Positions 1 to 64,000 of a stretch of 64,000 nt of DNA are shown here, in pieces. Made by a program: the position numbers and the translations under genes. How positions within the stretch are numbered: position 1 is the first letter of the stretch; each line of letters opens with the position of its first letter. Origin of the DNA: Holophagales bacterium (GTDB taxonomy: Bacteria; Acidobacteriota; Thermoanaerobaculia; Multivoradales; Multivoraceae). The stretch is taken from assembly GCA_009836625.1 (NCBI GenBank), contig VXVC01000012.1, forward strand, positions 482,847 to 546,846. The letters are read 5' to 3'. The notes under the pieces were generated by a model. That model was not told where the DNA came from. It saw only the letters and a list, made by a program, of their open reading frames with translations, and made no database searches.

Positions 1-1512
<1,512 letters not shown>

Positions 1513-1606
1513 GGCCACGATAGCAGCCGTTGCGCTTTGCACGGGTCCGGCAGGCGCCGCCCGGCGGCGGCCGGCCCGGTCGGGCGAATAGAATCGAAGC
1601 GCCTCG

Positions 1607-4309
1607 GTGCGCGTCGAGATGGACATGGACCCCACAAACAGGCCAAGGACGGACCCGGCCCGCCAGGACGTCGACCCGGCCGAGACGGCCGAATGGCTCG
1701 AAGCCCTGGACGCGGTGATGGAGCGCGAAGGGCCGGAGCGCGCGCACTATCTGCTCGAAACCCTGGTGGACAAGGCTCGGAGGTCGGGCGCCTACCTGCC
1801 CTACAAGGCGACCACCGCCTACCTGAACACGATCCCGGTGCAGGCGCAGGAGCCGTTGCCGGGCGACGCGGACATCGAGTGGCGGATCCGCAGCATCGTC
1901 CGCTGGAACGCGATGGCGATGGTTGTCCGGGCCAACCATGACTACGAGGGGCTGGGCGGGCACATCGCGTCCTTCGCTTCCGCCGCCACCCTCTACGACG
2001 TCGGCTTCAACCACTTCTTCCACGCCCCGTCGGAGCAGCACGGCGGCGACCTGGTCATGGTCCAGGGGCACTCTTCGCCGGGCATCTACGCGCGCGCCTT
2101 TCTGGAGGGCCGGCTGAGCGAGGAGGAACTGCTGCGTTTCCGGCGCGAGGCGCGGCCGGGGGGCCTATCGTCCTACCCCCATCCCTGGCTGATGCCGAGC
2201 TTCTGGCAGTACCCGACCGTGTCCATGGGGCTCGGCCCGTTGATGGCGATCTTCCAGGCGCGGTTCATGAAGTACCTCCACAACCGCGGCCTGGTCGACA
2301 CCGAAGGGCGCAAGGTGTGGGCCTTCATGGGCGACGGCGAGATGGACGAGCCGGAGTCCCTGGGATCGATCTCGCTGGCCTCGCGCGAGAACCTCGACAA
2401 CCTGATCTTCGTCGTCAACTGCAACCTGCAGCGGCTGGACGGGCCGGTCCGAGGCAACGGCAAGATCATCCAGGAGCTCGAGGCCGTGTTCCGGGGCGCC
2501 GGCTGGAACGTGATCAAGCTGGTCTGGGGCTCCTACTGGGATCCGCTGCTCGCCCGCGACCGCCACGGGCTGCTGCGGCGGCGCATGGAGGAAGCGGTCG
2601 ACGGCGAGTACCAGGCATACAAGGCGAGCCAGGACGGCGGCTTCGTGCGCGAGCACTTCTTCGGCAAGTACCCGGAACTCAAGGCCATGGTCGCCCACCT
2701 GACCGACGAGGACATCTGGCGGCTCAATCGCGGCGGCCACGACCCGCACAAGATCTACGCCGCCTATGCGGCGGCGATGAAGCACGCCGGCCAGCCCACC
2801 GTCATTCTGGCCAAGACGGTCAAGGGCTACGGCATGGGCGAAGCGGGCGAGGGGATGAACATCACCCACCAGCAGAAGAAGATGGGACTGCGGGCTCTGA
2901 TGGGTTTCCGCGACCGCCTCGACATCCCCGTCTCGGACGAGGAACTGGAGGAGACGCCCTTCTACCGGCCGCCGGACGACAGTCCGGAGGTCCGCTACCT
3001 GAAGGAGCGCCGCGAGGCGCTGGGCGGCTACCTGCCGGCGCGGGAGGTCGAGGCCGCGCCGCTCGAGGTGCCCGACCTCTCCGCCTTCGACGCCCTGCTG
3101 CGGTCCAGTCGCGGCCGCGCGTTCTCGACCACGATGGCGTTCGTGCGGCTGCTGACCCTGCTCACCAGGGACCCGGCGATCCGCAACCGGCTGGTCCCGA
3201 TCGTCGCCGACGAGGCGCGCACCTTCGGCATGGAGGGAATGTTCCGGCAACTCGGCATCTACGCCCCCACGGGCCAGCTCTACGAGCCGGTGGACGCCCA
3301 CAAGATCGCGCCGTACAAGGAGGCCCGCGACGGCCAGATCCTCCAGGAGGGGATCAACGAGGCGGGAGCGCTCTGCTCCTGGATGGCGGCGGGCACTTCG
3401 GCCGCGAACCACGGCTTCCACATGATCCCGTTCTTCATCTTCTACTCGATGTTCGGGTTCCAGCGCGTCGGCGACCTGATCTGGGCCGCCGCCGACATGC
3501 AGGCGCGAGGTTTCCTGATCGGCGGCACCTCCGGGCGGACGACCCTGAACGGCGAAGGTTTGCAGCACCAGGACGGTCACAGCCATCTGGCCGCGTCGAC
3601 GGTGCCGAACTGCGTCTCCTACGACCCGACCTACGCGTACGAGCTGGCCGTCATCCTCCAGGACGGGTTGCGCCGGATGTACGCGGACGGCGAACCGGTC
3701 TTCTACTACCTGACGACGCTGAACGAGAACTACGAGCACCCGAGGATGCCCGAGGGCGCCGAGGACGGAATCCGGCGCGGGCTCTACCGGATCAGACCTG
3801 GTTCGCGGCACCGCAAGCGCGCCACGCTGCTTGGCTCGGGCGCGATTCTGCGCGAGGCGGAGGCCGCCGCCGAGATGCTGGAGGAGGACTGGAAGGTGTC
3901 CACCGAGGTGTGGTCGGCGACCAGCTTCAACAGGCTGCGGCGCGACGGCATCGAGGTGGAACGCTGGAACCGCCTCCATCCGGGCGAGGAGAAGAGAGTG
4001 TCCTACGTCCGGCAGTGCCTGACGGGCCGCGGCGGCGTCACCGTCGCCGCGAGCGACTACATGAAGGTCTACACGGACCAGATCCGCGCCTTCGTTCCGG
4101 GCCCCTACCGCACGCTCGGCACCGACGGCTTCGGTCGCAGCGACACCCGCGAGGAGTTGCGTGCCTTCTTCGAGGTCGACCGCCGGCACATCGTGGTGGC
4201 GGCGCTGGCCTCGCTGGCCGAGAACGGCGATATCGAATCCGAGGCGCCTGCGAAGGCGATCGAGGCCTACGGCATCGACCCGAACGCACCGAACCCGGCC
4301 ACCGCGTGA
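1607..4309 (+). CDS. aceE: Pyruvate dehydrogenase E1 component, homodimeric type
   Basis: 900-aa ORF. The N-terminus DVDPAETAEWLEALDAVMEREGPERAHYLLETLVDKARRSG parallels the E. coli AceE N-terminus, and the length fits. The true start may be the ATG at 1619 or 1625 rather than the GTG at 1607. A TAGAAT -10-like hexamer lies at 1588-1593. Confidence 0.93.
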   Translation: MRVEMDMDPTNRPRTDPARQDVDPAETAEWLEALDAVMEREGPERAHYLLETLVDKARRSGAYLPYKATTAYLNTIPVQAQEPLPGDADIEWRIRSIVRWNAMAMVVRANHDYEGLGGHIASFASAATLYDVGFNHFFHAPSEQHGGDLVMVQGHSSPGIYARAFLEGRLSEEELLRFRREARPGGLSSYPHPWLMPSFWQYPTVSMGLGPLMAIFQARFMKYLHNRGLVDTEGRKVWAFMGDGEMDEPESLGSISLASRENLDNLIFVVNCNLQRLDGPVRGNGKIIQELEAVFRGAGWNVIKLVWGSYWDPLLARDRHGLLRRRMEEAVDGEYQAYKASQDGGFVREHFFGKYPELKAMVAHLTDEDIWRLNRGGHDPHKIYAAYAAAMKHAGQPTVILAKTVKGYGMGEAGEGMNITHQQKKMGLRALMGFRDRLDIPVSDEELEETPFYRPPDDSPEVRYLKERREALGGYLPAREVEAAPLEVPDLSAFDALLRSSRGRAFSTTMAFVRLLTLLTRDPAIRNRLVPIVADEARTFGMEGMFRQLGIYAPTGQLYEPVDAHKIAPYKEARDGQILQEGINEAGALCSWMAAGTSAANHGFHMIPFFIFYSMFGFQRVGDLIWAAADMQARGFLIGGTSGRTTLNGEGLQHQDGHSHLAASTVPNCVSYDPTYAYELAVILQDGLRRMYADGEPVFYYLTTLNENYEHPRMPEGAEDGIRRGLYRIRPGSRHRKRATLLGSGAILREAEAAAEMLEEDWKVSTEVWSATSFNRLRRDGIEVERWNRLHPGEEKRVSYVRQCLTGRGGVTVAASDYMKVYTDQIRAFVPGPYRTLGTDGFGRSDTREELRAFFEVDRRHIVVAALASLAENGDIESEAPAKAIEAYGIDPNAPNPATA

Positions 4310-5604
4310 GCGACACCGTTCCCGTCGTCGTTCCTGACATCGGCGACTTCGACCAGGTCGACGTGGTCGAGGTGCTGGTCGCCGTGGGCGACGACGTCTC
4401 GATCGACCAGTCCCTCATCACGCTGGAGAGCGACAAGGCCTCGATGGAGGTGCCGTCTCCGGCCGCCGGCCGGGTGGTCGAGATCGCGGTCGAGCTCGGC
4501 GGCCAGGTAGGCGAGGGCGACCTGATCCTGACGATCGAAGCGGCCGAGCCGCCGGCCGAGGAACGGGAAGAGGCGGCCGGGCCGTCCGAAGAGTCGGATC
4601 CGAGCGCCGTGGAGGCGACCGCGCCTGCGCCTTCCCCGGCGCCCCGTCCGTCGCCCTCGCGACGGCGGCCGCCGCCGCCGGCCGCAGGCGGTCTCGCCAC
4701 CTCCACCAGTCCGCCGCACGCCAGCCCCGCGGTGCGAAGGTTCGCCCGCCTGCTTGGCGCCGACCTCACGAAAGTGTCCGGCAGCGGCGCCAGGGGCCGG
4801 ATCCTCCGCGAGGACGTGGAGGCCTTTGTCAAGGACGTCATGACGGGCCGCGGACCGGCGGCGGGCGCGGGCATCCCGCCGGTCCCGGAGATCGACTTCT
4901 CGAAGTTCGGCCCGGTCGAGTCGAAGCCGCTCAGTCGCATCCGCAAGCTCTCGGCGGCCAACCTCCACCGAAGCTGGCTCAACGTCCCGCACGTCACCCA
5001 GCACGACGAGGCGGACATCACGGACCTGGAGGCCTTCCGGCGCGCCCACCTGGACGAAGCGCGCGAACGCGGCGTCCGGCTCACGCTGCTCGCCTTCCTG
5101 ATGAAGGCGGTGGCGGCGTCATTGGCCGAGTTCCCGGAGATGAACTCGTCGCTGGCGCCCGACGGCGAGTCGCTGATCCTCAAGCGCTACTTCCACCTGG
5201 GAGTGGCGGTCGATACGCCGGACGGTCTCGTCGTGCCGGTGGTCCGCGACGTCGACCGCAAGAGCGTCTACGAGCTGGCCGGGGAACTGGGAGAGGTCAG
5301 CGGCCGCGCCAGAGAGCGTAAGCTCCGGCCCGCCGACATCCAGGGCGCCAGCTTCACGGTTTCGAGCCTGGGCGGCATCGGCGGCACCGCCTTCACGCCG
5401 ATCGTCAACGCACCCGAGGTCGGCATCCTGGGCGTCTCGCGCGCCGTGCGGCGGCCGGTCTACATCGGCGCCGGTCTGGCGCCGCGGCTCATGCTGCCGG
5501 TCTCATTGTCGTACGACCACCGGGTGATCGACGGCGCCAGCGCGGTGCGCTTCACGACTCACCTCTGCTCCGCGCTCGCCGACATCCGCCGGGTCGTGCT
5601 TTGA
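4306..5604 (+). CDS. aceF: Dihydrolipoamide acetyltransferase E2 (one lipoyl domain, E3-binding domain, catalytic domain)
   Basis: GTG start at 4306 overlapping the aceE stop (GTGA). N-terminal lipoyl domain VVVPDIGDF...LITLESDKASMEVPS, an Ala/Pro linker, a peripheral subunit-binding region, and a C-terminal catalytic DHRVIDGA motif. The 1095-aa track ORF in this frame is an upstream read-through artefact. Confidence 0.92.
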   Translation: MSDTVPVVVPDIGDFDQVDVVEVLVAVGDDVSIDQSLITLESDKASMEVPSPAAGRVVEIAVELGGQVGEGDLILTIEAAEPPAEEREEAAGPSEESDPSAVEATAPAPSPAPRPSPSRRRPPPPAAGGLATSTSPPHASPAVRRFARLLGADLTKVSGSGARGRILREDVEAFVKDVMTGRGPAAGAGIPPVPEIDFSKFGPVESKPLSRIRKLSAANLHRSWLNVPHVTQHDEADITDLEAFRRAHLDEARERGVRLTLLAFLMKAVAASLAEFPEMNSSLAPDGESLILKRYFHLGVAVDTPDGLVVPVVRDVDRKSVYELAGELGEVSGRARERKLRPADIQGASFTVSSLGGIGGTAFTPIVNAPEVGILGVSRAVRRPVYIGAGLAPRLMLPVSLSYDHRVIDGASAVRFTTHLCSALADIRRVVL

Positions 5605-7433
5605 CCGAACCGATTCGCATCGTCGTACCGGACATCGGCGACTTCGAGTCCGTCGACGTGGTCGAGGTGCTCGTTTCGCCGGGCGAGCACGTCGATGTCG
5701 AAGCCGGGCTGATCACGCTCGAGAGCGACAAGGCGTCGATGGAAGTGCCGTCGACGCACAGCGGCGTCGTGCTGGAGGTCGCCGTGTCGCTCGGCGACAA
5801 GGTGGGGGAAGGAGACCTGATCGCCGTTCTCGACCCCGGCGACGAGTCGCACCCCGATCAGCGGGTGGAGCGGCCGCGGCATCCGCATGCGCCGCCCGAG
5901 CAGACCGGAGCGACTTCCGGCGCGGACGCGGCGCCTGAACCTGCGGCGGAAGAGCAGGCGGCGCCGGTCGAGGCGGCGACTCCTTCGCCATCTTCCGCGC
6001 CGAAGGAAGTGGACGCGGAGGTCCTCGTCCTGGGCGCCGGCCCCGGTGGCTACACCGCCGCTTTTCGCGCCGCGGACCTGGGCCGGCAGGTCGTGCTCGT
6101 TGAACCGCACGCCAACCTCGGCGGCGTGTGCCTGAACGTCGGCTGCATTCCGTCGAAGGCCCTGCTGCACGCCGCGCGTGTGGTGGAGGAGGCCGCCGAG
6201 TTCGCGGCTCACGGCATCGACTTCGGCGCGTCCGCCATCGACCGGGGCAAGCTGGGCCGCTGGAAGGACGGCGTCGTCGGCCGTCTGACCGGCGGGCTTG
6301 CGCAGCTCGCCGAGCGGCGCAACGTGGAGGTGGTGCGCGGCCGCGGCCGCTTCACCGGTCCTCACGAAGTCGAAGTCGAGGACGGCGAGAGAGGCACGCG
6401 CGCGTTGAGCTTCGGTCAGGCGATCGTCGCGGTCGGCTCGCGGCCGGCGATGATCCCCGGTCTGCCGGAGGGCGATCCGCGCGTCTGGGACTCGACCGAC
6501 GCCCTCGAACTCGACCCGGACTTCGAGCCGGGCGGTCGGTTGCTGGTCATCGGCGGCGGCACCATCGGCCTCGAGATGGCGACGGTCTACGCCGCTCTGG
6601 GGTATCGCGTAACCGTTGTTGAGCTGCTGCCGGAACTCCTCACGGGGGTCGATCGGGATCTCGTGCGGCCGTTGCAGCGGCGGCTGGGCGCCCGCCTCGA
6701 GAACGTCCATCTGGCGACACGGGTCACCGGCGTGAAGGCCCAGAAGAACGGCCTGATGGTCTCGATGGAGGGCGAGAACGCCCCGGGCTCCGGCCTGTTC
6801 GGGCGCGTACTGGTCGCGGTCGGCCGCCGCCCGAACAGCGACCGCTTCGGCGCCGGGGCCGCCGGCATCCACGTCGACGAACAGGGCTTCGTGCCGGTCG
6901 ATGACCAGCAGCGCACGAACGTGCCGCACATCTTTGCGATCGGCGACCTCGTGCCCGGGCCGATGCTGGCGCACAAGGCGACCCACGAAGGCAAGGTGGC
7001 GGCCGAGGTGGCGGCGGGAGAGAAGAGCGGCTTCGAGGCGCGGGTCATTCCGTCGGTCGCGTACACGGACCCGGAGGTGGCCTGGGTCGGCCTGACCGAA
7101 ACCGAGGCGCGCGAGAACGGCACCGCCTACAAGAAGGGCGTCTTCCCGTGGTCGGCGTCCGGCCGCGCGCTGACGCTGGGCCGCGCGGAGGGTACGACCA
7201 AGCTCCTGTTCGATCCGGGCACCGGCCGGGTGATCGGCGCCGGCATCGTCGGGGTCAATGCCGGCGACCTGATCGCCGAGGCGACGCTGGCGATCGAGAT
7301 GAACGCCGACGCCGCCGACCTGGCGTTGACCGTCCACCCGCACCCGACCCTCTCCGAGACAGTCGCCTTCGCCGCCGAGGCGTACGAGGGGACGATCACC
7401 GATCTCTACCTGCCGCGGCGCGGGAAGCGGTGA
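5601..7433 (+). CDS. lpdA: Dihydrolipoamide dehydrogenase E3 with N-terminal lipoyl domain
   Basis: TTG start overlapping the aceF stop (TTGA). N-terminal lipoyl domain (IVVPDIGDF...LITLESDKASMEVPS), then an FAD-binding GAGPGGY and a redox-active disulfide CLNVGCIPSK. The C-terminal dimerisation region is typical of Lpd. Confidence 0.93.
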   Translation: MTEPIRIVVPDIGDFESVDVVEVLVSPGEHVDVEAGLITLESDKASMEVPSTHSGVVLEVAVSLGDKVGEGDLIAVLDPGDESHPDQRVERPRHPHAPPEQTGATSGADAAPEPAAEEQAAPVEAATPSPSSAPKEVDAEVLVLGAGPGGYTAAFRAADLGRQVVLVEPHANLGGVCLNVGCIPSKALLHAARVVEEAAEFAAHGIDFGASAIDRGKLGRWKDGVVGRLTGGLAQLAERRNVEVVRGRGRFTGPHEVEVEDGERGTRALSFGQAIVAVGSRPAMIPGLPEGDPRVWDSTDALELDPDFEPGGRLLVIGGGTIGLEMATVYAALGYRVTVVELLPELLTGVDRDLVRPLQRRLGARLENVHLATRVTGVKAQKNGLMVSMEGENAPGSGLFGRVLVAVGRRPNSDRFGAGAAGIHVDEQGFVPVDDQQRTNVPHIFAIGDLVPGPMLAHKATHEGKVAAEVAAGEKSGFEARVIPSVAYTDPEVAWVGLTETEARENGTAYKKGVFPWSASGRALTLGRAEGTTKLLFDPGTGRVIGAGIVGVNAGDLIAEATLAIEMNADAADLALTVHPHPTLSETVAFAAEAYEGTITDLYLPRRGKR

Positions 7434-7446
7434 CGCCGCGGTCGAC

Positions 7447-7812
7447 GTGAGCCGCCTCGACAAGTGGCTGCAGGTGTCGCGGATGTTCCGCGCGCGTTCC
7501 AGGGCGACCGCGGCCTGCTCCGCCGGCCGCGTCACGGTCAACGGCCAGCAGGCCAAGGCCCACCGCCAACTCAAGGTCGGCGACCGGATCGAGTTCAGGA
7601 TCCGCGACTGGAAGCGGATCCTCGTCGTGCGGGAACTGCGGGACCGGCCGCTGCCGAAGGCCGAGGCGCCGCGGCTGTACGAGGATCTGAGCCCGCCCAG
7701 GCCAGAGCCGCCTGACCGTGACGCTCAGGCTGTAGCGGTTCCTGCTCACCGCCGCCGCGGCGCCGGCCGTCCAACCAAGCGGGACCGGCGGCTGATCGAC
7801 CGGCTGCGCTGA
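7447..7812 (+). CDS. S4-domain RNA-binding protein (Hsp15/HslR-like)
   Basis: GTG start. LDKWLQVSRMFRARSRATAACSAGRVTVNGQQAKAHRQLKVGDRIEF matches the S4 / heat-shock protein 15 fold. The Arg-rich C-tail is typical. Confidence 0.7.
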   Translation: MSRLDKWLQVSRMFRARSRATAACSAGRVTVNGQQAKAHRQLKVGDRIEFRIRDWKRILVVRELRDRPLPKAEAPRLYEDLSPPRPEPPDRDAQAVAVPAHRRRGAGRPTKRDRRLIDRLR

Positions 7813-7838
7813 CGCGGGGCGCGCTACAGTCCGGCACT

Positions 7839-9662
7839 ATGCCCACCAGATCGTCCTTGATCCGATTCGCTGCCGTCGTCGCGCTCGTCACGCTGTCCGC
7901 GGCCGCTTGCACCGGTCCGCTGCCGGAGCGCTCCACGGGTCCCTCGGGCCCGGCATACGACCCCGCTACCGACCCGCTCGTCAACCCACCGACGCTGACC
8001 GAGCCGTACCCGTTCGATCGGCCGGAAGTCGTGGCGCGGGACGACACGCTGGTGCGTTACATGCTGGGCGATCCGCGCACGCTGAACCCGATCTTCGCCA
8101 TCTTCTGGGAGGACTACTACCTCTCGGGCGCGCTGTTCCAGGCGCTGACGACGCGCAACGCGGACATGACGACGGTGTGGAACCAGACCATGGTCGAAGA
8201 GGGCGTGATGGCGGACGACTGGAAGAGCGCCCGCGTGCGCATCCGGCCGGGGCTGACCTGGCACGACGGCAGGCCGTGGACGATGCACGACCTGAAGTTC
8301 ACCTACGACATGGTGGCCTCGGACGACGTGCCGGCGGCGATGTACAAGCACGACGTGGACCAGGTCGAACGGATCGACGTGATCGACGACCTGACGGTCG
8401 AGTTTCACTTCAAGGACGCGCTGGTCACGAACATGCTGGCGATGCGGGTCCCGCCGATTCCGCGCCACATCTGGAACAACCCGGAAGAGCTGGCAAACGA
8501 CCCGACGATGCGGAGCAGCGAGTACTTCAACCACTACGCGCGCGAGGAAGTCATCGGCTCGGGCCCCTTCCGGTTCGTGTCCTGGACCCAGACCGACAAG
8601 ATCGTCGTCGAACGCTGGGACGACTTCCCCGACGCCGCCCGCGTGGCACCGTTCAAGAGGGTGATCTACCGGCCCCAGAGCGACCGCAACCTCGGTCTGC
8701 TCCTGTTCAAGAAGGGCGAACTCGACGAGTACTGGTTCACACCGCAGCAGTTCGCCACCCAGAGCAACGACGAGGAGTTCGAGCGGTTTGGCGTCAAGGG
8801 CTGGGCGCCGGCGCGGCGTATCTCGAGGATCGGCTGGAACCAGGACGGCAGCAACCCCTTCTTCACCGATGTCCGCGTGCGGCGGGCGATGACCCACGCG
8901 TACGACCAGAAGCGTGTGATCCGCGACGTGACCTACGGCGTCTACCTCGAGACCGACCAGCTCTGGGACAAGGACCACATGGGCTACAACCCGGACGTCC
9001 CCAAGTACCCGTTCGACCTGGAACGCGCCGGCGAGCTGCTGGACGAGGCCGGCTGGCTACCGGACCCCGATGACGGCTGGCGGTACAAGGAGATCGACGG
9101 CGAGAAGGTGAAGTTCTCGTTCGAGCTGGAGCTCTCCCAGACCTTTGACGACGCGGTCAAGATGGCCGACATCTACCGCGAAGACCTGCGCAGCATCGGC
9201 GTCGAGCTGACGCTTCGCCAGTTCGAGAACGCGACTCACGAACAGCACCTGCTGGAGCACGAGTTCCAGGCCCACGCCGACGCCGACGAGGTGACGACCG
9301 ATCCGGACCAGTGGACGATTCGCCTCCACTCGACGAGCTATGACAATGCCCGCAACTACGTCGGGTACAAGAGCGACCGGGTCGACGACCTGCTTGAGCG
9401 CGGTCGGCGCGAGTTCGACCCCGAGGCCCGCGCCGCGATCTATCGAGAACTGGCCTACGTCGTCGCCGAGGACCAGCCGTTCACGATGATGTGGAACTAC
9501 TCCGAGATCCGGGCTTTCAGCAAGCGCCTCCGCGGCGTCGAGTTCGCGCCCTCCGGCGTTTTCCTGTTCCAGCCGACTCCGCCTCCCGGCAGCGACTGGT
9601 GGACCAGCCCCGGCTGGTGGACGCACCGCGACGACGTCGCCGCGTACGCCTCCGGCGGCTAG
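7839..9662 (+). CDS. ABC transporter substrate-binding lipoprotein, family 5 (peptide/nickel/opine type)
   Basis: 607 aa. Signal peptide plus lipobox (LSAAAC). Conserved SBP_bac_5 blocks (LGDPRTLNP, RPGLTWHDGRPWTMHDLKFTYD, FRFVSW). Confidence 0.8.
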   Translation: MPTRSSLIRFAAVVALVTLSAAACTGPLPERSTGPSGPAYDPATDPLVNPPTLTEPYPFDRPEVVARDDTLVRYMLGDPRTLNPIFAIFWEDYYLSGALFQALTTRNADMTTVWNQTMVEEGVMADDWKSARVRIRPGLTWHDGRPWTMHDLKFTYDMVASDDVPAAMYKHDVDQVERIDVIDDLTVEFHFKDALVTNMLAMRVPPIPRHIWNNPEELANDPTMRSSEYFNHYAREEVIGSGPFRFVSWTQTDKIVVERWDDFPDAARVAPFKRVIYRPQSDRNLGLLLFKKGELDEYWFTPQQFATQSNDEEFERFGVKGWAPARRISRIGWNQDGSNPFFTDVRVRRAMTHAYDQKRVIRDVTYGVYLETDQLWDKDHMGYNPDVPKYPFDLERAGELLDEAGWLPDPDDGWRYKEIDGEKVKFSFELELSQTFDDAVKMADIYREDLRSIGVELTLRQFENATHEQHLLEHEFQAHADADEVTTDPDQWTIRLHSTSYDNARNYVGYKSDRVDDLLERGRREFDPEARAAIYRELAYVVAEDQPFTMMWNYSEIRAFSKRLRGVEFAPSGVFLFQPTPPPGSDWWTSPGWWTHRDDVAAYASGG

Positions 9663-9676
9663 CCGTTCCGCGGCAC

Positions 9677-9857
9677 CCGCCCGTCCAGAGGCCGTGGGAA
9701 GGGGTCCCTGCGGACGCTCGCTCCGGCTTGGTGGATGAGAAGTTGGGCGCTCGCTTCGGTCGACTGCGCTCCGCTAGGTTGTGGGTTACTGGGGGTTGGC
9801 CGGCAGTCGCTTGTCTCCAGCCCGCAGGGACCCCTTCCCACGGCCTCCGCACGGGCT
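9677..9857. repeat. Long inverted repeat (23-bp perfect arms gccgtgggaaggggtccctgcgg / ccgcagggaccccttcccacggc, extending imperfectly to about 35 bp, about 108-bp spacer)
   Basis: Read directly from the sequence: 9691-9713 is the exact reverse complement of 9822-9844. The flanks gcccgtccagagg / cctccgcacgggc extend the pairing with 2-3 mismatches. It sits between the SBP gene stop and vapB. Confidence 0.6.
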
Positions 9858-9955
9858 GAACGCTGTACGCTGCGACGGGCCTCAGCGGCGCTTCGGCTGA
9901 ACATTGGCGAGCCCGCGCAACGGACCGCTGGCGCCTTGCATGGATGACTTGAGTA

Positions 9956-10303
9956 ATGCAGACTAGAGAAATGAACGCACAGCAGCCAACTCGCTTGCCG
10001 GAGTCGACGATTACTTCCCGGGGCCAGACGACCCTTCCCAAGGAGGTGCGTGAAGCGCTTGACCTGAAGGCGGGGGACAAGGTGCGCTACCTCATCTACG
10101 ATGGAGAGGTACGTGTTGCACCGGTTCTGCCGCTTAGTCGGTTGTACGGAGTACTGGAGTACGACGGACCGCCGGTGACTCTGGAGGACATCGAGCGCGG
10201 CATCATCGAGGGTGCCTGCCGCAGTGCACTGGGGGATGACTGGTCGCCGGAGACACCAGAGGAAGCGGAACGGGTCGCCGTCGGAGGCGCCGGTCGTAAG
10301 TGA
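9956..10303 (+). CDS. vapB: AbrB/MazE/SpoVT-family antitoxin (VapB-like)
   Basis: SRGQTTLPKEVREALDLKAGDKVRY is a swapped-hairpin AbrB-type DNA-binding motif. The 3' end overlaps the vapC start (GTGA). The true start may be internal (ATG 9971 or TTG 9995), giving a more typical 100-110 aa or shorter product. Confidence 0.7.
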   Translation: MQTREMNAQQPTRLPESTITSRGQTTLPKEVREALDLKAGDKVRYLIYDGEVRVAPVLPLSRLYGVLEYDGPPVTLEDIERGIIEGACRSALGDDWSPETPEEAERVAVGGAGRK

Positions 10304-10701
10304 TCGCTCTCGACACGAACGTCCTCCTTCGGTTCTTCCTCCGGGATGACGAGGAGCAGGGGGAAGCGGCGGAGAAGCTGCTGCTGCAGTTGACGCTCGA
10401 CGAGCCGGGGTTCGTCAGTCGAGAGGTTCTGGTCGAGCTGGTTTGGGCACTGGAGTACACCTTCCGTTTTGGGCGAGAGCGGATCGCAAGCTTCCTCGAT
10501 CAACTCGTCCACGTTGCGGCGGTCGAGATCGAAAGCGCGAGCGACGTAGCGGAGGCCACAGGCGGCTATCGCCGTGGCGGCGCCGATTTCGCCGACCGGA
10601 TGATCGCGGCCGCGGCGCGGCGCGCTGGCGCAGTGCCGCTCTACACCTTCGACCGGAAGGCGGCGCGGCTGCCGGGCGTCACTCTGGTGGAGCCTCGCTA
10701 G
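10300..10701 (+). CDS. vapC: PIN-domain ribonuclease toxin VapC
   Basis: IALDTNVLLRFF at the N-terminus (first PIN acidic residue), conserved downstream acidic residues, about 133 aa. Coupled to the upstream AbrB-type antitoxin. Confidence 0.85.
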   Translation: MIALDTNVLLRFFLRDDEEQGEAAEKLLLQLTLDEPGFVSREVLVELVWALEYTFRFGRERIASFLDQLVHVAAVEIESASDVAEATGGYRRGGADFADRMIAAAARRAGAVPLYTFDRKAARLPGVTLVEPR

Positions 10702-11629
10702 CCCGCTTCTCGTTGGTCCGCGCGTACTCGAGGATGTTCAGCAGGCCGTAGTTGCCTTCGTGGCAGGCGTACTCGAAGATCGCCTGGTCCGACTTCTTCA
10801 TCTCGACGCGGGCGCTCCAGCGGCGCTCGAAGGACTCCGGATCGTCGATCGTGTACTCGTAGAGGAGGGTGTCCTCGTCGAAGCGGGTGAAGCGTTCGGT
10901 CAGGAGCATGTTGCCGCCCGAGCCCGCGAAGCTGATCCGGGGATCGAAGTTCCGGGTCTCGACGACCAGGGTCTCGCCGTCCCAGTGGCCGCGCGAGTCG
11001 CCCTTGAACTGGCGTACGTGCTCAGGCAGACGGGGCTGGTCGTCGAGGGGGACGATCCGGGTGTCGTGGACCATCTCGTTGAGCAGCGCGACGGTGTCCG
11101 GCGTTACCAGGATCAGCACGTTGTTGTTGTAGCCGCCGGGGTTCATCGGCGGTCCGGCGTTGAAGCCCATCAGGCAGCGTTCCCAGAGGTTGCGGTCCTC
11201 GGGACCGGCCGGCGGGCTGGCGCGCAGGTCGCGGCGTTTCTCAGCTCGGCGCCGGCCGTCTTCGGTCATCGGCGGGATGCGGCCGTTCGGCGGGTCGAAG
11301 ATCAACGAAGTGCGTCGTGACGGTTGCACGTTGCGCCCGTGGTCGAGCCAGTACGGGGCGTGGACGCTCGGGCTCCGCTTCTGGGCCTCGGCGCGGCGCG
11401 CGATCGTGTCGCGTTCGAACTGGGCCGCCTCCTCGACGGTGAAGTACTCCTTTTCGGCATGGGCCGCGGGTCTCTGAAGCGGTGTGGCGGTGGCGAAATC
11501 CCACAGCCCGTCGATATCGCCGGGCGGGGACCAGGTCGAGCCCGCCTGGGCGCAGAGCGGCGCGCTGGAGACCGTGGCCAGTACCAGGACGGCCGGGAAG
11601 AGGTCGCGCTTTCTCCTGGTGGGGAACAC
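10679..11629 (-). CDS. Secreted conserved hypothetical protein (paralog of 55296-56378; unnamed family with DPPNGRxP / TLVVETxNF / YEYACHEGNY motifs)
   Basis: Signal peptide MFPTRRKRDLFPAVLVLATVSSAPLCAQA. Shares multiple colinear motifs with the ORF at 55296-56378. The 3' end overlaps the vapC end convergently by about 20 bp. Confidence 0.6.
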   Translation of the reverse strand: MFPTRRKRDLFPAVLVLATVSSAPLCAQAGSTWSPPGDIDGLWDFATATPLQRPAAHAEKEYFTVEEAAQFERDTIARRAEAQKRSPSVHAPYWLDHGRNVQPSRRTSLIFDPPNGRIPPMTEDGRRRAEKRRDLRASPPAGPEDRNLWERCLMGFNAGPPMNPGGYNNNVLILVTPDTVALLNEMVHDTRIVPLDDQPRLPEHVRQFKGDSRGHWDGETLVVETRNFDPRISFAGSGGNMLLTERFTRFDEDTLLYEYTIDDPESFERRWSARVEMKKSDQAIFEYACHEGNYGLLNILEYARTNEKRASEAPPE

Positions 11630-11692
11630 CAGCGTTCAGAATAGCGCCTGCACCGCCTCCGTCAACTCGGTTGCGTGTAGGCTCCGCCGCCC

Positions 11693-12376
11693 ATGTCGCA
11701 AGCGCTCACCCTCGTCATCGGCAACAAGAACTACTCGTCCTGGTCGCTCCGGCCGTGGGCCCTGATGACCGAACTCGGCATTCCGTTCTCTGAACGGATG
11801 CTGAAGTTCGACTCGGAGGACTGGGAGGCGAACATCGATCGCCTGTCGCCAGCGAGGCTTGTACCCGTGCTCTGGGAGGGGGAACCTGGCGACGGCTTCG
11901 CGACGTTCGACACGGTGGCGATCGTCGAGCGGTTGAACGACCTCCATCCCGCGCGCGGAATCTGGCCGTTCGACGCCCGGGCCCGGGCCCGCGCCCGTTC
12001 ACTGGTCGCGAACTTCCACTCCGGCTATCCGGCGTTGCGCTCGGCGATGCCGATGAACATCCGCTCGCACCATCCGGGCAAGGGCCACGAGCCGGAGGTC
12101 ATGTCCGAGATCGAACGGCTGACGCGCCTCTGGCGCGACACCCGCGCCGAGTTCGGCACCCACAGCCCTTACCTCTTCGGCAACTTCTCGGCCGCCGACG
12201 CCTACTTCCTGCCGGTCGCGTCGCGGTTCGCGACCTACGAGCCGCCGCTGGACCGGGAAGCCCAGGACTATTGCCGCGCCCTGCTCGACACGATGGCGAT
12301 GCGCGAGTGGAGCCGGGCGGCCCGCCTGGAGACGGAGTTCGTGCCCGAGGACGAACCCTACGCCGATCCTCCCTGA
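11693..12376 (+). CDS. Glutathione S-transferase family protein
   Basis: N-terminal thioredoxin-like GST domain (LVIGNKNYSSWSLRPW), a C-terminal helical domain, 227 aa. Confidence 0.8.
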   Translation: MSQALTLVIGNKNYSSWSLRPWALMTELGIPFSERMLKFDSEDWEANIDRLSPARLVPVLWEGEPGDGFATFDTVAIVERLNDLHPARGIWPFDARARARARSLVANFHSGYPALRSAMPMNIRSHHPGKGHEPEVMSEIERLTRLWRDTRAEFGTHSPYLFGNFSAADAYFLPVASRFATYEPPLDREAQDYCRALLDTMAMREWSRAARLETEFVPEDEPYADPP

Positions 12377-12392
12377 GGAGACGGTTCGCCGA

Positions 12393-13070
12393 TCAGGGAA
12401 GAACCAGGGGCCCCAGCACCGAGCCCCACAGGGCGATGCCCAGGGCCACTCCGAGCAACGGCGGCATGACGGCGCGCAACCTCTGGCCGCGAGGAAACGC
12501 GGTCACGAGGAACCAGTAGCTGAGCAGGAAGCAGATGAGGCCGGGCAGAACGGCGAGCGACGCGGGGATTCCCATGATCGCCGCAAAGTTGGCTTCGTCC
12601 TGGTTACCCGTGAATCCGCCGACAAACAGGTCGACGGCGATCACCGGAATCGCCGCTGCGCCCTGCAGTGGCGCGACGAATCCACTTCCGAGAACCAGCG
12701 AAAGGGGACCGGGACCGTATCTCCGGACCCAGAGCACGAAGCCGATCGCCGTCAGGTAGGAGACGAGTGGCCCCGCGGCGGCGCTCAGGGCTACCTGCCA
12801 CGGTTCGGCAATCGCGGCCGCGGCCTCGACGTCTCCCGCACGCCAGAGCCGGCGAAACTCGCTGGAGCCGGTCCAACTGACCGAGGCGTATCGCAGGACG
12901 GTGTCGGGGAACCCGTACGCGACGCCGACGGCGAAGTGCCCCAGTTCGTGGAGCTGGATCCCGATGGGAGCGGCGATCGCACCGCCGGCCAGTCCGGCCA
13001 GCCACTTGCCGCTTCGCAGCCACTGCCGCAACGGGATCTGCGCGGTTCCCTGACGCTCGGTGTCTGACAC
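12393..13070 (-). CDS. Polytopic membrane protein with intramembrane HExxH (putative Zn metalloprotease, S2P/M50-like)
   Basis: Several hydrophobic helices, with HELGH embedded in a predicted TM helix (IQLHELGHFAVGVAYGF). Confidence 0.55.
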   Translation of the reverse strand: MSDTERQGTAQIPLRQWLRSGKWLAGLAGGAIAAPIGIQLHELGHFAVGVAYGFPDTVLRYASVSWTGSSEFRRLWRAGDVEAAAAIAEPWQVALSAAAGPLVSYLTAIGFVLWVRRYGPGPLSLVLGSGFVAPLQGAAAIPVIAVDLFVGGFTGNQDEANFAAIMGIPASLAVLPGLICFLLSYWFLVTAFPRGQRLRAVMPPLLGVALGIALWGSVLGPLVLP

Positions 13071-13079
13071 GGTTCCGGC

Positions 13080-14009
13080 TCAAAGAGCCCCGTCGAGTCC
13101 GAGCACGAGAGCGACGACCAGGTCGTGAAGGTCGTTCATCGCGGCTTCACTGACGTGCTCGATTGTGTCCCTGCTCGAGTGGATGATCCGGAAGACCTCG
13201 GGCATGAAGCCCTCGCGGAGCCCGGACTCGGGCCCCGCGTTCAGGGCGAGCCACATCTGGTGCGACGCCGCGGCGCCGTTCATGGCGAGCGAGACGTTGG
13301 GGATTCCCGCGGCCTGGAAGGGACGATCGTCGCTTGGGGGATAGCGGGGGAAACCCATGCACGTGATCTCGCTCGCGGCGCATGCGACGCGAAGGCTGCG
13401 GTAAACCGTGTCGTTTCCCTCGTGGGAGGTCGGCCCGTACATCAGCGTGCCTTCGCCGACGACCACGTCGACGTTGACCATGGCGGCGACGCGGCCGGTG
13501 TCTTCCACTTGCACGTAGGCCTGAGAGCCGAGGAGCCCGTGTTCCTCGAGGTCGAAGAGAACGATCCGGACGCGGTGGCTCAACTCGTGTCGTTGCAGGG
13601 TCTCCGCGACCCTCGTCAGGACCACCGAGGCCGCGCCGTTGTCCACGGCGCCGCCGACGACCGTGCCGTCCTCTAGGCGGACCACGTCGTAGTGCGCGCC
13701 GACGACGATGTCGCGAGGCCCCTCGCCGACCGTGGCGATCAGGTTCTTCCCGGTTCCTCTCGGCTGCCGCTCCGTTGCGGTGGCCGGGAACTCCTGTTCA
13801 AGGGGTTCGAGTCCGCGCTCCCGGAACATGCGAAGCAGTTCGGCTCCGCGATCCACCGTCTCGCGGCCGACGATCCGACCCAGATCGTCGAGCAGGCCGG
13901 TTAGCGGGGCCTGCCGTGGTTCCGCGGGGGTCGGCGGGCTTTCCGGGCCCGGGGCGGCGATGTTCGAGCACGCCAGCGCCAGGCACGCGCACAGAGCGGC
14001 GCATGCCAA
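13080..14009 (-). CDS. M28-family Zn peptidase (aminopeptidase-like) lipoprotein
   Basis: Lipoprotein signal (LALACSN) and M28 metal-ligand blocks GAHYDVV, DNGAASV, EEHGLLGS. Confidence 0.8.
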   Translation of the reverse strand: MACAALCACLALACSNIAAPGPESPPTPAEPRQAPLTGLLDDLGRIVGRETVDRGAELLRMFRERGLEPLEQEFPATATERQPRGTGKNLIATVGEGPRDIVVGAHYDVVRLEDGTVVGGAVDNGAASVVLTRVAETLQRHELSHRVRIVLFDLEEHGLLGSQAYVQVEDTGRVAAMVNVDVVVGEGTLMYGPTSHEGNDTVYRSLRVACAASEITCMGFPRYPPSDDRPFQAAGIPNVSLAMNGAAASHQMWLALNAGPESGLREGFMPEVFRIIHSSRDTIEHVSEAAMNDLHDLVVALVLGLDGAL

Positions 14010-14077
14010 CCGGCTGTGGCGGGCGCGATGGCCGCCGGGGTGTACTGCGGTCGTGAGAACCTCCCGTGTCGTGGGCG

Positions 14078-14916
14078 TCAGGCGCCCTCTCCCACGATCA
14101 CGTCCACCTGGTCCTGCGGCGCGTAGAAGTACGAGCCCGGCCGGAAGTCGTAGCCGAGGTCGCCGAGCAGACGGCGCTGGCGCGGCGTGCAGCGCTCAAG
14201 GACTTCGGGCGTTGGCTCCGGGTCGTAGGTGCGCAGAAACAGCTGGCAGTAGTTGTACAGGATCGTCTTGCGGGCGCGTGGCGACGCGTTGACGGAGGGG
14301 CCGTGCCAGAGCGAGTGCGGGAAGAGAATGCAGTCGCCGGCCTTGCCCTTGAGCTGGACAGCTCCCGGGGTCTTCGGCCCCGGGGCGGGGTAGGGGCGGT
14401 CGGGGAACGGGCGCATGTGGCTGCCGGGGAAGACGGTGAAGTTGCCGCTGTCTTCGTCCGTGATGTCGGAGAGCAGGTACATCCCCTTCATCGCCAGTGG
14501 CAGGCTGGTTTCGGTGACCCGGATGCGGCGAAGCGCTTCGCCGCCGTCCGTGTGCGTGTAGCCCGGCCACTTGGGGTTGGACGGACGGACGATCGCCTGG
14601 GTCATGCTGAGCACAACGTAGGGCCCCATGATGTCGGTGATCAGGTCGAAGACGGGGGAGGCGTCCATCAGGTCGAGGAACGCCTGGTCGTAGCCGAGCA
14701 GGACCCGGCGGTCCATGAAGCCCTCCGGGTCGCGGTCGACGGCGTGGTCGAGCCAGCCGTAGTGGCCCAGCGGCCCGTCGGGACTTGGTTCCCAACCCGG
14801 GAGTTGCCGGATCCGGTCGAGTTCGGCGTCGAAGAACGTGACCTGGTCCGGCGACAGCGCCTGCTCGACGCGAATGTAGCCGTCGATCGCCCACTGTTCG
14901 CGCTGCGCCTGAGTCA
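14078..14916 (-). CDS. Phytanoyl-CoA dioxygenase (PhyH) family Fe(II)/2OG oxygenase
   Basis: HTDGG (HxD) and a distal His (FPHSLWHGP) of the PhyH fold. The annotated start is the internal ATG (MEKLTQAQREQW), because the upstream part of the track ORF is Pro/Arg-rich with no matching features. Confidence 0.72.
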
Positions 14917-15023
14917 GTTTCTCCATGACGGTTGCCTCCTGCTGCGGGCCCCGTGGGCGGTCCGGGCTGATGTCGGTTTGCCTGTTTGTGGTGCCTGAGA
15001 ATACGCCGGCTCGTCCGCGGCCG

Positions 15024-16076
15024 TCACGGGCCGGGTTCATCGCGGTCGCCGGCGCGTTCCATTGCGCTGCGGGCTCGGTCGGCCGCTGCGGGGTGGCTGG
15101 ACAGCCAGGTGGGGAAGCTGCCAGTTCCGCTTTCGCGCTCAAGTCGCTCCAGGATGTCGCCGAGGCGAGTCGGCGAGACTCCGGCGCGGAGGAGATAGTC
15201 GGCGGCGAACTCGTCGGCGGCTCGCTCGAAATCGCGCGAGTAGCTCTGAGCGATCAACTGGTCCGGACCCAGGACCGAGAGCGCCGCTAGCGACACATCA
15301 CCGGTAACCGCGGTCCACAACGCCAGCAGAGTGGACCTCTGGGCCATCGAGCGAAGCACGTGACGGCCCTCAACGTGCCCCAGTTCGTGGGCGAGTACCG
15401 CGATGATCTCCTCGTCATGCTCGGCGAACTCCACGAGTTCATCCGTGACGACGACGGTGCCGCCCGGCAGGGCAAAGGCGTTCGGAGCGCCCAGGGAGTA
15501 GAACTGGAGGTCTGCGTGTTCTACACCTGCTTCCCGCTTCATCTCTTCGAAGGCGGCCAGCAGGTCGTTTCTGCGATTCGGCTCGAGCGCCGACGTCTCG
15601 AGGACCTCGAGCTGTCGGAGCAGGTTCAACCCGTTCTGACCGAGGAGCGCCTCCGCTTCCTGGGGCGTCGTTGCGACGACCAGACTGGCCACGGCCGGAG
15701 CTCCCCACCTGGTGAACGAGTACATGACGGTCGCTACTACGGCCAGCGCCGCGGCCGCGCCTCGCCAGGTGCTGTCGAGGCGATGGACAAGGCGCCAGAA
15801 CCGATCGCGCCGCGGCTCGGGGTCGTCGCGCCGAAGGCGGACCCGGAGTTCGTCCAGGGCGTCGTTGTCCTGCACCTCGCAGACCGCACCGTCCGGCAGG
15901 TGGATGAAGCGTGGCGTGTCCGCGACGCGGTTCGGTATCCGCACGTCGCGGTAGACGAGGCGCTCTTCGAGTTCGGCACCATCGACAATGAGGTCGCCGG
16001 CGTCGGTGAAGGTGAGAGCGGCGGCTTTCCGTCTGGACGACTTCCCGTCGTAGTACCGGCAGGCGACGGCGTTCAT
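15024..16076 (-). CDS. M48-family Zn metallopeptidase (HtpX/Ste24-like, soluble-domain type)
   Basis: HELGH within AVLAHELGHVEGRHV, a downstream Glu ligand region, and PGGTVVVTDELVE. The start ATG (MNAVACRYY) overlaps the stop of the upstream DUF898 gene (ATGA). The N-terminal 236 aa of the 594-aa track ORF is an alternative-frame artefact. Confidence 0.8.
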   Translation of the reverse strand: MNAVACRYYDGKSSRRKAAALTFTDAGDLIVDGAELEERLVYRDVRIPNRVADTPRFIHLPDGAVCEVQDNDALDELRVRLRRDDPEPRRDRFWRLVHRLDSTWRGAAAALAVVATVMYSFTRWGAPAVASLVVATTPQEAEALLGQNGLNLLRQLEVLETSALEPNRRNDLLAAFEEMKREAGVEHADLQFYSLGAPNAFALPGGTVVVTDELVEFAEHDEEIIAVLAHELGHVEGRHVLRSMAQRSTLLALWTAVTGDVSLAALSVLGPDQLIAQSYSRDFERAADEFAADYLLRAGVSPTRLGDILERLERESGTGSFPTWLSSHPAAADRARSAMERAGDRDEPGP

Positions 16077-17203
16077 ATCCCGATCTCCAGGCCGAACTCG
16101 CCGGCGGCCTCGGCTCCGGTGGCGCCGACACTCTGCCTGTCGCCTGCTTCGTAAGCGTCCGGATCTTCGCGCTGGAGCACGCGGAACTCGCCCACGACGT
16201 ATCGCAGGAAGCGGATTCTGGCGAAGGGAATGAAGAGACCGAACGTAGTGACGATCGCCGCCGCGTTGCTCGCGTACAGCCAGAGCATGGTGGGAAAGGA
16301 GAGAGTTAGCGAGAACTCGTTGCCGCCCAGTCGCGAGGAGTTCCATCGATAGCAGAGCAGGCGCGTTCGGAGATAGGCGGCGACGAAGAGCATGACGAGT
16401 CCGACAATCGCCAGCGTGCCGATCATGAACGCGCCCATGTCCGGAGCCGCGGTTCCCGGATCGGCGCCGGTTGCCATGGAGCGCCCGACTACGACAAGGA
16501 GCACGAAGAACACGCCGCCGACGTAGAGGACGCCAACCACCACCGCGGTGATGACGTACATCCGGTAGTAGGGCCCCGGCCGGCCTGTGAAGCCGAACGT
16601 CCTGTTGCCGAAGCTCGACTCGGTAACCAGGAAACGGTCGCGTCCGAACACGGTCAACGGTCTCACCAGGCCGAGCGTTACGATGGAAGCGGCCCAGGAC
16701 AGCGGATACCAGACGGCGGCGTCCCAGTACCTGCCGCTGAAGTCGAAGGCAAGACTCCGATGTCTGGAGTTGCGCATGTGGAAGGAACGCGCCCGGACCA
16801 CGACCCACGGCACCAGCGGCATGAGAACCAGAAGAGCTGCGTAGTAGTACAGGATGGACACCCGCTGGGCCAGCGAGACGGGTACCAGGACGAGGAGAAG
16901 GACGACCCTCCCCCTGAGGATCGCGACCGGGTTCGCGGTGTAGTCGAAGGCGTCGTCGCCGAGCCAGACGTTCCCGTACAGGTAGCGCCGCGCCCGCACC
17001 TTCGCCCAGGCGGAGTAGATGCCAAGGGTCAGGAGCGTCAGCGCGACGTTGACGATCCAGATGCGGAAGTACTCCCTGCCGTCGCCGGTGAAACGTAGCT
17101 GCCGGGTCTGGGAAGAGGTTTCAGCGGCGCTCTGGCTGGGGAACTCCGGCGGCGACGCGGGCGATTCGCCGCCCGGATCGACAGGCCCAGCGTCGTCCTT
17201 CAT
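16073..17203 (-). CDS. DUF898 (YjgN-like) inner-membrane protein
   Basis: LRFTGDGREYFRIWIVNVALTLLTLGIYSAWAKVRARRYLYGNVWL is the DUF898 signature, and there are multiple TM helices. The probable start is the ATG at 17203 (MKDDAGPV...). The stop overlaps the M48 start. Confidence 0.7.
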   Translation of the reverse strand: MKDDAGPVDPGGESPASPPEFPSQSAAETSSQTRQLRFTGDGREYFRIWIVNVALTLLTLGIYSAWAKVRARRYLYGNVWLGDDAFDYTANPVAILRGRVVLLLVLVPVSLAQRVSILYYYAALLVLMPLVPWVVVRARSFHMRNSRHRSLAFDFSGRYWDAAVWYPLSWAASIVTLGLVRPLTVFGRDRFLVTESSFGNRTFGFTGRPGPYYRMYVITAVVVGVLYVGGVFFVLLVVVGRSMATGADPGTAAPDMGAFMIGTLAIVGLVMLFVAAYLRTRLLCYRWNSSRLGGNEFSLTLSFPTMLWLYASNAAAIVTTFGLFIPFARIRFLRYVVGEFRVLQREDPDAYEAGDRQSVGATGAEAAGEFGLEIGI

Positions 17204-17464
17204 TCCGCGCAGATTACTAGCTGCCGGCCAGGGACAGGCGCGCTTGGCGATCGGCGGTCGCCAACGGACACGGCGACCTGACGTAACTCCTTTGCTGCTA
17301 GGAGTTTGCGAGAAACCCGCAAACGAGTATGCTGGCTCGCGGGGGGCCGTCTGCAACTCTCTTCGCCAGTCCGGTTCGGGGTATCATGCCGGCACAGTTT
17401 GGGGTAGCGAGCCGCCCTGGCGCCCACCGGCGGAACTCGCGGCGGATGGCCAGCGGAGGATGAG

Positions 17465-18934
17465 ATGAAGGGATCTGCACCGATCGGCTCGGCGGCTCGT
17501 GTACGGATGGCTCACTGCGTGACCGTTCTGGCGGTTGTCCTGGGGGCGGCGCCTGCCTGGAGCCAGGAGGAGGCCGAGCCCAGCGAACTCGACCGCGTTC
17601 TAGCCGCGCACTTCGAGGCGCGCGGCGGGCTCGAGCGCCTGCGCGCCGTCACCGGTGTACGCGGCGCGGCCACGATGTCCATGCAGGGAATGGAGGCGTT
17701 GTTCACGGTGCTCCTGCGGGCGCCGAACCAGGTGCGGATGGACGGCGATTTCGGCGGCATGGCCCTGATTCGGGCCTTCGACGGCGAGCAGGCCTGGGCT
17801 CAGCAACCGGGGGAGATGAAACCGGTTCTGCTCGAGGGAGACCTGGCGGCCGTCGCCGCCGCGGACGCCGACGTCAGCGTGCAGGGCCTGGTCGGCCTCG
17901 AGGAGCGCGGCTACGACATCGAACTCGCCGGCCGCGAGGAGATCGAGAGTGGCGAGGCCTGGAAACTCCTCGTCACGGCGCCGAGTGGTGTCGTCCAGCA
18001 GGTCTTCATCGGGGTCGAGGACGGCCTGGAGAGGAAGCGCGTGGCACAGGTGGATCTCGGCTTCGGCCTGCAGGAGACGGCCACCCTGTTCGAGGACTTC
18101 CGCGAGGTCGACGGCCTGATGATCGCCCACCGGCACATGATGATCAGTCCGATGGGGGAGATGCCGCTCCAGTTCGAGTCCTTCGAGATCAATCCGGAGA
18201 TCGACCCCGACGTCTTCTTCATGCCGGGGCAGAAGGCCGACGCTGCGCTCGGCCTGGACGAGGTACTGGCTCGCTACGGAAGCGCCCGCGGCGGTTCGGC
18301 CGCCGAAGTGGAGACACTGAGCGCGGTCGGCACGGCGGTCCTGCTCGGCTTCGAAGTGCCGATGAAGGCGGCATTCGCCCGCCCGAGTTCGTTCCGCATC
18401 GACATCGACCTGCAGGGGCTGTCGATGATCCTGGCCTACGACGGCGAGACGCCGTGGACCCTGTCGCCGATGCAGGGAGTCGTCGAGCCCGCGCCGCTGG
18501 CCGAGGAGACGGTCGGAGCGGCGGAGCTGCTAGGCGAGTTCCTTTGGGGGTTGCTTGCGAGCAGGGAGGAGCGCGGCCTGGACGTGTCGTTCGGGGGCGT
18601 CGGGAAGGTCGCTCGCGACGAGACATACCGGCTCGACATCGTCACCTCGGCAGGCGAGGAGCGCACACTCCACCTGGGCGGCGAGGACTTCCTGGAGCGT
18701 CAGGTCGCCTTCGACGGGGCGCTCTTGGGTTCCACCGGTGAGATCGAGGTGACGCTTGGCGACTACATGGACGCCGGCGGGCTGATGGTGCCGGGGACGA
18801 TCCGGATCGCGGTGGCGGGTCAGGTTGCCGCCGAGTTGAGGATCCGGGAGACCGACACCGGCGCGGACATCGACCCGGCATCGTTTACCATGCCCGCTCC
18901 CGCCGACCCGGAGACGCCGGGTCCGGCCGCCTAG
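17465..18934 (+). CDS. Secreted protein with two tandem LolA-like / outer-membrane-lipoprotein-sorting-like domains (hypothetical)
   Basis: Signal peptide (VLAVVLGAAPAWSQE). Two internally similar halves. Function not recognisable beyond the fold family. Confidence 0.5.
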   Translation: MKGSAPIGSAARVRMAHCVTVLAVVLGAAPAWSQEEAEPSELDRVLAAHFEARGGLERLRAVTGVRGAATMSMQGMEALFTVLLRAPNQVRMDGDFGGMALIRAFDGEQAWAQQPGEMKPVLLEGDLAAVAAADADVSVQGLVGLEERGYDIELAGREEIESGEAWKLLVTAPSGVVQQVFIGVEDGLERKRVAQVDLGFGLQETATLFEDFREVDGLMIAHRHMMISPMGEMPLQFESFEINPEIDPDVFFMPGQKADAALGLDEVLARYGSARGGSAAEVETLSAVGTAVLLGFEVPMKAAFARPSSFRIDIDLQGLSMILAYDGETPWTLSPMQGVVEPAPLAEETVGAAELLGEFLWGLLASREERGLDVSFGGVGKVARDETYRLDIVTSAGEERTLHLGGEDFLERQVAFDGALLGSTGEIEVTLGDYMDAGGLMVPGTIRIAVAGQVAAELRIRETDTGADIDPASFTMPAPADPETPGPAA

Positions 18935-18938
18935 GAGC

Positions 18939-21125
18939 TTGCGCATGTCGAATCTGACTTCCGCCTCGATCACGCGAACATCGGCTCGCCTCGTGAGCGG
19001 CCGCTTCCTCCCCGCCTCCGCGTTCGCTCTGGCGGTTACCGCTTCGGCGGCGTTTGCTGTCGCGTCGGTGGCCGACGACGCCGAGGGTACCGAGCCGGTC
19101 GAGGACCCCGCCCTGGCCGAGACGATCGTCGTCACCGCCTCCCGCGCCGAACAGGAACTGGGCCAGGTGACGTCCAGCGTGTCCGTGCTCTCCGGCGAGG
19201 AACTCCGGGCCAGCGCTTCCCTGGCGCTCGACGACACGATGCGCCGGGTGCCTGGCTTCAGCCTGTTCCGCCGCAACAGCTCGATGGTCGCTCATCCGAC
19301 CAGCCAGGGCGTCTCGCTTCGCGGGATCGGACCGAGCGGCGTCAGCCGCACGCTGGTACTGCTCGACGGCCTGCCGCTCAACGATCCGTTCGGAGGCTGG
19401 ATCTACTGGGGACGCGTCGGGCGCGAGAGCCTGGACCGGATCGAGGTCGTGCGCGGCGGCGGTTCGAGTCTCTGGGGCAACTCCGCCCTGGGCGGCGTGA
19501 TCCATCTGGTCACCGCGACCCCGTCGGAATCGGGACCCGGGTTGAGCCTCTCGGCGCTGGCCGGCGACCACGGCGTGCTCTCGGGCGACGCCTGGTTCGG
19601 GCAGGGATTCGAGAGCGCTTCGTTGACCCTGTCGGCGAGGAGCTTCGACATGGACGGCTACCCGGTCGTGCGGGATGACCAGCGCGGGCCGATCGACGTC
19701 GACGCGTTCTCCGAGCAGACCAGCGTCGGCGGCCGGCTGACGTTCTCTCCCGGCGAGTCGGTGCAGATTGCGATCGGCGGCGACAACCTCTCCGAGGACC
19801 GCGGCAACGGCACGCCGCTCACCGGCAACGACACGGACCTGACCTCCTTCCGTTTCAGCGCGGACGTAGTGAGCGGCCGGGGCGATACCTGGACGGTCCG
19901 CGGCTTCACCCACGAGCAGGAGTTCGCCAGCCGGTTCAGCGCCCAGCAGGTCGACCGGTCGTCCGAGCGGCCGGCCCTCGACCAGTTCCTGGTCGACTCC
20001 GAGGCCACTGGCCTCGGTGCGCAGTGGGAGGGCGAAGTCGGATCCGGCCTGTGGGTCGCCGGCGCCGAGTGGCGGAGCGTCGACGGCGCGACGAACGAGG
20101 ACTTCTTCTACACGACGCAGTTCAACCGTCGCCGCATGGCCGGCGGCGACCAGTCGATTACCGGCGCATACGTCCAGCGACGGGCCGACTTCGGCGATCG
20201 CCTGACGCTCGAAATCGGAGCTCGCATCGACCGTTGGCAGACGGGATCCGGCAGCCGGCTCGAGATCAACAAGGCCGACGGCTCGATTCGCCGCGATGAC
20301 ATGTTCGAGGACCGGGAAGAGACGGCGGCGTCGCCGCGGATCGGCTTCCTCTACGCCCTCGACCTGGGCTGGAGCCTGCGCGGTTCGGTGTACGGGTCGT
20401 TCCGGGCGCCGACCGTCAACGAGCTGTACCGGCCCTTCCGGGTTCGCAACGACATCACCGAGGCGAACGAGGCGCTCGAGCCGGAGCGGCTCTCCGGCAT
20501 CGAGTTCGGCTCCGTGCGCTACCAGGGCGGCTCGCGGCTGTCGCTGAACGCCTTTCTCAACAGGGTCGAGAACCCGATCGCCAACGTGACGCTCGCCTCG
20601 ATTCCGAGCAGCCGCTTCTTCGCGCCCTGCGGCTTCGTGCCAGGCGGCGGATCCTGCCGGCAGCGGCTCAACCTGGACCGCACCCGCATCCAGGGCCTCG
20701 AGGCGGAGCTTCGCCAGCGGCTCGGCGAGGACTGGCGGCTCGATGTCTCCTACCTCTACAGCAATGCGGAAGTCGACAGCGCCGCCGAGTTCCCGGAACT
20801 CGAGGGGAAGCGGCTGGCGCAGACGCCCGAGCAGTCGGCGAGCCTCGGCCTCGAATACTCGAACCCCGAGGTCCTCCAGGCGCGTCTCGGACTTCGGTTC
20901 GTCGGCGAGCAGTACGAGGACGATCTGAACACGAGGCCGCTGTCCAGTTTCGCCGTCGTGGACCTGAGCGCAGCCCGTGCGCTCAGTGACCGTTGGCATG
21001 TCTTCGCCGGTCTCGAGAACCTGCTCGGCGAGGAAGTGCAGGTCGGTATCTCCGGTACCGGGCTGGTCACGATCGGCGCCCCCCGCATGGTGCATGTCGG
21101 AGTGCGCCACGTTCTGAACCCCTGA
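18939..21125 (+). CDS. TonB-dependent outer-membrane receptor
   Basis: Signal peptide, a TonB-box-like ETIVVTAS, a plug domain (RVPGFSLFRRNSSM...SLRGIGPSGVSRTLVLLDGLPLND), a long beta-barrel and a C-terminal aromatic terminus. Confidence 0.9.
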   Translation: MRMSNLTSASITRTSARLVSGRFLPASAFALAVTASAAFAVASVADDAEGTEPVEDPALAETIVVTASRAEQELGQVTSSVSVLSGEELRASASLALDDTMRRVPGFSLFRRNSSMVAHPTSQGVSLRGIGPSGVSRTLVLLDGLPLNDPFGGWIYWGRVGRESLDRIEVVRGGGSSLWGNSALGGVIHLVTATPSESGPGLSLSALAGDHGVLSGDAWFGQGFESASLTLSARSFDMDGYPVVRDDQRGPIDVDAFSEQTSVGGRLTFSPGESVQIAIGGDNLSEDRGNGTPLTGNDTDLTSFRFSADVVSGRGDTWTVRGFTHEQEFASRFSAQQVDRSSERPALDQFLVDSEATGLGAQWEGEVGSGLWVAGAEWRSVDGATNEDFFYTTQFNRRRMAGGDQSITGAYVQRRADFGDRLTLEIGARIDRWQTGSGSRLEINKADGSIRRDDMFEDREETAASPRIGFLYALDLGWSLRGSVYGSFRAPTVNELYRPFRVRNDITEANEALEPERLSGIEFGSVRYQGGSRLSLNAFLNRVENPIANVTLASIPSSRFFAPCGFVPGGGSCRQRLNLDRTRIQGLEAELRQRLGEDWRLDVSYLYSNAEVDSAAEFPELEGKRLAQTPEQSASLGLEYSNPEVLQARLGLRFVGEQYEDDLNTRPLSSFAVVDLSAARALSDRWHVFAGLENLLGEEVQVGISGTGLVTIGAPRMVHVGVRHVLNP

Positions 21126-21141
21126 ACCGAAAGGGGCAGCT

Positions 21142-22887
21142 TTGGCGAAGCGAGTCACAGCCGAGACCCTCTCCCGCCGCCAGCGGGAGATCTCGGTATC
21201 GGAGTTCTTCGCCAAGAACCGGCACCTGCTCGGCTTCGATTCGCTCCGCAAGGCGCTGCTGACGACCGTCAAGGAGGCGGTCGACAACTCGCTCGACGCC
21301 TGCGAGGAGGCGGGCATCCTGCCCGAGATCTGGGTCGAGCTCGAAGCGGCCGAAGGAAACAACCGGTACGTCGTGCGTGTGACCGACAACGGCCCGGGGA
21401 TCGTCGAAACGCAAGCGCCGCGGATCTTCGGGCAACTGCTCTACGGGTCGAAGTTCCACAGCCTGAAGCAGAGCCGCGGCCAGCAGGGGATCGGCATCTC
21501 GGCGGCTGCGATGTACGGCCAGTTGACGACCGGCAAGCCGGTGTCGATCGTGTCGCGCACCGGCCCCCGTTCGCCCGCCTATGCGATGCAGGTCGTCATC
21601 GACACGAACACGAACAAGCCGAAGGCGGTCGGGAAGAAGAAGCTCGACGACTGGGATCTCGATCACGGTACCCGGGTCGAGCTGGAACTCGAGGCGCAGT
21701 ACATGAAGGGCCGCCAGTCGGTCGAGGAGTTCCTGCACCAGGTGGCCGTGGCGAACCCCCACGCAACGTTGCACTACAGGGATCCGCACGGCGAAGAAAC
21801 GGACTACGTCCGGGGCGTCCAGTCGAACCCGGCGGCGCCGAGCGAGATCAAGCCGCATCCGCACGGCGTCGAACTCGGCGTGCTGATGAAGATGCTGCAG
21901 TCGACCCAGCACGCGACGATCAGCCAGTGCCTGTCCCGGGACTTCAGCCGGGTGTCGCCGCAGATGGCGGTGGGCCTCGCCAAACGGGCCGGGATCGATC
22001 CGAAGGCGCGTCCGAACACGGTCGTGCGCAAGGCCGCCGACCAGCTCTACCAGGCGCTGAACGACTCCGCGACCCGCATCCGGCCGCCGTCGACCGACTG
22101 CCTGTCGCCGATCGGCGTGCAGGAGTTGCTGGCCGGCCTGACCCGGGGCATCCGGGCGGAGTTCTACGGGGTCGAGACGCGCCGGCCGGCGGTTTACCGC
22201 GGCAATCCGTTCCAGGTCGAGGTCGGCCTGGCCTGGGGCGGCGACTTGCCCGCGGACGACTTGGCCAAGGTGCTCCGGTTCGCGAACCGCGTTCCGCTGC
22301 AGTACCTCGCCGGCTCCTGCTGCATCACCAAGGCCGTGATGGACGTCTCCTGGCGCAACTACGGCCTGACCCAGTCGCGCGGCGCGCTGCCGTCGGGTCC
22401 GCTGATCGTGCTGGTGCATCTCGCCTCGGTGTGGGTTCCCTTCAGCTCCGAGAGCAAGGTCGCGGTCGCGGACTACGACGAGATCCGCAAGGAGATCAAG
22501 CTCGCCGTGCAGACCTGCGGGCGCCGCCTCGGCCAGTACGTCAAGCGCAAGGCGCGAGCGAAGAGCGAGGCGCGTCGCCGGGAGGTGTTCAACCTCTATA
22601 TCGAGGAGGTCGTCAACTCGGTGGAGGCGATCACCGGCAAGGACCAGAAGCTGTTCCGCGACCGGCTGCTCGCGATCAGCCGAAAGAAGACGGAGCTGGC
22701 GGGAATGCTCGAGGAGCAGGAGGCCTCCAGCGACGAGCTGGAAGCCTGCGAGAACGTCCTCGTCGTCGATCCGAACGCCGGACCGCCTGTTGCCGAAGAC
22801 GCCGAAGCGGCGGCCGCTGAGCACTTGCCGCCGCCGCTTCCCGTGGAGGCCGAGCGTGATCCCGGGTCGCAGTTGGAGCTGGTATGA
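21142..22887 (+). CDS. top6B: DNA topoisomerase VI subunit B
   Basis: TTG start 6 nt after an AAGGGG RBS. Bergerat/GHKL ATPase blocks SVSEFFAKNRHLLGFDS, TTVKEAVDNSLDA, VTDNGPGI. Also IKPHPHGV, CLSPIGVQEL, YRGNPFQVEVGLAWGG, LRFANRVPLQY...WRNYG. These are colinear with archaeal Top6B including the transducer domain. Confidence 0.9.
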   Translation: MAKRVTAETLSRRQREISVSEFFAKNRHLLGFDSLRKALLTTVKEAVDNSLDACEEAGILPEIWVELEAAEGNNRYVVRVTDNGPGIVETQAPRIFGQLLYGSKFHSLKQSRGQQGIGISAAAMYGQLTTGKPVSIVSRTGPRSPAYAMQVVIDTNTNKPKAVGKKKLDDWDLDHGTRVELELEAQYMKGRQSVEEFLHQVAVANPHATLHYRDPHGEETDYVRGVQSNPAAPSEIKPHPHGVELGVLMKMLQSTQHATISQCLSRDFSRVSPQMAVGLAKRAGIDPKARPNTVVRKAADQLYQALNDSATRIRPPSTDCLSPIGVQELLAGLTRGIRAEFYGVETRRPAVYRGNPFQVEVGLAWGGDLPADDLAKVLRFANRVPLQYLAGSCCITKAVMDVSWRNYGLTQSRGALPSGPLIVLVHLASVWVPFSSESKVAVADYDEIRKEIKLAVQTCGRRLGQYVKRKARAKSEARRREVFNLYIEEVVNSVEAITGKDQKLFRDRLLAISRKKTELAGMLEEQEASSDELEACENVLVVDPNAGPPVAEDAEAAAAEHLPPPLPVEAERDPGSQLELV

Positions 22888-23993
22888 CGGCTGACCGGCT
22901 GAAGATCCCGGCCAGCCTCGACGCGAAGGCCAAGATCGAGCACCTGGCGAAGAAGACGATCGCGATGGCGCGCCGCGAGGTCGATCCCTACGTCGACATC
23001 CCGTCGCGCACGCTCTCGAACGTCACCTTCTCGAAGCGCAAGAAGATCATCGAGATGGGCGACGCGACCCAGCGCCGGTCGCTCTTCAACCTGAACCAGG
23101 CGCGCAAGTACATGCAGACGCTACTGGTCGCCCGCGGCTGCTCCCAGCTCCTGGACGAGCAGAAGACGACGAGCATCCGCGACCTCTACTACATGAGCAA
23201 GCACACCCTGGCCGACGGCAAGGAGAACACCTTCGATGGCCAGGAGGAATCGGACCCGATCATCGAGGACCTGGAGGTCACTCTGGGCGCCCTGCGCGAG
23301 GAACTCCACCTGTTCGCGGCCAAGCGCGGCTCGGTCGTCGGCCCGTTGACGCTGGTCGACGCCGGCGACGTGATCGACCTGTCCCGTATGGGCTCAGGGG
23401 GATGGTCGGTTCCCGGGATCGTCGAGCCGGAGACGATCCGCTTCGTCGGCCACGGCGCCAGGTTCATCCTGCTGGTGGAGAAGGAAGCGGTCTGGGCGCG
23501 GCTCAACGAGGACAAGTTCTGGAAGCGGCACAACTGCATCCTCGTTACTGGCCAGGGACAGCCGCCGCGGGGCGTGCGGCGTCTCCTCTACCGGATGGTC
23601 CACGAGCTGGAGCTGCCGCTCTACGTCTTCGTCGACAACGACCCCTGGGGCTACTACATCCACTCCGTCGTCAAACAGGGCTCCATCGGCCTCGCCTTCG
23701 AATCCAGGCGGATGGCGGTGCCCAAGGCCCGCTTCATCGGTCTTTCCAGCTTCGACCCCGCCGCGTACGACCTCTCCGAAGACGTCAGCATCCGCCTGAA
23801 CGACCAGGACCGCTCCCGCGCGAAGGAGATCCTGAACTACGAGTGGTTCAAGGCCAGGGCCTGGCAGAAGGAGATCAAGAACATGCTCAGCGCCGGCGTC
23901 AAGTGGGAACTCGAAGCCCTCTCGAGCAAGGGCCTCTCCTTCGTCACCGAGGAGTTCCTGCCGAAGAAGATCGCCGACCGCGACTGGATCTAG
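22884..23993 (+). CDS. top6A: DNA topoisomerase VI subunit A (Spo11-like)
   Basis: ATG overlaps the top6B stop (ATGA). Winged-helix/CAP region with SIRDLYY (catalytic Tyr context). Toprim Glu (LVEKEAVW) and DxD (VFVDNDPWGYY). Archaeal-typical 369 aa. Confidence 0.88.
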   Translation: MTADRLKIPASLDAKAKIEHLAKKTIAMARREVDPYVDIPSRTLSNVTFSKRKKIIEMGDATQRRSLFNLNQARKYMQTLLVARGCSQLLDEQKTTSIRDLYYMSKHTLADGKENTFDGQEESDPIIEDLEVTLGALREELHLFAAKRGSVVGPLTLVDAGDVIDLSRMGSGGWSVPGIVEPETIRFVGHGARFILLVEKEAVWARLNEDKFWKRHNCILVTGQGQPPRGVRRLLYRMVHELELPLYVFVDNDPWGYYIHSVVKQGSIGLAFESRRMAVPKARFIGLSSFDPAAYDLSEDVSIRLNDQDRSRAKEILNYEWFKARAWQKEIKNMLSAGVKWELEALSSKGLSFVTEEFLPKKIADRDWI

Positions 23994-24000
23994 CGCCTCC

Positions 24001-25065
24001 TTACCACTCGCCCAACTCGACCTCCGGCGTTTTCGGCAACTCCTCCGCAAGCAGCCAGCGGGCGAAGAGAACGCCCTCGTTGTAGCCGGCGGTGCTGATC
24101 CAGTTCTTCGGCGCCTCCCGGTGGCTCAGGTAGATGACGTAGCTGCCGTCCGGCTCGGCGACGGCGGTCTGCTTGTTGACGCACACCTGGAAGTCGTTGT
24201 AGTTCGTCGACTGCATCAGGTAGTTCCACGTCTGGAGACCCCAGTAGCACGCTTCCGGTGACCGGAAACGCACCTTGAGGTACTCGTGCTCCTGCAGCCG
24301 GAAGCGGCAGAAGCAGTAGATGTTGTCGACCGTCCCCCAACCGCCCTGCTCCGGGTCGAACTCCCACGGATCGCAGAACTCGTTGAACGGGAGGTGGACC
24401 GGCAGCGGCGCGATCCACGTCGTGCACATGAAGAACATCGCCATGCTGCGGATTCGCCGTGCCAGCTCGACGTCGTCGAGCGGCAGCGCGGGTGGCTGCG
24501 GCGAGGCGTTCTCGATGCTGAGAATGCTCTCCCGCGCCGTCGCGCGGTCGAGGAAGTACTCGCGCGTGAAGAGCGACACCGAGTCGGGGTCGATCTGGAA
24601 CTCGTTCGGCCCCTTCGGATCGGGCGTCAGCTTGATCTCGAACGACCCGTCGTCGTCGAAGGCGATGTCGCGGTGGTTGACGTTCAATGTCACCCGGTCC
24701 GCCAGCTCGCCGTTCGGATCGCCGCCGTAGAGGCAGAAGCTCAGGTAGCAACTGCCGAAGTGCCGCCCCCGGATGACGTACTCCTGGTCGCCGCGGACCT
24801 GCGAGAAGTAGTAGACCGCGTCCACGTTGTCCCCGTAGAGCTTGCGGGTCCCGTCGGTGAGCCGCATGAGCCGTGGCCGCAGGGGGTCGTTGTGGAGGTA
24901 GAAGTCGATCGTTACCTGCATCAGGTGGAACAGGTGCTGGTAGCCGTCCACGTGGCCCTGGTGGTCGAGTTCTTTCTCGGGGTCGAGGAACGTCTGCTCG
25001 GCGTTGCGGATCACGTCCAGAAACTCGTGCAGCGCCTGCCGACTCTCGAAGTCGCTGTCGCTCAT
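24001..25065 (-). CDS. Conserved hypothetical cytoplasmic protein (possibly DUF1214-like), translationally coupled to the sulfotransferase
   Basis: 354-aa ORF, Cys/Trp-rich, no signal peptide. Its ATG overlaps the stop of the upstream sulfotransferase gene (ATGA). Family not confidently recognised. Confidence 0.55.
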   Translation of the reverse strand: MSDSDFESRQALHEFLDVIRNAEQTFLDPEKELDHQGHVDGYQHLFHLMQVTIDFYLHNDPLRPRLMRLTDGTRKLYGDNVDAVYYFSQVRGDQEYVIRGRHFGSCYLSFCLYGGDPNGELADRVTLNVNHRDIAFDDDGSFEIKLTPDPKGPNEFQIDPDSVSLFTREYFLDRATARESILSIENASPQPPALPLDDVELARRIRSMAMFFMCTTWIAPLPVHLPFNEFCDPWEFDPEQGGWGTVDNIYCFCRFRLQEHEYLKVRFRSPEACYWGLQTWNYLMQSTNYNDFQVCVNKQTAVAEPDGSYVIYLSHREAPKNWISTAGYNEGVLFARWLLAEELPKTPEVELGEW

Positions 25066-26303
25066 CGCTGTGTCTCCAGGAAGTTGAGATAGTGGGCGTA
25101 CTCGTTCTCGATCTCGGCCCGTGTCGTGCCCATCTGGTCCAGCGAGTACTCGTGGACGCCGTGCTTTCCCCGGCGCTCCTGCTGCAGGAATCGCTCCATG
25201 CGGAGCCGGTCCTCCGGCCGGAGGTCCCAGCCGAAGCGGGCATAGATCACGTCGACGACCGACATCTGGTCCTTGACGAAGTCGTCGAAGAACACGTCGA
25301 CCATCTGTTCCTCGCGGTCGAGCTCCCGGCGGTCTCGCAGGAACCGGGCGAAGTAGTCGGCCCAGGTCAGGAGTTGCTCACGCGCCGTTCGCGGCGTGTC
25401 CTCGTGGTCCGAGTAGAACGACCGCATCGACGAGATCAGGCTCCCGACCGAGGGCACCACGTCGGCCGGGTGGCGATGGGTCACGATGACCCGGGCATCG
25501 GGATAGACCTCGAAGAGAGCCCGCAGCCGCATCAGGTGGACGGGCGACTTCAGCAGCCAGCGACGGGCGGGAACGCCGCCCGACTGCAGGAACTGCAGGA
25601 AGCGCCGGTGCCAGCGCAGGTTCTGCGCCTGGTCGGCCTTCGCGAACCAGTCGAGGTACTCGGGCAGCCAGGCCATGGCGACGTACTGGAAGCTCGTGAA
25701 GTTGAGCGCCGTGATGCCGATGCACTCCTGCGGCGAGTCGGCCGTCATGTAGTGCTTGCGGCGGAAGTCGGGCACGAGCCGGAAGATCTGGTCGAACTCC
25801 TTGCGCACCGTCTCGATGCGCTCGTTGTCCCGGTAGTCGTCCGGATTCGGCGCCGGGTGGGGCAGGAGGCACTCCCAGGACAGCGGCGCCCGGTGGTTTC
25901 GGTCCAGGTGCAGCAGAGCGTGGAGGATCGTCGTCCCGCTCCGCGGCATGCCGACGATGAAGACCGGCGCGCGGACCTCTTCGTCGCCGATCTCGGGGTG
26001 TTCCGAGAGCGCTCGCTCGACTTGGGAGCGCGAGTCGGCCGAACGTTGCACCGTGCCGCGCGCGGCCAGCCGACCGAACGTGCTCAGCCGCGCGTGCGTC
26101 TCGAGCCCGTGCACGAGGCGCTCGACGCCGTCGCGGAATATCGGATCGCGCACCTCGAACCCGCTGGCCCGACGCGCGTTCTCCAGAATCCGCTCGGGCG
26201 TCAGCCTGAAGGGCGTCAGTCCGCAGTGGCCGGCAACCGCTCCGACACGGTTGACGGCCTTGAGCGCGACCGGCTGCCGGATCCGGATCGAAGGGTTCGC
26301 CAA
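25062..26303 (-). CDS. Sulfotransferase-family protein (PAPS-dependent)
   Basis: 5'-PSB motif FIVGMPRSGTTILHALL and a 3'-PB-like THRHPADVVPS. 413 aa. Confidence 0.8.
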   Translation of the reverse strand: MANPSIRIRQPVALKAVNRVGAVAGHCGLTPFRLTPERILENARRASGFEVRDPIFRDGVERLVHGLETHARLSTFGRLAARGTVQRSADSRSQVERALSEHPEIGDEEVRAPVFIVGMPRSGTTILHALLHLDRNHRAPLSWECLLPHPAPNPDDYRDNERIETVRKEFDQIFRLVPDFRRKHYMTADSPQECIGITALNFTSFQYVAMAWLPEYLDWFAKADQAQNLRWHRRFLQFLQSGGVPARRWLLKSPVHLMRLRALFEVYPDARVIVTHRHPADVVPSVGSLISSMRSFYSDHEDTPRTAREQLLTWADYFARFLRDRRELDREEQMVDVFFDDFVKDQMSVVDVIYARFGWDLRPEDRLRMERFLQQERRGKHGVHEYSLDQMGTTRAEIENEYAHYLNFLETQR

Positions 26304-26305
26304 GC

Positions 26306-26608
26306 TCAGGTCAGCTTCTTCAGCTTGGCGGCAATCGACATGTCGCCCTTGACCTTGATCTTCCCCGACGCGACGGCCATGAACGGCTTGATCTCCTTGC
26401 GCTGCAGCTTGCCGAAGGTGTCGAGCGACATCCGGACCGTGCAGTCCGTCTCGACCTCCTGGCCCGACACCTTCGAGACGACGTTCGCCTCACCCGTCCC
26501 GTCGATCAGCATCTGCTCCTCGTCCAGCAGGAACAGCAGCCTCTTCCCAAGGGGATCGATACCCCCCGCCTTTACGGCCATGTCGGCAACGAACTCGTCG
26601 ATCGTCAT
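26306..26608 (-). CDS. SCP2 sterol/lipid-carrier domain protein
   Basis: About 100 aa: MTIDEFVADMAVKAGGIDPLGKRLLFLLDEEQMLIDGTGEANVVSKVSG...KGDMSIAAKLKKLT, typical of standalone SCP2. It is the C-terminal end of a 601-aa track ORF whose remainder is an alternative-frame artefact. Confidence 0.75.
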   Translation of the reverse strand: MTIDEFVADMAVKAGGIDPLGKRLLFLLDEEQMLIDGTGEANVVSKVSGQEVETDCTVRMSLDTFGKLQRKEIKPFMAVASGKIKVKGDMSIAAKLKKLT

Positions 26609-26667
26609 CACAAGCTCCTGGTCGTGGAACCCGCGAACCCTAACCCACGCTGAGCCGGCGCCGCTGG

Positions 26668-28122
26668 CTAGTTCAGCGCTGCGGCCGCAGCAGGAAACGC
26701 CTTCAGCACCTCCCGTGTCATGTCCCAGCGGTCGAAGCCCTGGCGCCCCCAGTCGAGGCCGCGGCGGACGATGACGAGGTCGTGGGAGGGGACGATGACG
26801 ACGTACTGGCCGCGGTTGCCGGCGGTGGAGTAGGCGTCTTTGGGGACGTCCCTGCGTTCGTCGGGGACGAGCCAGAACTGGCCGCCGTAGAAGTTGCCGC
26901 GGTTGGCTGTCGAGGGGGCCGGGGTGCGGACGAAGTCGATCCACTCCTCGGAGATGAGGCGTTTGCCGTTCCAGACGCCGTTCTGGAGATAGAGAAGACC
27001 GAAGCGGGCAAGGTCGCGGGTGCTGGTGTAGACCTGACTGCTGAGGATGAAGTCGCCGAAGCGGTCGGTGCTGAGCAGGGTGTTCCGCATGCCGATTCGG
27101 TCGAGCAGGCGCTTGCGCGGGAACTCGTGGTACTTCTTCTCGCTGCCGAGGGCGCGCTTCATCGCGTAGACGGCGAGCAGGGTGTCGTAGTTCTCGTAGT
27201 CCCAGTTGGCGCCCGGCTCGCGGATCAGGGCGCGGCGGCGTGCGCCTTCGACGGAGCTGGCGCCGGCCCAGTAGGACAGGCCGGAGCCGACGGCGTACTC
27301 CTGCCCGCCGTTGTCCACCGTCTGCAGGCCGCTCGACATGTTCAGCGCGTGACGCAGGGTGGTCGCGGAGCGCGGGTCGGTCTCCGCCGCGGCGGCTTCC
27401 TTGGGAAGGAAGTCGAAGCCGAGCGGCTCGTCGAGAGCCAGCTTGCCGTCGTCGACCAGCATGCCGATCAGCGTCGAGGCGATGCTCTTCGCCGTCGACC
27501 AGGTGCGCGTGCGCGTCGTCATGTCGACGCCGTCGGCGTAGCGTTCGTGGACGATCCGGCCGCGATGGACGACGAGCAGGCTCAGCGTGACCTGCTGGGG
27601 TGACTCGCGGTCGAAAGCCCAGTCGGAGGCGGCCTGGAGCGCGGTCGCGTCGACATCGGACGGCGGTGAGATCGGACCGGTCTTGTCTCCGTTGGGCCAG
27701 GGGATCTTCGCCGCATCGCCGGCCGGTGGCGGCATCTCGATGGCGGGCAGGCTGTCTATGTCCTCCAGTGTCTGATCGGGCGCCAGGACGACGCAGCCGA
27801 TTCCCTCGCGGAAGGCGGCCCGCATCTTCGGCACGCCGTGGCCCGATCCGATCGTCACGGCTCTGCGTTCCCAATCGACTTCGTAGTCGCCGCCTTCCGC
27901 GGTTCCGACCGGTTCCGGCAGGTAGGCGAGTTCCTGCGCGAACACCTGCTCGAGGGTCCGGTTGGACGTGAACAGCCCGTTGCACATGAAGATCGCCTGC
28001 TGGCCCAGGCGGACCATCTGCCGCTGCGGTTGCCAGTAGTCGTAGGTTTCCTCCTGCTGGGCGGCGGCGGGGAGAGCAGTCAGCAGGATGGAGGTGGCCA
28101 GAGCGGGACACCAGGACTTCAT
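26668..28122 (-). CDS. Secreted beta-lactamase-fold serine hydrolase (class C / esterase family)
   Basis: Signal peptide, SxxK nucleophile motif (WSTAKS), 484 aa. Confidence 0.8.
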   Translation of the reverse strand: MKSWCPALATSILLTALPAAAQQEETYDYWQPQRQMVRLGQQAIFMCNGLFTSNRTLEQVFAQELAYLPEPVGTAEGGDYEVDWERRAVTIGSGHGVPKMRAAFREGIGCVVLAPDQTLEDIDSLPAIEMPPPAGDAAKIPWPNGDKTGPISPPSDVDATALQAASDWAFDRESPQQVTLSLLVVHRGRIVHERYADGVDMTTRTRTWSTAKSIASTLIGMLVDDGKLALDEPLGFDFLPKEAAAAETDPRSATTLRHALNMSSGLQTVDNGGQEYAVGSGLSYWAGASSVEGARRRALIREPGANWDYENYDTLLAVYAMKRALGSEKKYHEFPRKRLLDRIGMRNTLLSTDRFGDFILSSQVYTSTRDLARFGLLYLQNGVWNGKRLISEEWIDFVRTPAPSTANRGNFYGGQFWLVPDERRDVPKDAYSTAGNRGQYVVIVPSHDLVIVRRGLDWGRQGFDRWDMTREVLKAFPAAAAALN

Positions 28123-28138
28123 GGGTTGCGATCCTCCT

Positions 28139-28975
28139 TCAGCTCAAAGTAGCAGCACCGTCGCGAGCGCCAAGCCAGTACAGGTTCTGCCGGCCCCCGG
28201 GTCCGTCGGAGCGGTAGCGGGCGACTTCGGTCAACGGGAAGCCTTCGACCAGACGATCGAGTTCCGGTTCGCCGGCGTGGTGGCAGTAGCGGCGGGCCTG
28301 GTGCGCGGGTCTTCCGACCCGCTGCCGCCGGAGGCGGCGGGAGGATCGTCGCCGGCTTTGCCGGCGGCCTTCGGTGTCGGCCGGCCCCCAGCGGAGCAGG
28401 TGATCTCCGGGCTCGAGTTCCGCAGGGTCGACGCCGGCTTCCGAGGCCCAATCGAGCCGGCGGCGCTCGAAGCCGGGGTCGTCCGCGAACTGCCAGCAGG
28501 TGAGGGCGAGGAGGCCGCCGGGCGCCACGGCTGATGCGGCGCGTTCGAGGGTGCGGCGGCGCATGTCGAAGCCCGGGATGTGGTGGAGGACGCCGAAGAG
28601 GGTGACGAGGTCGTAGGTCGCTTCGGCGAGGGTGCAGTTCTCGATGTCGTTGGCCTCGAAGCGGATGTGGTCGAGGCCGGCGGCGGCCGCTCGGGCGTGG
28701 TCGATCAGCTCGCTGCTGAGGTCGATGCCCTGGTAGGTGAAGCGTCGGTCGCTGAGCAGTTCGGGGTTGTGCTGCAGGAACAGGGCGAAGCGGCCGTTCC
28801 CGCAGCCGAGGTCGAGGACACGTAGGGGGCGGTCCGTGGCCGGTGCCGCGGTTTCGACAACCCGCTGCCAGCCCGGCCAGCCGCCCGGGTGGCGGGTACG
28901 GTCGAAGTCGGCCGCGTGGCGGCTGTAGAAGTTGCGGTTGATCCGGCGGAGGGCGGCTTGCGTGAAGGCGTCCAA
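28139..28975 (-). CDS. Class I SAM-dependent methyltransferase
   Basis: SAM motif I VLDLGCGNGR and motif II/III spacing. The C-terminal third is Arg-rich, so a frameshift or mis-assigned end is possible. Confidence 0.65.
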   Translation of the reverse strand: MDAFTQAALRRINRNFYSRHAADFDRTRHPGGWPGWQRVVETAAPATDRPLRVLDLGCGNGRFALFLQHNPELLSDRRFTYQGIDLSSELIDHARAAAAGLDHIRFEANDIENCTLAEATYDLVTLFGVLHHIPGFDMRRRTLERAASAVAPGGLLALTCWQFADDPGFERRRLDWASEAGVDPAELEPGDHLLRWGPADTEGRRQSRRRSSRRLRRQRVGRPAHQARRYCHHAGEPELDRLVEGFPLTEVARYRSDGPGGRQNLYWLGARDGAATLS

Positions 28976-28981
28976 CCGGCT

Positions 28982-29794
28982 CTATCCAGAACCCAGGCTG
29001 AGCCCGCCGTCGACGGCGAGCAGGGCTCCGGTGATCCAGTCGTTCGCCGGGTCGCAGAGGAAGACGACGGCTCGCGCGACGTCGTCCGGTTCGCCGACGC
29101 GGCCCAGCGGCACCTCGTCGCCGAAGCCTTCGAGGAAGGCGGCGGCCTCGTCCGGCGGCATGATCGTCTCGAAGATCGGGGTGCGCACCACCCCGGGAAG
29201 CACCGCGTTTACCCGAATCCGGTCGCCGGCGAGTTCGGCCGCGAGGCTGCGGGTCAGCGCGTCGACGCCGGCCTTCGCGGCCGTGTAGACGGAGCAGTTG
29301 GCGAGCGGCGACTGAGTGAGCGACGAGGAGATGTTGACGATCGAGGCGCCGCCGCGACCCGCGCGGAGATGGGGGATCGTGGCCCGGGTCGCGAACAGCA
29401 CGCCCTTCAGGTCGACGTCGATGACGAGGTCGACCGGGTCGGGTTCGGTCTCGTCGCTCTCGGCCGCGAGCGGCCCGGCGCGGTAGACGCCGGCGCAGTT
29501 GACGAGGATGTCCAGCCCTCCGAGTTCGCGGGCCGCTTCTTCCACCATCTGCCGCGCGCCGTCCGCGCTCGAGACGTCGCCGGCGACGGCGACGGCGCGA
29601 AGGCCGAGCGCGCGCAGGTCGGCGGCGGCTGTTTCGACCACCTCCCGGCGGCGGCCGCCGAGGGCGATGCCGCATCCGCCCCGGGCAAGGGCACGGCCGA
29701 TCGCCAGTCCGATGCCGCTGCCGCCGCCCGTGATCAGGGCCGCCCGCCCCTGGAACAGTGTCCAGGTGGCCGTCTCGCCGGCTGTGGTCGTCAT
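28982..29794 (-). CDS. SDR-family oxidoreductase
   Basis: TGGGSGIG dinucleotide-binding motif and YxxxK (YTAAK). The start is taken at the internal ATG (MTTTAGETATW). Confidence 0.8.
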   Translation of the reverse strand: MTTTAGETATWTLFQGRAALITGGGSGIGLAIGRALARGGCGIALGGRRREVVETAAADLRALGLRAVAVAGDVSSADGARQMVEEAARELGGLDILVNCAGVYRAGPLAAESDETEPDPVDLVIDVDLKGVLFATRATIPHLRAGRGGASIVNISSSLTQSPLANCSVYTAAKAGVDALTRSLAAELAGDRIRVNAVLPGVVRTPIFETIMPPDEAAAFLEGFGDEVPLGRVGEPDDVARAVVFLCDPANDWITGALLAVDGGLSLGSG

Positions 29795-29842
29795 CGCCTC
29801 GTTGCCCGCAAGCGCCCGGTGCCGCCGTAGTAGGTTCCTGTC

Positions 29843-31678
29843 ATGGCGGCGACAATAGCCCCGAAGCGTTTCTCGTTCGAGCCCGAAGAGCACGCGGCGG
29901 AGCTCGACGCGATCATCGGCGCCATCGAGAGCGCGTCACGCTTCGAGGAGCGCGATCTCGACGATCTGCTGCGCCGCCACCCGAAGAACGGCAGGGGCTT
30001 CTTCTCGAAGAGCGAGTTGATCCGCGGCTATCGCGCGCTTCGACCCGGTTCGGCGGGCGAGCAGACTTTCGTCGACCGGGTGCGGATGAAGCCGGTCCGA
30101 ACGCGGAGCGGCGTGGCGCCGGTGACCGTGCTGACCAAGCCCTTCCCGTGCCCGGGCCGGTGCATCTTCTGCCCCAGCGACGTGCGGATGCCGAAGAGCT
30201 ACCTGTCGTCCGAGCCCGGCGCCCAGCGGGCCGCCGAACACCAGTTCGATCCCTACCGGCAGACCCTCTCCCGCCTCCGCTCCTACCGCCACACCGGGCA
30301 TCCGGTCGACAAGGTGGAGTTGATCGTCCTCGGCGGCACCTGGTCGAGCTATCCGGAGGGCTACCAGGTCTGGTTCATTCTGCGCTGTCTCCAGGCGATG
30401 AACGAGTTTTTCGACGTGTCGTCCGGGCCGGCGGCGGATCCGCTGCTGGCGCTCGATCCCGCGGTGGACTTTCGGCACCTCGAGGAGACGGTGCGGGGCG
30501 CGGAGGTCGACTCGTCGGACGCGGCAGCCGGCCGCAGCTACAACCAGGTCGTCTCCGACTGGACCGCCGCCCATCCACGGGCGGCCGCCGAGGCGCGCGA
30601 GCAGCACGCTGGCTGGGACGACCTGCTGGCGGCGCAGCGCGAGAACGAGACGTCGCCGGTCCGCTGCGTCGGGTTGTCGCTCGAGACCCGGCCCGACCGG
30701 CTCGACGCGGCGGAGGCGCTGCGCATGCGGCGGCTCGGAGCGACCAAAGTCCAGATCGGCATCCAGAGCATGGACGACGACGTTCTGGCCCTCAACGGCC
30801 GCGGCCACGATACGGCCCGGTCGCGGCGCGCCGTGCGCTTCCTGCGCCAGGCCGGCTTCAAGATCCAGGCGCACTGGATGCCGAATCTCCACGGTTCCAC
30901 GCCGGCCAGGGACCGGGAGGACTTCGACCGGCTGTTCGCGGATCCCGACGTACGTCCGGACGAACTCAAGGTCTATCCGTGCTCCTTGATCGAGAGTGCC
31001 GAACTCATGGCGTACCACCGCCGCGGCGAGTGGCTTCCGTACGAGACGGACGAGCTGCTCGACGTCCTGGTCTACGGTCTGGGCGGCGCGCCGCGCTACT
31101 GCCGCCTCAGCAGGGTGATCCGCGACATTCCCGGCACGGACATCGTCACCGGCAACCGCACGACGAACCTGCGTCAGGTGGCTGAGGCCGAGGCGGCGGC
31201 GCGCGGGATCCGCTGCCGGGACATCCGCGCCCGCGAGGTCGGCGGCCGCCCGGTCGAGCCGCGCCGGCTGCGCCTGCGGCGCACCGACTACGAGGCGTCG
31301 GGCGGCCGGGAGATCTTCCTCGAGTTCGTGACCGCGAATGACCGGATCGCGGGGTTCCTGCGGCTTCGCCTGCCCGGGCGGTCCGCCGCGGACGACATCT
31401 CGCTCCCGGAGCTGGCGAACAGGGCGATCATCCGCGAGGTTCACGTCTACGGAGCGGTCGTCGGCCTGGGTGAGCGGGAGGAGGGACGGTCGCAGCACGT
31501 CGGCCTCGGCCGGCGCCTGATCGCCGAGGCGCTGGACATCGCGGCCGGCGCCGGGTTTGGTCAGGTGGCCGTCATCTCCTCGGTCGGCACCCGCGAGTAC
31601 TACCGCCGGCTCGGCTTCGAGGACGGCGAGCTGTACCAGCACCGGTCGGCGCGGGAGCCGCTGGAGACTCCGACGTGA
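29843..31678 (+). CDS. elp3: Elp3-family radical-SAM / GNAT enzyme (tRNA wobble-uridine modification homologue)
   Basis: KPVRTRSGVAPVTVLTKPFPCPGRCIFCP matches the Elp3 N-terminal and CxxxxCxxC radical-SAM blocks. A central TIM-barrel region follows, then a C-terminal KAT/GNAT block (QHVGLGRRLIAEA). 611 aa. Confidence 0.85.
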   Translation: MAATIAPKRFSFEPEEHAAELDAIIGAIESASRFEERDLDDLLRRHPKNGRGFFSKSELIRGYRALRPGSAGEQTFVDRVRMKPVRTRSGVAPVTVLTKPFPCPGRCIFCPSDVRMPKSYLSSEPGAQRAAEHQFDPYRQTLSRLRSYRHTGHPVDKVELIVLGGTWSSYPEGYQVWFILRCLQAMNEFFDVSSGPAADPLLALDPAVDFRHLEETVRGAEVDSSDAAAGRSYNQVVSDWTAAHPRAAAEAREQHAGWDDLLAAQRENETSPVRCVGLSLETRPDRLDAAEALRMRRLGATKVQIGIQSMDDDVLALNGRGHDTARSRRAVRFLRQAGFKIQAHWMPNLHGSTPARDREDFDRLFADPDVRPDELKVYPCSLIESAELMAYHRRGEWLPYETDELLDVLVYGLGGAPRYCRLSRVIRDIPGTDIVTGNRTTNLRQVAEAEAAARGIRCRDIRAREVGGRPVEPRRLRLRRTDYEASGGREIFLEFVTANDRIAGFLRLRLPGRSAADDISLPELANRAIIREVHVYGAVVGLGEREEGRSQHVGLGRRLIAEALDIAAGAGFGQVAVISSVGTREYYRRLGFEDGELYQHRSAREPLETPT

Positions 31679-33090
31679 GCGCGCTCACGACCGACCTCTA
31701 CCAGTTGACGATGGCCCAGGGGTACTGGCGGCACGGCCGCCACCTGGACCGGGCCAGCTTCTACCTGTCCATTCGCCACACTCCGTTCGACGGCGGCTTC
31801 GCCGTCGCGGCGGGCCTCGAGCAGGTCGTGGATTTCCTGGTCGATCTTCGTTTCGAGCCCGAGGACCTCGAGTACCTGCGAAGCCTTGCCGGAAGCGACG
31901 GCAGGCCCCTGTTCGCCCCTGACTTCCTCGCGGCGCTGCCGACGCTCGACCTCTCCGTCTCGCTGGCCGCCGTCCCGGAGGGAACGGCCGTCTTCGCGCG
32001 AGAACCGCTACTCCGGATCGAGGCGCCGCTGCTGGTCGGCCAGTTGATCGAGACGCCCGTCCTCAACATATTCAACTTCCAGACGCTGGTGGCGACGAAG
32101 GCTGCCAGGCTTTGCCACATCGCCGCGCCGGGCCAGCCGGTGCTGGAGTTCGGTCTGCGCCGGGCGCAGGGCTTCGACGGCGGTTTGAGCGCCAGCCGCG
32201 CCGCCTACGTCGGCGGCTGCTTCGCGACCTCGAACGTCGAGGCGGGACAGCGCTTCGGCATTCCGGTGCGCGGTACTCACGCGCACAGTTGGGTCCAGGC
32301 CTTCGACTCGGAGCGTGAAGCGTTCGACGCGTTCGCGGAGACGATGCCGAACAACTGCGTCCTCCTGGTCGATACCTACGACGTGGAGCGGGGGATCGAG
32401 AACGCGATCGCCACCGCGCGGGTGCTCGAGCGGCGCGGCAAGCGGCTGCTCGGCATCCGTCTCGACTCGGGCGACCTGCTGCTGCAGAGCCGCGCGGCGC
32501 GGCGGCGGCTCAACGAGGAGGGGCTCGAGGACGTCGCCATCGTCGTCAGTGACAACCTGGACGAGAAGAAGATTCTGGCGTTGCGGCGGGCGGGCGCGGC
32601 GATCGACATCTGGGGCGTCGGCACCGCGCTGGTGACGGCGGCGGGCGCGGGCGCGCTGGGAGGCGTGTACAAGCTGTCGGCCATCCGGCGGAGCGGCGAG
32701 GAGGCGTGGCGGCCAGTGTTCAAGTTCGGCGCCGGCGTCGGCAAGGCCTCCCTGCCGGGGCGCCTGCAGGTGCGGCGCTACCGCGACGGCGCCGGCGGCC
32801 TGGAGCGGGACGTGATCCACGCGCTCGACGAGGGCGGGGAGGCCTCCGGCCTGGACGATCCGGGTGGCCAGAATCTGCTCGTGCCGGTGCTGGAGGACGG
32901 CCGGCTGATCGAGTCGCTGCCGTCGCTCGACGCCGCTCGCGAGACGGCGGGGCGCGAGGTGGCTTCACTGCCGTCGGCGTTGCAGGACCTCGAGGCTCAC
33001 GGGCCGGCGCCGGTCGAGGTCACGGCGAGCCTGATGGAGCAGTGCGACCGGCTGGCGGCCTCGCACGCACCGCCCGCCCGCTCGGCCTGA
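31675..33090 (+). CDS. pncB: Nicotinate phosphoribosyltransferase
   Basis: GTG start overlapping the elp3 stop (GTGA). N-terminal LTTDLYQLTMAQGYW and HAHS blocks of NAPRTase. 471 aa. Confidence 0.9.
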   Translation: MSALTTDLYQLTMAQGYWRHGRHLDRASFYLSIRHTPFDGGFAVAAGLEQVVDFLVDLRFEPEDLEYLRSLAGSDGRPLFAPDFLAALPTLDLSVSLAAVPEGTAVFAREPLLRIEAPLLVGQLIETPVLNIFNFQTLVATKAARLCHIAAPGQPVLEFGLRRAQGFDGGLSASRAAYVGGCFATSNVEAGQRFGIPVRGTHAHSWVQAFDSEREAFDAFAETMPNNCVLLVDTYDVERGIENAIATARVLERRGKRLLGIRLDSGDLLLQSRAARRRLNEEGLEDVAIVVSDNLDEKKILALRRAGAAIDIWGVGTALVTAAGAGALGGVYKLSAIRRSGEEAWRPVFKFGAGVGKASLPGRLQVRRYRDGAGGLERDVIHALDEGGEASGLDDPGGQNLLVPVLEDGRLIESLPSLDAARETAGREVASLPSALQDLEAHGPAPVEVTASLMEQCDRLAASHAPPARSA

Positions 33091-33136
33091 ACCTCCGGAA
33101 ACCGGCGCTTCGGAGGCCGGTCGTTCATAATCCCGC

Positions 33137-35230
<2,094 letters not shown>

Positions 35231-35234
35231 GCGG

Positions 35235-36287
35235 TCAGCTCCAGTCCGAGGCGTCGTCTTCGGAACCTGCAATGTGGACGCCGGCTTCCTGCCAGCGCTT
35301 CATCGAGGCTTCGACTTCAGGTGTGAAGTCGGCGAGGAAGCGCCCGGGCTTCGCCGGGTCGGGCACGGCGACCGCCGACATGCAGTCGGCCAGCACATGC
35401 AGCCTGCTTGCCGGGACGTCGCGGGACTGCATCTCGGCCAGCAGATCGTCGACCGTGTGACGAACGCAGTGGCTGGCCGCCTGGCCGGCCACGATGATTG
35501 CGTCGGCCTCGAGCAGCGAGTCGATCAGCGTCTCGTTGCGCCGATCGAGCTGCTCGCCGTCGTGTCGGACCAGCACTTCGGGCGCGAGCAGGGAGTAGAA
35601 CTCGGTCAGGGAGTTTGCGCCCTTGATCAGGATCGGCGTTTCGGCGCCGCGCGCGTAGCTGAAGAACAGCCGCGCTTCCTGCACCGCGCCGACCAGGCCG
35701 TGGCCCTCGCTGCCGAGAAAACAGTGCGGTGGCCACAGGTAGAGGCTGTACTTCCCGGTGGCTTCGAGCCGCCGGCAGTAGTCCAGGGCCTGGCGTCGCA
35801 GCCAGTCGTAGGTGCCGTCGCCGAACCAGCCGGCGAGAGCCGGGTTGGGCACCGCCTTGCCGGCTTCGACCTCGGAGGCGAGCACCTCACGGTAGCCGTC
35901 GAGCTGTTTGCCGGAGGCGTCGAGCCAGAACGAAGAGAAGAAGATCTGCTGCGGTGTGTGGCTGTCGAGGCTGGAGGCGATCTCGGTCAGGTTGCCGAGG
36001 TTGCGGTAGATGAAGCGGACCACGCGGTCGGTGTCCTCGATCGCGCCGCGGCCCGAACGGCCGCCGACGTAGAGCGCGCCTTCGGGCAGGCAGAAGTCCC
36101 GCTGTTCGTCGACCAGCAGGAGGATGCGGCGGGTCTCGTCGGTCGTCGCCGGGGTGAGCTCGTGGCGGCTTCGCCATTCGGCGGCCGCGGCCGCGACCCG
36201 GTTCGGGTCGGGGTTGTATGACCACTCGCCGCTCCGGTACGGATCGCTCTTCGGACCGGCGGCGGCTGGCAAGGGTAGGAGCGCCAT
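35235..36287 (-). CDS. Isochorismatase-family cysteine hydrolase, long form (putative nicotinamidase PncA-like)
   Basis: LLLVDEQRDF (catalytic Asp) and AGQAASHCVRHTVDD (catalytic Cys). The length of 350 aa resembles long eukaryote-like nicotinamidases. The context is pncB/nadE. Confidence 0.68.
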   Translation of the reverse strand: MALLPLPAAAGPKSDPYRSGEWSYNPDPNRVAAAAAEWRSRHELTPATTDETRRILLLVDEQRDFCLPEGALYVGGRSGRGAIEDTDRVVRFIYRNLGNLTEIASSLDSHTPQQIFFSSFWLDASGKQLDGYREVLASEVEAGKAVPNPALAGWFGDGTYDWLRRQALDYCRRLEATGKYSLYLWPPHCFLGSEGHGLVGAVQEARLFFSYARGAETPILIKGANSLTEFYSLLAPEVLVRHDGEQLDRRNETLIDSLLEADAIIVAGQAASHCVRHTVDDLLAEMQSRDVPASRLHVLADCMSAVAVPDPAKPGRFLADFTPEVEASMKRWQEAGVHIAGSEDDASDWS

Positions 36288-36378
36288 GTCAGGTGGAACG
36301 CTAGCAAGGGACTGCTACTCTCGCGCCCTTCCACGAAACGGCCATGCAACGGCCCCGCAAGCGAACAGGAGCAGGCAA

Positions 36379-37170
36379 GTGAGTTACGAGTTTCTCCAGG
36401 TCGAGAAGAACGATCACGTCTGGGAAGTGACCCTCAACCGGCCGGAGCGCATGAACGCGATCCACCCGCCGACGAGCCAGGAGCTCGACTCGGTGTTCAA
36501 CGACTTCGCGGCCGATGACGACGCCTGGGTGGCGATCCTCACCGGCGCCGGCGATCGCGCGTTCTCGGCCGGCAACGACCTGAAGTACCAGGCCGAGCAC
36601 GGCAGCAAGACGGTCCGGGCCGGGATGAGAGGCGTACGCGGCGGTTTCGGCGGCATCACGGCCCGCTTCGACCTGCACAAGCCGATGATCGCGGCGGTCA
36701 ACGGCTTCGCGCTCGGCGGCGGCTTCGAGCTGGTGCTCGCCTGCGACATCATCATCGCCTCCGAGAAGGCGACCTTCGGGCTGCCGGAGCCCCGTGTCGG
36801 CCTGATGGCGGGAGCGCTTGGCGTGCACCGCCTGCCGCGGCAGATCCCCTACCACCAGGCGATGGGCATGCTGCTGACCGGCCGCCACATCACGCCGCAG
36901 GAGGCGAAGGAACTGGGGATCGTCAACGAGGTCTGCGCCCACGACGAGCTGCTCGACCGGGCCCGGGCCTGGGCGGCGCAGATCCTGGAGTGCGCGCCGC
37001 TCTCGGTGCGTGCGAGCAAGGAGGCCGCGAACAAGGGCCTCGGCATGGCGCTCGAACAGGCAGCGGGTTCGATCTTCCCGTGGACGGCGCAGATGAACCA
37101 GTCGGAGGACCTGGTCGAGGGTCCGAAGGCTTTCGCCGAGAAGCGACCACCGAACTGGAAGGGCCGGTAG
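36379..37170 (+). CDS. Enoyl-CoA hydratase/isomerase (crotonase) family
   Basis: GTG start after AGGAGCAGG. Oxyanion-hole blocks AGNDL and FALGGGFELVLACDI. Confidence 0.85.
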   Translation: MSYEFLQVEKNDHVWEVTLNRPERMNAIHPPTSQELDSVFNDFAADDDAWVAILTGAGDRAFSAGNDLKYQAEHGSKTVRAGMRGVRGGFGGITARFDLHKPMIAAVNGFALGGGFELVLACDIIIASEKATFGLPEPRVGLMAGALGVHRLPRQIPYHQAMGMLLTGRHITPQEAKELGIVNEVCAHDELLDRARAWAAQILECAPLSVRASKEAANKGLGMALEQAAGSIFPWTAQMNQSEDLVEGPKAFAEKRPPNWKGR

Positions 37171-37184
37171 ACCGCCAGGGCGCC

Positions 37185-37952
37185 TGGTCCGTGGAGATCG
37201 AAGGCAAGGTCGCCGTCGTCACCGGCTCCTCGTCGGGTGTCGGCGAGGCGACGGCCGAACTGCTGGCGGGGCTGGGCGCGTCGGTGGTCGTCAACTACCA
37301 CAGCGGCGCCGAAGCCGCCGAGCGGATCGTCGGCGGCATCCGCGACCGTGGCGGCAACGCCGTTGCCGTTCAGGCCGACATGCGGAAGGACGCCGACTGC
37401 CGGCGGCTCATCGCATCGGCTGTCGAGGCCTTCGGCGCGCTGCACATCCTCGTGAACAACGCGGGAGTGACCCGTTTCATCGCCCATGACGACCTCGAGG
37501 GCGTCACCGATGAGGTCTGGGACGACATCCTCGGCGCCAACCTTCGCGGCGTCTTCAACTGCACGCGCGCGGCCGCGCCGCACATGAAGGAGGCGGGCGA
37601 AGGCGCCGTGGTCAACGTCGCCTCGATTGCCGGAATCGGTGGCGGCGGCAGCAGCATCCCCTATGCCGCGTCGAAGGCCGCGGTCATCGTGATGACGAAG
37701 TCGCTGGCGCGGGTGCTCGGTCCGGAGATCCGGGTCAACACGATCGCCCCCGGCTTCATCGAGGGGCGCTGGCTACGCGGCGGGCTCGGCGACGAGAACT
37801 ATGACAAGGCCCAGCAGCACGTGAGCGCGGGGTCGCCGCTCAGGGGCGTGGCGACTTCCGAAACCTGCGCCGACGCGATCCTCGCCCTGATCGAGCGCAA
37901 CGTGTTCGTGACCGGCCACACGGTGACCGTCGACGGCGGCTGGAGCCTCTAG
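37185..37952 (+). CDS. SDR-family oxidoreductase (3-oxoacyl-ACP reductase-like)
   Basis: TGSSSGVG, NNAG and YAASKAA motifs. GTG start chosen downstream of the crotonase stop. The 320-aa track ORF begins inside the previous gene. Confidence 0.8.
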   Translation, partial: WSVEIEGKVAVVTGSSSGVGEATAELLAGLGASVVVNYHSGAEAAERIVGGIRDRGGNAVAVQADMRKDADCRRLIASAVEAFGALHILVNNAGVTRFIAHDDLEGVTDEVWDDILGANLRGVFNCTRAAAPHMKEAGEGAVVNVASIAGIGGGGSSIPYAASKAAVIVMTKSLARVLGPEIRVNTIAPGFIEGRWLRGGLGDENYDKAQQHVSAGSPLRGVATSETCADAILALIERNVFVTGHTVTVDGGWSL

Positions 37953-37967
37953 GCCGGGCCGGCGCCG

Positions 37968-39095
37968 CTAGCTCGCCCGCAGCGTTTCCCGCTGCACCGT
38001 CAGCGCCTCGATCCGGTCGCGGTCGACCTCGACGCCGAGGCCGGTGCCGACCGGCACGTCGACCCAGCCGTCGCCGTCCATCGTCCACTCCGGCGACACG
38101 ACATCGCGCGCCCAGTAGCGGTTGCTAGGGCTCACGTCGCCGGGGATCGTGAAGTTCGGCAGGGAAGCCAGGGCGACGTTGTAGGCGCGACCGATGCCGC
38201 TTTCCAGCATGCCGCCGCACCAGACCGGGATGTCGTTCGCCTCGCACAGGTCGTGGATGGCCTTCGAGGCCGTGAACCCGGCGACCCGGCCCGGCTTGAT
38301 GTTGACGATCCGGCCGGCTTGGAGGCGGATCATGTCCTCGGCGCGAGCGATGTTGGTGATCGATTCGTCGAGGCAGACCGGGGTCCGCATCCGTCGCTGG
38401 AGTTCGGCGTGCCGGGCGACGTCGTCCCAGGCCAGGGGCTGTTCGACCATCACCAGGTCGAGGTCGTCTAGTTGGACGAGGTGGTCGGTGTCGTCCAGGG
38501 TGTAGGCGTTGTTCGCGTCGGCCATCAACGGCGCGTCCGGCCCGAGGCGCTCGCGGACGGCGTGCAGGTAGTCGAGGTCCTGGCCGGGCTTGATCTTCAG
38601 TTTGATCTTCCGGTAGCCCTCGGCCAGCGCCTTCTCGGCCTTGTCGGCGAGCTCCGCCGGCGAGCTCTGGATGCCGATCGAAATGCCGGTGCCGATCCGT
38701 TTTCGCGTGCCGCCGAGTAGTGACGAGAGGCTCTGGCCCGCCTTCGTTGCCGCCAGCGCCCAGGCCCCCATCTCGATCGCGGCCTGTGCCATCTCGTGGC
38801 CGCGGAGATCCTCGGACAGGGCGGCTGACACGTCCCGGGGCGTCTCGAAGCGGCGGCCAAGCACCCGCGGCGCCAGCCACTCGCGGATCGCCAGGGTCGC
38901 CGTGTCGATGCTCTCGGGAGAGTAGTTCGGGAAGTCGCCGGCGACACACTCGGACCAGGTCGAGGCCCCGTCCGCGTCGACCAGCTCCAGCAGCAGGATG
39001 CGGCGGGTCGTCGTGACGCCGGACGAGATCCGGAACGGCTCGACCAGGGGCAGTTGGATCTCGCGCAGGGTGATCGAGTCGATCTGAAGGCTCAT
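37968..39095 (-). CDS. Enolase-superfamily enzyme, mandelate racemase/muconate lactonizing (MR/MLE) family (OSBS / N-acylamino-acid racemase-like)
   Basis: The KxK general base (KIKLKIK) and metal ligands (DANNAY, EQP, LDES) are present. The start is ATG at 39095 (MSLQIDSITL), overlapping the upstream gene's stop (ATGA). Confidence 0.8.
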   Translation of the reverse strand: MSLQIDSITLREIQLPLVEPFRISSGVTTTRRILLLELVDADGASTWSECVAGDFPNYSPESIDTATLAIREWLAPRVLGRRFETPRDVSAALSEDLRGHEMAQAAIEMGAWALAATKAGQSLSSLLGGTRKRIGTGISIGIQSSPAELADKAEKALAEGYRKIKLKIKPGQDLDYLHAVRERLGPDAPLMADANNAYTLDDTDHLVQLDDLDLVMVEQPLAWDDVARHAELQRRMRTPVCLDESITNIARAEDMIRLQAGRIVNIKPGRVAGFTASKAIHDLCEANDIPVWCGGMLESGIGRAYNVALASLPNFTIPGDVSPSNRYWARDVVSPEWTMDGDGWVDVPVGTGLGVEVDRDRIEALTVQRETLRAS

Positions 39096-39970
39096 TGCTT
39101 CTCCGTTTCTTCGAGCTTCTCGAGCCGGTAGTAGTAGCGCCGGTTCAGCAACGTGTGGGCGCCGGCGTCCTCGCCGGCATCCGGCTCGGGATCTTCGCGC
39201 CAGGTGAACCCGGTCACTTCGTAGCCAGCCTCCAGGCACTCCTGGAACTGCGCCCGGGTGCGCCGCCGCCAGGCGGAGGCGTGTTCGGGCGCGGAGCGCA
39301 GGATGGAGCCGATGTTCGGCGGCACCTCCACCCAGGCGGTGTCCACCAGCGCCTCGTCGACCGGGCAGGGCGCCGTGTCCCGGGTCGGCCCTGCGGTCGG
39401 GCCGCCCTCCATCAGGCGTTCGACCCGCTCGCTCCCGATCGCCCAGGCGACGATGAAGCGGTCCGTTCCCAGTCCACTGTGCAGGATGCTGCCCGTGTCC
39501 TCGCCGTACATGTCCACGACGTACTCGACCGGCAGCGCGCCGAGCCGGTTCAGGTTGAGGTTCGCGTTCCGGGCGACCAGGGGGTCGTAGGTCCAGTACA
39601 CGGTCTCGACGTCGAGTTCCAGCAGGAGTTCGCGCTGGAACGCCTTGAGCTCGCGACCGAGCCCAAGGCCGCGGGCGTCCCGCGCTACTGCCAGCATGTG
39701 GGACCAGTGGGCCCGCTGCCCGAAGCGGAAGCCGCTCATGCCGTAGATGAAGCCCAGCATCCGGCCGGCCCCGTCGTAGGCGCCGGCGACCACGCCGCCG
39801 ATCTTCTGGGAGATCTTGAGCATCGGCGGCGGCACCGCGTCGTCGAAGCTGTCGCCCCAGGTCTCGCGCTGGAGATCGACGATCGCAGCGTAGTCCTCCT
39901 CGGAACTCGCGTTCCGGAGCTCGATGCCGGAAGCCAGCCGTTTGCGCATGGTGGGCGATCGTACAGCCAC
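39092..39970 (-). CDS. GNAT-like acyltransferase (hypothetical)
   Basis: RARDARGLGLGRELKAFQRELLLE resembles GNAT motif A. Translationally coupled to the downstream MR/MLE gene. Confidence 0.5.
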   Translation of the reverse strand: MAVRSPTMRKRLASGIELRNASSEEDYAAIVDLQRETWGDSFDDAVPPPMLKISQKIGGVVAGAYDGAGRMLGFIYGMSGFRFGQRAHWSHMLAVARDARGLGLGRELKAFQRELLLELDVETVYWTYDPLVARNANLNLNRLGALPVEYVVDMYGEDTGSILHSGLGTDRFIVAWAIGSERVERLMEGGPTAGPTRDTAPCPVDEALVDTAWVEVPPNIGSILRSAPEHASAWRRRTRAQFQECLEAGYEVTGFTWREDPEPDAGEDAGAHTLLNRRYYYRLEKLEETEKQ

Positions 39971-40005
39971 GCGCGGGCGGGAGATGCTGGTGCGCGACTG
40001 GGTCG

Positions 40006-41436
40006 CTACCCGACCTCCGCTTCCTGGAACGCCCTCGCCCGGAACAGGAAGTCGATGATGTTCCCTTCGTGCGGCTGCAGCCAGTTGAGCTGAATCGTCG
40101 GCACCGGGCCGAGGTTCAGGCGGTCGACGTGGGTTGCGTCGACCAGTTGGCGTCGCCAGCGCTCGTCACTCGTGATCGCGCTGCACACGAGGGTGTCGCC
40201 AATCGCACTCAGCATCTTCTCTTGCGGGCACTCGACGACGGAGACGAAGGGGAACATGTACTCGACGTTCGCCGCTTCGATGTCGGCGTCGGCGCAGTGG
40301 AGGACGGTCGGCAGCAGGTAGTCGCAGCGCTCGCGTTCGTCGAGCCGTCCGTTTCCCCGCATCTCGGACGTCAGGTCGCGGACGCCGGGAACGTCGACCT
40401 GCCGCTCGATCATGCCGTCGATCGCTTTCGCCATGCCCGGCACGGTGAAGGCGGCGAGCGGTGACTCGGGGTCGTCGGCCGGCTTGGGCAGCACGGGCGC
40501 CAGCCGCTCGGCGAGAGCCTGGGCGATCTCTTCCGTGTGGCGTGAGGCCCAGACGCCGGAACAGGAGATGCAGCTCCGGCCGCTGTTGACCAACACGCTG
40601 TCGACCATCACGTCGAGGTACTGCTCCCAGTCGTCGACCACGTCGTCGCCGAGCAGGATCTTGCTGAATCCGGGGCCGTGCGGCTGGACGCGGGGGTCGT
40701 TCTGGTAGCGGGCGACGGTGTCCGCGCCGCCGAAGATCATGCTGCGCGAGCAGGAGGCGAGAACCGCCGCGCCGATGTCGCCTTCGCCCGGGTAGATGGA
40801 GATGGCTTCGCGTGGCACGCCGGCTTGGGCGAAGGCCTCGGTCATCCGGTAGGGCGTCCACGGTTCCTGCGGTCCGGGCTTGAACACGAGGCCGACCTGG
40901 AGCGGGATGACCGGCATCCACAGCGTGTGCACTCCCGGCGAGTTGGACGGCAGCACCAGGCCGATCACCGGCGCCTGCGCCTGGTAGCTGACCGGCACGC
41001 CGCGCTCTTCGACGCCGTGGCCGCGGGCCAGGATGTCGAGGTCGAGACCGCGGGTCAGGGCCTCCAGGACCTCGCCCATGTTCGTCAGCACGAAGTGGTT
41101 CTTGTCCATGTTCGCCCGGCACATGTGCTCCGGCAGGCCGGTGGTCGCCGACTGGTAGTGGACGAAGTCCTCCGGGGTCTGACTGCCGCTGCCGAGGGGG
41201 AGGTTGGCGTTCAGGTAGAGGTCGGCGGCCTCGATCACCATGGAGATCAGTTCGCTGGACGGGATCTCGCGCAGGATGTCGCGGGCGCGCTGGGCGCGGC
41301 GCATGTCGCGCTGGACCAGGCCGGGGTTGGTCTGGTGCAGCGTGGCCAGCTCGTCGCCGGACTCGAAGTGAACGATCGTCGCCTTCTCGAGCGACTCGTA
41401 GGGCTTGCCCCAACGGATGGCGGGGATGTCGATCAT
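40006..41436 (-). CDS. Aldehyde dehydrogenase family protein
   Basis: 476 aa, Rossmann-like LVLPSNSPGV, and an active-site Cys context GRSCISCSG. Confidence 0.72.
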   Translation of the reverse strand: MIDIPAIRWGKPYESLEKATIVHFESGDELATLHQTNPGLVQRDMRRAQRARDILREIPSSELISMVIEAADLYLNANLPLGSGSQTPEDFVHYQSATTGLPEHMCRANMDKNHFVLTNMGEVLEALTRGLDLDILARGHGVEERGVPVSYQAQAPVIGLVLPSNSPGVHTLWMPVIPLQVGLVFKPGPQEPWTPYRMTEAFAQAGVPREAISIYPGEGDIGAAVLASCSRSMIFGGADTVARYQNDPRVQPHGPGFSKILLGDDVVDDWEQYLDVMVDSVLVNSGRSCISCSGVWASRHTEEIAQALAERLAPVLPKPADDPESPLAAFTVPGMAKAIDGMIERQVDVPGVRDLTSEMRGNGRLDERERCDYLLPTVLHCADADIEAANVEYMFPFVSVVECPQEKMLSAIGDTLVCSAITSDERWRRQLVDATHVDRLNLGPVPTIQLNWLQPHEGNIIDFLFRARAFQEAEVG

Positions 41437-41533
41437 GCTGGTTACCTGTACGCGGCCGGTGGGTGGCCGGAGGATGAATCGAGCGTTATGAAGCGGCGGA
41501 ATGGTAGCACCGGGCTGCTAGCCTTCGCCGGCC

Positions 41534-42097
41534 ATGGAGGACCGTCGCACCGTTCTGAAATCGGCCCTGGCGCTGGGTCTGGGTGTGCGTGGCCTGAACG
41601 TACTGCACGCGCAATCCGACGATCCGCGGAGGGCTCGACCGCGGGAAGGCGACCACTTCGTGTTCGCCTTCGGGCCGCGCCAGGGCCAGACGATCCGGGT
41701 CGACGACGTTCCCCTCGCGAGCAAGCAGCTCATCTGCTACGCGGTGGACCCGTCATCCGGCGCCGTGCGTGACGGCTCGCGCCTCAACCAGGTGCTGCTG
41801 CTGCGCTTCGAGCCCGACTCGTTGACACGGGAGACGCGGGAAGCGTCCGCGGACGGCGTCGTCGCCTACTCGGGCATCTGCCCCCATACCGGCTGCGACA
41901 TCGAGGACTGGTCCGAGGAGGCGGAGTTCCTGGTCTGTTCCTGCCACGAATCGGAGTTCGATCCGCGAGACGGCGCCGAGGTCATCTCGGGCCCGGCTCC
42001 GCGCCGGCTGCCGTCGCTGCCGCTTCGCTCGGAAGAGGGCGTGCTCGTTGCTGCGGGCGCTTTCAGCGCGACGATCCGGTTCGAGAGGGAGTTCTGA
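41534..42097 (+). CDS. Tat-exported Rieske [2Fe-2S] protein
   Basis: Tat-like N-terminus (RRTVLKSALALGLG) and Rieske boxes CPHTGC ... CSCHESEF. Confidence 0.85.
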   Translation: MEDRRTVLKSALALGLGVRGLNVLHAQSDDPRRARPREGDHFVFAFGPRQGQTIRVDDVPLASKQLICYAVDPSSGAVRDGSRLNQVLLLRFEPDSLTRETREASADGVVAYSGICPHTGCDIEDWSEEAEFLVCSCHESEFDPRDGAEVISGPAPRRLPSLPLRSEEGVLVAAGAFSATIRFEREF

Positions 42098-42099
42098 CG

Positions 42100-43815
42100 A
42101 TGATGGATCGGCAAGCAGTTCTGCGACGGACGGTGGCCCTCCTCGTTTTCGTCGCCGCGGTGGCGCCGGCGATCGGCCAGGAACGCGCCTACCGCGCGGT
42201 GACCCAGGAGCGCCTTCTCGCGCCCGAGCCGGAGAACTGGCTGATGTACCGGCGCACCTACGACGGCTGGGGCTACAGCCCGCTCGATCGGATCGACACC
42301 TCGAACGTCGCCTCGCTCGCGCCGGCGTGGACGTTCTCGACCAGCATCAACGAGGGCCACCAGGCGCCGCCGATCGTCAACGACGGGACACTGTTCATCA
42401 CGACGCCGGGGAGCCGCGTGCTGGCGCTGGACGCGCGGTCTGGCGAGTTGCTGTGGCGCTTCGTGCCCGAGCTGCCGGAGGACCTGCAGCAGATGCACCC
42501 GACGAACCGCGGCGTCGCGCTGTGGGGCGACCGGGTCTACGTCGCCACGGTCGATGCGCGCCTCTTCGCGCTCGACGCGCGGACGGGAAGGGTGGCCTGG
42601 GAGACGGCGGTCGAGAACTACGCCCGCGGCTACTACATGACGCTCGCGCCCCTGGCCGTCGAGGGGAAGGTGATGGTCGGCGTGTCAGGAGGGGAGTGGG
42701 GTATCCGCGGTTTCGTCGCCGCCTACGACGCGGCCAGCGGGGACGAACTCTGGAAGACGTACACGATTCCCGGTCCAGGCGAGCCCGGCCATGACAGTTG
42801 GCCCGGCGACACTTGGCGGACCGGCGGCGTGCCGGTCTGGGTCACCGGCACTTACGACCCGGAACTGCGGCTGACCTACTGGGGTACCGGCAACGGCGGC
42901 CCGTGGATGGGCGACGCCCGGCCGGGCGACAACCTCTACGCCACGTCGGTGCTGGCGCTCGACGTCGACACCGGCGAGTTGAGGGCGCACCACCAATACC
43001 ACTGGAACGACAGTTGGGACTGGGACGAGGTCGACCCGCCGCTCCTGATCGACGTGGAGCGCGGCGGCTCGACTCGCAAGGCGCTCGTCCATCCGGGGCG
43101 GAACGCGTATCTCTGGGTGCTCGAGCGGAGCGCCGACGCGATCGACTTCCTGGACGCCACGCCCTTCGTCCACCAGGACGTGTTCACCTCGATCGATCCT
43201 GAAACCGGCCGGCCGGAGTACGACCCGGAGAAGACGCCCGCGACGGGAGAAGGAGCGGTGTTCTGTCCGTCGTGGTCCGGCGCCAAGAACTGGCCTCCGG
43301 CTGCTTATAGCCCGGACACGAAGCTGCTCTACGTCCCGGCCAACGAGAACACGTGCTCCTACCTCGAGGGAGTCGAGGCGGACTATCGGCCCGGGCGCAC
43401 GTTCATGGGCATGGAGGGGCGATTCGTGTCGCGCGAAGGCGCGGAGCACTACGGCGAACTCCAGGCCTGGAACCTCGACACCCGGGAGAAGGTGTGGACG
43501 GTCGAGTTCGAGCGCAAGCTCTGGGGACCGGTGCTGACCACCGGCGGCGGTCTCGTCTTCGCCGGCGGCACGAGCGACCGCTACTTCCGGGCCTTCGACG
43601 CGGCGACGGGCGAACTCCTGTGGCGGCAGCGGACGAACTCGGGCATCAGCGGCGTCCCCACGTCCTTCGAAGTCGACGGCGTGCAGTACATCGCGGTCCA
43701 GTCGGGCTGGGGCGTCGACGCGCAGCGCGGCACGGCTCACCTGGACGGGGCGATCGGCACGAACACCTACGTGCCGCAGGGCGGCGTGCTCTGGGTCTTC
43801 GCGTTGCCTGACTAG
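42100..43815 (+). CDS. PQQ-dependent quinoprotein dehydrogenase (8-bladed beta-propeller, alcohol/methanol dehydrogenase family)
   Basis: Signal peptide. Repeated Trp-docking/PQQ repeats (GTLFITTPGSRVLALDARSGELLWR, RVYVATVDARLFALDARTGRVAWE, RYFRAFDAATGELLWR). 571 aa. Starts 3 nt after the Rieske gene. Confidence 0.88.
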   Translation: MMDRQAVLRRTVALLVFVAAVAPAIGQERAYRAVTQERLLAPEPENWLMYRRTYDGWGYSPLDRIDTSNVASLAPAWTFSTSINEGHQAPPIVNDGTLFITTPGSRVLALDARSGELLWRFVPELPEDLQQMHPTNRGVALWGDRVYVATVDARLFALDARTGRVAWETAVENYARGYYMTLAPLAVEGKVMVGVSGGEWGIRGFVAAYDAASGDELWKTYTIPGPGEPGHDSWPGDTWRTGGVPVWVTGTYDPELRLTYWGTGNGGPWMGDARPGDNLYATSVLALDVDTGELRAHHQYHWNDSWDWDEVDPPLLIDVERGGSTRKALVHPGRNAYLWVLERSADAIDFLDATPFVHQDVFTSIDPETGRPEYDPEKTPATGEGAVFCPSWSGAKNWPPAAYSPDTKLLYVPANENTCSYLEGVEADYRPGRTFMGMEGRFVSREGAEHYGELQAWNLDTREKVWTVEFERKLWGPVLTTGGGLVFAGGTSDRYFRAFDAATGELLWRQRTNSGISGVPTSFEVDGVQYIAVQSGWGVDAQRGTAHLDGAIGTNTYVPQGGVLWVFALPD

Positions 43816-43914
43816 CGGTTCCACCGGGGGAGTCGCCGCGGCGGCTGGTGCTGTAGTCTGCCGCCGCTTCAGGCCGCCGATCACAGCAGGACCTAGCCCG
43901 ATTGGAGTTCGCAG

Positions 43915-45009
43915 ATGGAAGTCGCCAGCGCTGACGCCCAGGCCCAGGCCAGGGAACGACTCGATGCCCACGTTCGGGACATGATGGAGTGGCACTTCAG
44001 CCCGGAGACCGGAACGCCGTTCTGGCTGGACTTCGCCTCGAAGCTCGACTTCGACCCGCGCAGCGACGTCGCCTGCTACGCGGACTTGCGCAAGTTCCCG
44101 CCCTTCGAGGACGAGTGGCTGCGCGGCGGACCGGTGCGGCGCTGGGTGCCGAAGGCGATGGCCGACGATCCGATCTACGTGTTCGAGACCGGAGGCACGA
44201 CGGGTATCCCGAAGAGCCGGGTGGCACTCAACGACTTCCGCACGGACTACGAGCTGTTCAGCGGGAGCCTGCCGGACGAGCACTTCCCGCCGGGTTCCAA
44301 CTGGCTGATGCTGGGGCCGTCGGGTCCGCGCCGCCTGCGTCTGGCGGTGGAGCACCTCTGCCAGTACCGCGGCGGCATCTGCTTCTGCGTCGACCTCGAC
44401 CCGCGCTGGGTGATCAAGCTGATCAAGAAGGGCTGGATGGAGCACCTGGAGGCGTACAAGGACCATGTGATCGACCAGGCGCTGACGGTGCTCTCTGCCG
44501 GTCACGACATCCAGGCCATGTTCGCGACGCCGAAGCTGCTCGAGTCCCTTTGCCTGGCGCTCGAGGACCGCGGCCAGACCCTCGCGGACACCGGGATCAA
44601 GGGCATCTTCTCGGGCGGTACCGAGTTCACGCCGCAATGGACCCGCTTCGCGGTCGAGGAGTTGCTCGACGGCGTCTACATGACGCCCACCTACGGCAAC
44701 ACGCTAATGGGCCTGGCCGCCTCGCGGCCGGTCACGGCCGGCGACGGCTACACGATCGCCTACTACGCGCCGCAGCCGCGGGCCGTACTCGAGGTCGTCG
44801 ACCCCGACGACCCGGACCAGGTCGTCGACTACGGCGCCACCGGCCGCGTCCGGCTGACGACGCTCACCCGCGAGTTCTTCGTCCCCGGCTTCCTCGAGCG
44901 CGACGAGGGCGAGCGGGAGCAACCCTACGTCGACTATCCCTGGGATGGCGTCAGCGGCGTGCGGCCGTTCGCGAGGCTGGCCTCGGCGACGACGGTCGGG
45001 GTGTACTAG
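43915..45009 (+). CDS. Putative adenylate-forming enzyme (PaaK / F390-synthetase-like), hypothetical
   Basis: FETGGTTGIPKS resembles the [ST]SGTTGxPK AMP-binding P-loop of PaaK-like ligases. 364 aa. Confidence 0.45.
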   Translation: MEVASADAQAQARERLDAHVRDMMEWHFSPETGTPFWLDFASKLDFDPRSDVACYADLRKFPPFEDEWLRGGPVRRWVPKAMADDPIYVFETGGTTGIPKSRVALNDFRTDYELFSGSLPDEHFPPGSNWLMLGPSGPRRLRLAVEHLCQYRGGICFCVDLDPRWVIKLIKKGWMEHLEAYKDHVIDQALTVLSAGHDIQAMFATPKLLESLCLALEDRGQTLADTGIKGIFSGGTEFTPQWTRFAVEELLDGVYMTPTYGNTLMGLAASRPVTAGDGYTIAYYAPQPRAVLEVVDPDDPDQVVDYGATGRVRLTTLTREFFVPGFLERDEGEREQPYVDYPWDGVSGVRPFARLASATTVGVY

Positions 45010-45019
45010 GAGTCTCCCG

Positions 45020-45628
45020 CTAGGGCGCGGCGCGGTTGCGGTAGAGCGCCGGATCGACCACCTCGGCCATCGCCCTTTCGTTGAGGCCGTCCACGAGACG
45101 GGCGATGCGCGTGGCCGCCGCGGCCGGCTCGCGCAGCGCCTCGCCGTACTCGATCTCGATCCACTCGAACTGCGGCGCGTGGCGGAGAAGGTAGTTCACC
45201 CGCCAGAGCTGGTCCTGCCACAGTTCCATCATCCGCTCGTCCGGCGTGTCGTCGGTCTCGCCCCGGCGGTCCAGCATCTTGCGTTGCGAGGCCAGCACCT
45301 CCCCGAGGTCGCGGCGCATCAGGATGACCCTGTAGTTCAGGTTCGGCGGCAGGTCCTTGAGCAGGAAGGAGATGACCTTGACCGCGCGGCCGCGTGAGGC
45401 GCGGAGCCAGGATTTGTCGGGAGCGGTCGCGAGGTCCTTGACCCGCTCGTCCTCGTAGTAGCCGCGCGGGTTGTCCACGTCGGCCTCGCGCTCGCCGTCG
45501 GTCACGATCTCCATGCCGCCGGCCTCGAGCATCTTCATCGCCATCGAGGTGCCGGAGCGGGGGAGACCGGAAACGACGACGATGGGCCGGCCGTAGCGGA
45601 ATCGTCTCCAGAGTGTTCTGGCGCTCAT
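45020..45628 (-). CDS. Small sulfotransferase-like protein (Stf0-like PAPS-binding P-loop)
   Basis: IVVVSGLPRSGTSM (5'-PSB) and a downstream RRD...S. Start at the internal ATG (MSARTLWRRFRYGRP). Confidence 0.62.
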   Translation of the reverse strand: MSARTLWRRFRYGRPIVVVSGLPRSGTSMAMKMLEAGGMEIVTDGEREADVDNPRGYYEDERVKDLATAPDKSWLRASRGRAVKVISFLLKDLPPNLNYRVILMRRDLGEVLASQRKMLDRRGETDDTPDERMMELWQDQLWRVNYLLRHAPQFEWIEIEYGEALREPAAAATRIARLVDGLNERAMAEVVDPALYRNRAAP

Positions 45629-45725
45629 GGCGAAGGGGATGCTACCCCCGGCTTGGTATGCTCCGCGGCGCTTCGCGAGCCGCCGCACTCCTGCGCTCGG
45701 GCGGCGCCAGCACTTGGAGAAACCG

Positions 45726-47852
45726 TTGCCAGCTCAGCGTCTCGTAACCGTCGCGCTGGCGCTTCTGGCGGCGCTCTTCGCCGCCGCGCCGGCGGCCGCC
45801 TACATCGGTCCGGGGGCGGGGTTCGCGCTCATGTCGTCGTTCCTGGTGCTGCTGGCGACGGTGGCGCTGGCCTTCCTCTCGCTGCTCGCGTGGCCGGTTC
45901 GGACCCTGTGGCGGGTCGTGCGGCGCAAGAAGCCGCCGAAGGCGCACGTCAGGCGGCTCGTGTTCGTCGGACTCGACGGTCAGGACCCGCGGTTGACGGA
46001 GCGGATGATGAAGGAGGGCAAGCTGCCCAACTTCAAGCGTCTCAGCAAGCAGGGGAGCTATCGCCGGATCGCCAGTACGTATCCCGCGCTGTCCCCGGTT
46101 GCCTGGTCGACCTTCGCGACCGGCGCCAATCCGGGCAAGCACAACATCTTCGACTTCCTGGACCGCGACCTCCGAAGCTACCTGCCGAAGCTGTCGTCGG
46201 CCCACATCGGTCGCGTGGAGCGCTTCCTGAAGCTGGGCAAGTGGAAGATCCCGCTGCAGAAGCCGGAGATTCGCATGCTGCGGCGGTCGAAGCCGTTCTG
46301 GACCGTGCTCGGCGAGCGGAACGTCTGGAGCACCGTGCTGCGGGTGCCGATCACCTTTCCGCCGGATCGGTTCTACGGCGCGCAACTGGCGGCGATGTGC
46401 GTGCCGGACCTGGTGGGCAGTCAGGGCACCTTCCTGCTCTACACGACGCGTCCGGCGAGGGACGCGATCCGGGAGGGGGGCGTGCGCGTGCCGCTGAGTT
46501 CCAACGGTTCCGGCCCCGACCACTTCGACTGCGTGGTCGAGGGGCCCGAGAACAGCTTCCTGGAGGGCGATCCGCCGCCTCCTCTCCGCGCGCCGATGAC
46601 GATCGAAGTAGACCGCGAGGAGAAGACCGCGACGGTCAGCGTGGCGGGAGAGACGGTGGACCTCCAGCAGGGACAGCTCTCCGACTGGGTGCGTCTCGAG
46701 TTCCGGGCCGCGCCCGGGATCAAGGTCCACGGCCTGACCCGGATGCTGCTGACGGAAGCCGCCGAGCACACATCGCTCTACCTGACCGCGATCCACATCG
46801 ACCCCGAGAAGCCCGCGATGCCGATCTCGCACCCGTCCTACTACGCCCCGTACCTGGCGAAGCGGGTCGGCGACTTCGCGACTCTGGGCCTGGCCGAGGA
46901 CACGACGGCTCTGAACGAGGGAGTGACCGACGACGCGACCTTCCTCCGGCAGTCCTACGACATCGACCGCGAGCGCGAGGAGATGTTCTTCGCCGCGCTC
47001 GAGCGACTGCGCAAGGGCTCCCTGACCTGCGTCTTCGACGCCACCGACCGGATCCAGCACATGTTCTGGCGCTACATGGAAGACGGACACCCGGCTGCGA
47101 ACGGCCGCAAGACGGGCAAGCAGCGCCGGACGATCGAGGAGCACTACCGGCACAACGACGCCCTGGTCGGCCGGGTGATGGAGAAGCTGGCCGACGACGA
47201 CCTGCTCATCGTCCTCTCGGACCACGGCTTCGCCTCCTTCCGGCGAGGCGTGAACCTGAACCGATGGCTTCTCGACCACGGCTACCTGGTGTTGCGCGAG
47301 GACGCGGACGGCACGGAGGAGTGGCTGGAGGGTGTGGACTGGACGCGCACCCGGGCCTACGCGCTCGGTCTCGCCGGCGTGTTCTTGAATCTCAGGGGCC
47401 GCGAGGCGGGTGGCATCGTCGAGCCCGGCGAGGAGGCGCGGGCGCTCAAACGCGAACTGATCGCCGCCTGGGACGGTCTGCGCGACGAGGAGCGAAGCGC
47501 GGTCGGCATCAACGCCGCCTTCGACGCCGAGGATCTGTACACCGGTCCCTACAAGGGGAACGCCCCCGACCTGATCGTCGGCTACAACGACGGCTACCGG
47601 GTGTCCTGGGACTGCGCCGTCGGCGTGGTCGCGGGCCCGGTCTTCTCCGACAACACGAAGGCCTGGAGCGGCGACCACTGTGTCGACCCGCGGCTGGTCC
47701 CGGGCATCTTCTTCAGCAGCCGCCCGGTCGACCGCGACGACGACCTGTCGCTACTCGACATGGCGCCCACCGCGCTGGCCCTGTTCGGCATCGACAAGCC
47801 GGACTACATGGAGGGAGAGTCGGTGTTCGACCCAGCGGGAATGGCGGCGTGA
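45726..47852 (+). CDS. Alkaline-phosphatase-superfamily enzyme, nucleotide pyrophosphatase/phosphodiesterase (NPP)-like, membrane-anchored (paralog 1)
   Basis: TTG start 6 nt after GGAGA, which leaves a divergent intergenic region. The first in-frame start at 45627 would abut the sulfotransferase start. N-terminal TM helices. NPP-type core LVFVGLDGQDPRL...LPNFKRL...YPALSPVAWSTFATGANPGKHNIFDF and VLSDHGF. Confidence 0.72.
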   Translation: MPAQRLVTVALALLAALFAAAPAAAYIGPGAGFALMSSFLVLLATVALAFLSLLAWPVRTLWRVVRRKKPPKAHVRRLVFVGLDGQDPRLTERMMKEGKLPNFKRLSKQGSYRRIASTYPALSPVAWSTFATGANPGKHNIFDFLDRDLRSYLPKLSSAHIGRVERFLKLGKWKIPLQKPEIRMLRRSKPFWTVLGERNVWSTVLRVPITFPPDRFYGAQLAAMCVPDLVGSQGTFLLYTTRPARDAIREGGVRVPLSSNGSGPDHFDCVVEGPENSFLEGDPPPPLRAPMTIEVDREEKTATVSVAGETVDLQQGQLSDWVRLEFRAAPGIKVHGLTRMLLTEAAEHTSLYLTAIHIDPEKPAMPISHPSYYAPYLAKRVGDFATLGLAEDTTALNEGVTDDATFLRQSYDIDREREEMFFAALERLRKGSLTCVFDATDRIQHMFWRYMEDGHPAANGRKTGKQRRTIEEHYRHNDALVGRVMEKLADDDLLIVLSDHGFASFRRGVNLNRWLLDHGYLVLREDADGTEEWLEGVDWTRTRAYALGLAGVFLNLRGREAGGIVEPGEEARALKRELIAAWDGLRDEERSAVGINAAFDAEDLYTGPYKGNAPDLIVGYNDGYRVSWDCAVGVVAGPVFSDNTKAWSGDHCVDPRLVPGIFFSSRPVDRDDDLSLLDMAPTALALFGIDKPDYMEGESVFDPAGMAA

Positions 47853-49849
47853 AGCGGCCCCTCCTGGCAGCGGCGGCGCTCGTCCCGGTCGTCCTGGCGA
47901 TCGGGTGCGGCGGCGGTGGCGTCGGCCCGTCCGAGGGGCCGAAGGTCATCGTGCTCGGCTTCGACGGCCTGGACCCTGAGCTCACCAGGCAGTTGATCGA
48001 CGAAGGGAGGCTGCCGAACTTCGCCCGGCTCGAGGCGATGGGTGGCTTCACGGAGCTGGAGACGACGATCCCGCCGCACAGCCCGGTGGCCTGGTCGAGC
48101 TTCGTCACCGGCATGGACCCGGGCGGCCACGGCATCTTCGACTTCCTGCACCGGGACCCGGAGACGATGATCCCGTACTCGTCGACGGCCGCGGCGTCCT
48201 CCGGCGGACGTTTCCTGGAGGTGGGACCCTGGCAGTTTCCGCTCACCAGCGGGGACTACGTGCAGTTCCGGCACGGCACGCCGTTCTGGGAGGTGCTGGA
48301 GGAGCACGGCGTGCGCACGACCGTCGTCCGCATGCCGGCGAACTTCCCGGTCTCGGGCACGGCCAGCCGCGAACTCTCGGGCATGGGCACGAGCGACCTC
48401 CTCGGCACCGACGGCACCTTCACCTTCTACACCTCGGAGCTGTTCGCGGACCGGGACATCAGCGGCGGCGACATCGTCGAGCTCGACATCTACGACAACG
48501 TGGTCGAGGCCGAGTTGCTCGGACCCGACAACCCGCTGCTGCGGGAGCCGGTCAAGCTGACCGCGCCATTCACCGTCTACCTCGATCCGGAGACGGAGAG
48601 CGCCAAGATCGAGTTGGGCGACCAGCAGATCGTGCTCCGGGTGGGGGAGTGGAGCGACTGGCTGGAGGTCGACTTCGAGATGATGCCGACCCAGCACCTG
48701 CGCGGCATCTGCCGGATGTACCTGCGCGCGCTCGAGCCGGAGTTCGAGCTCTACGTCAGCCCGATCGACCACGATCCGATGTCGCCCGCGGCGCCGATCT
48801 CGACGCCGCCCGACTTCGCGGCCGAGCTGGCGGAGGCGGTCGACCGCTTCTACACGGAGGGGATGCCCGAGGACACGAAAACCCTGACGGAGGGCGTCTT
48901 TACCCCGGAGGAGTTCCTGGTCCAGGCCAGGATCGCCGGCGACGAGGTCGCCGAGCAGTACGGCTACGTGCTGGACCGCTACCTGGAACAGCAGGGAGGC
49001 TTCCTGTTCTACTATTTCGGCAACGTGGATCAGATCGGCCACGTCCGCTGGCGGTCGCGCGATCCGGAGCACCCCGTCTACGACCCGGAAGTCGACGCCG
49101 TGCACGAGGACCTGATCCCGACGCTCTACGAGGGACTCGACGCGGTCGTCGGGCAGACGCTGGACCGGCTCGGGGCCGAAGCCGGCCTCGGCGACGGCGA
49201 CGCGGACGAACCGCTGCTGATCGTCATGTCGGACCACGGCTTCGCCTCCTGGCGCCGCGCCTTTCACCTGAACGCCTGGCTCGCCGAGAAGGGCTACCTG
49301 ACGGCGAGAAACCCGGACCCCTACGCGGACGAGGGTTTCCTGCTGAACGTCGACTGGGACGAGACCCGGGCCTACGGGATCGGCTTCTCGGGTCTCTACG
49401 TCAACCTGCGCGGCCGCGAGCGCGACGGCACGGTGACGGCGGCGGAGCGCCTCGATCTGGTCCGGGAGCTGAAGCGGGAACTGCTGGCGGTCGTCGATCC
49501 GGAGACGGGCGAACCCGCGATCACGGAAGTCCACCTTCGCGAGGACTACGCCTTCCAGGGACAGACAGCGATCGGTCCCGACCTCGTCGTCGGCTACGCG
49601 AAGGGCTACCGGGGGGCGACGGAATCGGCGTCGGGCGAGGTCGTGGGTGAGGTCTTCAGCGACAACGACAGCGCCTGGAGCGGCGATCACATGATGGACC
49701 ACCGGACCGTGCCCGGCGTGCTCCTGGTCAGCCGTCCGCTCGGCCGTCCCGCTCGGGGCATCGTCGACCTGGCGGCCTCGATTCTGGCCGAGTACGGCGT
49801 GGAAGAGTTCCCGCCGCTTCAGGGCGGCGCGGCGACGGGCTCGCCCTGA
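47849..49849 (+). CDS. Alkaline-phosphatase-superfamily NPP-like lipoprotein (paralog 2)
   Basis: GTG start overlapping the paralog-1 stop (GTGA). Lipobox LAIGCGGGG. Colinear with paralog 1 (VIVLGFDGLDPEL...LPNFARL...HSPVAWSSFVTGMDPGGHGIFDF, VMSDHGF, WSGDH). Confidence 0.75.
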   Translation: MKRPLLAAAALVPVVLAIGCGGGGVGPSEGPKVIVLGFDGLDPELTRQLIDEGRLPNFARLEAMGGFTELETTIPPHSPVAWSSFVTGMDPGGHGIFDFLHRDPETMIPYSSTAAASSGGRFLEVGPWQFPLTSGDYVQFRHGTPFWEVLEEHGVRTTVVRMPANFPVSGTASRELSGMGTSDLLGTDGTFTFYTSELFADRDISGGDIVELDIYDNVVEAELLGPDNPLLREPVKLTAPFTVYLDPETESAKIELGDQQIVLRVGEWSDWLEVDFEMMPTQHLRGICRMYLRALEPEFELYVSPIDHDPMSPAAPISTPPDFAAELAEAVDRFYTEGMPEDTKTLTEGVFTPEEFLVQARIAGDEVAEQYGYVLDRYLEQQGGFLFYYFGNVDQIGHVRWRSRDPEHPVYDPEVDAVHEDLIPTLYEGLDAVVGQTLDRLGAEAGLGDGDADEPLLIVMSDHGFASWRRAFHLNAWLAEKGYLTARNPDPYADEGFLLNVDWDETRAYGIGFSGLYVNLRGRERDGTVTAAERLDLVRELKRELLAVVDPETGEPAITEVHLREDYAFQGQTAIGPDLVVGYAKGYRGATESASGEVVGEVFSDNDSAWSGDHMMDHRTVPGVLLVSRPLGRPARGIVDLAASILAEYGVEEFPPLQGGAATGSP

Positions 49850-49886
49850 ACCGGGTCGGACGACCGCTAACGCAAGGAGGACGAGG

Positions 49887-50081
49887 ATGTTCGGTGGCGG
49901 CAAGGTCAAGCTCGACAAGGAACTCATCGCGCGGGTGAAGCGCTACAGCGACATCGCGGGCTACTCGTCCGTCGAGGAGTTCATCACCCACGCCCTGGAG
50001 AAGGAGCTGGCCAAGCTCGAAGGCGCCGAGTCGAGGGAGGAGATCGAGAAGCGGCTGCGCGGCCTGGGGTACATCTCCTAG
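49887..50081 (+). CDS. Small ribbon-helix-helix-like protein (hypothetical)
   Basis: AAGGAGG RBS. 64 aa. KVKLDKELIARVKRYSDIAGYSSVEEFITHALEKEL fits a beta-alpha-alpha RHH pattern. Confidence 0.5.
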   Translation: MFGGGKVKLDKELIARVKRYSDIAGYSSVEEFITHALEKELAKLEGAESREEIEKRLRGLGYIS

Positions 50082-50099
50082 CGCCGCCAGAGCTCGTCG

Positions 50100-50966
50100 A
50101 TGTCCCTTCTGAACGCCGCCCTCCGCGCCGTCTTCGACGTGGCGCTCCGGCCCTTCGCGGCCTTGCCGCCGATCCTGCCGGTGGCCATCGTGGCGCTGGT
50201 CTCGGGCATCTTCGCGCTGTTGGTCTATCGCTGGACGTCGAACCAGACGGCGATCGCCGCGGTCAAGCGGCGGCTGTTCGGGCACCTGCTCGAGGTGCGG
50301 CTGTTCAACGACGACCTGCGGGCGGTGCTGGCGGCCCAGCTTCGGCTGCTGCGCGAGAACCTGACCTACCTGCGGCTGAACCTGGTTCCGCTCCTGTGGA
50401 TGATCGTGCCGTTCATGCTGCTGATCGCCCAGTTGCAGTTCCACTACGGCTACGACGGCCTCGAAGTAGGCGAACGCACACTGCTCGTCGTCGACCTGGC
50501 GCCGGCGGAGCCGGGGGCCGCGGGCGGGGATGAGGCGGCGCCGCGCCCGCCGATCGAGCTGGAGGCGCCGGCCGGCGTCGCGGTGGAGACGGCCGGCGTT
50601 TGGGTGCCGCGCCTGCGGCAGGTCGTGTGGCGGCTGCGGCCGGACGAGCCGGGGCGACACGAACTCGTCGTGCGCGCGGACGGTGCTACGTTCACGAAGA
50701 GCCTCTTCGTCGTGGATCCGGAGGGTGGCGCCAGGTGGGTGCGCCGCTCGCCGACGAGGCGCCGGGCGGCGATTCTCGACCAGTTGCTCTACCCGGCCGA
50801 GCCCTCGCTGCCGCGCGGCGGACCGATCGAGCGGATCGACGTGCGGTACGGCACCGCCGCGATCTCGTTCTTCGGGCTGTTCGACGTCCACTGGCTGATC
50901 GCCTTCCTGATCCTCTCCCTCGCGTTCGCGTTCGCGCTGCGGAACCGCTTCGGCGTCACCCTGTGA
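50100..50966 (+). CDS. Hypothetical membrane protein (N- and C-terminal TM helices)
   Basis: Hydrophobic segments at both ends. The stop overlaps the GT2 start (GTGA). Confidence 0.5.
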   Translation: MSLLNAALRAVFDVALRPFAALPPILPVAIVALVSGIFALLVYRWTSNQTAIAAVKRRLFGHLLEVRLFNDDLRAVLAAQLRLLRENLTYLRLNLVPLLWMIVPFMLLIAQLQFHYGYDGLEVGERTLLVVDLAPAEPGAAGGDEAAPRPPIELEAPAGVAVETAGVWVPRLRQVVWRLRPDEPGRHELVVRADGATFTKSLFVVDPEGGARWVRRSPTRRRAAILDQLLYPAEPSLPRGGPIERIDVRYGTAAISFFGLFDVHWLIAFLILSLAFAFALRNRFGVTL

Positions 50967-51664
50967 CCGCGCCGTCGATCGACGTCGTCATTCCCGCCTA
51001 CAACGAGGAGGAGTCGATCGGCCTGGTGCTCGCCGACATGCCGGCCGACCTGGTGCGCCGGGTCGTCGTCGCCGACAACAACTCGCGGGACGCGACGGCG
51101 GCGCGGGCGCGCGAGGCCGGGGCCGAGGTCGTGCCGGCGCCGGTGCAGGGCTATGGCAGCGCCTGTCTGGCCGGGCTCGGTCATCTGCGGCGGATCGGAC
51201 CACCCGAGATCGTCGTCTTCCTGGACGCCGACTACTCGGATCACCCCGAGGAGATGCCGCGGCTGGTGGAGCCGATCGCGCGCGGCGAGGCGGACCTGGT
51301 CATCGGCTCGCGGGTGCTGGGAAAGGCCGAACCAGGCGCACTGCTGCCCCAGGCGCGATGGGGCAACCGGTTCGCCTGCCTGCTCGTGCGCATGCTCTAC
51401 GGCCACCGCTACACCGACCTGGGGCCGTTCCGCGCCGTCTCGTGGCAGGCGCTCGAGTCGCTCGGCATGCGCGATCCGAACTTCGGCTGGACCGCGGAGA
51501 TGCAGGTCAAGGCGCTGCGGCGGCGTCTGCGGGTCGTCGAGGCGCCGGTCAGCTACCGCCGCCGGACCGGCGTCTCGAAGATCACCGGCACGGTCTCGGG
51601 CACCGTGCGGGCCGGCTGGAAGATCATCGCCACCATACTTCGCTACAGTCGCGGGCCGACATGA
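50963..51664 (+). CDS. Family 2 glycosyltransferase (polyprenol-phosphate sugar synthase / Dpm1-like)
   Basis: IDVVIPAYNEE, the DAD-like FLDADYSD (DxD), and a C-terminal amphipathic tail. Confidence 0.8.
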   Translation: MTAPSIDVVIPAYNEEESIGLVLADMPADLVRRVVVADNNSRDATAARAREAGAEVVPAPVQGYGSACLAGLGHLRRIGPPEIVVFLDADYSDHPEEMPRLVEPIARGEADLVIGSRVLGKAEPGALLPQARWGNRFACLLVRMLYGHRYTDLGPFRAVSWQALESLGMRDPNFGWTAEMQVKALRRRLRVVEAPVSYRRRTGVSKITGTVSGTVRAGWKIIATILRYSRGPT

Positions 51665-52110
51665 ACGGGATGACGGGTACTGCCGTGAACGCCGCCGGCG
51701 GGGAAGTGCCGGCCAGCGAGATCGAGGTCGAGGTTCGCTACAAGGAAACGGACCAGATGGCTGTGGTCCACCACTCGAACTACCTCGTGTGGTTCGAGCT
51801 CGCCCGCACTCATCATTGCCGCGTCGCGGGCATGGCCTACCGGAAGATCGAGGACGAGGGCTACTGGCTGATGGTCACCGGGGTCCAGCTCAAGTACCGG
51901 GGCGGCGCTCGCTACGGCGACAGGGTTCGCGTCGTCTGCTGGCTCGATCGGCTGAAGAGCCGCGCGATGAGCTTCGGCTACCGGGTGGAGGTCGACGAGC
52001 GGGTACTGGTCGAGGGCCGGACGGACCACGTCTGGGTGGACAAGGCGTCCGGCAACCACTGCCGGATGCCGGAGGTCGTCGTCCCGATCTTCCGCTCGAT
52101 GGAAAACTAG
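51661..52110 (+). CDS. Hotdog-fold acyl-CoA thioesterase (4HBT/YbgC-like)
   Basis: ATG overlapping the GT2 stop (ATGA). YKETDQMAVVHHSNYLVWFELAR and the YbgC catalytic region. Confidence 0.8.
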   Translation: MNGMTGTAVNAAGGEVPASEIEVEVRYKETDQMAVVHHSNYLVWFELARTHHCRVAGMAYRKIEDEGYWLMVTGVQLKYRGGARYGDRVRVVCWLDRLKSRAMSFGYRVEVDERVLVEGRTDHVWVDKASGNHCRMPEVVVPIFRSMEN

Positions 52111-52877
52111 AAACAGGCGTAGCCGCCGTCGATCACGAACTCGTCGCCGGTGTGGTAGCTCGACGCCCTGCTCGCCAGGTAGACGGCGATGCCGCTGAAG
52201 TCCTCGCCGACGCCCCAGCGGCGCACCGGAACCCGCCGCAGGACCTTCGTCTGGAACGCTTCCGTGTTGATCGCCCGCTCGGTCATGGCGGTGGCGATCC
52301 AGCCGGGCAGGACCGAGTTGACCCGGATCCTGTGGCGCGCGTGCTCGACCGCCAGGCCCCGCACCATCGCGTTGAGCCCCGCCTTCGTCGACGCGTAGTG
52401 CTCGCTGCGCGGCGCGCCGAAGACCGCCGAGAGGCTGCTGGTCGCGACCAGGGAGCCCCCCTCGCCGCGCTCGACCATGTGCCGGATCGCCTGTTGGAAG
52501 GTCTGGAAGACGCCTTCCATGTTGACCTGGAAGATCCGTCGCCACTCCTCCATCGACATGTCGATGAACGGCGTGCCGCGGCCGCCGATTCCGGCGTTGG
52601 CGAAGCAGGAGTCAACCTTGCCCAGCAACTCGACGGTCCGTGCGAACGAGGCCGCCACCGCATCGGCGTCGCCGACGTCGCAGCGCAGGGCTTCCACCCG
52701 CGTGCCGTGCCGCGCCAGTTGCTCCCGCGCGTTCGCGTTCTTCTCCTCGTTCGTGCCCCAGATGCAGACATCGGCGCCCGCCTGCGCGAGTCCTTCGGCA
52801 AAGCCGAGGCCGATTCCGGAGTTGCCGCCGGTGACGAGAGCCACCGTTCCGCTCAGGTCGAATGCGTCGTAAGCCAA
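52107..52877 (-). CDS. SDR-family oxidoreductase
   Basis: TGGNSGIG, NAG and YASTKAG motifs. TTG start 7 nt after AAGGAGA (MAYDAFDLSG). Confidence 0.8.
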   Translation of the reverse strand: MAYDAFDLSGTVALVTGGNSGIGLGFAEGLAQAGADVCIWGTNEEKNANAREQLARHGTRVEALRCDVGDADAVAASFARTVELLGKVDSCFANAGIGGRGTPFIDMSMEEWRRIFQVNMEGVFQTFQQAIRHMVERGEGGSLVATSSLSAVFGAPRSEHYASTKAGLNAMVRGLAVEHARHRIRVNSVLPGWIATAMTERAINTEAFQTKVLRRVPVRRWGVGEDFSGIAVYLASRASSYHTGDEFVIDGGYACF

Positions 52878-52955
52878 GGTCGTTCTCCTTCGTCCGTCCC
52901 GTGCGTCGTTCGTCGATGCGGCGCGGAGCATAGCGCCGCCGGGCGGTCCCCGGGC

Positions 52956-53699
52956 TCAGCCGAACCAGAGCCGGACCGCGAACAGGATGACGGTGACTGT
53001 GACGACGCGCTGGACCCAGGCGTGACCCTTGAGCACGGTGAGCCGCACGCCCAGCCAGCCGCCGGCCATGTTCCCGACCGCGAGCGCGAGACCGAAGCTC
53101 CAGTCGACCCGGCCGGAGAGCGCGAACAGGAGCAGTGACAGGCCGGTGAAGCAGAGGATGCTGAGCACCTTCACCGCGTTGCCGCGGACCAGGTCCAGGC
53201 CGGCCAGCGAGGTCGCGGCGAGGATGAAGAACCCGACCCCTGCCTGGACGAAGCCGCCGTAGACGCCGACGCCGAAGAAGCCGAGAGCGAGGAGGCCCAC
53301 CCGGAGCGTCGCTGGTTGCCCTTCGGGTTCTGCTCGCCGCGAGATCAGGGTCCAGAGGGTCACTACGACCATCAGAGCCGCCAGCACGCGGCGGAAGGCG
53401 TCGTCGCTGATGACGAGAGCCGCCCAGGCGCCCAGCCCGGCGCCGGCGGTTGCGGGCAGCGCCGCCCACAGGATCGCCCGCCGGTCGAGGACGCCGTGAC
53501 GGTGGAAGCCCCAGGAGGCGACGACGTTCTGGAGGAGGATCGCGACCCGGTTCGTGCCGTTGGCTACGCCGGGAGGGAGACCGAAGAAGATGAGGATCGG
53601 CAGCGTGAGAAACGAGCCGCCGCCCGCGACCACGTTCAAGGCGCCGGCGACGCAGCCGGCGAGCGCAAGCGCTGGGTAGACGATCGCCGGCTCGTTCAC
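52956..53699 (-). CDS. TSUP-family (TauE/SafE, DUF81) sulfite/organosulfonate exporter-like membrane protein
   Basis: Two GGGSFLTLP-type repeats (AGGGSFLTLPILIFFGLPP... / ...GVGFFIL). The start is uncertain; GTG at 53699 was chosen. Confidence 0.72.
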   Translation of the reverse strand: MNEPAIVYPALALAGCVAGALNVVAGGGSFLTLPILIFFGLPPGVANGTNRVAILLQNVVASWGFHRHGVLDRRAILWAALPATAGAGLGAWAALVISDDAFRRVLAALMVVVTLWTLISRRAEPEGQPATLRVGLLALGFFGVGVYGGFVQAGVGFFILAATSLAGLDLVRGNAVKVLSILCFTGLSLLLFALSGRVDWSFGLALAVGNMAGGWLGVRLTVLKGHAWVQRVVTVTVILFAVRLWFG

Positions 53700-53735
53700 G
53701 GCGAGGAGGTTAACGCTCCGAAGATAGACTCCGAA

Positions 53736-53987
53736 ATGATGGCCGATCAGACGACGCCGAGCCGTGGCTCCAGCAACTCGTCGCTGGTCTCCTTCCTGGG
53801 CGGCCTGCGTTTCCCGCAACTGTTCGTCGTTCTGGCGGTCGTCTTCCTCATCGACCTGTTCATTCCCGACGTTCTTCCCTTCGTCGACGAGTTGATCCTG
53901 GGGCTACTGACCCTGATGACAGGCACCTGGCGCGATCGTCGACGTCCCCCGGAAAAGAACGTGACGCCGCCGGAGACGCCTGGATGA
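53736..53987 (+). CDS. Possible small membrane protein (hypothetical), translationally coupled to the downstream secreted protein
   Basis: 83-aa ORF with a hydrophobic core FPQLFVVLAVVFLIDLFIPDVLPFVDELILGLLTLM. Its stop overlaps the next ATG (ATGA). Weakly supported. Confidence 0.35.
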   Translation: MMADQTTPSRGSSNSSLVSFLGGLRFPQLFVVLAVVFLIDLFIPDVLPFVDELILGLLTLMTGTWRDRRRPPEKNVTPPETPG

Positions 53988-55231
53988 CGATCGGCCGGCT
54001 CCTCCTGGCGCTGTTGGCGGTCCTCACGGCCGCCGCCCCGGCAGGGGCCCAGGAGTGGAGCGGCAGCAACGGCTTTCAGGTCGTGGTGACGGATGACGCC
54101 GGGCAGCCGTTGCCGGGGGTCACGGTCATGGTTCTTCTGGCCGAGCCCGATCGCTCCGGCGGACCGCCGCCGCTGCTGACGGACGCATCCGGCGTGACGG
54201 AAGTCAGCGGCCTGTCGGCAGGCGAGTGGCAGGTCGAACTGCGGCGCGAGGGGTTCATGATCGTGAGCTCCTACCTGAAGCTGGAAGACGGGAAGCGGCC
54301 GCAGGTCGGGTTCACCTCACGCCAGCGCACGGGTCCCTTCTGGGCGCCGATGAACGTCGGCTACTCGAGCCTGGGCATAGACACGTCGGCGGTCAGTGCG
54401 GGCTCGGCGCGGGCGATGACCCGGGCCCAGCGACGGGCCGAGCGACGGGCCGAGCAACGGGCGCGCCGGCTGCGCAGTGAGAACGTGGCACGGGTGGTGG
54501 AGCCGCCGCCGGAACCGCCGCCGGAACCTCCGGAGGCGCCTGCCGCGCAGCCTGTGGCTGTAGCGGAACAGCCGGCCGCTGAGCCGCCGGCGGAGAAGCG
54601 GCCTGCCGCTGCGCTGCCCGAGCCCGTACCCGAGCCCGAACCGGCCGTGGTCCGCCTGCTTCCGAACCGCACTCTGCTGCGCGCCGGCGCCTGCCCCGAG
54701 TGCGGGCCCGGCGAGTGGTCGGTGGCGAGTAACTGGACCGCCGAGCCGAGGACGGCCGAGACCGTCGCTTGCGCCCCTGATCTCGCCGCGCGGATGGAGC
54801 GCGTGGCCAGGATCGTCGAGGAGTCGTTGTCTGTCGACTTCCGGGTCTACGCCGGGGCGCTCGCCGAGCCCACCGGCAACGACGTGCTGAGGTTGCTGCC
54901 GGACGTGGTTCGGAGCGAAGTCCAGGAACTGTTGTTGCCGATCCTCGATCCGGAACGGTCCTGCCAGGTCCTGGGCATCTTTCTGCCTGAAGGGGCGCGG
55001 TTCATCGGCTTCCAGTACGAGGCTGCGGACCTCGAGAGTCGGGGCAGCTGTCTCCCGGAGCAGCCGTGCGGGATCGGCGAAGCTGCCTGGCGCGGCAACC
55101 CGGTGATTCACAGTCACCAGCACGGCACCTTCGTCTACGGTGTGTTCGAGAACCTGTCCCCCGAGCGTAGGCGGGAAGCGAACTTCAAGGCGTACTTCCG
55201 CCCCCCTCGCGGCTGGCTTCCGCCGCGCTGA
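53984..55231 (+). CDS. Secreted protein with N-terminal carboxypeptidase-regulatory-like beta-sandwich and Pro-rich linker (hypothetical)
   Basis: Signal peptide. GFQVVVTDDAGQPLPGVTV...SGVTEVSGLSAGEWQVE resembles the CarboxypepD_reg fold. PEPPPEPPPEPPEAP linker. Cys-containing C-terminal domain. Confidence 0.55.
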   Translation: MTIGRLLLALLAVLTAAAPAGAQEWSGSNGFQVVVTDDAGQPLPGVTVMVLLAEPDRSGGPPPLLTDASGVTEVSGLSAGEWQVELRREGFMIVSSYLKLEDGKRPQVGFTSRQRTGPFWAPMNVGYSSLGIDTSAVSAGSARAMTRAQRRAERRAEQRARRLRSENVARVVEPPPEPPPEPPEAPAAQPVAVAEQPAAEPPAEKRPAAALPEPVPEPEPAVVRLLPNRTLLRAGACPECGPGEWSVASNWTAEPRTAETVACAPDLAARMERVARIVEESLSVDFRVYAGALAEPTGNDVLRLLPDVVRSEVQELLLPILDPERSCQVLGIFLPEGARFIGFQYEAADLESRGSCLPEQPCGIGEAAWRGNPVIHSHQHGTFVYGVFENLSPERRREANFKAYFRPPRGWLPPR

Positions 55232-55295
55232 CCGTCGTTCCGCCGGTCTCCTGCGGTAGTCTCGGCGCAGCCATTCCCCTGCAAGGAGAGCCACC

Positions 55296-56378
55296 ATGCC
55301 GTTTCGTGGAAACGTCTCCAGCCTGTTCGTCGTCCTCGTCTTTCTGTCGCTTCTCGCCACGCCCGCCATGGCGGCCGGGGACGACGACATCCGGCGCACG
55401 GTGAGCGGCCGGCCGGACCTGTCCGGCAACTACGATGTCGCGAACCTGACCCCGTACGAGCGGGATCCCCGCCTCGGCGACAAGCAGTTCATGACCGCCG
55501 AGGAGGCGGAGCGGATCGCTGCGGGGATGGCGGCAGCCAGCGCAGGCGCCAACGCCGTCAGCGACCCGGACCGTGAGGCGCCGCCGGCTGGCGGGGACGG
55601 TTCCGCGGGCGCGTCCGGCGCGGTCGGCGGCTACAACTTCTTCTGGCTCGACTTTGGTAACCGGGCGTACCCGATCGATGGTCAATACCGGACGTCGGTC
55701 CTCACCGACCCGCCGAACGGCCGCATGCCGGAACTCACCGAGGCCGGAAAGGCGCGGCGGGCCAGGGTGAACCCGTACCTCTACAAGAACACCGGCGACG
55801 CCTGGTGGCTCGAGGCCGGGGACGATCCCTACGACGGTCCCGAGACGCTGACTCCCGGAGACCGCTGCATCTACACCGGCGTGGCCACCACCCCGGTGCG
55901 TTCCCTGCCCTACAACAACCTGAAGACGATCACGCAGACCGAGGATCACGTCGTCATCCTGGTCGAGTGGATGCACTGGGCGAAGGTGGTCCGCCTGAAC
56001 GCCGAGCACGCGCCGGCCGACTACCGCTCAATGGGCGGCGACTCGATCGGTTGGTGGGAAGACGACACCCTGGTCGTGGAGACGACCAACTTCCTCGACA
56101 GCCAGAGCGACCCGCGGGATGGCCTGAGGGTGATCGAGCGCTTCAGCCGCCACGGCGACAGGGACCTGCTCTACGGATTCACCGTCCATGACACGGACTA
56201 CGCCGCCCCCTACAGCGGCGAACTCGTCTGGCCGGGAACCGACGACCTTCTGTACGAGTACGCCTGCCACGAAGGCAACTACGCGATGGGCAACATTCTC
56301 CGCGGCGCCCGGCTGCTGGAGAAGGAGTACTACGAGAAGAAGGCCCAAGGCGCGAGCACGGGTTCCGGCAGCGAGTAG
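55296..56378 (+). CDS. Secreted conserved hypothetical protein (paralog of 10679-11629)
   Basis: Signal peptide. Shares DPPNGRMP, ERC/DRC, TLVVETTNF and LLYEYACHEGNY blocks with the ORF at 10679-11629. Confidence 0.6.
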   Translation: MPFRGNVSSLFVVLVFLSLLATPAMAAGDDDIRRTVSGRPDLSGNYDVANLTPYERDPRLGDKQFMTAEEAERIAAGMAAASAGANAVSDPDREAPPAGGDGSAGASGAVGGYNFFWLDFGNRAYPIDGQYRTSVLTDPPNGRMPELTEAGKARRARVNPYLYKNTGDAWWLEAGDDPYDGPETLTPGDRCIYTGVATTPVRSLPYNNLKTITQTEDHVVILVEWMHWAKVVRLNAEHAPADYRSMGGDSIGWWEDDTLVVETTNFLDSQSDPRDGLRVIERFSRHGDRDLLYGFTVHDTDYAAPYSGELVWPGTDDLLYEYACHEGNYAMGNILRGARLLEKEYYEKKAQGASTGSGSE

Positions 56379-56382
56379 ACGC

Positions 56383-57108
56383 CTACTGCAGCGAGAAGTT
56401 GACGGTCAGGTTGATGTAGACCGGAACCGGTTCGCCGTTCAGGGTGGCGGGTTCGTAGCGCCATTCCTGGACGACCTGGACGGCGGACTCGGTGAGGCCT
56501 TCCGGCAGGCCCTTGAGCACCTTGACGTAGCCGACGTTGCCCAGGGTATCGACGACGGCCTGCAGGATGACGACGCCCTGGATGCGTGCCTGGCGCGCCT
56601 CTTCGGTGTAGTTGGGCAGCGGAGCGTAGGTCTTCTTTGGCGGCAGGACGTCGCCCTCGACCCACATGGTGCCGGGCGGTCCGGCGGGCGAGGGGGCTTC
56701 GGGGAGGTCGAACAGGACGTCGGCAATGCCGTCGATCTCCAGTTGCGGCGCCTCGAAGAGCTGTTCCCGGATCAGCGGTTCGGGTTCGTCGGGAGTCGGA
56801 TCGGGAATCGGGATCTTCTTCGTCTTGCGCTGGGGGACGGGCTCCGCCTTGGCGGGGGGCGGCGGCTTGAATCGCACGGCCTGGACGACGAAGGCCTTCG
56901 GCGCCTGCGCGGCCTGTAGGGCCCGCGGCCTCATGCTGGGGAAGCTGATGACGAACAGCAGCGCGTGGAAGGCGATCGTCGCGATGACGGCGATTCGCAG
57001 CGGGGTCCGGTTCTCGGGCTCCAACTCGTATGGCGATCCACCGAGATGGAGGGAACCGGGTGCGAACTTCGACCGGGTGGTCTCGCGTCGCTCGAGCTTG
57101 AAGGCCAT
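56383..57108 (-). CDS. TonB-family energy transducer (C-terminal TonB domain)
   Basis: N-terminal TM anchor, a Pro-rich spacer, and a C-terminal domain ARIQGVVILQAVVDTLGNVGYVKVLKG...PATLNGEPV. Confidence 0.75.
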   Translation of the reverse strand: MAFKLERRETTRSKFAPGSLHLGGSPYELEPENRTPLRIAVIATIAFHALLFVISFPSMRPRALQAAQAPKAFVVQAVRFKPPPPAKAEPVPQRKTKKIPIPDPTPDEPEPLIREQLFEAPQLEIDGIADVLFDLPEAPSPAGPPGTMWVEGDVLPPKKTYAPLPNYTEEARQARIQGVVILQAVVDTLGNVGYVKVLKGLPEGLTESAVQVVQEWRYEPATLNGEPVPVYINLTVNFSLQ

Positions 57109-57156
57109 GGTGCTAGCGGTTTACAACGCGCCGGGTGCCGTTTCGCTTCCAGGATT

Positions 57157-58056
57157 CTACGCGTCGGGCGACAATTCGCGATCGAGCGCGGCGTCGAGAG
57201 TAGAGAAGCGGTACCGGAAGTTGCTGTTCCGCAGGACCGTGGGAACGACTCTGGCGCTGGCAAGCAGCGTCTCCCGGGCCATGGCCCCGAAGGCCAGGCG
57301 GAGTGCTGATGAAGGCACCGGGAGCAGAGCCGGACGCCCCAGCGTGGCGGCGATGGCTCTGGTCAAGTCGGCGTTCGTGACCTGTTCCGGAGCGACGATG
57401 TTCACGGGTCCCCGGATGTCGCGTTTCATCACGTGAAGGATCGCGGCCACCGCGTCGTCGATGTGGATCCAGGGGAAGTACTGGCGCCCGGATCCGAGCC
57501 GGCCGCCCAAGCCCAGCCGGAAGGGCGTCAGCATCCTGGCCAGGGCGCCGCCGCGTGCCGAGAGCACGACCCCGAACCGGAGGATCGCGACGCGCTCGCA
57601 AACCGCGCCCGCGGTCAGGGCGGCGGACTCCCACTCCCGGCATACCGAGGCGAGGAAGCCGCCCCCGGACGTCGAGTCCTCGTCCAGCAGCTCGTCGCCC
57701 CGGTCGCCGTAGTAGCCGACCGCGGAGGCGCAGACGAAGACCCGCGGTGCCTGCTCGAGGCGGCTCAGCGACTCGACCAGCCGCCGGGTTGCGGGGCCGC
57801 GCGAGGCGCCGATCCTGCTGCGGCGCTCGGTGGTCCATCGGCCACCGGCGACGTTCTCGCCGGCCAGGTGGACCAGGACATCGAGCCCGGACGCGGCCTC
57901 CGAATCCGCCAGACCGTGTTCAGGCCGCCATTCGAGTTCATCCGCCCGCGACGGCGTGCGGCGCACGAGCCGGTGGCAACGACTACCCGCGGCCTCGAGG
58001 CTGCGGGTGAGCGCGCTGCCGATGAGTCCCGACGCGCCGCTAAGGGCCACGTTCAT
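57157..58056 (-). CDS. TIGR01777/YfcH-family NAD-dependent epimerase/dehydratase (DUF1731 C-terminal)
   Basis: MNVALSGASGLIGSAL Rossmann start and a C-terminal DUF1731-like tail. Confidence 0.78.
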   Translation of the reverse strand: MNVALSGASGLIGSALTRSLEAAGSRCHRLVRRTPSRADELEWRPEHGLADSEAASGLDVLVHLAGENVAGGRWTTERRSRIGASRGPATRRLVESLSRLEQAPRVFVCASAVGYYGDRGDELLDEDSTSGGGFLASVCREWESAALTAGAVCERVAILRFGVVLSARGGALARMLTPFRLGLGGRLGSGRQYFPWIHIDDAVAAILHVMKRDIRGPVNIVAPEQVTNADLTRAIAATLGRPALLPVPSSALRLAFGAMARETLLASARVVPTVLRNSNFRYRFSTLDAALDRELSPDA

Positions 58057-58149
58057 CACACCAAGGTAACAGCCGCGCCGAGCGGCGCTATTCTCGCGGC
58101 CACCGTGCCCGCGCTGCCGACGCCGCCGACGAACCGCCGCCTGGCCGCG

Positions 58150-58782
58150 ATGCTCCGTCGCATCCGGCGGCACCTGGAGGGCTCGGAACTGCCGATCGTG
58201 ACCCTGATCGCGGAGACCGAGCGCGACCCCTTCAAGGTGCTGGTGTCGACGATCCTGAGCGCGCGGACCAAGGACGAGGCGACGGCGGGGGCAACGAGGC
58301 GGTTGTTCCAGGCGGCGTCGACGGCGGAAGAGATCGGCAACCTGCCGCTAGCGGAACTGGAGCGGCTCATCTTCCCGGTCGGCTTCTACCGCACGAAAGC
58401 GAAGAACCTGAAGCTCGCGATGACGGTGCTGCGCGAGCGGTTCGGCGGTGAGGTGCCCCGTACGGTCGATGAGCTGGTCGAACTCCCCGGCGTCGGCCGC
58501 AAGACGGCGAACCTGGTCGTCACCGAGGGGTTTCGCCGCCCCGGCATCTGCGTCGACACCCACGTGCACCGGATCACGAACCTCTGGGGTTACGTGGAGA
58601 CGAAAACCCCGCTCGAGACGGAGATGGCGCTGCGCCGGAAGCTGCCGCGCAGCCAGTGGATCGGCTTGAACAAGACGCTGGTCAGCTTCGGCCAGAAGCT
58701 GTGCCTGCCGGTGAGTCCCTGGTGTTCCCGCTGTCCGGTCGAGGAGTGGTGTCCCAAACTCGGGGTTGGACGGAGCCGCTGA
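58150..58782 (+). CDS. nth: Endonuclease III (HhH-GPD DNA glycosylase with [4Fe-4S])
   Basis: LVELPGVGRKTANLV (HhH-GPD), a catalytic Lys/Asp context, and a C-terminal CxxxxxxCxxCxxxxxC (CLPVSPWCSRCPVEEWC). ATG at 58150 gives 211 aa. Confidence 0.88.
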   Translation: MLRRIRRHLEGSELPIVTLIAETERDPFKVLVSTILSARTKDEATAGATRRLFQAASTAEEIGNLPLAELERLIFPVGFYRTKAKNLKLAMTVLRERFGGEVPRTVDELVELPGVGRKTANLVVTEGFRRPGICVDTHVHRITNLWGYVETKTPLETEMALRRKLPRSQWIGLNKTLVSFGQKLCLPVSPWCSRCPVEEWCPKLGVGRSR

Positions 58783-58785
58783 CCG

Positions 58786-60936
58786 CTACGAGCCGCCCGC
58801 CTGGTCTTCGAGCGACCACAGCCGTTCCCACTCGCTGAGCAGGCTGCTGTCGACGCGTGTCAGCAGGGCGTGGAAGTAGCCGAGCTGGTCGAACACCGCG
58901 TCCGTCTTGAAACGGTCCGGAACACCGCGACTCAGGACCTTGAACAGCCGGCTCAGGTAGCGCAGAACGACGCCTTCGGACCGCTGCAGGTCATAGCGCC
59001 TGATGAACTCGTTGAAGCTCAGGGAGCCCTCGTAGACCTCGCGGCCGACCCGTTTCGGCCGGATCGAGTCGCCGCGCACCCACGGATGGGAACGGCGGAA
59101 CTCATCGAACGTCGGTTCGATCAGGTCGACCAGGGGTCGTGGATGGGTGACCTCGCGCAGCCGTTCCATCCGTTCCTCGAACGGCACCCGCTTCGCCTTG
59201 AGCCGTGCCGCGAGTTCGTCCCGCAGCTTGGCGGCCTGACGCCGTAGCACGATCCCGGGATCCTCCAGGATCGCCTCGACCAGGCTGAGCAGGTCCAGGG
59301 CGTAGTCCGGGTCCTCGCGGTCGAGCAGTTCCAGGGTCGAGACGAGGTAGAGCGACAGGTTCTGGTGCATCGAGAACTCGATCTGCAGTTCCCGGTCGGC
59401 CTTGACGACGTAGCCGCCGGCCCGCGCCGCCATCCGCAGGATGCCGGCGCGGTGCAGCGCCCGGACGAGTTCGGCCGACTGGCCGATCAGACGGTCCCTG
59501 GTTGCGGCAGGTTCGTGGCAGGCGGCGATCAACCGTCGCAGCGATGCGAAGTTCGTCCGGCGTCCGCCGTTGCGGGACGACTCGTCGGCCTGGATCAGGT
59601 CGAACACCATGCCGTGACGGAGGCGGAAACGGGATTCCAGCGTCTCGGGGGGGTGGGTCACGAGACGCTCGAAGGTGCGCTCGTCCCAGGGCACGAAACC
59701 GCGCGGCGGCCGTTTGCGGACCTGCCTGCGGCCCCTGCCGCGCGGCGAGGTCCTGGCTTTCAGACTCCTGCGCCGGTTCTCTATCTCGTGCGCCGGCGCC
59801 TGACAGACCACCCAGCCCAGGTCATCGAACCCCTTGCGGCCGGCGCGACCGGCGATCTGCTGGAAGTCCCGTACCTTGAGGATCGTGTCCTTCTCGCCGT
59901 CGAACTTGCAGAGCTGGCTGAACAGGACGGTGCGGATCGGCACGTTGACGCCCACGCCCAGCGTGTCCGTGCCGGCGATGACCTTGAGCAGCCCCGACTG
60001 GGCGAGCTTCTCGACGAGCAACCGGTACTTCGGCAGCAGGCCCGCGTGGTGGACGCCGACGCCGAAGCCAAGGAAGCGCCGCATCTCCTTGCCGTAGGCC
60101 GTGTCGAAACGGAAGTCACCGATCTCCCTGAAGATCGCCTTCTTCTCCTCCCTCGAACAGAGTCTGAGGCTGGTCAGGCTCTGGGCGAGCCGCGCGCAGT
60201 CCCGCTGGGTGAAGTTGACGACGTAGATGGGCGCCCGGCCGGCGTTTGCGAGTTCCTCGATCGTGACGTGCAGCGGTGTCTCGCGGTACTCGTACTCGAG
60301 CGGCACCGGCCGATCCCTGCTGCTGATGAGCGCCACGGGGCGGCCTGTCGCGCGCTCCAGGGCCTCGCTGATCGGCGCCATGTTGCCGAGCGTCGCCGAC
60401 ATCAGGAGGAAGGTCGTGCCGGGAAGCGTGATCAGGGGCACCTGCCACGACACGCCGCGCTCCGGGTCCGCGTAGAAGTGGAACTCGTCCATCACCACGT
60501 AGTCGACGGGCAGGTCCGCGCCCCGCCGCAGCGCCATGTTCGCGAGCACTTCGGCTGTGCAGCAGACGATCGGCGCCTTCGGGTTGATGCTGGCGTCGCC
60601 GGTGAGCATGCCCACCCGTTCTGCGCCGAACTCGTTGCACATGCGGAAGAACTGCTCGGAAGCGAGGGCCTTGACCGGCGCCGTGTAGAAGCCGGTTCTG
60701 CCCTCGCACAGCCCCTTCCACAGCATCGCCATCGCGACCAGCGACTTGCCCGAGCCGGTCGGCGTGTCGAGGACCACGTGGCGGCCGGCCATCACTTCGA
60801 GCAGCGCTTCCCCCTGGGCGGGGAACAGCTCGAAACCGAGCCCGGCGACCCAGTCGAGGAAGCGGGCCAGGATGATCTCGGATGAGACCGCTCCCGGGCT
60901 CTCGGGCAACCGATCGGCCAGGCGAGCACCAGTCAC
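58786..60936 (-). CDS. DEAD/DEAH-box helicase with DUF3516 C-terminal domain
   Basis: Walker A TPTGSGKS, DEFH box (VVMDEFHF), SAT, and a helicase C-domain with QxxGRAGR. A long C-terminal extension typical of the DUF3516 family. Confidence 0.8.
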   Translation of the reverse strand: MTGARLADRLPESPGAVSSEIILARFLDWVAGLGFELFPAQGEALLEVMAGRHVVLDTPTGSGKSLVAMAMLWKGLCEGRTGFYTAPVKALASEQFFRMCNEFGAERVGMLTGDASINPKAPIVCCTAEVLANMALRRGADLPVDYVVMDEFHFYADPERGVSWQVPLITLPGTTFLLMSATLGNMAPISEALERATGRPVALISSRDRPVPLEYEYRETPLHVTIEELANAGRAPIYVVNFTQRDCARLAQSLTSLRLCSREEKKAIFREIGDFRFDTAYGKEMRRFLGFGVGVHHAGLLPKYRLLVEKLAQSGLLKVIAGTDTLGVGVNVPIRTVLFSQLCKFDGEKDTILKVRDFQQIAGRAGRKGFDDLGWVVCQAPAHEIENRRRSLKARTSPRGRGRRQVRKRPPRGFVPWDERTFERLVTHPPETLESRFRLRHGMVFDLIQADESSRNGGRRTNFASLRRLIAACHEPAATRDRLIGQSAELVRALHRAGILRMAARAGGYVVKADRELQIEFSMHQNLSLYLVSTLELLDREDPDYALDLLSLVEAILEDPGIVLRRQAAKLRDELAARLKAKRVPFEERMERLREVTHPRPLVDLIEPTFDEFRRSHPWVRGDSIRPKRVGREVYEGSLSFNEFIRRYDLQRSEGVVLRYLSRLFKVLSRGVPDRFKTDAVFDQLGYFHALLTRVDSSLLSEWERLWSLEDQAGGS

Positions 60937-60955
60937 CTGTGTAGCCTAGGGGGCT

Positions 60956-61792
60956 GTGGTTCGGGAACGCAACGGTGCCGCGGTGTCCGACATCCGGTCG
61001 CCCGTGATCGTCCTGGTCGGTCCGCAGATGGGCGAGAACGTCGGCGCCGCGGCCCGGGCGATGCTGAACTGCGGGCTGACGGAACTGCGGCTGGTCTCTC
61101 CGCGCGATGGCTGGCCGAACGAGCGGGCGCAGGCGATGGCCACCGGCGCCTCGCTTGACGTCATCGACCGGGCGCGGGTCTTCGAAAGCACGGCGGCGGC
61201 GGTCGCGGACCTGCACCGCGTGTACGCCACGACCGCCCGCCGCCGCGACATGCTCAAGCCGGCAATCGGACCGCGGGATCTGGCCTCCGGGATCCGGGAC
61301 TGCGCCGCTGAGGGACTGCGTTCCGGCGTTCTGTTCGGTCCGGAGCGGGCGGGTCTCGACAACGACGACGTCGCGCTGGCCTCGCACATCGTCCACATCC
61401 CGCTGAACCCCGGATACTCGTCCCTCAATCTGGCCCAGGCCGTGTTGCTGGTTGGCTACGCCTGGTTCGAGGCCGGTTCCGGCCCCTCCGCGCCGCGCGA
61501 GCAGGCTTCCGTGACGCCTCCGGCCACGTTGGCGCAGCTCGTCAACCTGTTCGAGCACCTGGAACAGGAGCTCGACGCCTCCGGCTTCCTGCGGGTGGCG
61601 GAGAAGCGTGGCATCATGGTTCGCAACCTGAGGAGCATCCTCCACCGCGCCGAACTCAGGGAACACGAGGTGCGGGCGCTGCACGGCGTGGTCAGTTCGT
61701 TGGCCGGCCGGCGCAAGGACGGCAGACCGGTGCGGCAACCGGCACTCACGGCCGAGGCGATCGGGGAAGATGGCGAGTCTGGATCGGGTTGA
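60956..61792 (+). CDS. SpoU/TrmH-class tRNA/rRNA 2'-O-methyltransferase (TrmJ-like)
   Basis: IVLVGPQMGENVGAAARAMLNCG and SLNLAQAV SPOUT motifs. GTG start (60956 or 60983). Confidence 0.75.
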   Translation: MVRERNGAAVSDIRSPVIVLVGPQMGENVGAAARAMLNCGLTELRLVSPRDGWPNERAQAMATGASLDVIDRARVFESTAAAVADLHRVYATTARRRDMLKPAIGPRDLASGIRDCAAEGLRSGVLFGPERAGLDNDDVALASHIVHIPLNPGYSSLNLAQAVLLVGYAWFEAGSGPSAPREQASVTPPATLAQLVNLFEHLEQELDASGFLRVAEKRGIMVRNLRSILHRAELREHEVRALHGVVSSLAGRRKDGRPVRQPALTAEAIGEDGESGSG

Positions 61793-63696
61793 ACCGGACG
61801 ATGAAGCTGCGTAGCCAACTCATCCTCGCCTTTCTGGTGCTGGCGGTGCTGCCGCTGGCCGGCATCGTCGGCTACACGTACGTCTCCTCGGCAAGGGCGT
61901 TCCGGGCCGCGGTCGAGGCGGAATCGCTTGAGGTCACGAGGCAGATATCGGTCGGCCTCCTCCGGACCAGGGACGATGTGCGGGGGTACATGCGGAGGCT
62001 TGGCACGATTCTCCCCTTCGACGACCCCCAGTACGCCGATCCGGAAGCCCTTGTGGAGTTCCTCTGGAGCACCATGGGCGATGGCGCGGACTTCGTCGAT
62101 GCGCTGGAACTGGTTCCCGCGGTCCCGCCGGGACGGGCATCGGGTGCTGAGCGTCGCCGCAGTCCCGGGAGCGGAGGTCCCGGTCAACGGGGGCGCAGGC
62201 CGCGTGACTGGGTCGCTCGCGTCTTCGGTGGCCCCGTCTCGACTCCCGTCCACCGGGACGGCGACGTGGTGGCGCACCTGGAAGCCGCGATCCGGCCCGA
62301 GAATCTGATGCGAGATGTCCTGCGACGCATTCCACGGAGCGGCGGCGCGGTGCCGTTCGCACTGGACGCGGAGGGTGACATCTACACCTCCGAGCCGGAG
62401 GAACTGGAACTCCTCGAGGAAGTGCACTGCGCCGGCGACGAACCCCTTCTTGACGCGCTCGCTGCGGGGCACGAGGACCTCTGTCAGGGCATGAGCGAAT
62501 GGGTGGTCGCGACGCAGGCTGCCGCGGAAGGCGAGTTGATCTACGGCATCGTGCGTCCGATCGGGCCGTCCCTGGCCGAAATGAGGAACGCGTCGCTACG
62601 CAACCTGGGCGTCGGCGTGGGGATCCTCAGCCTGTCGATGCTGGCGGTGGCGCCGCTCTCGAACCGCCTGACCCGGAGGCTCAGCCACCTGACCAGGCAG
62701 GTCGACCGGCTGGCCCGCGGCGACGCTGCCGCCCGGGCGCGACTCGGCGGCCGGGATGAGGTCGGCAAGCTGGGCGAAGCGTTCAACCGCATGGCCCGCG
62801 ACCAGGAAAAGAGCCGGCAGCAGTTGCTCGAGCAGGAGCGGGAGCGGCGTCGTCAGGAAGTCGACCGTCGCCTGCTGGAGGCGGAGAACGAGCGGCAGAC
62901 GAGCGAACTCGAGGAGGCGCGCACGTTCCAGCTCTCGCTGCTGCCCGCCGGCATCCCCGAGCACCCGGACCTGGAGATCGCCGTGTTCCTGCGCACGGCC
63001 TCGGAGGTCGGGGGCGATTACTACGACTTCAGCCGCCTCCGGCCGGACGGTTTGCTGACCATCGCGGTCGGCGACGCAACCGGCCACGGCGCCCGCGCGG
63101 GGACGATGGTGACGGTGGTGAAGTCGCTGCTGTCGTCGGCGGACATGGGCCACTTCCGCTCGGTCAGCGGCACGGCCTCGCCGGCGCCCGGGGCGCCCGG
63201 TGCGCCCGGTGCACCCGCACTGCTTGACCTGGCCGACTTCCTGTCCCACGCGACAGCGACGATCCGCTCGATGAACCTGGGGCGGCGGGCGATGGCTCTG
63301 GTGCTGGCGCGCTACCGGGACGGGGCGCTCGACCTGGCGTCGGCCGGCATGCCGCCGGTGCTGGTCAGCCGCTTTCCGGCGGGTGAGGTCGAGGAGATCA
63401 TGACGTCCGGCGTGCCGCTCGGCACTCTGGCGAACGCGTCCTACGAGAATCGCCGGGTGCGGCTTGAACCCGGCGACGCGGTCCTGCTGATGAGCGACGG
63501 TTTGCCGGAGATGCTCGGCGAGGACGGCGAGCCGATCGGCTACGCGGCGGTCGCCGAGCGCTGGCGGGAGGTCGGGCAACGTCCGGCGGCGGAGGCGGTG
63601 ATGGAGTTCGAACGCTGGGTGGAGGAGCTGTCGCCGCAGGGAGTTCCCGCCGACGACGTGACCTTCGTCGTGATCAGGCGCCGGCCGCTCGAGTAG
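61789..63696 (+). CDS. Membrane sensor serine phosphatase: N-terminal periplasmic/sensor region, HAMP, coiled coil, PP2C (SpoIIE/RsbU) domain
   Basis: TM segment (LILAFLVLAVLPLAGIV), a HAMP-like LSNRLTRRLSHLTRQVDRLARGD...LGEAFNRMA, and a PP2C block LRTASEVGGDYYDF...IAVGDATGHG. The start overlaps the trmJ-like stop (TTGA). An alternative ATG lies at 61801. Confidence 0.8.
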   Translation: MNRTMKLRSQLILAFLVLAVLPLAGIVGYTYVSSARAFRAAVEAESLEVTRQISVGLLRTRDDVRGYMRRLGTILPFDDPQYADPEALVEFLWSTMGDGADFVDALELVPAVPPGRASGAERRRSPGSGGPGQRGRRPRDWVARVFGGPVSTPVHRDGDVVAHLEAAIRPENLMRDVLRRIPRSGGAVPFALDAEGDIYTSEPEELELLEEVHCAGDEPLLDALAAGHEDLCQGMSEWVVATQAAAEGELIYGIVRPIGPSLAEMRNASLRNLGVGVGILSLSMLAVAPLSNRLTRRLSHLTRQVDRLARGDAAARARLGGRDEVGKLGEAFNRMARDQEKSRQQLLEQERERRRQEVDRRLLEAENERQTSELEEARTFQLSLLPAGIPEHPDLEIAVFLRTASEVGGDYYDFSRLRPDGLLTIAVGDATGHGARAGTMVTVVKSLLSSADMGHFRSVSGTASPAPGAPGAPGAPALLDLADFLSHATATIRSMNLGRRAMALVLARYRDGALDLASAGMPPVLVSRFPAGEVEEIMTSGVPLGTLANASYENRRVRLEPGDAVLLMSDGLPEMLGEDGEPIGYAAVAERWREVGQRPAAEAVMEFERWVEELSPQGVPADDVTFVVIRRRPLE

Positions 63697-63735
63697 TCCG
63701 AGCAAGCCGAAACCAGTGTAGAATCAACAGTTACC

Positions 63736-64000
63736 GTGGCGAACCCGGTAAATGCCTTGACGAATCCAAAAGGCGCAGCCGCTGAAGATCTGATCGAGCC
63801 GTCGACCGCGACGGTTCCGGTCGAACCACTGGAGGCGGCTGAACCATTGGAGGCGGAGGGGGACCCGCCCGCGAAGCGGCACGTGCCGGCCATTGTGCCG
63901 GGTCTCGCCGAGCACTACATCAACCGGGAGCTGAGCTGGCTGCGCTTCAACAGCCGGGTTCTCGAAGAGGCTCGCGATTCCCGGCATCCGCTGCTCGAGC
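63736..64000 (+). CDS. ppk: Polyphosphate kinase 1, N-terminus (continues beyond window)
   Basis: Open frame from 63721 to the window end. [29 protein letters not shown] matches the canonical PPK1 N-terminal block ([16 protein letters not shown]). The start is approximate (GTG 63736 or TTG 63757). Not in the ORF track because it is partial. Confidence 0.7.

What the first reader, a model, noticed from the sequence alone, without database searches (positions are those of the whole stretch)
41534..43815. Tat-exported soluble Rieske [2Fe-2S] protein immediately upstream (3-nt gap) of a PQQ quinoprotein dehydrogenase
PQQ alcohol/methanol dehydrogenases normally pass electrons to c-type cytochromes or cupredoxins. 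Here the only redox partner encoded in the apparent two-gene operon is a periplasmic Rieske protein (CPHTGC/CSCHESEF) with a twin-arginine leader. This suggests an atypical electron-acceptor pairing, or a Rieske-dependent hydroxylating partner. An aldehyde dehydrogenase lies divergently upstream, consistent with an alcohol-to-acid route.
Basis: partly seen in the sequence, partly recalled or inferred. Interest (0 to 1): 0.5.

Follow-up and report, generated by a model that had tools for sequence, protein, structure and literature searches.

The report
Rieske protein paired with PQQ dehydrogenase
A secreted iron-sulfur (Rieske) protein gene sits directly in front of a PQQ alcohol-dehydrogenase gene, and the pair is kept together across many bacterial phyla in an uncharacterized enzyme clade that lacks the usual cysteine pair, so the Rieske protein probably replaces cytochrome c as the enzyme's electron acceptor.

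Summary
A 187-aa Rieske [2Fe-2S] protein with a twin-arginine leader (41534-42097) ends 2 nt, not 3, before a 571-aa methanol/ethanol-family PQQ dehydrogenase (42100-43815).

The pairing is not chance:
- 77 of 80 genomes holding a Rieske relative have the dehydrogenase directly downstream, across Acidobacteriota, Rokubacteria/Methylomirabilota, Binatia and Proteobacteria.
- 54 of 69 informative metagenome loci found with the dehydrogenase have the Rieske directly upstream.
- The median intergenic gap is 5 nt, and the pair is inherited and duplicated as a unit.

The Rieske is the respiratory, disulfide-bearing bc/AioB type (38% identical to the Thermus Rieske), not an oxygenase ferredoxin. The dehydrogenase keeps its PQQ and metal ligands and the lanthanide-type Asp (WDWDE). 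It has lost the hallmark vicinal Cys-Cys, which is replaced by M/L-His-Pro. No c-type cytochrome gene lies in the 64-kb window or near 39 of 42 distant loci.

The clade includes Adh4 and Adh6 of Methylobacterium aquaticum 22A ("PQQ-ADH type 6a", published as uncharacterized). Both are preceded by a Rieske gene that no paper I found mentions.

Best reading (about 0.6): the Rieske is the enzyme's dedicated periplasmic electron acceptor. The neighbouring "aldehyde dehydrogenase" is lineage-specific context.

The parts
41534..42097 (+). Gene for a 187-aa periplasmic Rieske [2Fe-2S] protein of the bc/AioB type
   Evidence: ORF. Pfam Rieske 35.7 bits. Thermus Rieske 1NYK/3FOU E 1e-35 over residues 33-181. 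AF2 model pLDDT 88, TM 0.91 and rmsd 1.8 A to 1NYK.
41534..41614 (+). Twin-arginine (Tat) signal peptide, residues 1-27 (DRRTVLK ... LHAQ|S)
   Evidence: RR is invariant in 15 diverse homologues, followed by a short hydrophobic stretch and an AxA/AQ-type site. This segment is a low-confidence N-terminal helix in the model. Cleavage is inferred, not shown.
41879..41896 (+). Cluster-binding box I, CPHTGC (C116, H118 ligands; C121 disulfide)
   Evidence: Invariant columns in the family alignment; coordinates checked.
41936..41953 (+). Cluster-binding box II, CSCHES (C135, H138 ligands; C137 disulfide; S140)
   Evidence: Invariant or nearly invariant columns; coordinates checked.
41990..42001 (+). 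GPAP 'Pro loop' typical of bc-type Rieske proteins
   Evidence: G153, P154 and A155 invariant, P156 nearly invariant; coordinates checked.
42083..42091 (+). Shine-Dalgarno-like GAGAGGGAG inside the 3' end of the Rieske gene, 8 nt before the dehydrogenase ATG
   Evidence: Read directly from the sequence. Short gaps are the rule in other loci: median 5 nt, 66/80 at or below 60 nt.
42100..43815 (+). Gene for a 571-aa periplasmic PQQ-dependent dehydrogenase, methanol/ethanol family, Cys-Cys-less 'type 6a' clade
   Evidence: TIGR03075 572.7 bits against cut-off 480. Best solved relative is PedH 6ZCV/6ZCW at 366 bits. 56% and 48% identical to M. aquaticum Adh4 and Adh6.
42100..42177 (+). Sec-type signal peptide of the dehydrogenase, residues 1-26
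   Evidence: Hydrophobic N-termini ending in A-x-A/AQ, followed by conserved Y-x-P-V-T, in orthologues from all phyla.
42484..42516 (+). LQQMHPTNRGV: the site where other family members carry the vicinal Cys-Cys; here M132-H133-P134, one residue shorter
   Evidence: Alignment to PedH. Same replacement in all Rieske-linked orthologues, in 118/120 closest database homologues and in all 80 metagenome loci.
42688..42702 (+). GGEWG with metal ligand E199
   Evidence: Aligned to PedH and conserved in the clade.
42883..42900 (+). GTGNGG with metal ligand N265
43015..43029 (+). WDWDE: catalytic D307 and the extra D309 diagnostic of lanthanide-dependent enzymes
   Evidence: Aligned to PedH WDFDG. Invariant in the clade alignment. 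Ca-type WDWA occurs in Adh6, Alteromonas and Paracoccus relatives.

Best explanation
The two genes form a conserved bicistronic periplasmic redox module. The dehydrogenase is exported by Sec. It is predicted to bind PQQ and a lanthanide ion, and it oxidises a still unknown alcohol, aldehyde or sugar-type substrate. The Rieske protein is exported folded, with its [2Fe-2S] cluster, by Tat, and its leader is probably cleaved. It takes the electrons from enzyme-bound PQQH2 one at a time, in the place where other quinoprotein dehydrogenases use a c-type cytochrome. It then passes them to a carrier or oxidase encoded elsewhere.

Shown:
- Gene integrity.
- Domain identities and the active-site and cluster-ligand signatures.
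- The export signals.
- Conserved adjacency across phyla, inheritance of the pair as a unit, and absence of a nearby cytochrome c gene.
- Loss of the Cys-Cys.

Inferred:
- That the electrons go from PQQH2 to the Rieske cluster.
- That the Rieske potential is high enough.
- That the loss of the Cys-Cys is linked to the change of acceptor.
- That the metal is a lanthanide.
- What re-oxidises the Rieske protein.
For: Linkage:
- From the Rieske side, the dehydrogenase lies directly downstream in 77/80 species genomes, with Rieske identity down to 45% and dehydrogenase identity 56-75%. These include Rokubacteria, Binatia, Burkholderiales and Delta- and Gammaproteobacteria.
- From the dehydrogenase side, 3/4 look-ups and 54/69 informative metagenome loci have the Rieske upstream.
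- No other gene family is conserved around the pair.
- Median gap 5 nt.
- One Rokubacteria MAG has two divergent pairs (Rieske 56%, dehydrogenase 62% identical), and each pair clusters with the same foreign loci for both proteins. Distance matrices correlate: r = 0.68, Mantel p = 0.001.
- Cultured carriers are Roseomonas marmotae, Alteromonas macleodii, Paracoccus yeei and M. aquaticum 22A, which has two pairs.

Same compartment:
- Tat RR leader on the Rieske and Sec leader on the dehydrogenase.

Rieske type:
- Both cluster boxes with the disulfide cysteines and GPAP.
- Nearest relatives are respiratory Rieske proteins and AioB. From established knowledge, these are positive-potential one-electron acceptors, and the bc-type ones oxidise quinols.

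No alternative acceptor:
- No CxxCH, cytochrome b or oxidase gene in the window.
- None within +-4 kb in 39/42 distant loci.

Contrast with neighbouring clades:
- The nearest clades, at 52% identity or less, keep the Cys-Cys and often carry fused cytochrome c domains.
- Paralogues in the same loci that are not next to a Rieske mostly keep the Cys-Cys.
Against: - There is no biochemical or structural evidence of contact. No natural Rieske-dehydrogenase fusion was found among the listed homologues: the top 120 Rieske hits, the top 120 dehydrogenase hits and the 150 best representatives.
- 15/69 informative relatives of the dehydrogenase and P0237 lack an adjacent Rieske although they also lack the Cys-Cys. 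So Cys-Cys loss and Rieske adjacency are not strictly coupled.
- One clade member (P0242) appears fused to a beta-propeller plus a cytochrome c domain. One Rieske exception (L069) sits next to a PedF-like cytochrome c. Cytochrome c may therefore still be part of the chain.
- Adjacent genes co-diverge whatever their function, so the mirror-tree result is weak evidence.
- In the paper's text, growth on methanol or ethanol is reported only for other single-gene-remaining strains. Nothing is reported for the adh4-only or adh6-only strains, so no substrate is known.
Confidence: 0.6

Rival explanations
1. The Rieske protein is a stable small subunit or maturation/maintenance partner of the dehydrogenase. 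It might stabilise it, poise its redox state or reactivate it. The bulk electron flow would go to a c-type cytochrome or another carrier encoded elsewhere.
For: - Conserved adjacency is equally explained.
- A PedF-like cytochrome c lies beside the Rieske in L069.
- A cytochrome c domain is fused to a clade member in P0242.
- Some Cys-Cys-less relatives have no adjacent Rieske.
Against: - A high-potential respiratory-type Rieske with exposed cluster loops is an electron-transfer module. No non-redox role is known for this type (established knowledge).
- No cytochrome c gene is conserved near the pair.
Confidence: 0.17
2. The Rieske protein links the dehydrogenase to a further periplasmic enzyme, or works in the opposite direction. 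It might shuttle electrons between the PQQ enzyme and a molybdenum aldehyde oxidoreductase, or donate electrons to the PQQ enzyme. It would then not feed the respiratory chain.
For: 2Fe-2S plus molybdopterin (IorAB-like) genes follow or precede the pair in Roseomonas marmotae and in about 6 of 42 distant loci.
Against: - These genes are absent from the window and from most loci.
- Quinoprotein dehydrogenases of this family are known only as oxidising enzymes (established knowledge).
Confidence: 0.1
3. The Rieske gene encodes the iron-sulfur subunit of the organism's respiratory bc-type complex and lies next to the dehydrogenase by chance.
For: The best HMM and structure matches are bc-complex Rieske subunits.
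Against: - No cytochrome b or c1 gene is in the window.
- The N-terminus looks like a cleavable Tat signal with an A-x-A site rather than a membrane anchor.
- The score to the QcrA model is 90 bits against a cut-off of 275.
- The adjacency holds in 77/80 genomes of several phyla.
Confidence: 0.03
4. The Rieske protein is the ferredoxin or oxygenase component of a hydroxylating system that acts on the same substrate as the dehydrogenase.
For: Only the presence of a Rieske domain.
Against: - No mononuclear-iron catalytic domain, reductase or oxygenase gene is nearby.
- The protein is Tat-exported to the periplasm, where NAD(P)H-dependent Rieske oxygenase systems do not operate (established knowledge).
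- It has the disulfide-bearing respiratory-type boxes, and an oxygenase ferredoxin appears only at rank 40 of the fold search.
Confidence: 0.03

Closest known systems
PQQ-ADH 'type 6a' (Keltjens classification), e.g. Adh4 (Maq22A_1p32165) and Adh6 (Maq22A_1p30675) of Methylobacterium aquaticum 22A
   Same: - 56% and 48% identity to the window enzyme.
- Same His-x-Thr-Asn-Arg-Gly motif in place of the Cys-Cys.
- Both genes are directly preceded by a homologous Rieske gene. Gene identity was confirmed by mapping the published deletion primers.
- The family is stated in the literature to be uncharacterized (PMC7356819).
   Different: - Adh6 has the Ca-type WDWA instead of the lanthanide-type WDWDE.
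- The papers that name the type do not mention the Rieske gene.
Lanthanide-dependent ethanol dehydrogenase PedH (Pseudomonas putida, PDB 6ZCV/6ZCW) and the XoxF methanol dehydrogenases
   Same: - Eight-bladed PQQ propeller family; PedH is the best solved relative at 366 bits.
- Same metal ligands Glu, Asn and Asp plus the extra lanthanide Asp.
- Same PQQ-contact residues and the distal disulfide (C389, C419).
   Different: - PedH and XoxF carry the vicinal Cys-Cys and hand electrons to a c-type cytochrome (PedF, XoxG).
- Here the Cys-Cys is replaced by Met-His-Pro, and the neighbouring gene encodes a Rieske protein instead.
Arsenite oxidase AioAB
   Same: A periplasmic oxidising enzyme whose immediate electron acceptor is a Tat-exported, high-potential Rieske protein that then reduces a soluble cytochrome c or azurin. 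AioB is among the sequence and fold matches.
   Different: - The catalytic partner there is a molybdopterin/[3Fe-4S] subunit without its own signal peptide. Here it is a PQQ propeller with its own Sec signal.
- The AioB model scores 42.6 bits against a cut-off of 95.65.
Respiratory Rieske subunit of bc complexes (Thermus thermophilus Rieske, PDB 1NYK; actinobacterial QcrA)
   Same: - 38% identity, TM 0.91, rmsd 1.8 A to 1NYK.
- Cluster boxes, disulfide cysteines and GPAP loop.
- These proteins are natural oxidants of quinols, and PQQH2 is a quinol.
   Different: - No cytochrome b partner, and no convincing membrane anchor.
- It is encoded with a soluble dehydrogenase.
Quinohemoprotein (type II) alcohol dehydrogenases and N-terminally cytochrome-c-fused PQQ dehydrogenases
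   Same: The PQQ enzyme carries its own dedicated one-electron acceptor. These are the nearest outgroups at 52% identity or less.
   Different: The acceptor there is a fused haem c domain and the Cys-Cys is kept. Here it is a separate Rieske protein and the Cys-Cys is lost.

Membership tests
PQQ-dependent dehydrogenase, methanol/ethanol family (TIGR03075) | Family HMM above the curated cut-off; eight-bladed PQQ propeller | tested here: met
   572.7 bits against cut-off 480; Pfam PQQ 279.7 bits.
PQQ-dependent dehydrogenase, methanol/ethanol family (TIGR03075) | Metal ligands (Glu, Asn), catalytic Asp and PQQ-contact residues | tested here: met
   E199, N265, D307, R137, W247, R334, N397 and W475 align with PedH and are invariant or nearly so in the clade.
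PQQ-dependent dehydrogenase, methanol/ethanol family (TIGR03075) | Vicinal Cys-Cys disulfide next to PQQ | tested here: not met
   Replaced by M132-H133-P134, one residue shorter. The same holds in all orthologues.
PQQ-dependent dehydrogenase, methanol/ethanol family (TIGR03075) | Dedicated c-type cytochrome acceptor encoded with the enzyme | tested here: not met
   No CxxCH gene in the window or near 39/42 distant loci.
PQQ-dependent dehydrogenase, methanol/ethanol family (TIGR03075) | Bound PQQ and dye- or acceptor-linked dehydrogenase activity | not testable with these tools
   Needs purified protein. No pqq biosynthesis genes are in the window, and the rest of the genome was not searched.
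Lanthanide-dependent PQQ dehydrogenases (XoxF/PedH/ExaF type) | Additional Asp two residues after the catalytic Asp (D-x-D) | tested here: met
   WDWDE, with D307 and D309. This is a sequence signature only; metal content is not testable here.
PQQ-ADH type 6a (Keltjens 2014, as applied in PMC7356819) | Groups with the named members Adh4 and Adh6 of M. aquaticum 22A | tested here: inconclusive
   56% and 48% identity, with a shared motif and a shared Rieske neighbour. No tree was built with the original reference set, and the defining review was not available.
High-potential bc/AioB-type Rieske proteins | CxHxGC and CxCH boxes with the two extra disulfide cysteines; Pro loop; Rieske fold | tested here: met
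   CPHTGC, CSCHES and GPAP. Model TM 0.91 to 1NYK.
High-potential bc/AioB-type Rieske proteins | Positive midpoint potential | not testable with these tools
   Inferred only from the presence of the disulfide and of Ser140. Phe142 replaces the Tyr of bc1 proteins.
Cytochrome bc complex Rieske subunit (QcrA/PetA) | Equivalog HMM above cut-off; encoded with cytochrome b; N-terminal membrane anchor | tested here: not met
   NF050121 90 bits against 275; TIGR01416 30.8 bits against 97.4. No cytochrome b in the window. The short leader has an A-x-A site.
Arsenite oxidase small subunit AioB (TIGR02694) | Equivalog HMM above cut-off; molybdopterin large subunit adjacent | tested here: not met
   42.6 bits against 95.65. 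The neighbour is a PQQ enzyme.
Rieske non-haem iron oxygenase systems | Rieske domain fused to, or encoded with, a mononuclear-iron catalytic domain and a reductase; cytoplasmic | tested here: not met
   187-aa single-domain protein with a Tat leader. No oxygenase or reductase genes nearby. An oxygenase ferredoxin first appears at rank 40 in the fold search.

The most novel reading that the evidence does not exclude
A widespread class of quinoprotein dehydrogenases has gone unrecognized. Relatives of the Rieske protein occur in 464 species-level genomes, in marine, soil and host-associated bacteria. These enzymes would use a dedicated Tat-exported, bc-type Rieske iron-sulfur protein, not a cytochrome c, cupredoxin or quinone, as primary electron acceptor. 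The Rieske tip would oxidise enzyme-bound PQQH2 much as the bc1 Rieske oxidises ubiquinol, and replacement of the hallmark Cys-Cys by Met/Leu-His-Pro would be the structural mark of this switch. It would be the first iron-sulfur redox partner of a PQQ enzyme, and it would assign a function to the uncharacterized 'type 6a' clade's gene pair.
Probability: 0.5. Interest if true: 0.8.

Novelty: new variant of a known kind. Interest (0 to 1): 0.68.

Why it matters
- All characterized PQQ alcohol, methanol and sugar dehydrogenases pass electrons to c-type cytochromes, cupredoxins, cytochrome b562 or ubiquinone. A Rieske acceptor would add a new type of electron exit to quinoprotein biochemistry.
- The vicinal Cys-Cys is treated as a hallmark of the family. 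Its role is a long-standing question in the field (my own recollection, not checked here), and a whole natural clade without it is a ready-made test case.
- These genes are currently auto-annotated as 'alcohol dehydrogenase (cytochrome c)'. That annotation may mislead metabolic reconstructions of sponge symbionts, soil Acidobacteria, Rokubacteria and marine bacteria, in which lanthanide-type PQQ enzymes are abundant (PMC11996626).
- The hypothesis can be tested at once. Methylobacterium aquaticum 22A carries two such pairs, one lanthanide-type and one calcium-type, and deletion and single-gene-remaining strains already exist (PMC7356819).

Tried and rejected
- **Natural fusions.** I looked for Rieske-dehydrogenase fusions as a Rosetta-stone test. 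None was found among the top 120 Rieske hits, the top 120 dehydrogenase hits or the 150 best representatives. The long proteins carry cytochrome c domains instead.
- **A third conserved gene.** I clustered all ORFs around 42 distant loci to find a cytochrome c, XoxJ-like protein or transporter. Nothing beyond the pair is conserved. IorAB-like genes occur in about 6 loci.
- **Complex modelling.** This was not possible. The structure tool takes one chain of window or database origin, and I did not submit an artificial fusion. Only the Rieske monomer was modelled.
- **Promoter and terminator scan** of 41300-44100: no hits, which is uninformative in a 69% GC genome.
- **Literature.** Full-text searches for Rieske with PQQ, quinoprotein or lanthanide gave no relevant paper. 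The Keltjens 2014 review that defines type 6a is not held.
- **LuxC/LuxE idea.** I considered this from gene lengths for the flanking ALDH-like and AMP-binding-like genes. Pfam did not report those families at E <= 0.01, and the PDB search pointed to EhpF instead.
- **Exceptions.** The two Rieske-side exceptions with sequence downstream (L053, L069) have no dehydrogenase in the sequence held (about 10 kb either side in L053, 3.7 kb downstream in L069). They lie next to YncE/TIGR03866-like beta-propellers scoring below cut-off. L063 ends at the contig edge.
- **Rieske-less relatives.** The 15 Rieske-less relatives of the dehydrogenase share no substitute partner. An upstream CxxCH-containing ORF in L114 is a TPR protein.
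Full report
**1. What is in the window**

The window is about 69% GC. The same locus occurs in sponge-metagenome MAGs (GCA_009844385.1 and others). Close relatives are named Candidatus Multivorans / Thermoanaerobaculia, phylum Acidobacteriota.

Two intact ORFs lie on the + strand:
- A 187-aa protein at 41534-42097.
- A 571-aa protein at 42100-43815.

The first stop (TGA, 42095-42097) is separated from the second ATG by 2 nt, not 3. A Shine-Dalgarno-like GAGAGGGAG lies within the end of the first gene.

**2. The Rieske protein**

- It matches Pfam Rieske.
- Its strongest NCBIfam hits are all below the equivalog cut-offs: the actinobacterial bc1 Rieske subunit, the arsenite-oxidase small subunit and other respiratory Rieske proteins.
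- Against solved structures, the best match is the Thermus thermophilus respiratory Rieske protein (1NYK/3FOU, E 1e-35, residues 33-181). QcrA and AioB follow.
- An AF2 model (pLDDT 88) superposes on 1NYK with TM 0.91 and rmsd 1.8 A. An oxygenase-type Rieske ferredoxin first appears at rank 40.
- The alignment of 15 diverse homologues has these invariant features: the twin arginines (DRRTVLK); both cluster boxes with the extra disulfide cysteines (C116-P-H118-T-G-C121 and C135-S-C137-H138); and G153, P154 and A155 of the GPAP loop, with P156 nearly invariant.
- The leader is short and ends in an A-x-A/AQ-type site in most homologues. I therefore infer a cleaved Tat signal and a soluble periplasmic protein.

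**3. The dehydrogenase**

- It passes the curated cut-off of the methanol/ethanol PQQ-dehydrogenase family (572.7 against 480 bits).
- Its closest solved relative is the lanthanide-dependent PedH.
- The alignment to PedH and a clade alignment show conserved metal ligands (E199, N265), the catalytic D307, the additional lanthanide-diagnostic D309 (WDWDE), the PQQ-contact residues and the distal disulfide.
- The vicinal Cys-Cys that marks this enzyme family is absent. PedH reads P-C-C-D-V-I-N-R-G where the window enzyme reads Q-M-H-P-T-N-R-G, one residue shorter.
- The N-terminus is a Sec-type signal peptide, as in the orthologues.

**4. Is the adjacency more than chance?**

Starting from the Rieske protein:
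- There are 1160 database homologues and relatives in 464 species-representative genomes.
- In the 80 best genome loci the dehydrogenase lies directly downstream in 77. Rieske identity goes down to 45% and dehydrogenase identity is 56-75%. The taxa are Acidobacteriota, Rokubacteria/Methylomirabilota, Binatia, Burkholderiales and Delta- and Gammaproteobacteria.
- One exception ends at a contig edge. The other two are discussed in section 9.

Starting from the dehydrogenase:
- 3 of 4 looked-up homologues have the Rieske upstream.
- 54 of 69 informative metagenome loci have it upstream.

Further points:
- Clustering all ORFs around 42 distant loci found no third conserved gene.
- The median gap is 5 nt, and 66/80 gaps are at or below 60 nt.
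- One Rokubacteria MAG carries two divergent pairs, and each pair clusters with the same other loci for both proteins. Another contig has a recent duplication of the whole pair.
- The two distance matrices correlate (r = 0.68, Mantel p = 0.001). Any two adjacent genes would be expected to do so.

**5. No cytochrome c nearby, and a clade-wide change at the Cys-Cys site**

- No likely gene of the 64-kb window contains CxxCH. Pfam annotation of the likely genes found no cytochrome b, cytochrome c, oxidase or pqq gene.
- In 39 of 42 distant loci there is no CxxCH ORF within 4 kb of the pair.
- The Cys-Cys replacement is shared by all Rieske-linked orthologues, by 118 of the 120 closest database homologues and by all 80 metagenome loci.
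- Paralogues in the same loci that are not next to a Rieske mostly keep the Cys-Cys.
- In the exhaustive representative search, the His-type motif holds down to about 57% identity. From 52% identity downward, the neighbours carry the Cys-Cys and frequently have N- or C-terminal cytochrome c domains.

**6. Link to known work**

A tblastn against plasmids found cultured carriers:
- Roseomonas marmotae: Rieske, dehydrogenase, then a 2Fe-2S/molybdopterin oxidoreductase.
- Alteromonas macleodii and Paracoccus yeei: the order is dehydrogenase, Rieske, then a small Cys-rich secreted protein, and the active site is the Ca-type WDWA.
- Methylobacterium aquaticum 22A: two pairs on pMaq22A_1p.

Mapping the published deletion primers shows that the two M. 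aquaticum dehydrogenases are adh6 and adh4. Yanpirat et al. place both in 'PQQ-ADH type 6a' and state that this family has not been characterized (PMC7356819). A comparative study notes in passing that the Cys-Cys is missing in some members of that group (PMC8561711). Neither paper mentions the Rieske gene, and no paper in the searched library does. Database annotations call these enzymes 'alcohol dehydrogenase (cytochrome c)'.

**7. Mechanism**

The best-supported reading is a two-component periplasmic dehydrogenase. The PQQ/lanthanide enzyme oxidises its substrate. The Rieske protein accepts the electrons singly and delivers them to a carrier or oxidase encoded elsewhere.

The following rests on established knowledge, not on tests made here:
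- Disulfide-bearing bc-type and AioB-type Rieske centres have positive potentials, roughly +100 to +300 mV. Thermus is about +140 mV.
- The PQQ/PQQH2 couple is near +90 mV, and the usual cytochrome acceptors are near +250 mV. A Rieske acceptor is therefore thermodynamically plausible.
- bc-type Rieske proteins are the natural oxidants of quinols, and PQQH2 is a quinol.
- Arsenite oxidase is a precedent for a periplasmic oxidase whose first acceptor is a Tat-exported Rieske protein.

The steps from PQQH2 to the cluster, the role of H133, and the nature of the downstream acceptor are all inferences.

**8. Caveats**

- 15 of 69 informative relatives, and P0237, lack an adjacent Rieske. They mostly carry variant motifs (H-N/D/R-T-N-R-G or A-H-P-T-N-R-G-A) and share no substitute partner.
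- One representative (P0242) appears fused to a beta-propeller and a cytochrome c domain.
- No Rieske fusion was found.
- No substrate is known.
- Lanthanide dependence is a sequence signature only.

**9. The exceptions**

In L053 and L069 the Rieske gene has no dehydrogenase in the sequence held: about 10 kb either side in L053, and 3.7 kb downstream in L069. In both it follows a YncE/TIGR03866-like beta-propeller ('PQQ-dependent catabolism-associated', below cut-off). In L069 it also follows a PedF-like cytochrome c550 (45.7 bits, below cut-off) and a 3-keto-disaccharide-hydrolase-like protein. This hints, weakly, that a c550-type cytochrome may be the next carrier.

**10. The neighbours in the window**

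- The divergent 'aldehyde dehydrogenase' (40006-41436) matches Pfam Aldedh only weakly, and its PDB matches are weak (best E 9e-11).
- The gene after the dehydrogenase (43915-45009) is clearly EhpF-like (E 2e-42 to 3L2K/3HGU).
- ehpG (ALDH family) and ehpF (AMP-binding) are an adjacent pair in phenazine-modification clusters (PMC11278526).
- Both genes flank the pair only in the Ca. Multivorans lineage, and neither product has a signal peptide.
- They therefore do not support a periplasmic alcohol-to-acid route.

**11. Verdict**

- The interpretation as an atypical electron-acceptor pairing is supported by comparative genomics. It remains biochemically untested.
- The hydroxylase and ALDH-route ideas are not supported.
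- The enzyme clade is already named, but only phylogenetically. The conserved Rieske partner appears undescribed in the literature I could search.
- I rate this a new variant of a known kind, of substantial interest and directly testable in a cultured, genetically tractable organism.

Noticed in passing
window 40006-41436 (-) and 43915-45009 (+): The genes flanking the pair look like an EhpG/EhpF-type couple: an atypical ALDH-family protein and an EhpF-like adenylating enzyme (E 2e-42 to PDB 3L2K). Together they would form a cytoplasmic carboxylate-activation/reduction system. In the Ca. Multivorans lineage they are better conserved (93-99%) than the Rieske gene between them.
   Followed up: partly
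window 21142-22887 (+) and 22884-23993 (+): Overlapping genes for both subunits of a type IIB topoisomerase (Topo VI B and A/Spo11-like). To my knowledge this is uncommon in bacteria.
   Followed up: no
window 37968-39239 (-) and 39092-39970 (-): An enolase-superfamily OSBS/N-acylamino-acid-racemase-type gene (TIGR01928, 312 bits) lies immediately downstream of a GNAT acyltransferase-like gene; their longest ORFs overlap, but database gene calls show only a 4-nt overlap. The arrangement suggests an N-acyl amino acid racemisation pathway rather than menaquinone synthesis.
   Followed up: no
window 45020-45688 (-), 45627-47852 (+), 47849-49849 (+): A sulfotransferase-like gene lies next to two tandem, overlapping PF01663 (alkaline-phosphatase superfamily phosphodiesterase) genes. 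Another sulfotransferase is at 25062-26303 (-). Sulfated-compound metabolism would fit a sponge symbiont.
   Followed up: no
L069 2968-6006 and L053 8783-10558: These are the two loci where the Rieske homologue has no dehydrogenase. In both it follows a YncE/TIGR03866-like beta-propeller. In L069 it also follows a PedF-like cytochrome c550 and a 3-keto-disaccharide-hydrolase-like protein. This may point to the next electron carrier.
   Followed up: partly
L096 4033-7038 (Alteromonas macleodii pTE101a) and L097 4009-6938 (Paracoccus yeei pYEE2): A variant operon with reversed order: dehydrogenase, Rieske, then a 146-153-aa secreted Cys-rich protein with no Pfam match. The active site is the Ca-type WDWA and the motif is MHNTSRG. 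The small protein is absent from the window and from all other loci.
   Followed up: partly
L098 5653-8343 and L099 9321-11782 (M. aquaticum 22A pMaq22A_1p): The published genes adh6 and adh4 each have an upstream Rieske gene. One pair is Ca-type (WDWAA, FHYTNRG) and one is lanthanide-type (WDWDE, LHPTNRG). This is a natural matched pair for testing metal dependence and acceptor use.
   Followed up: yes
protein P0242 (1075 aa, representative library): A Cys-Cys-less clade member (60% identical) appears fused to an N-terminal beta-propeller-like region and a class I cytochrome c domain. It is either a genuine quinohaemoprotein variant of this clade or a merged gene call. Its genomic context could not be looked up.
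   Followed up: partly
L095 8478-11223 (Roseomonas marmotae) and about 6 of 42 distant loci: 2Fe-2S plus molybdopterin (IorAB/aldehyde-oxidase-like) genes lie next to the pair, without a cytochrome c subunit gene. This suggests a periplasmic alcohol-to-aldehyde-to-acid route in those organisms, possibly sharing the Rieske carrier.
   Followed up: no
metagenome loci L117, L119, L125, L130, L134, L145, L164, L173-L176, L178: Sub-clades of the dehydrogenase without an adjacent Rieske carry variant residues after the His (H-N, H-D or H-R instead of H-P) or the motif A-H-P-T-N-R-G-A. Residue 134 may therefore co-vary with the presence of the partner.
   Followed up: partly
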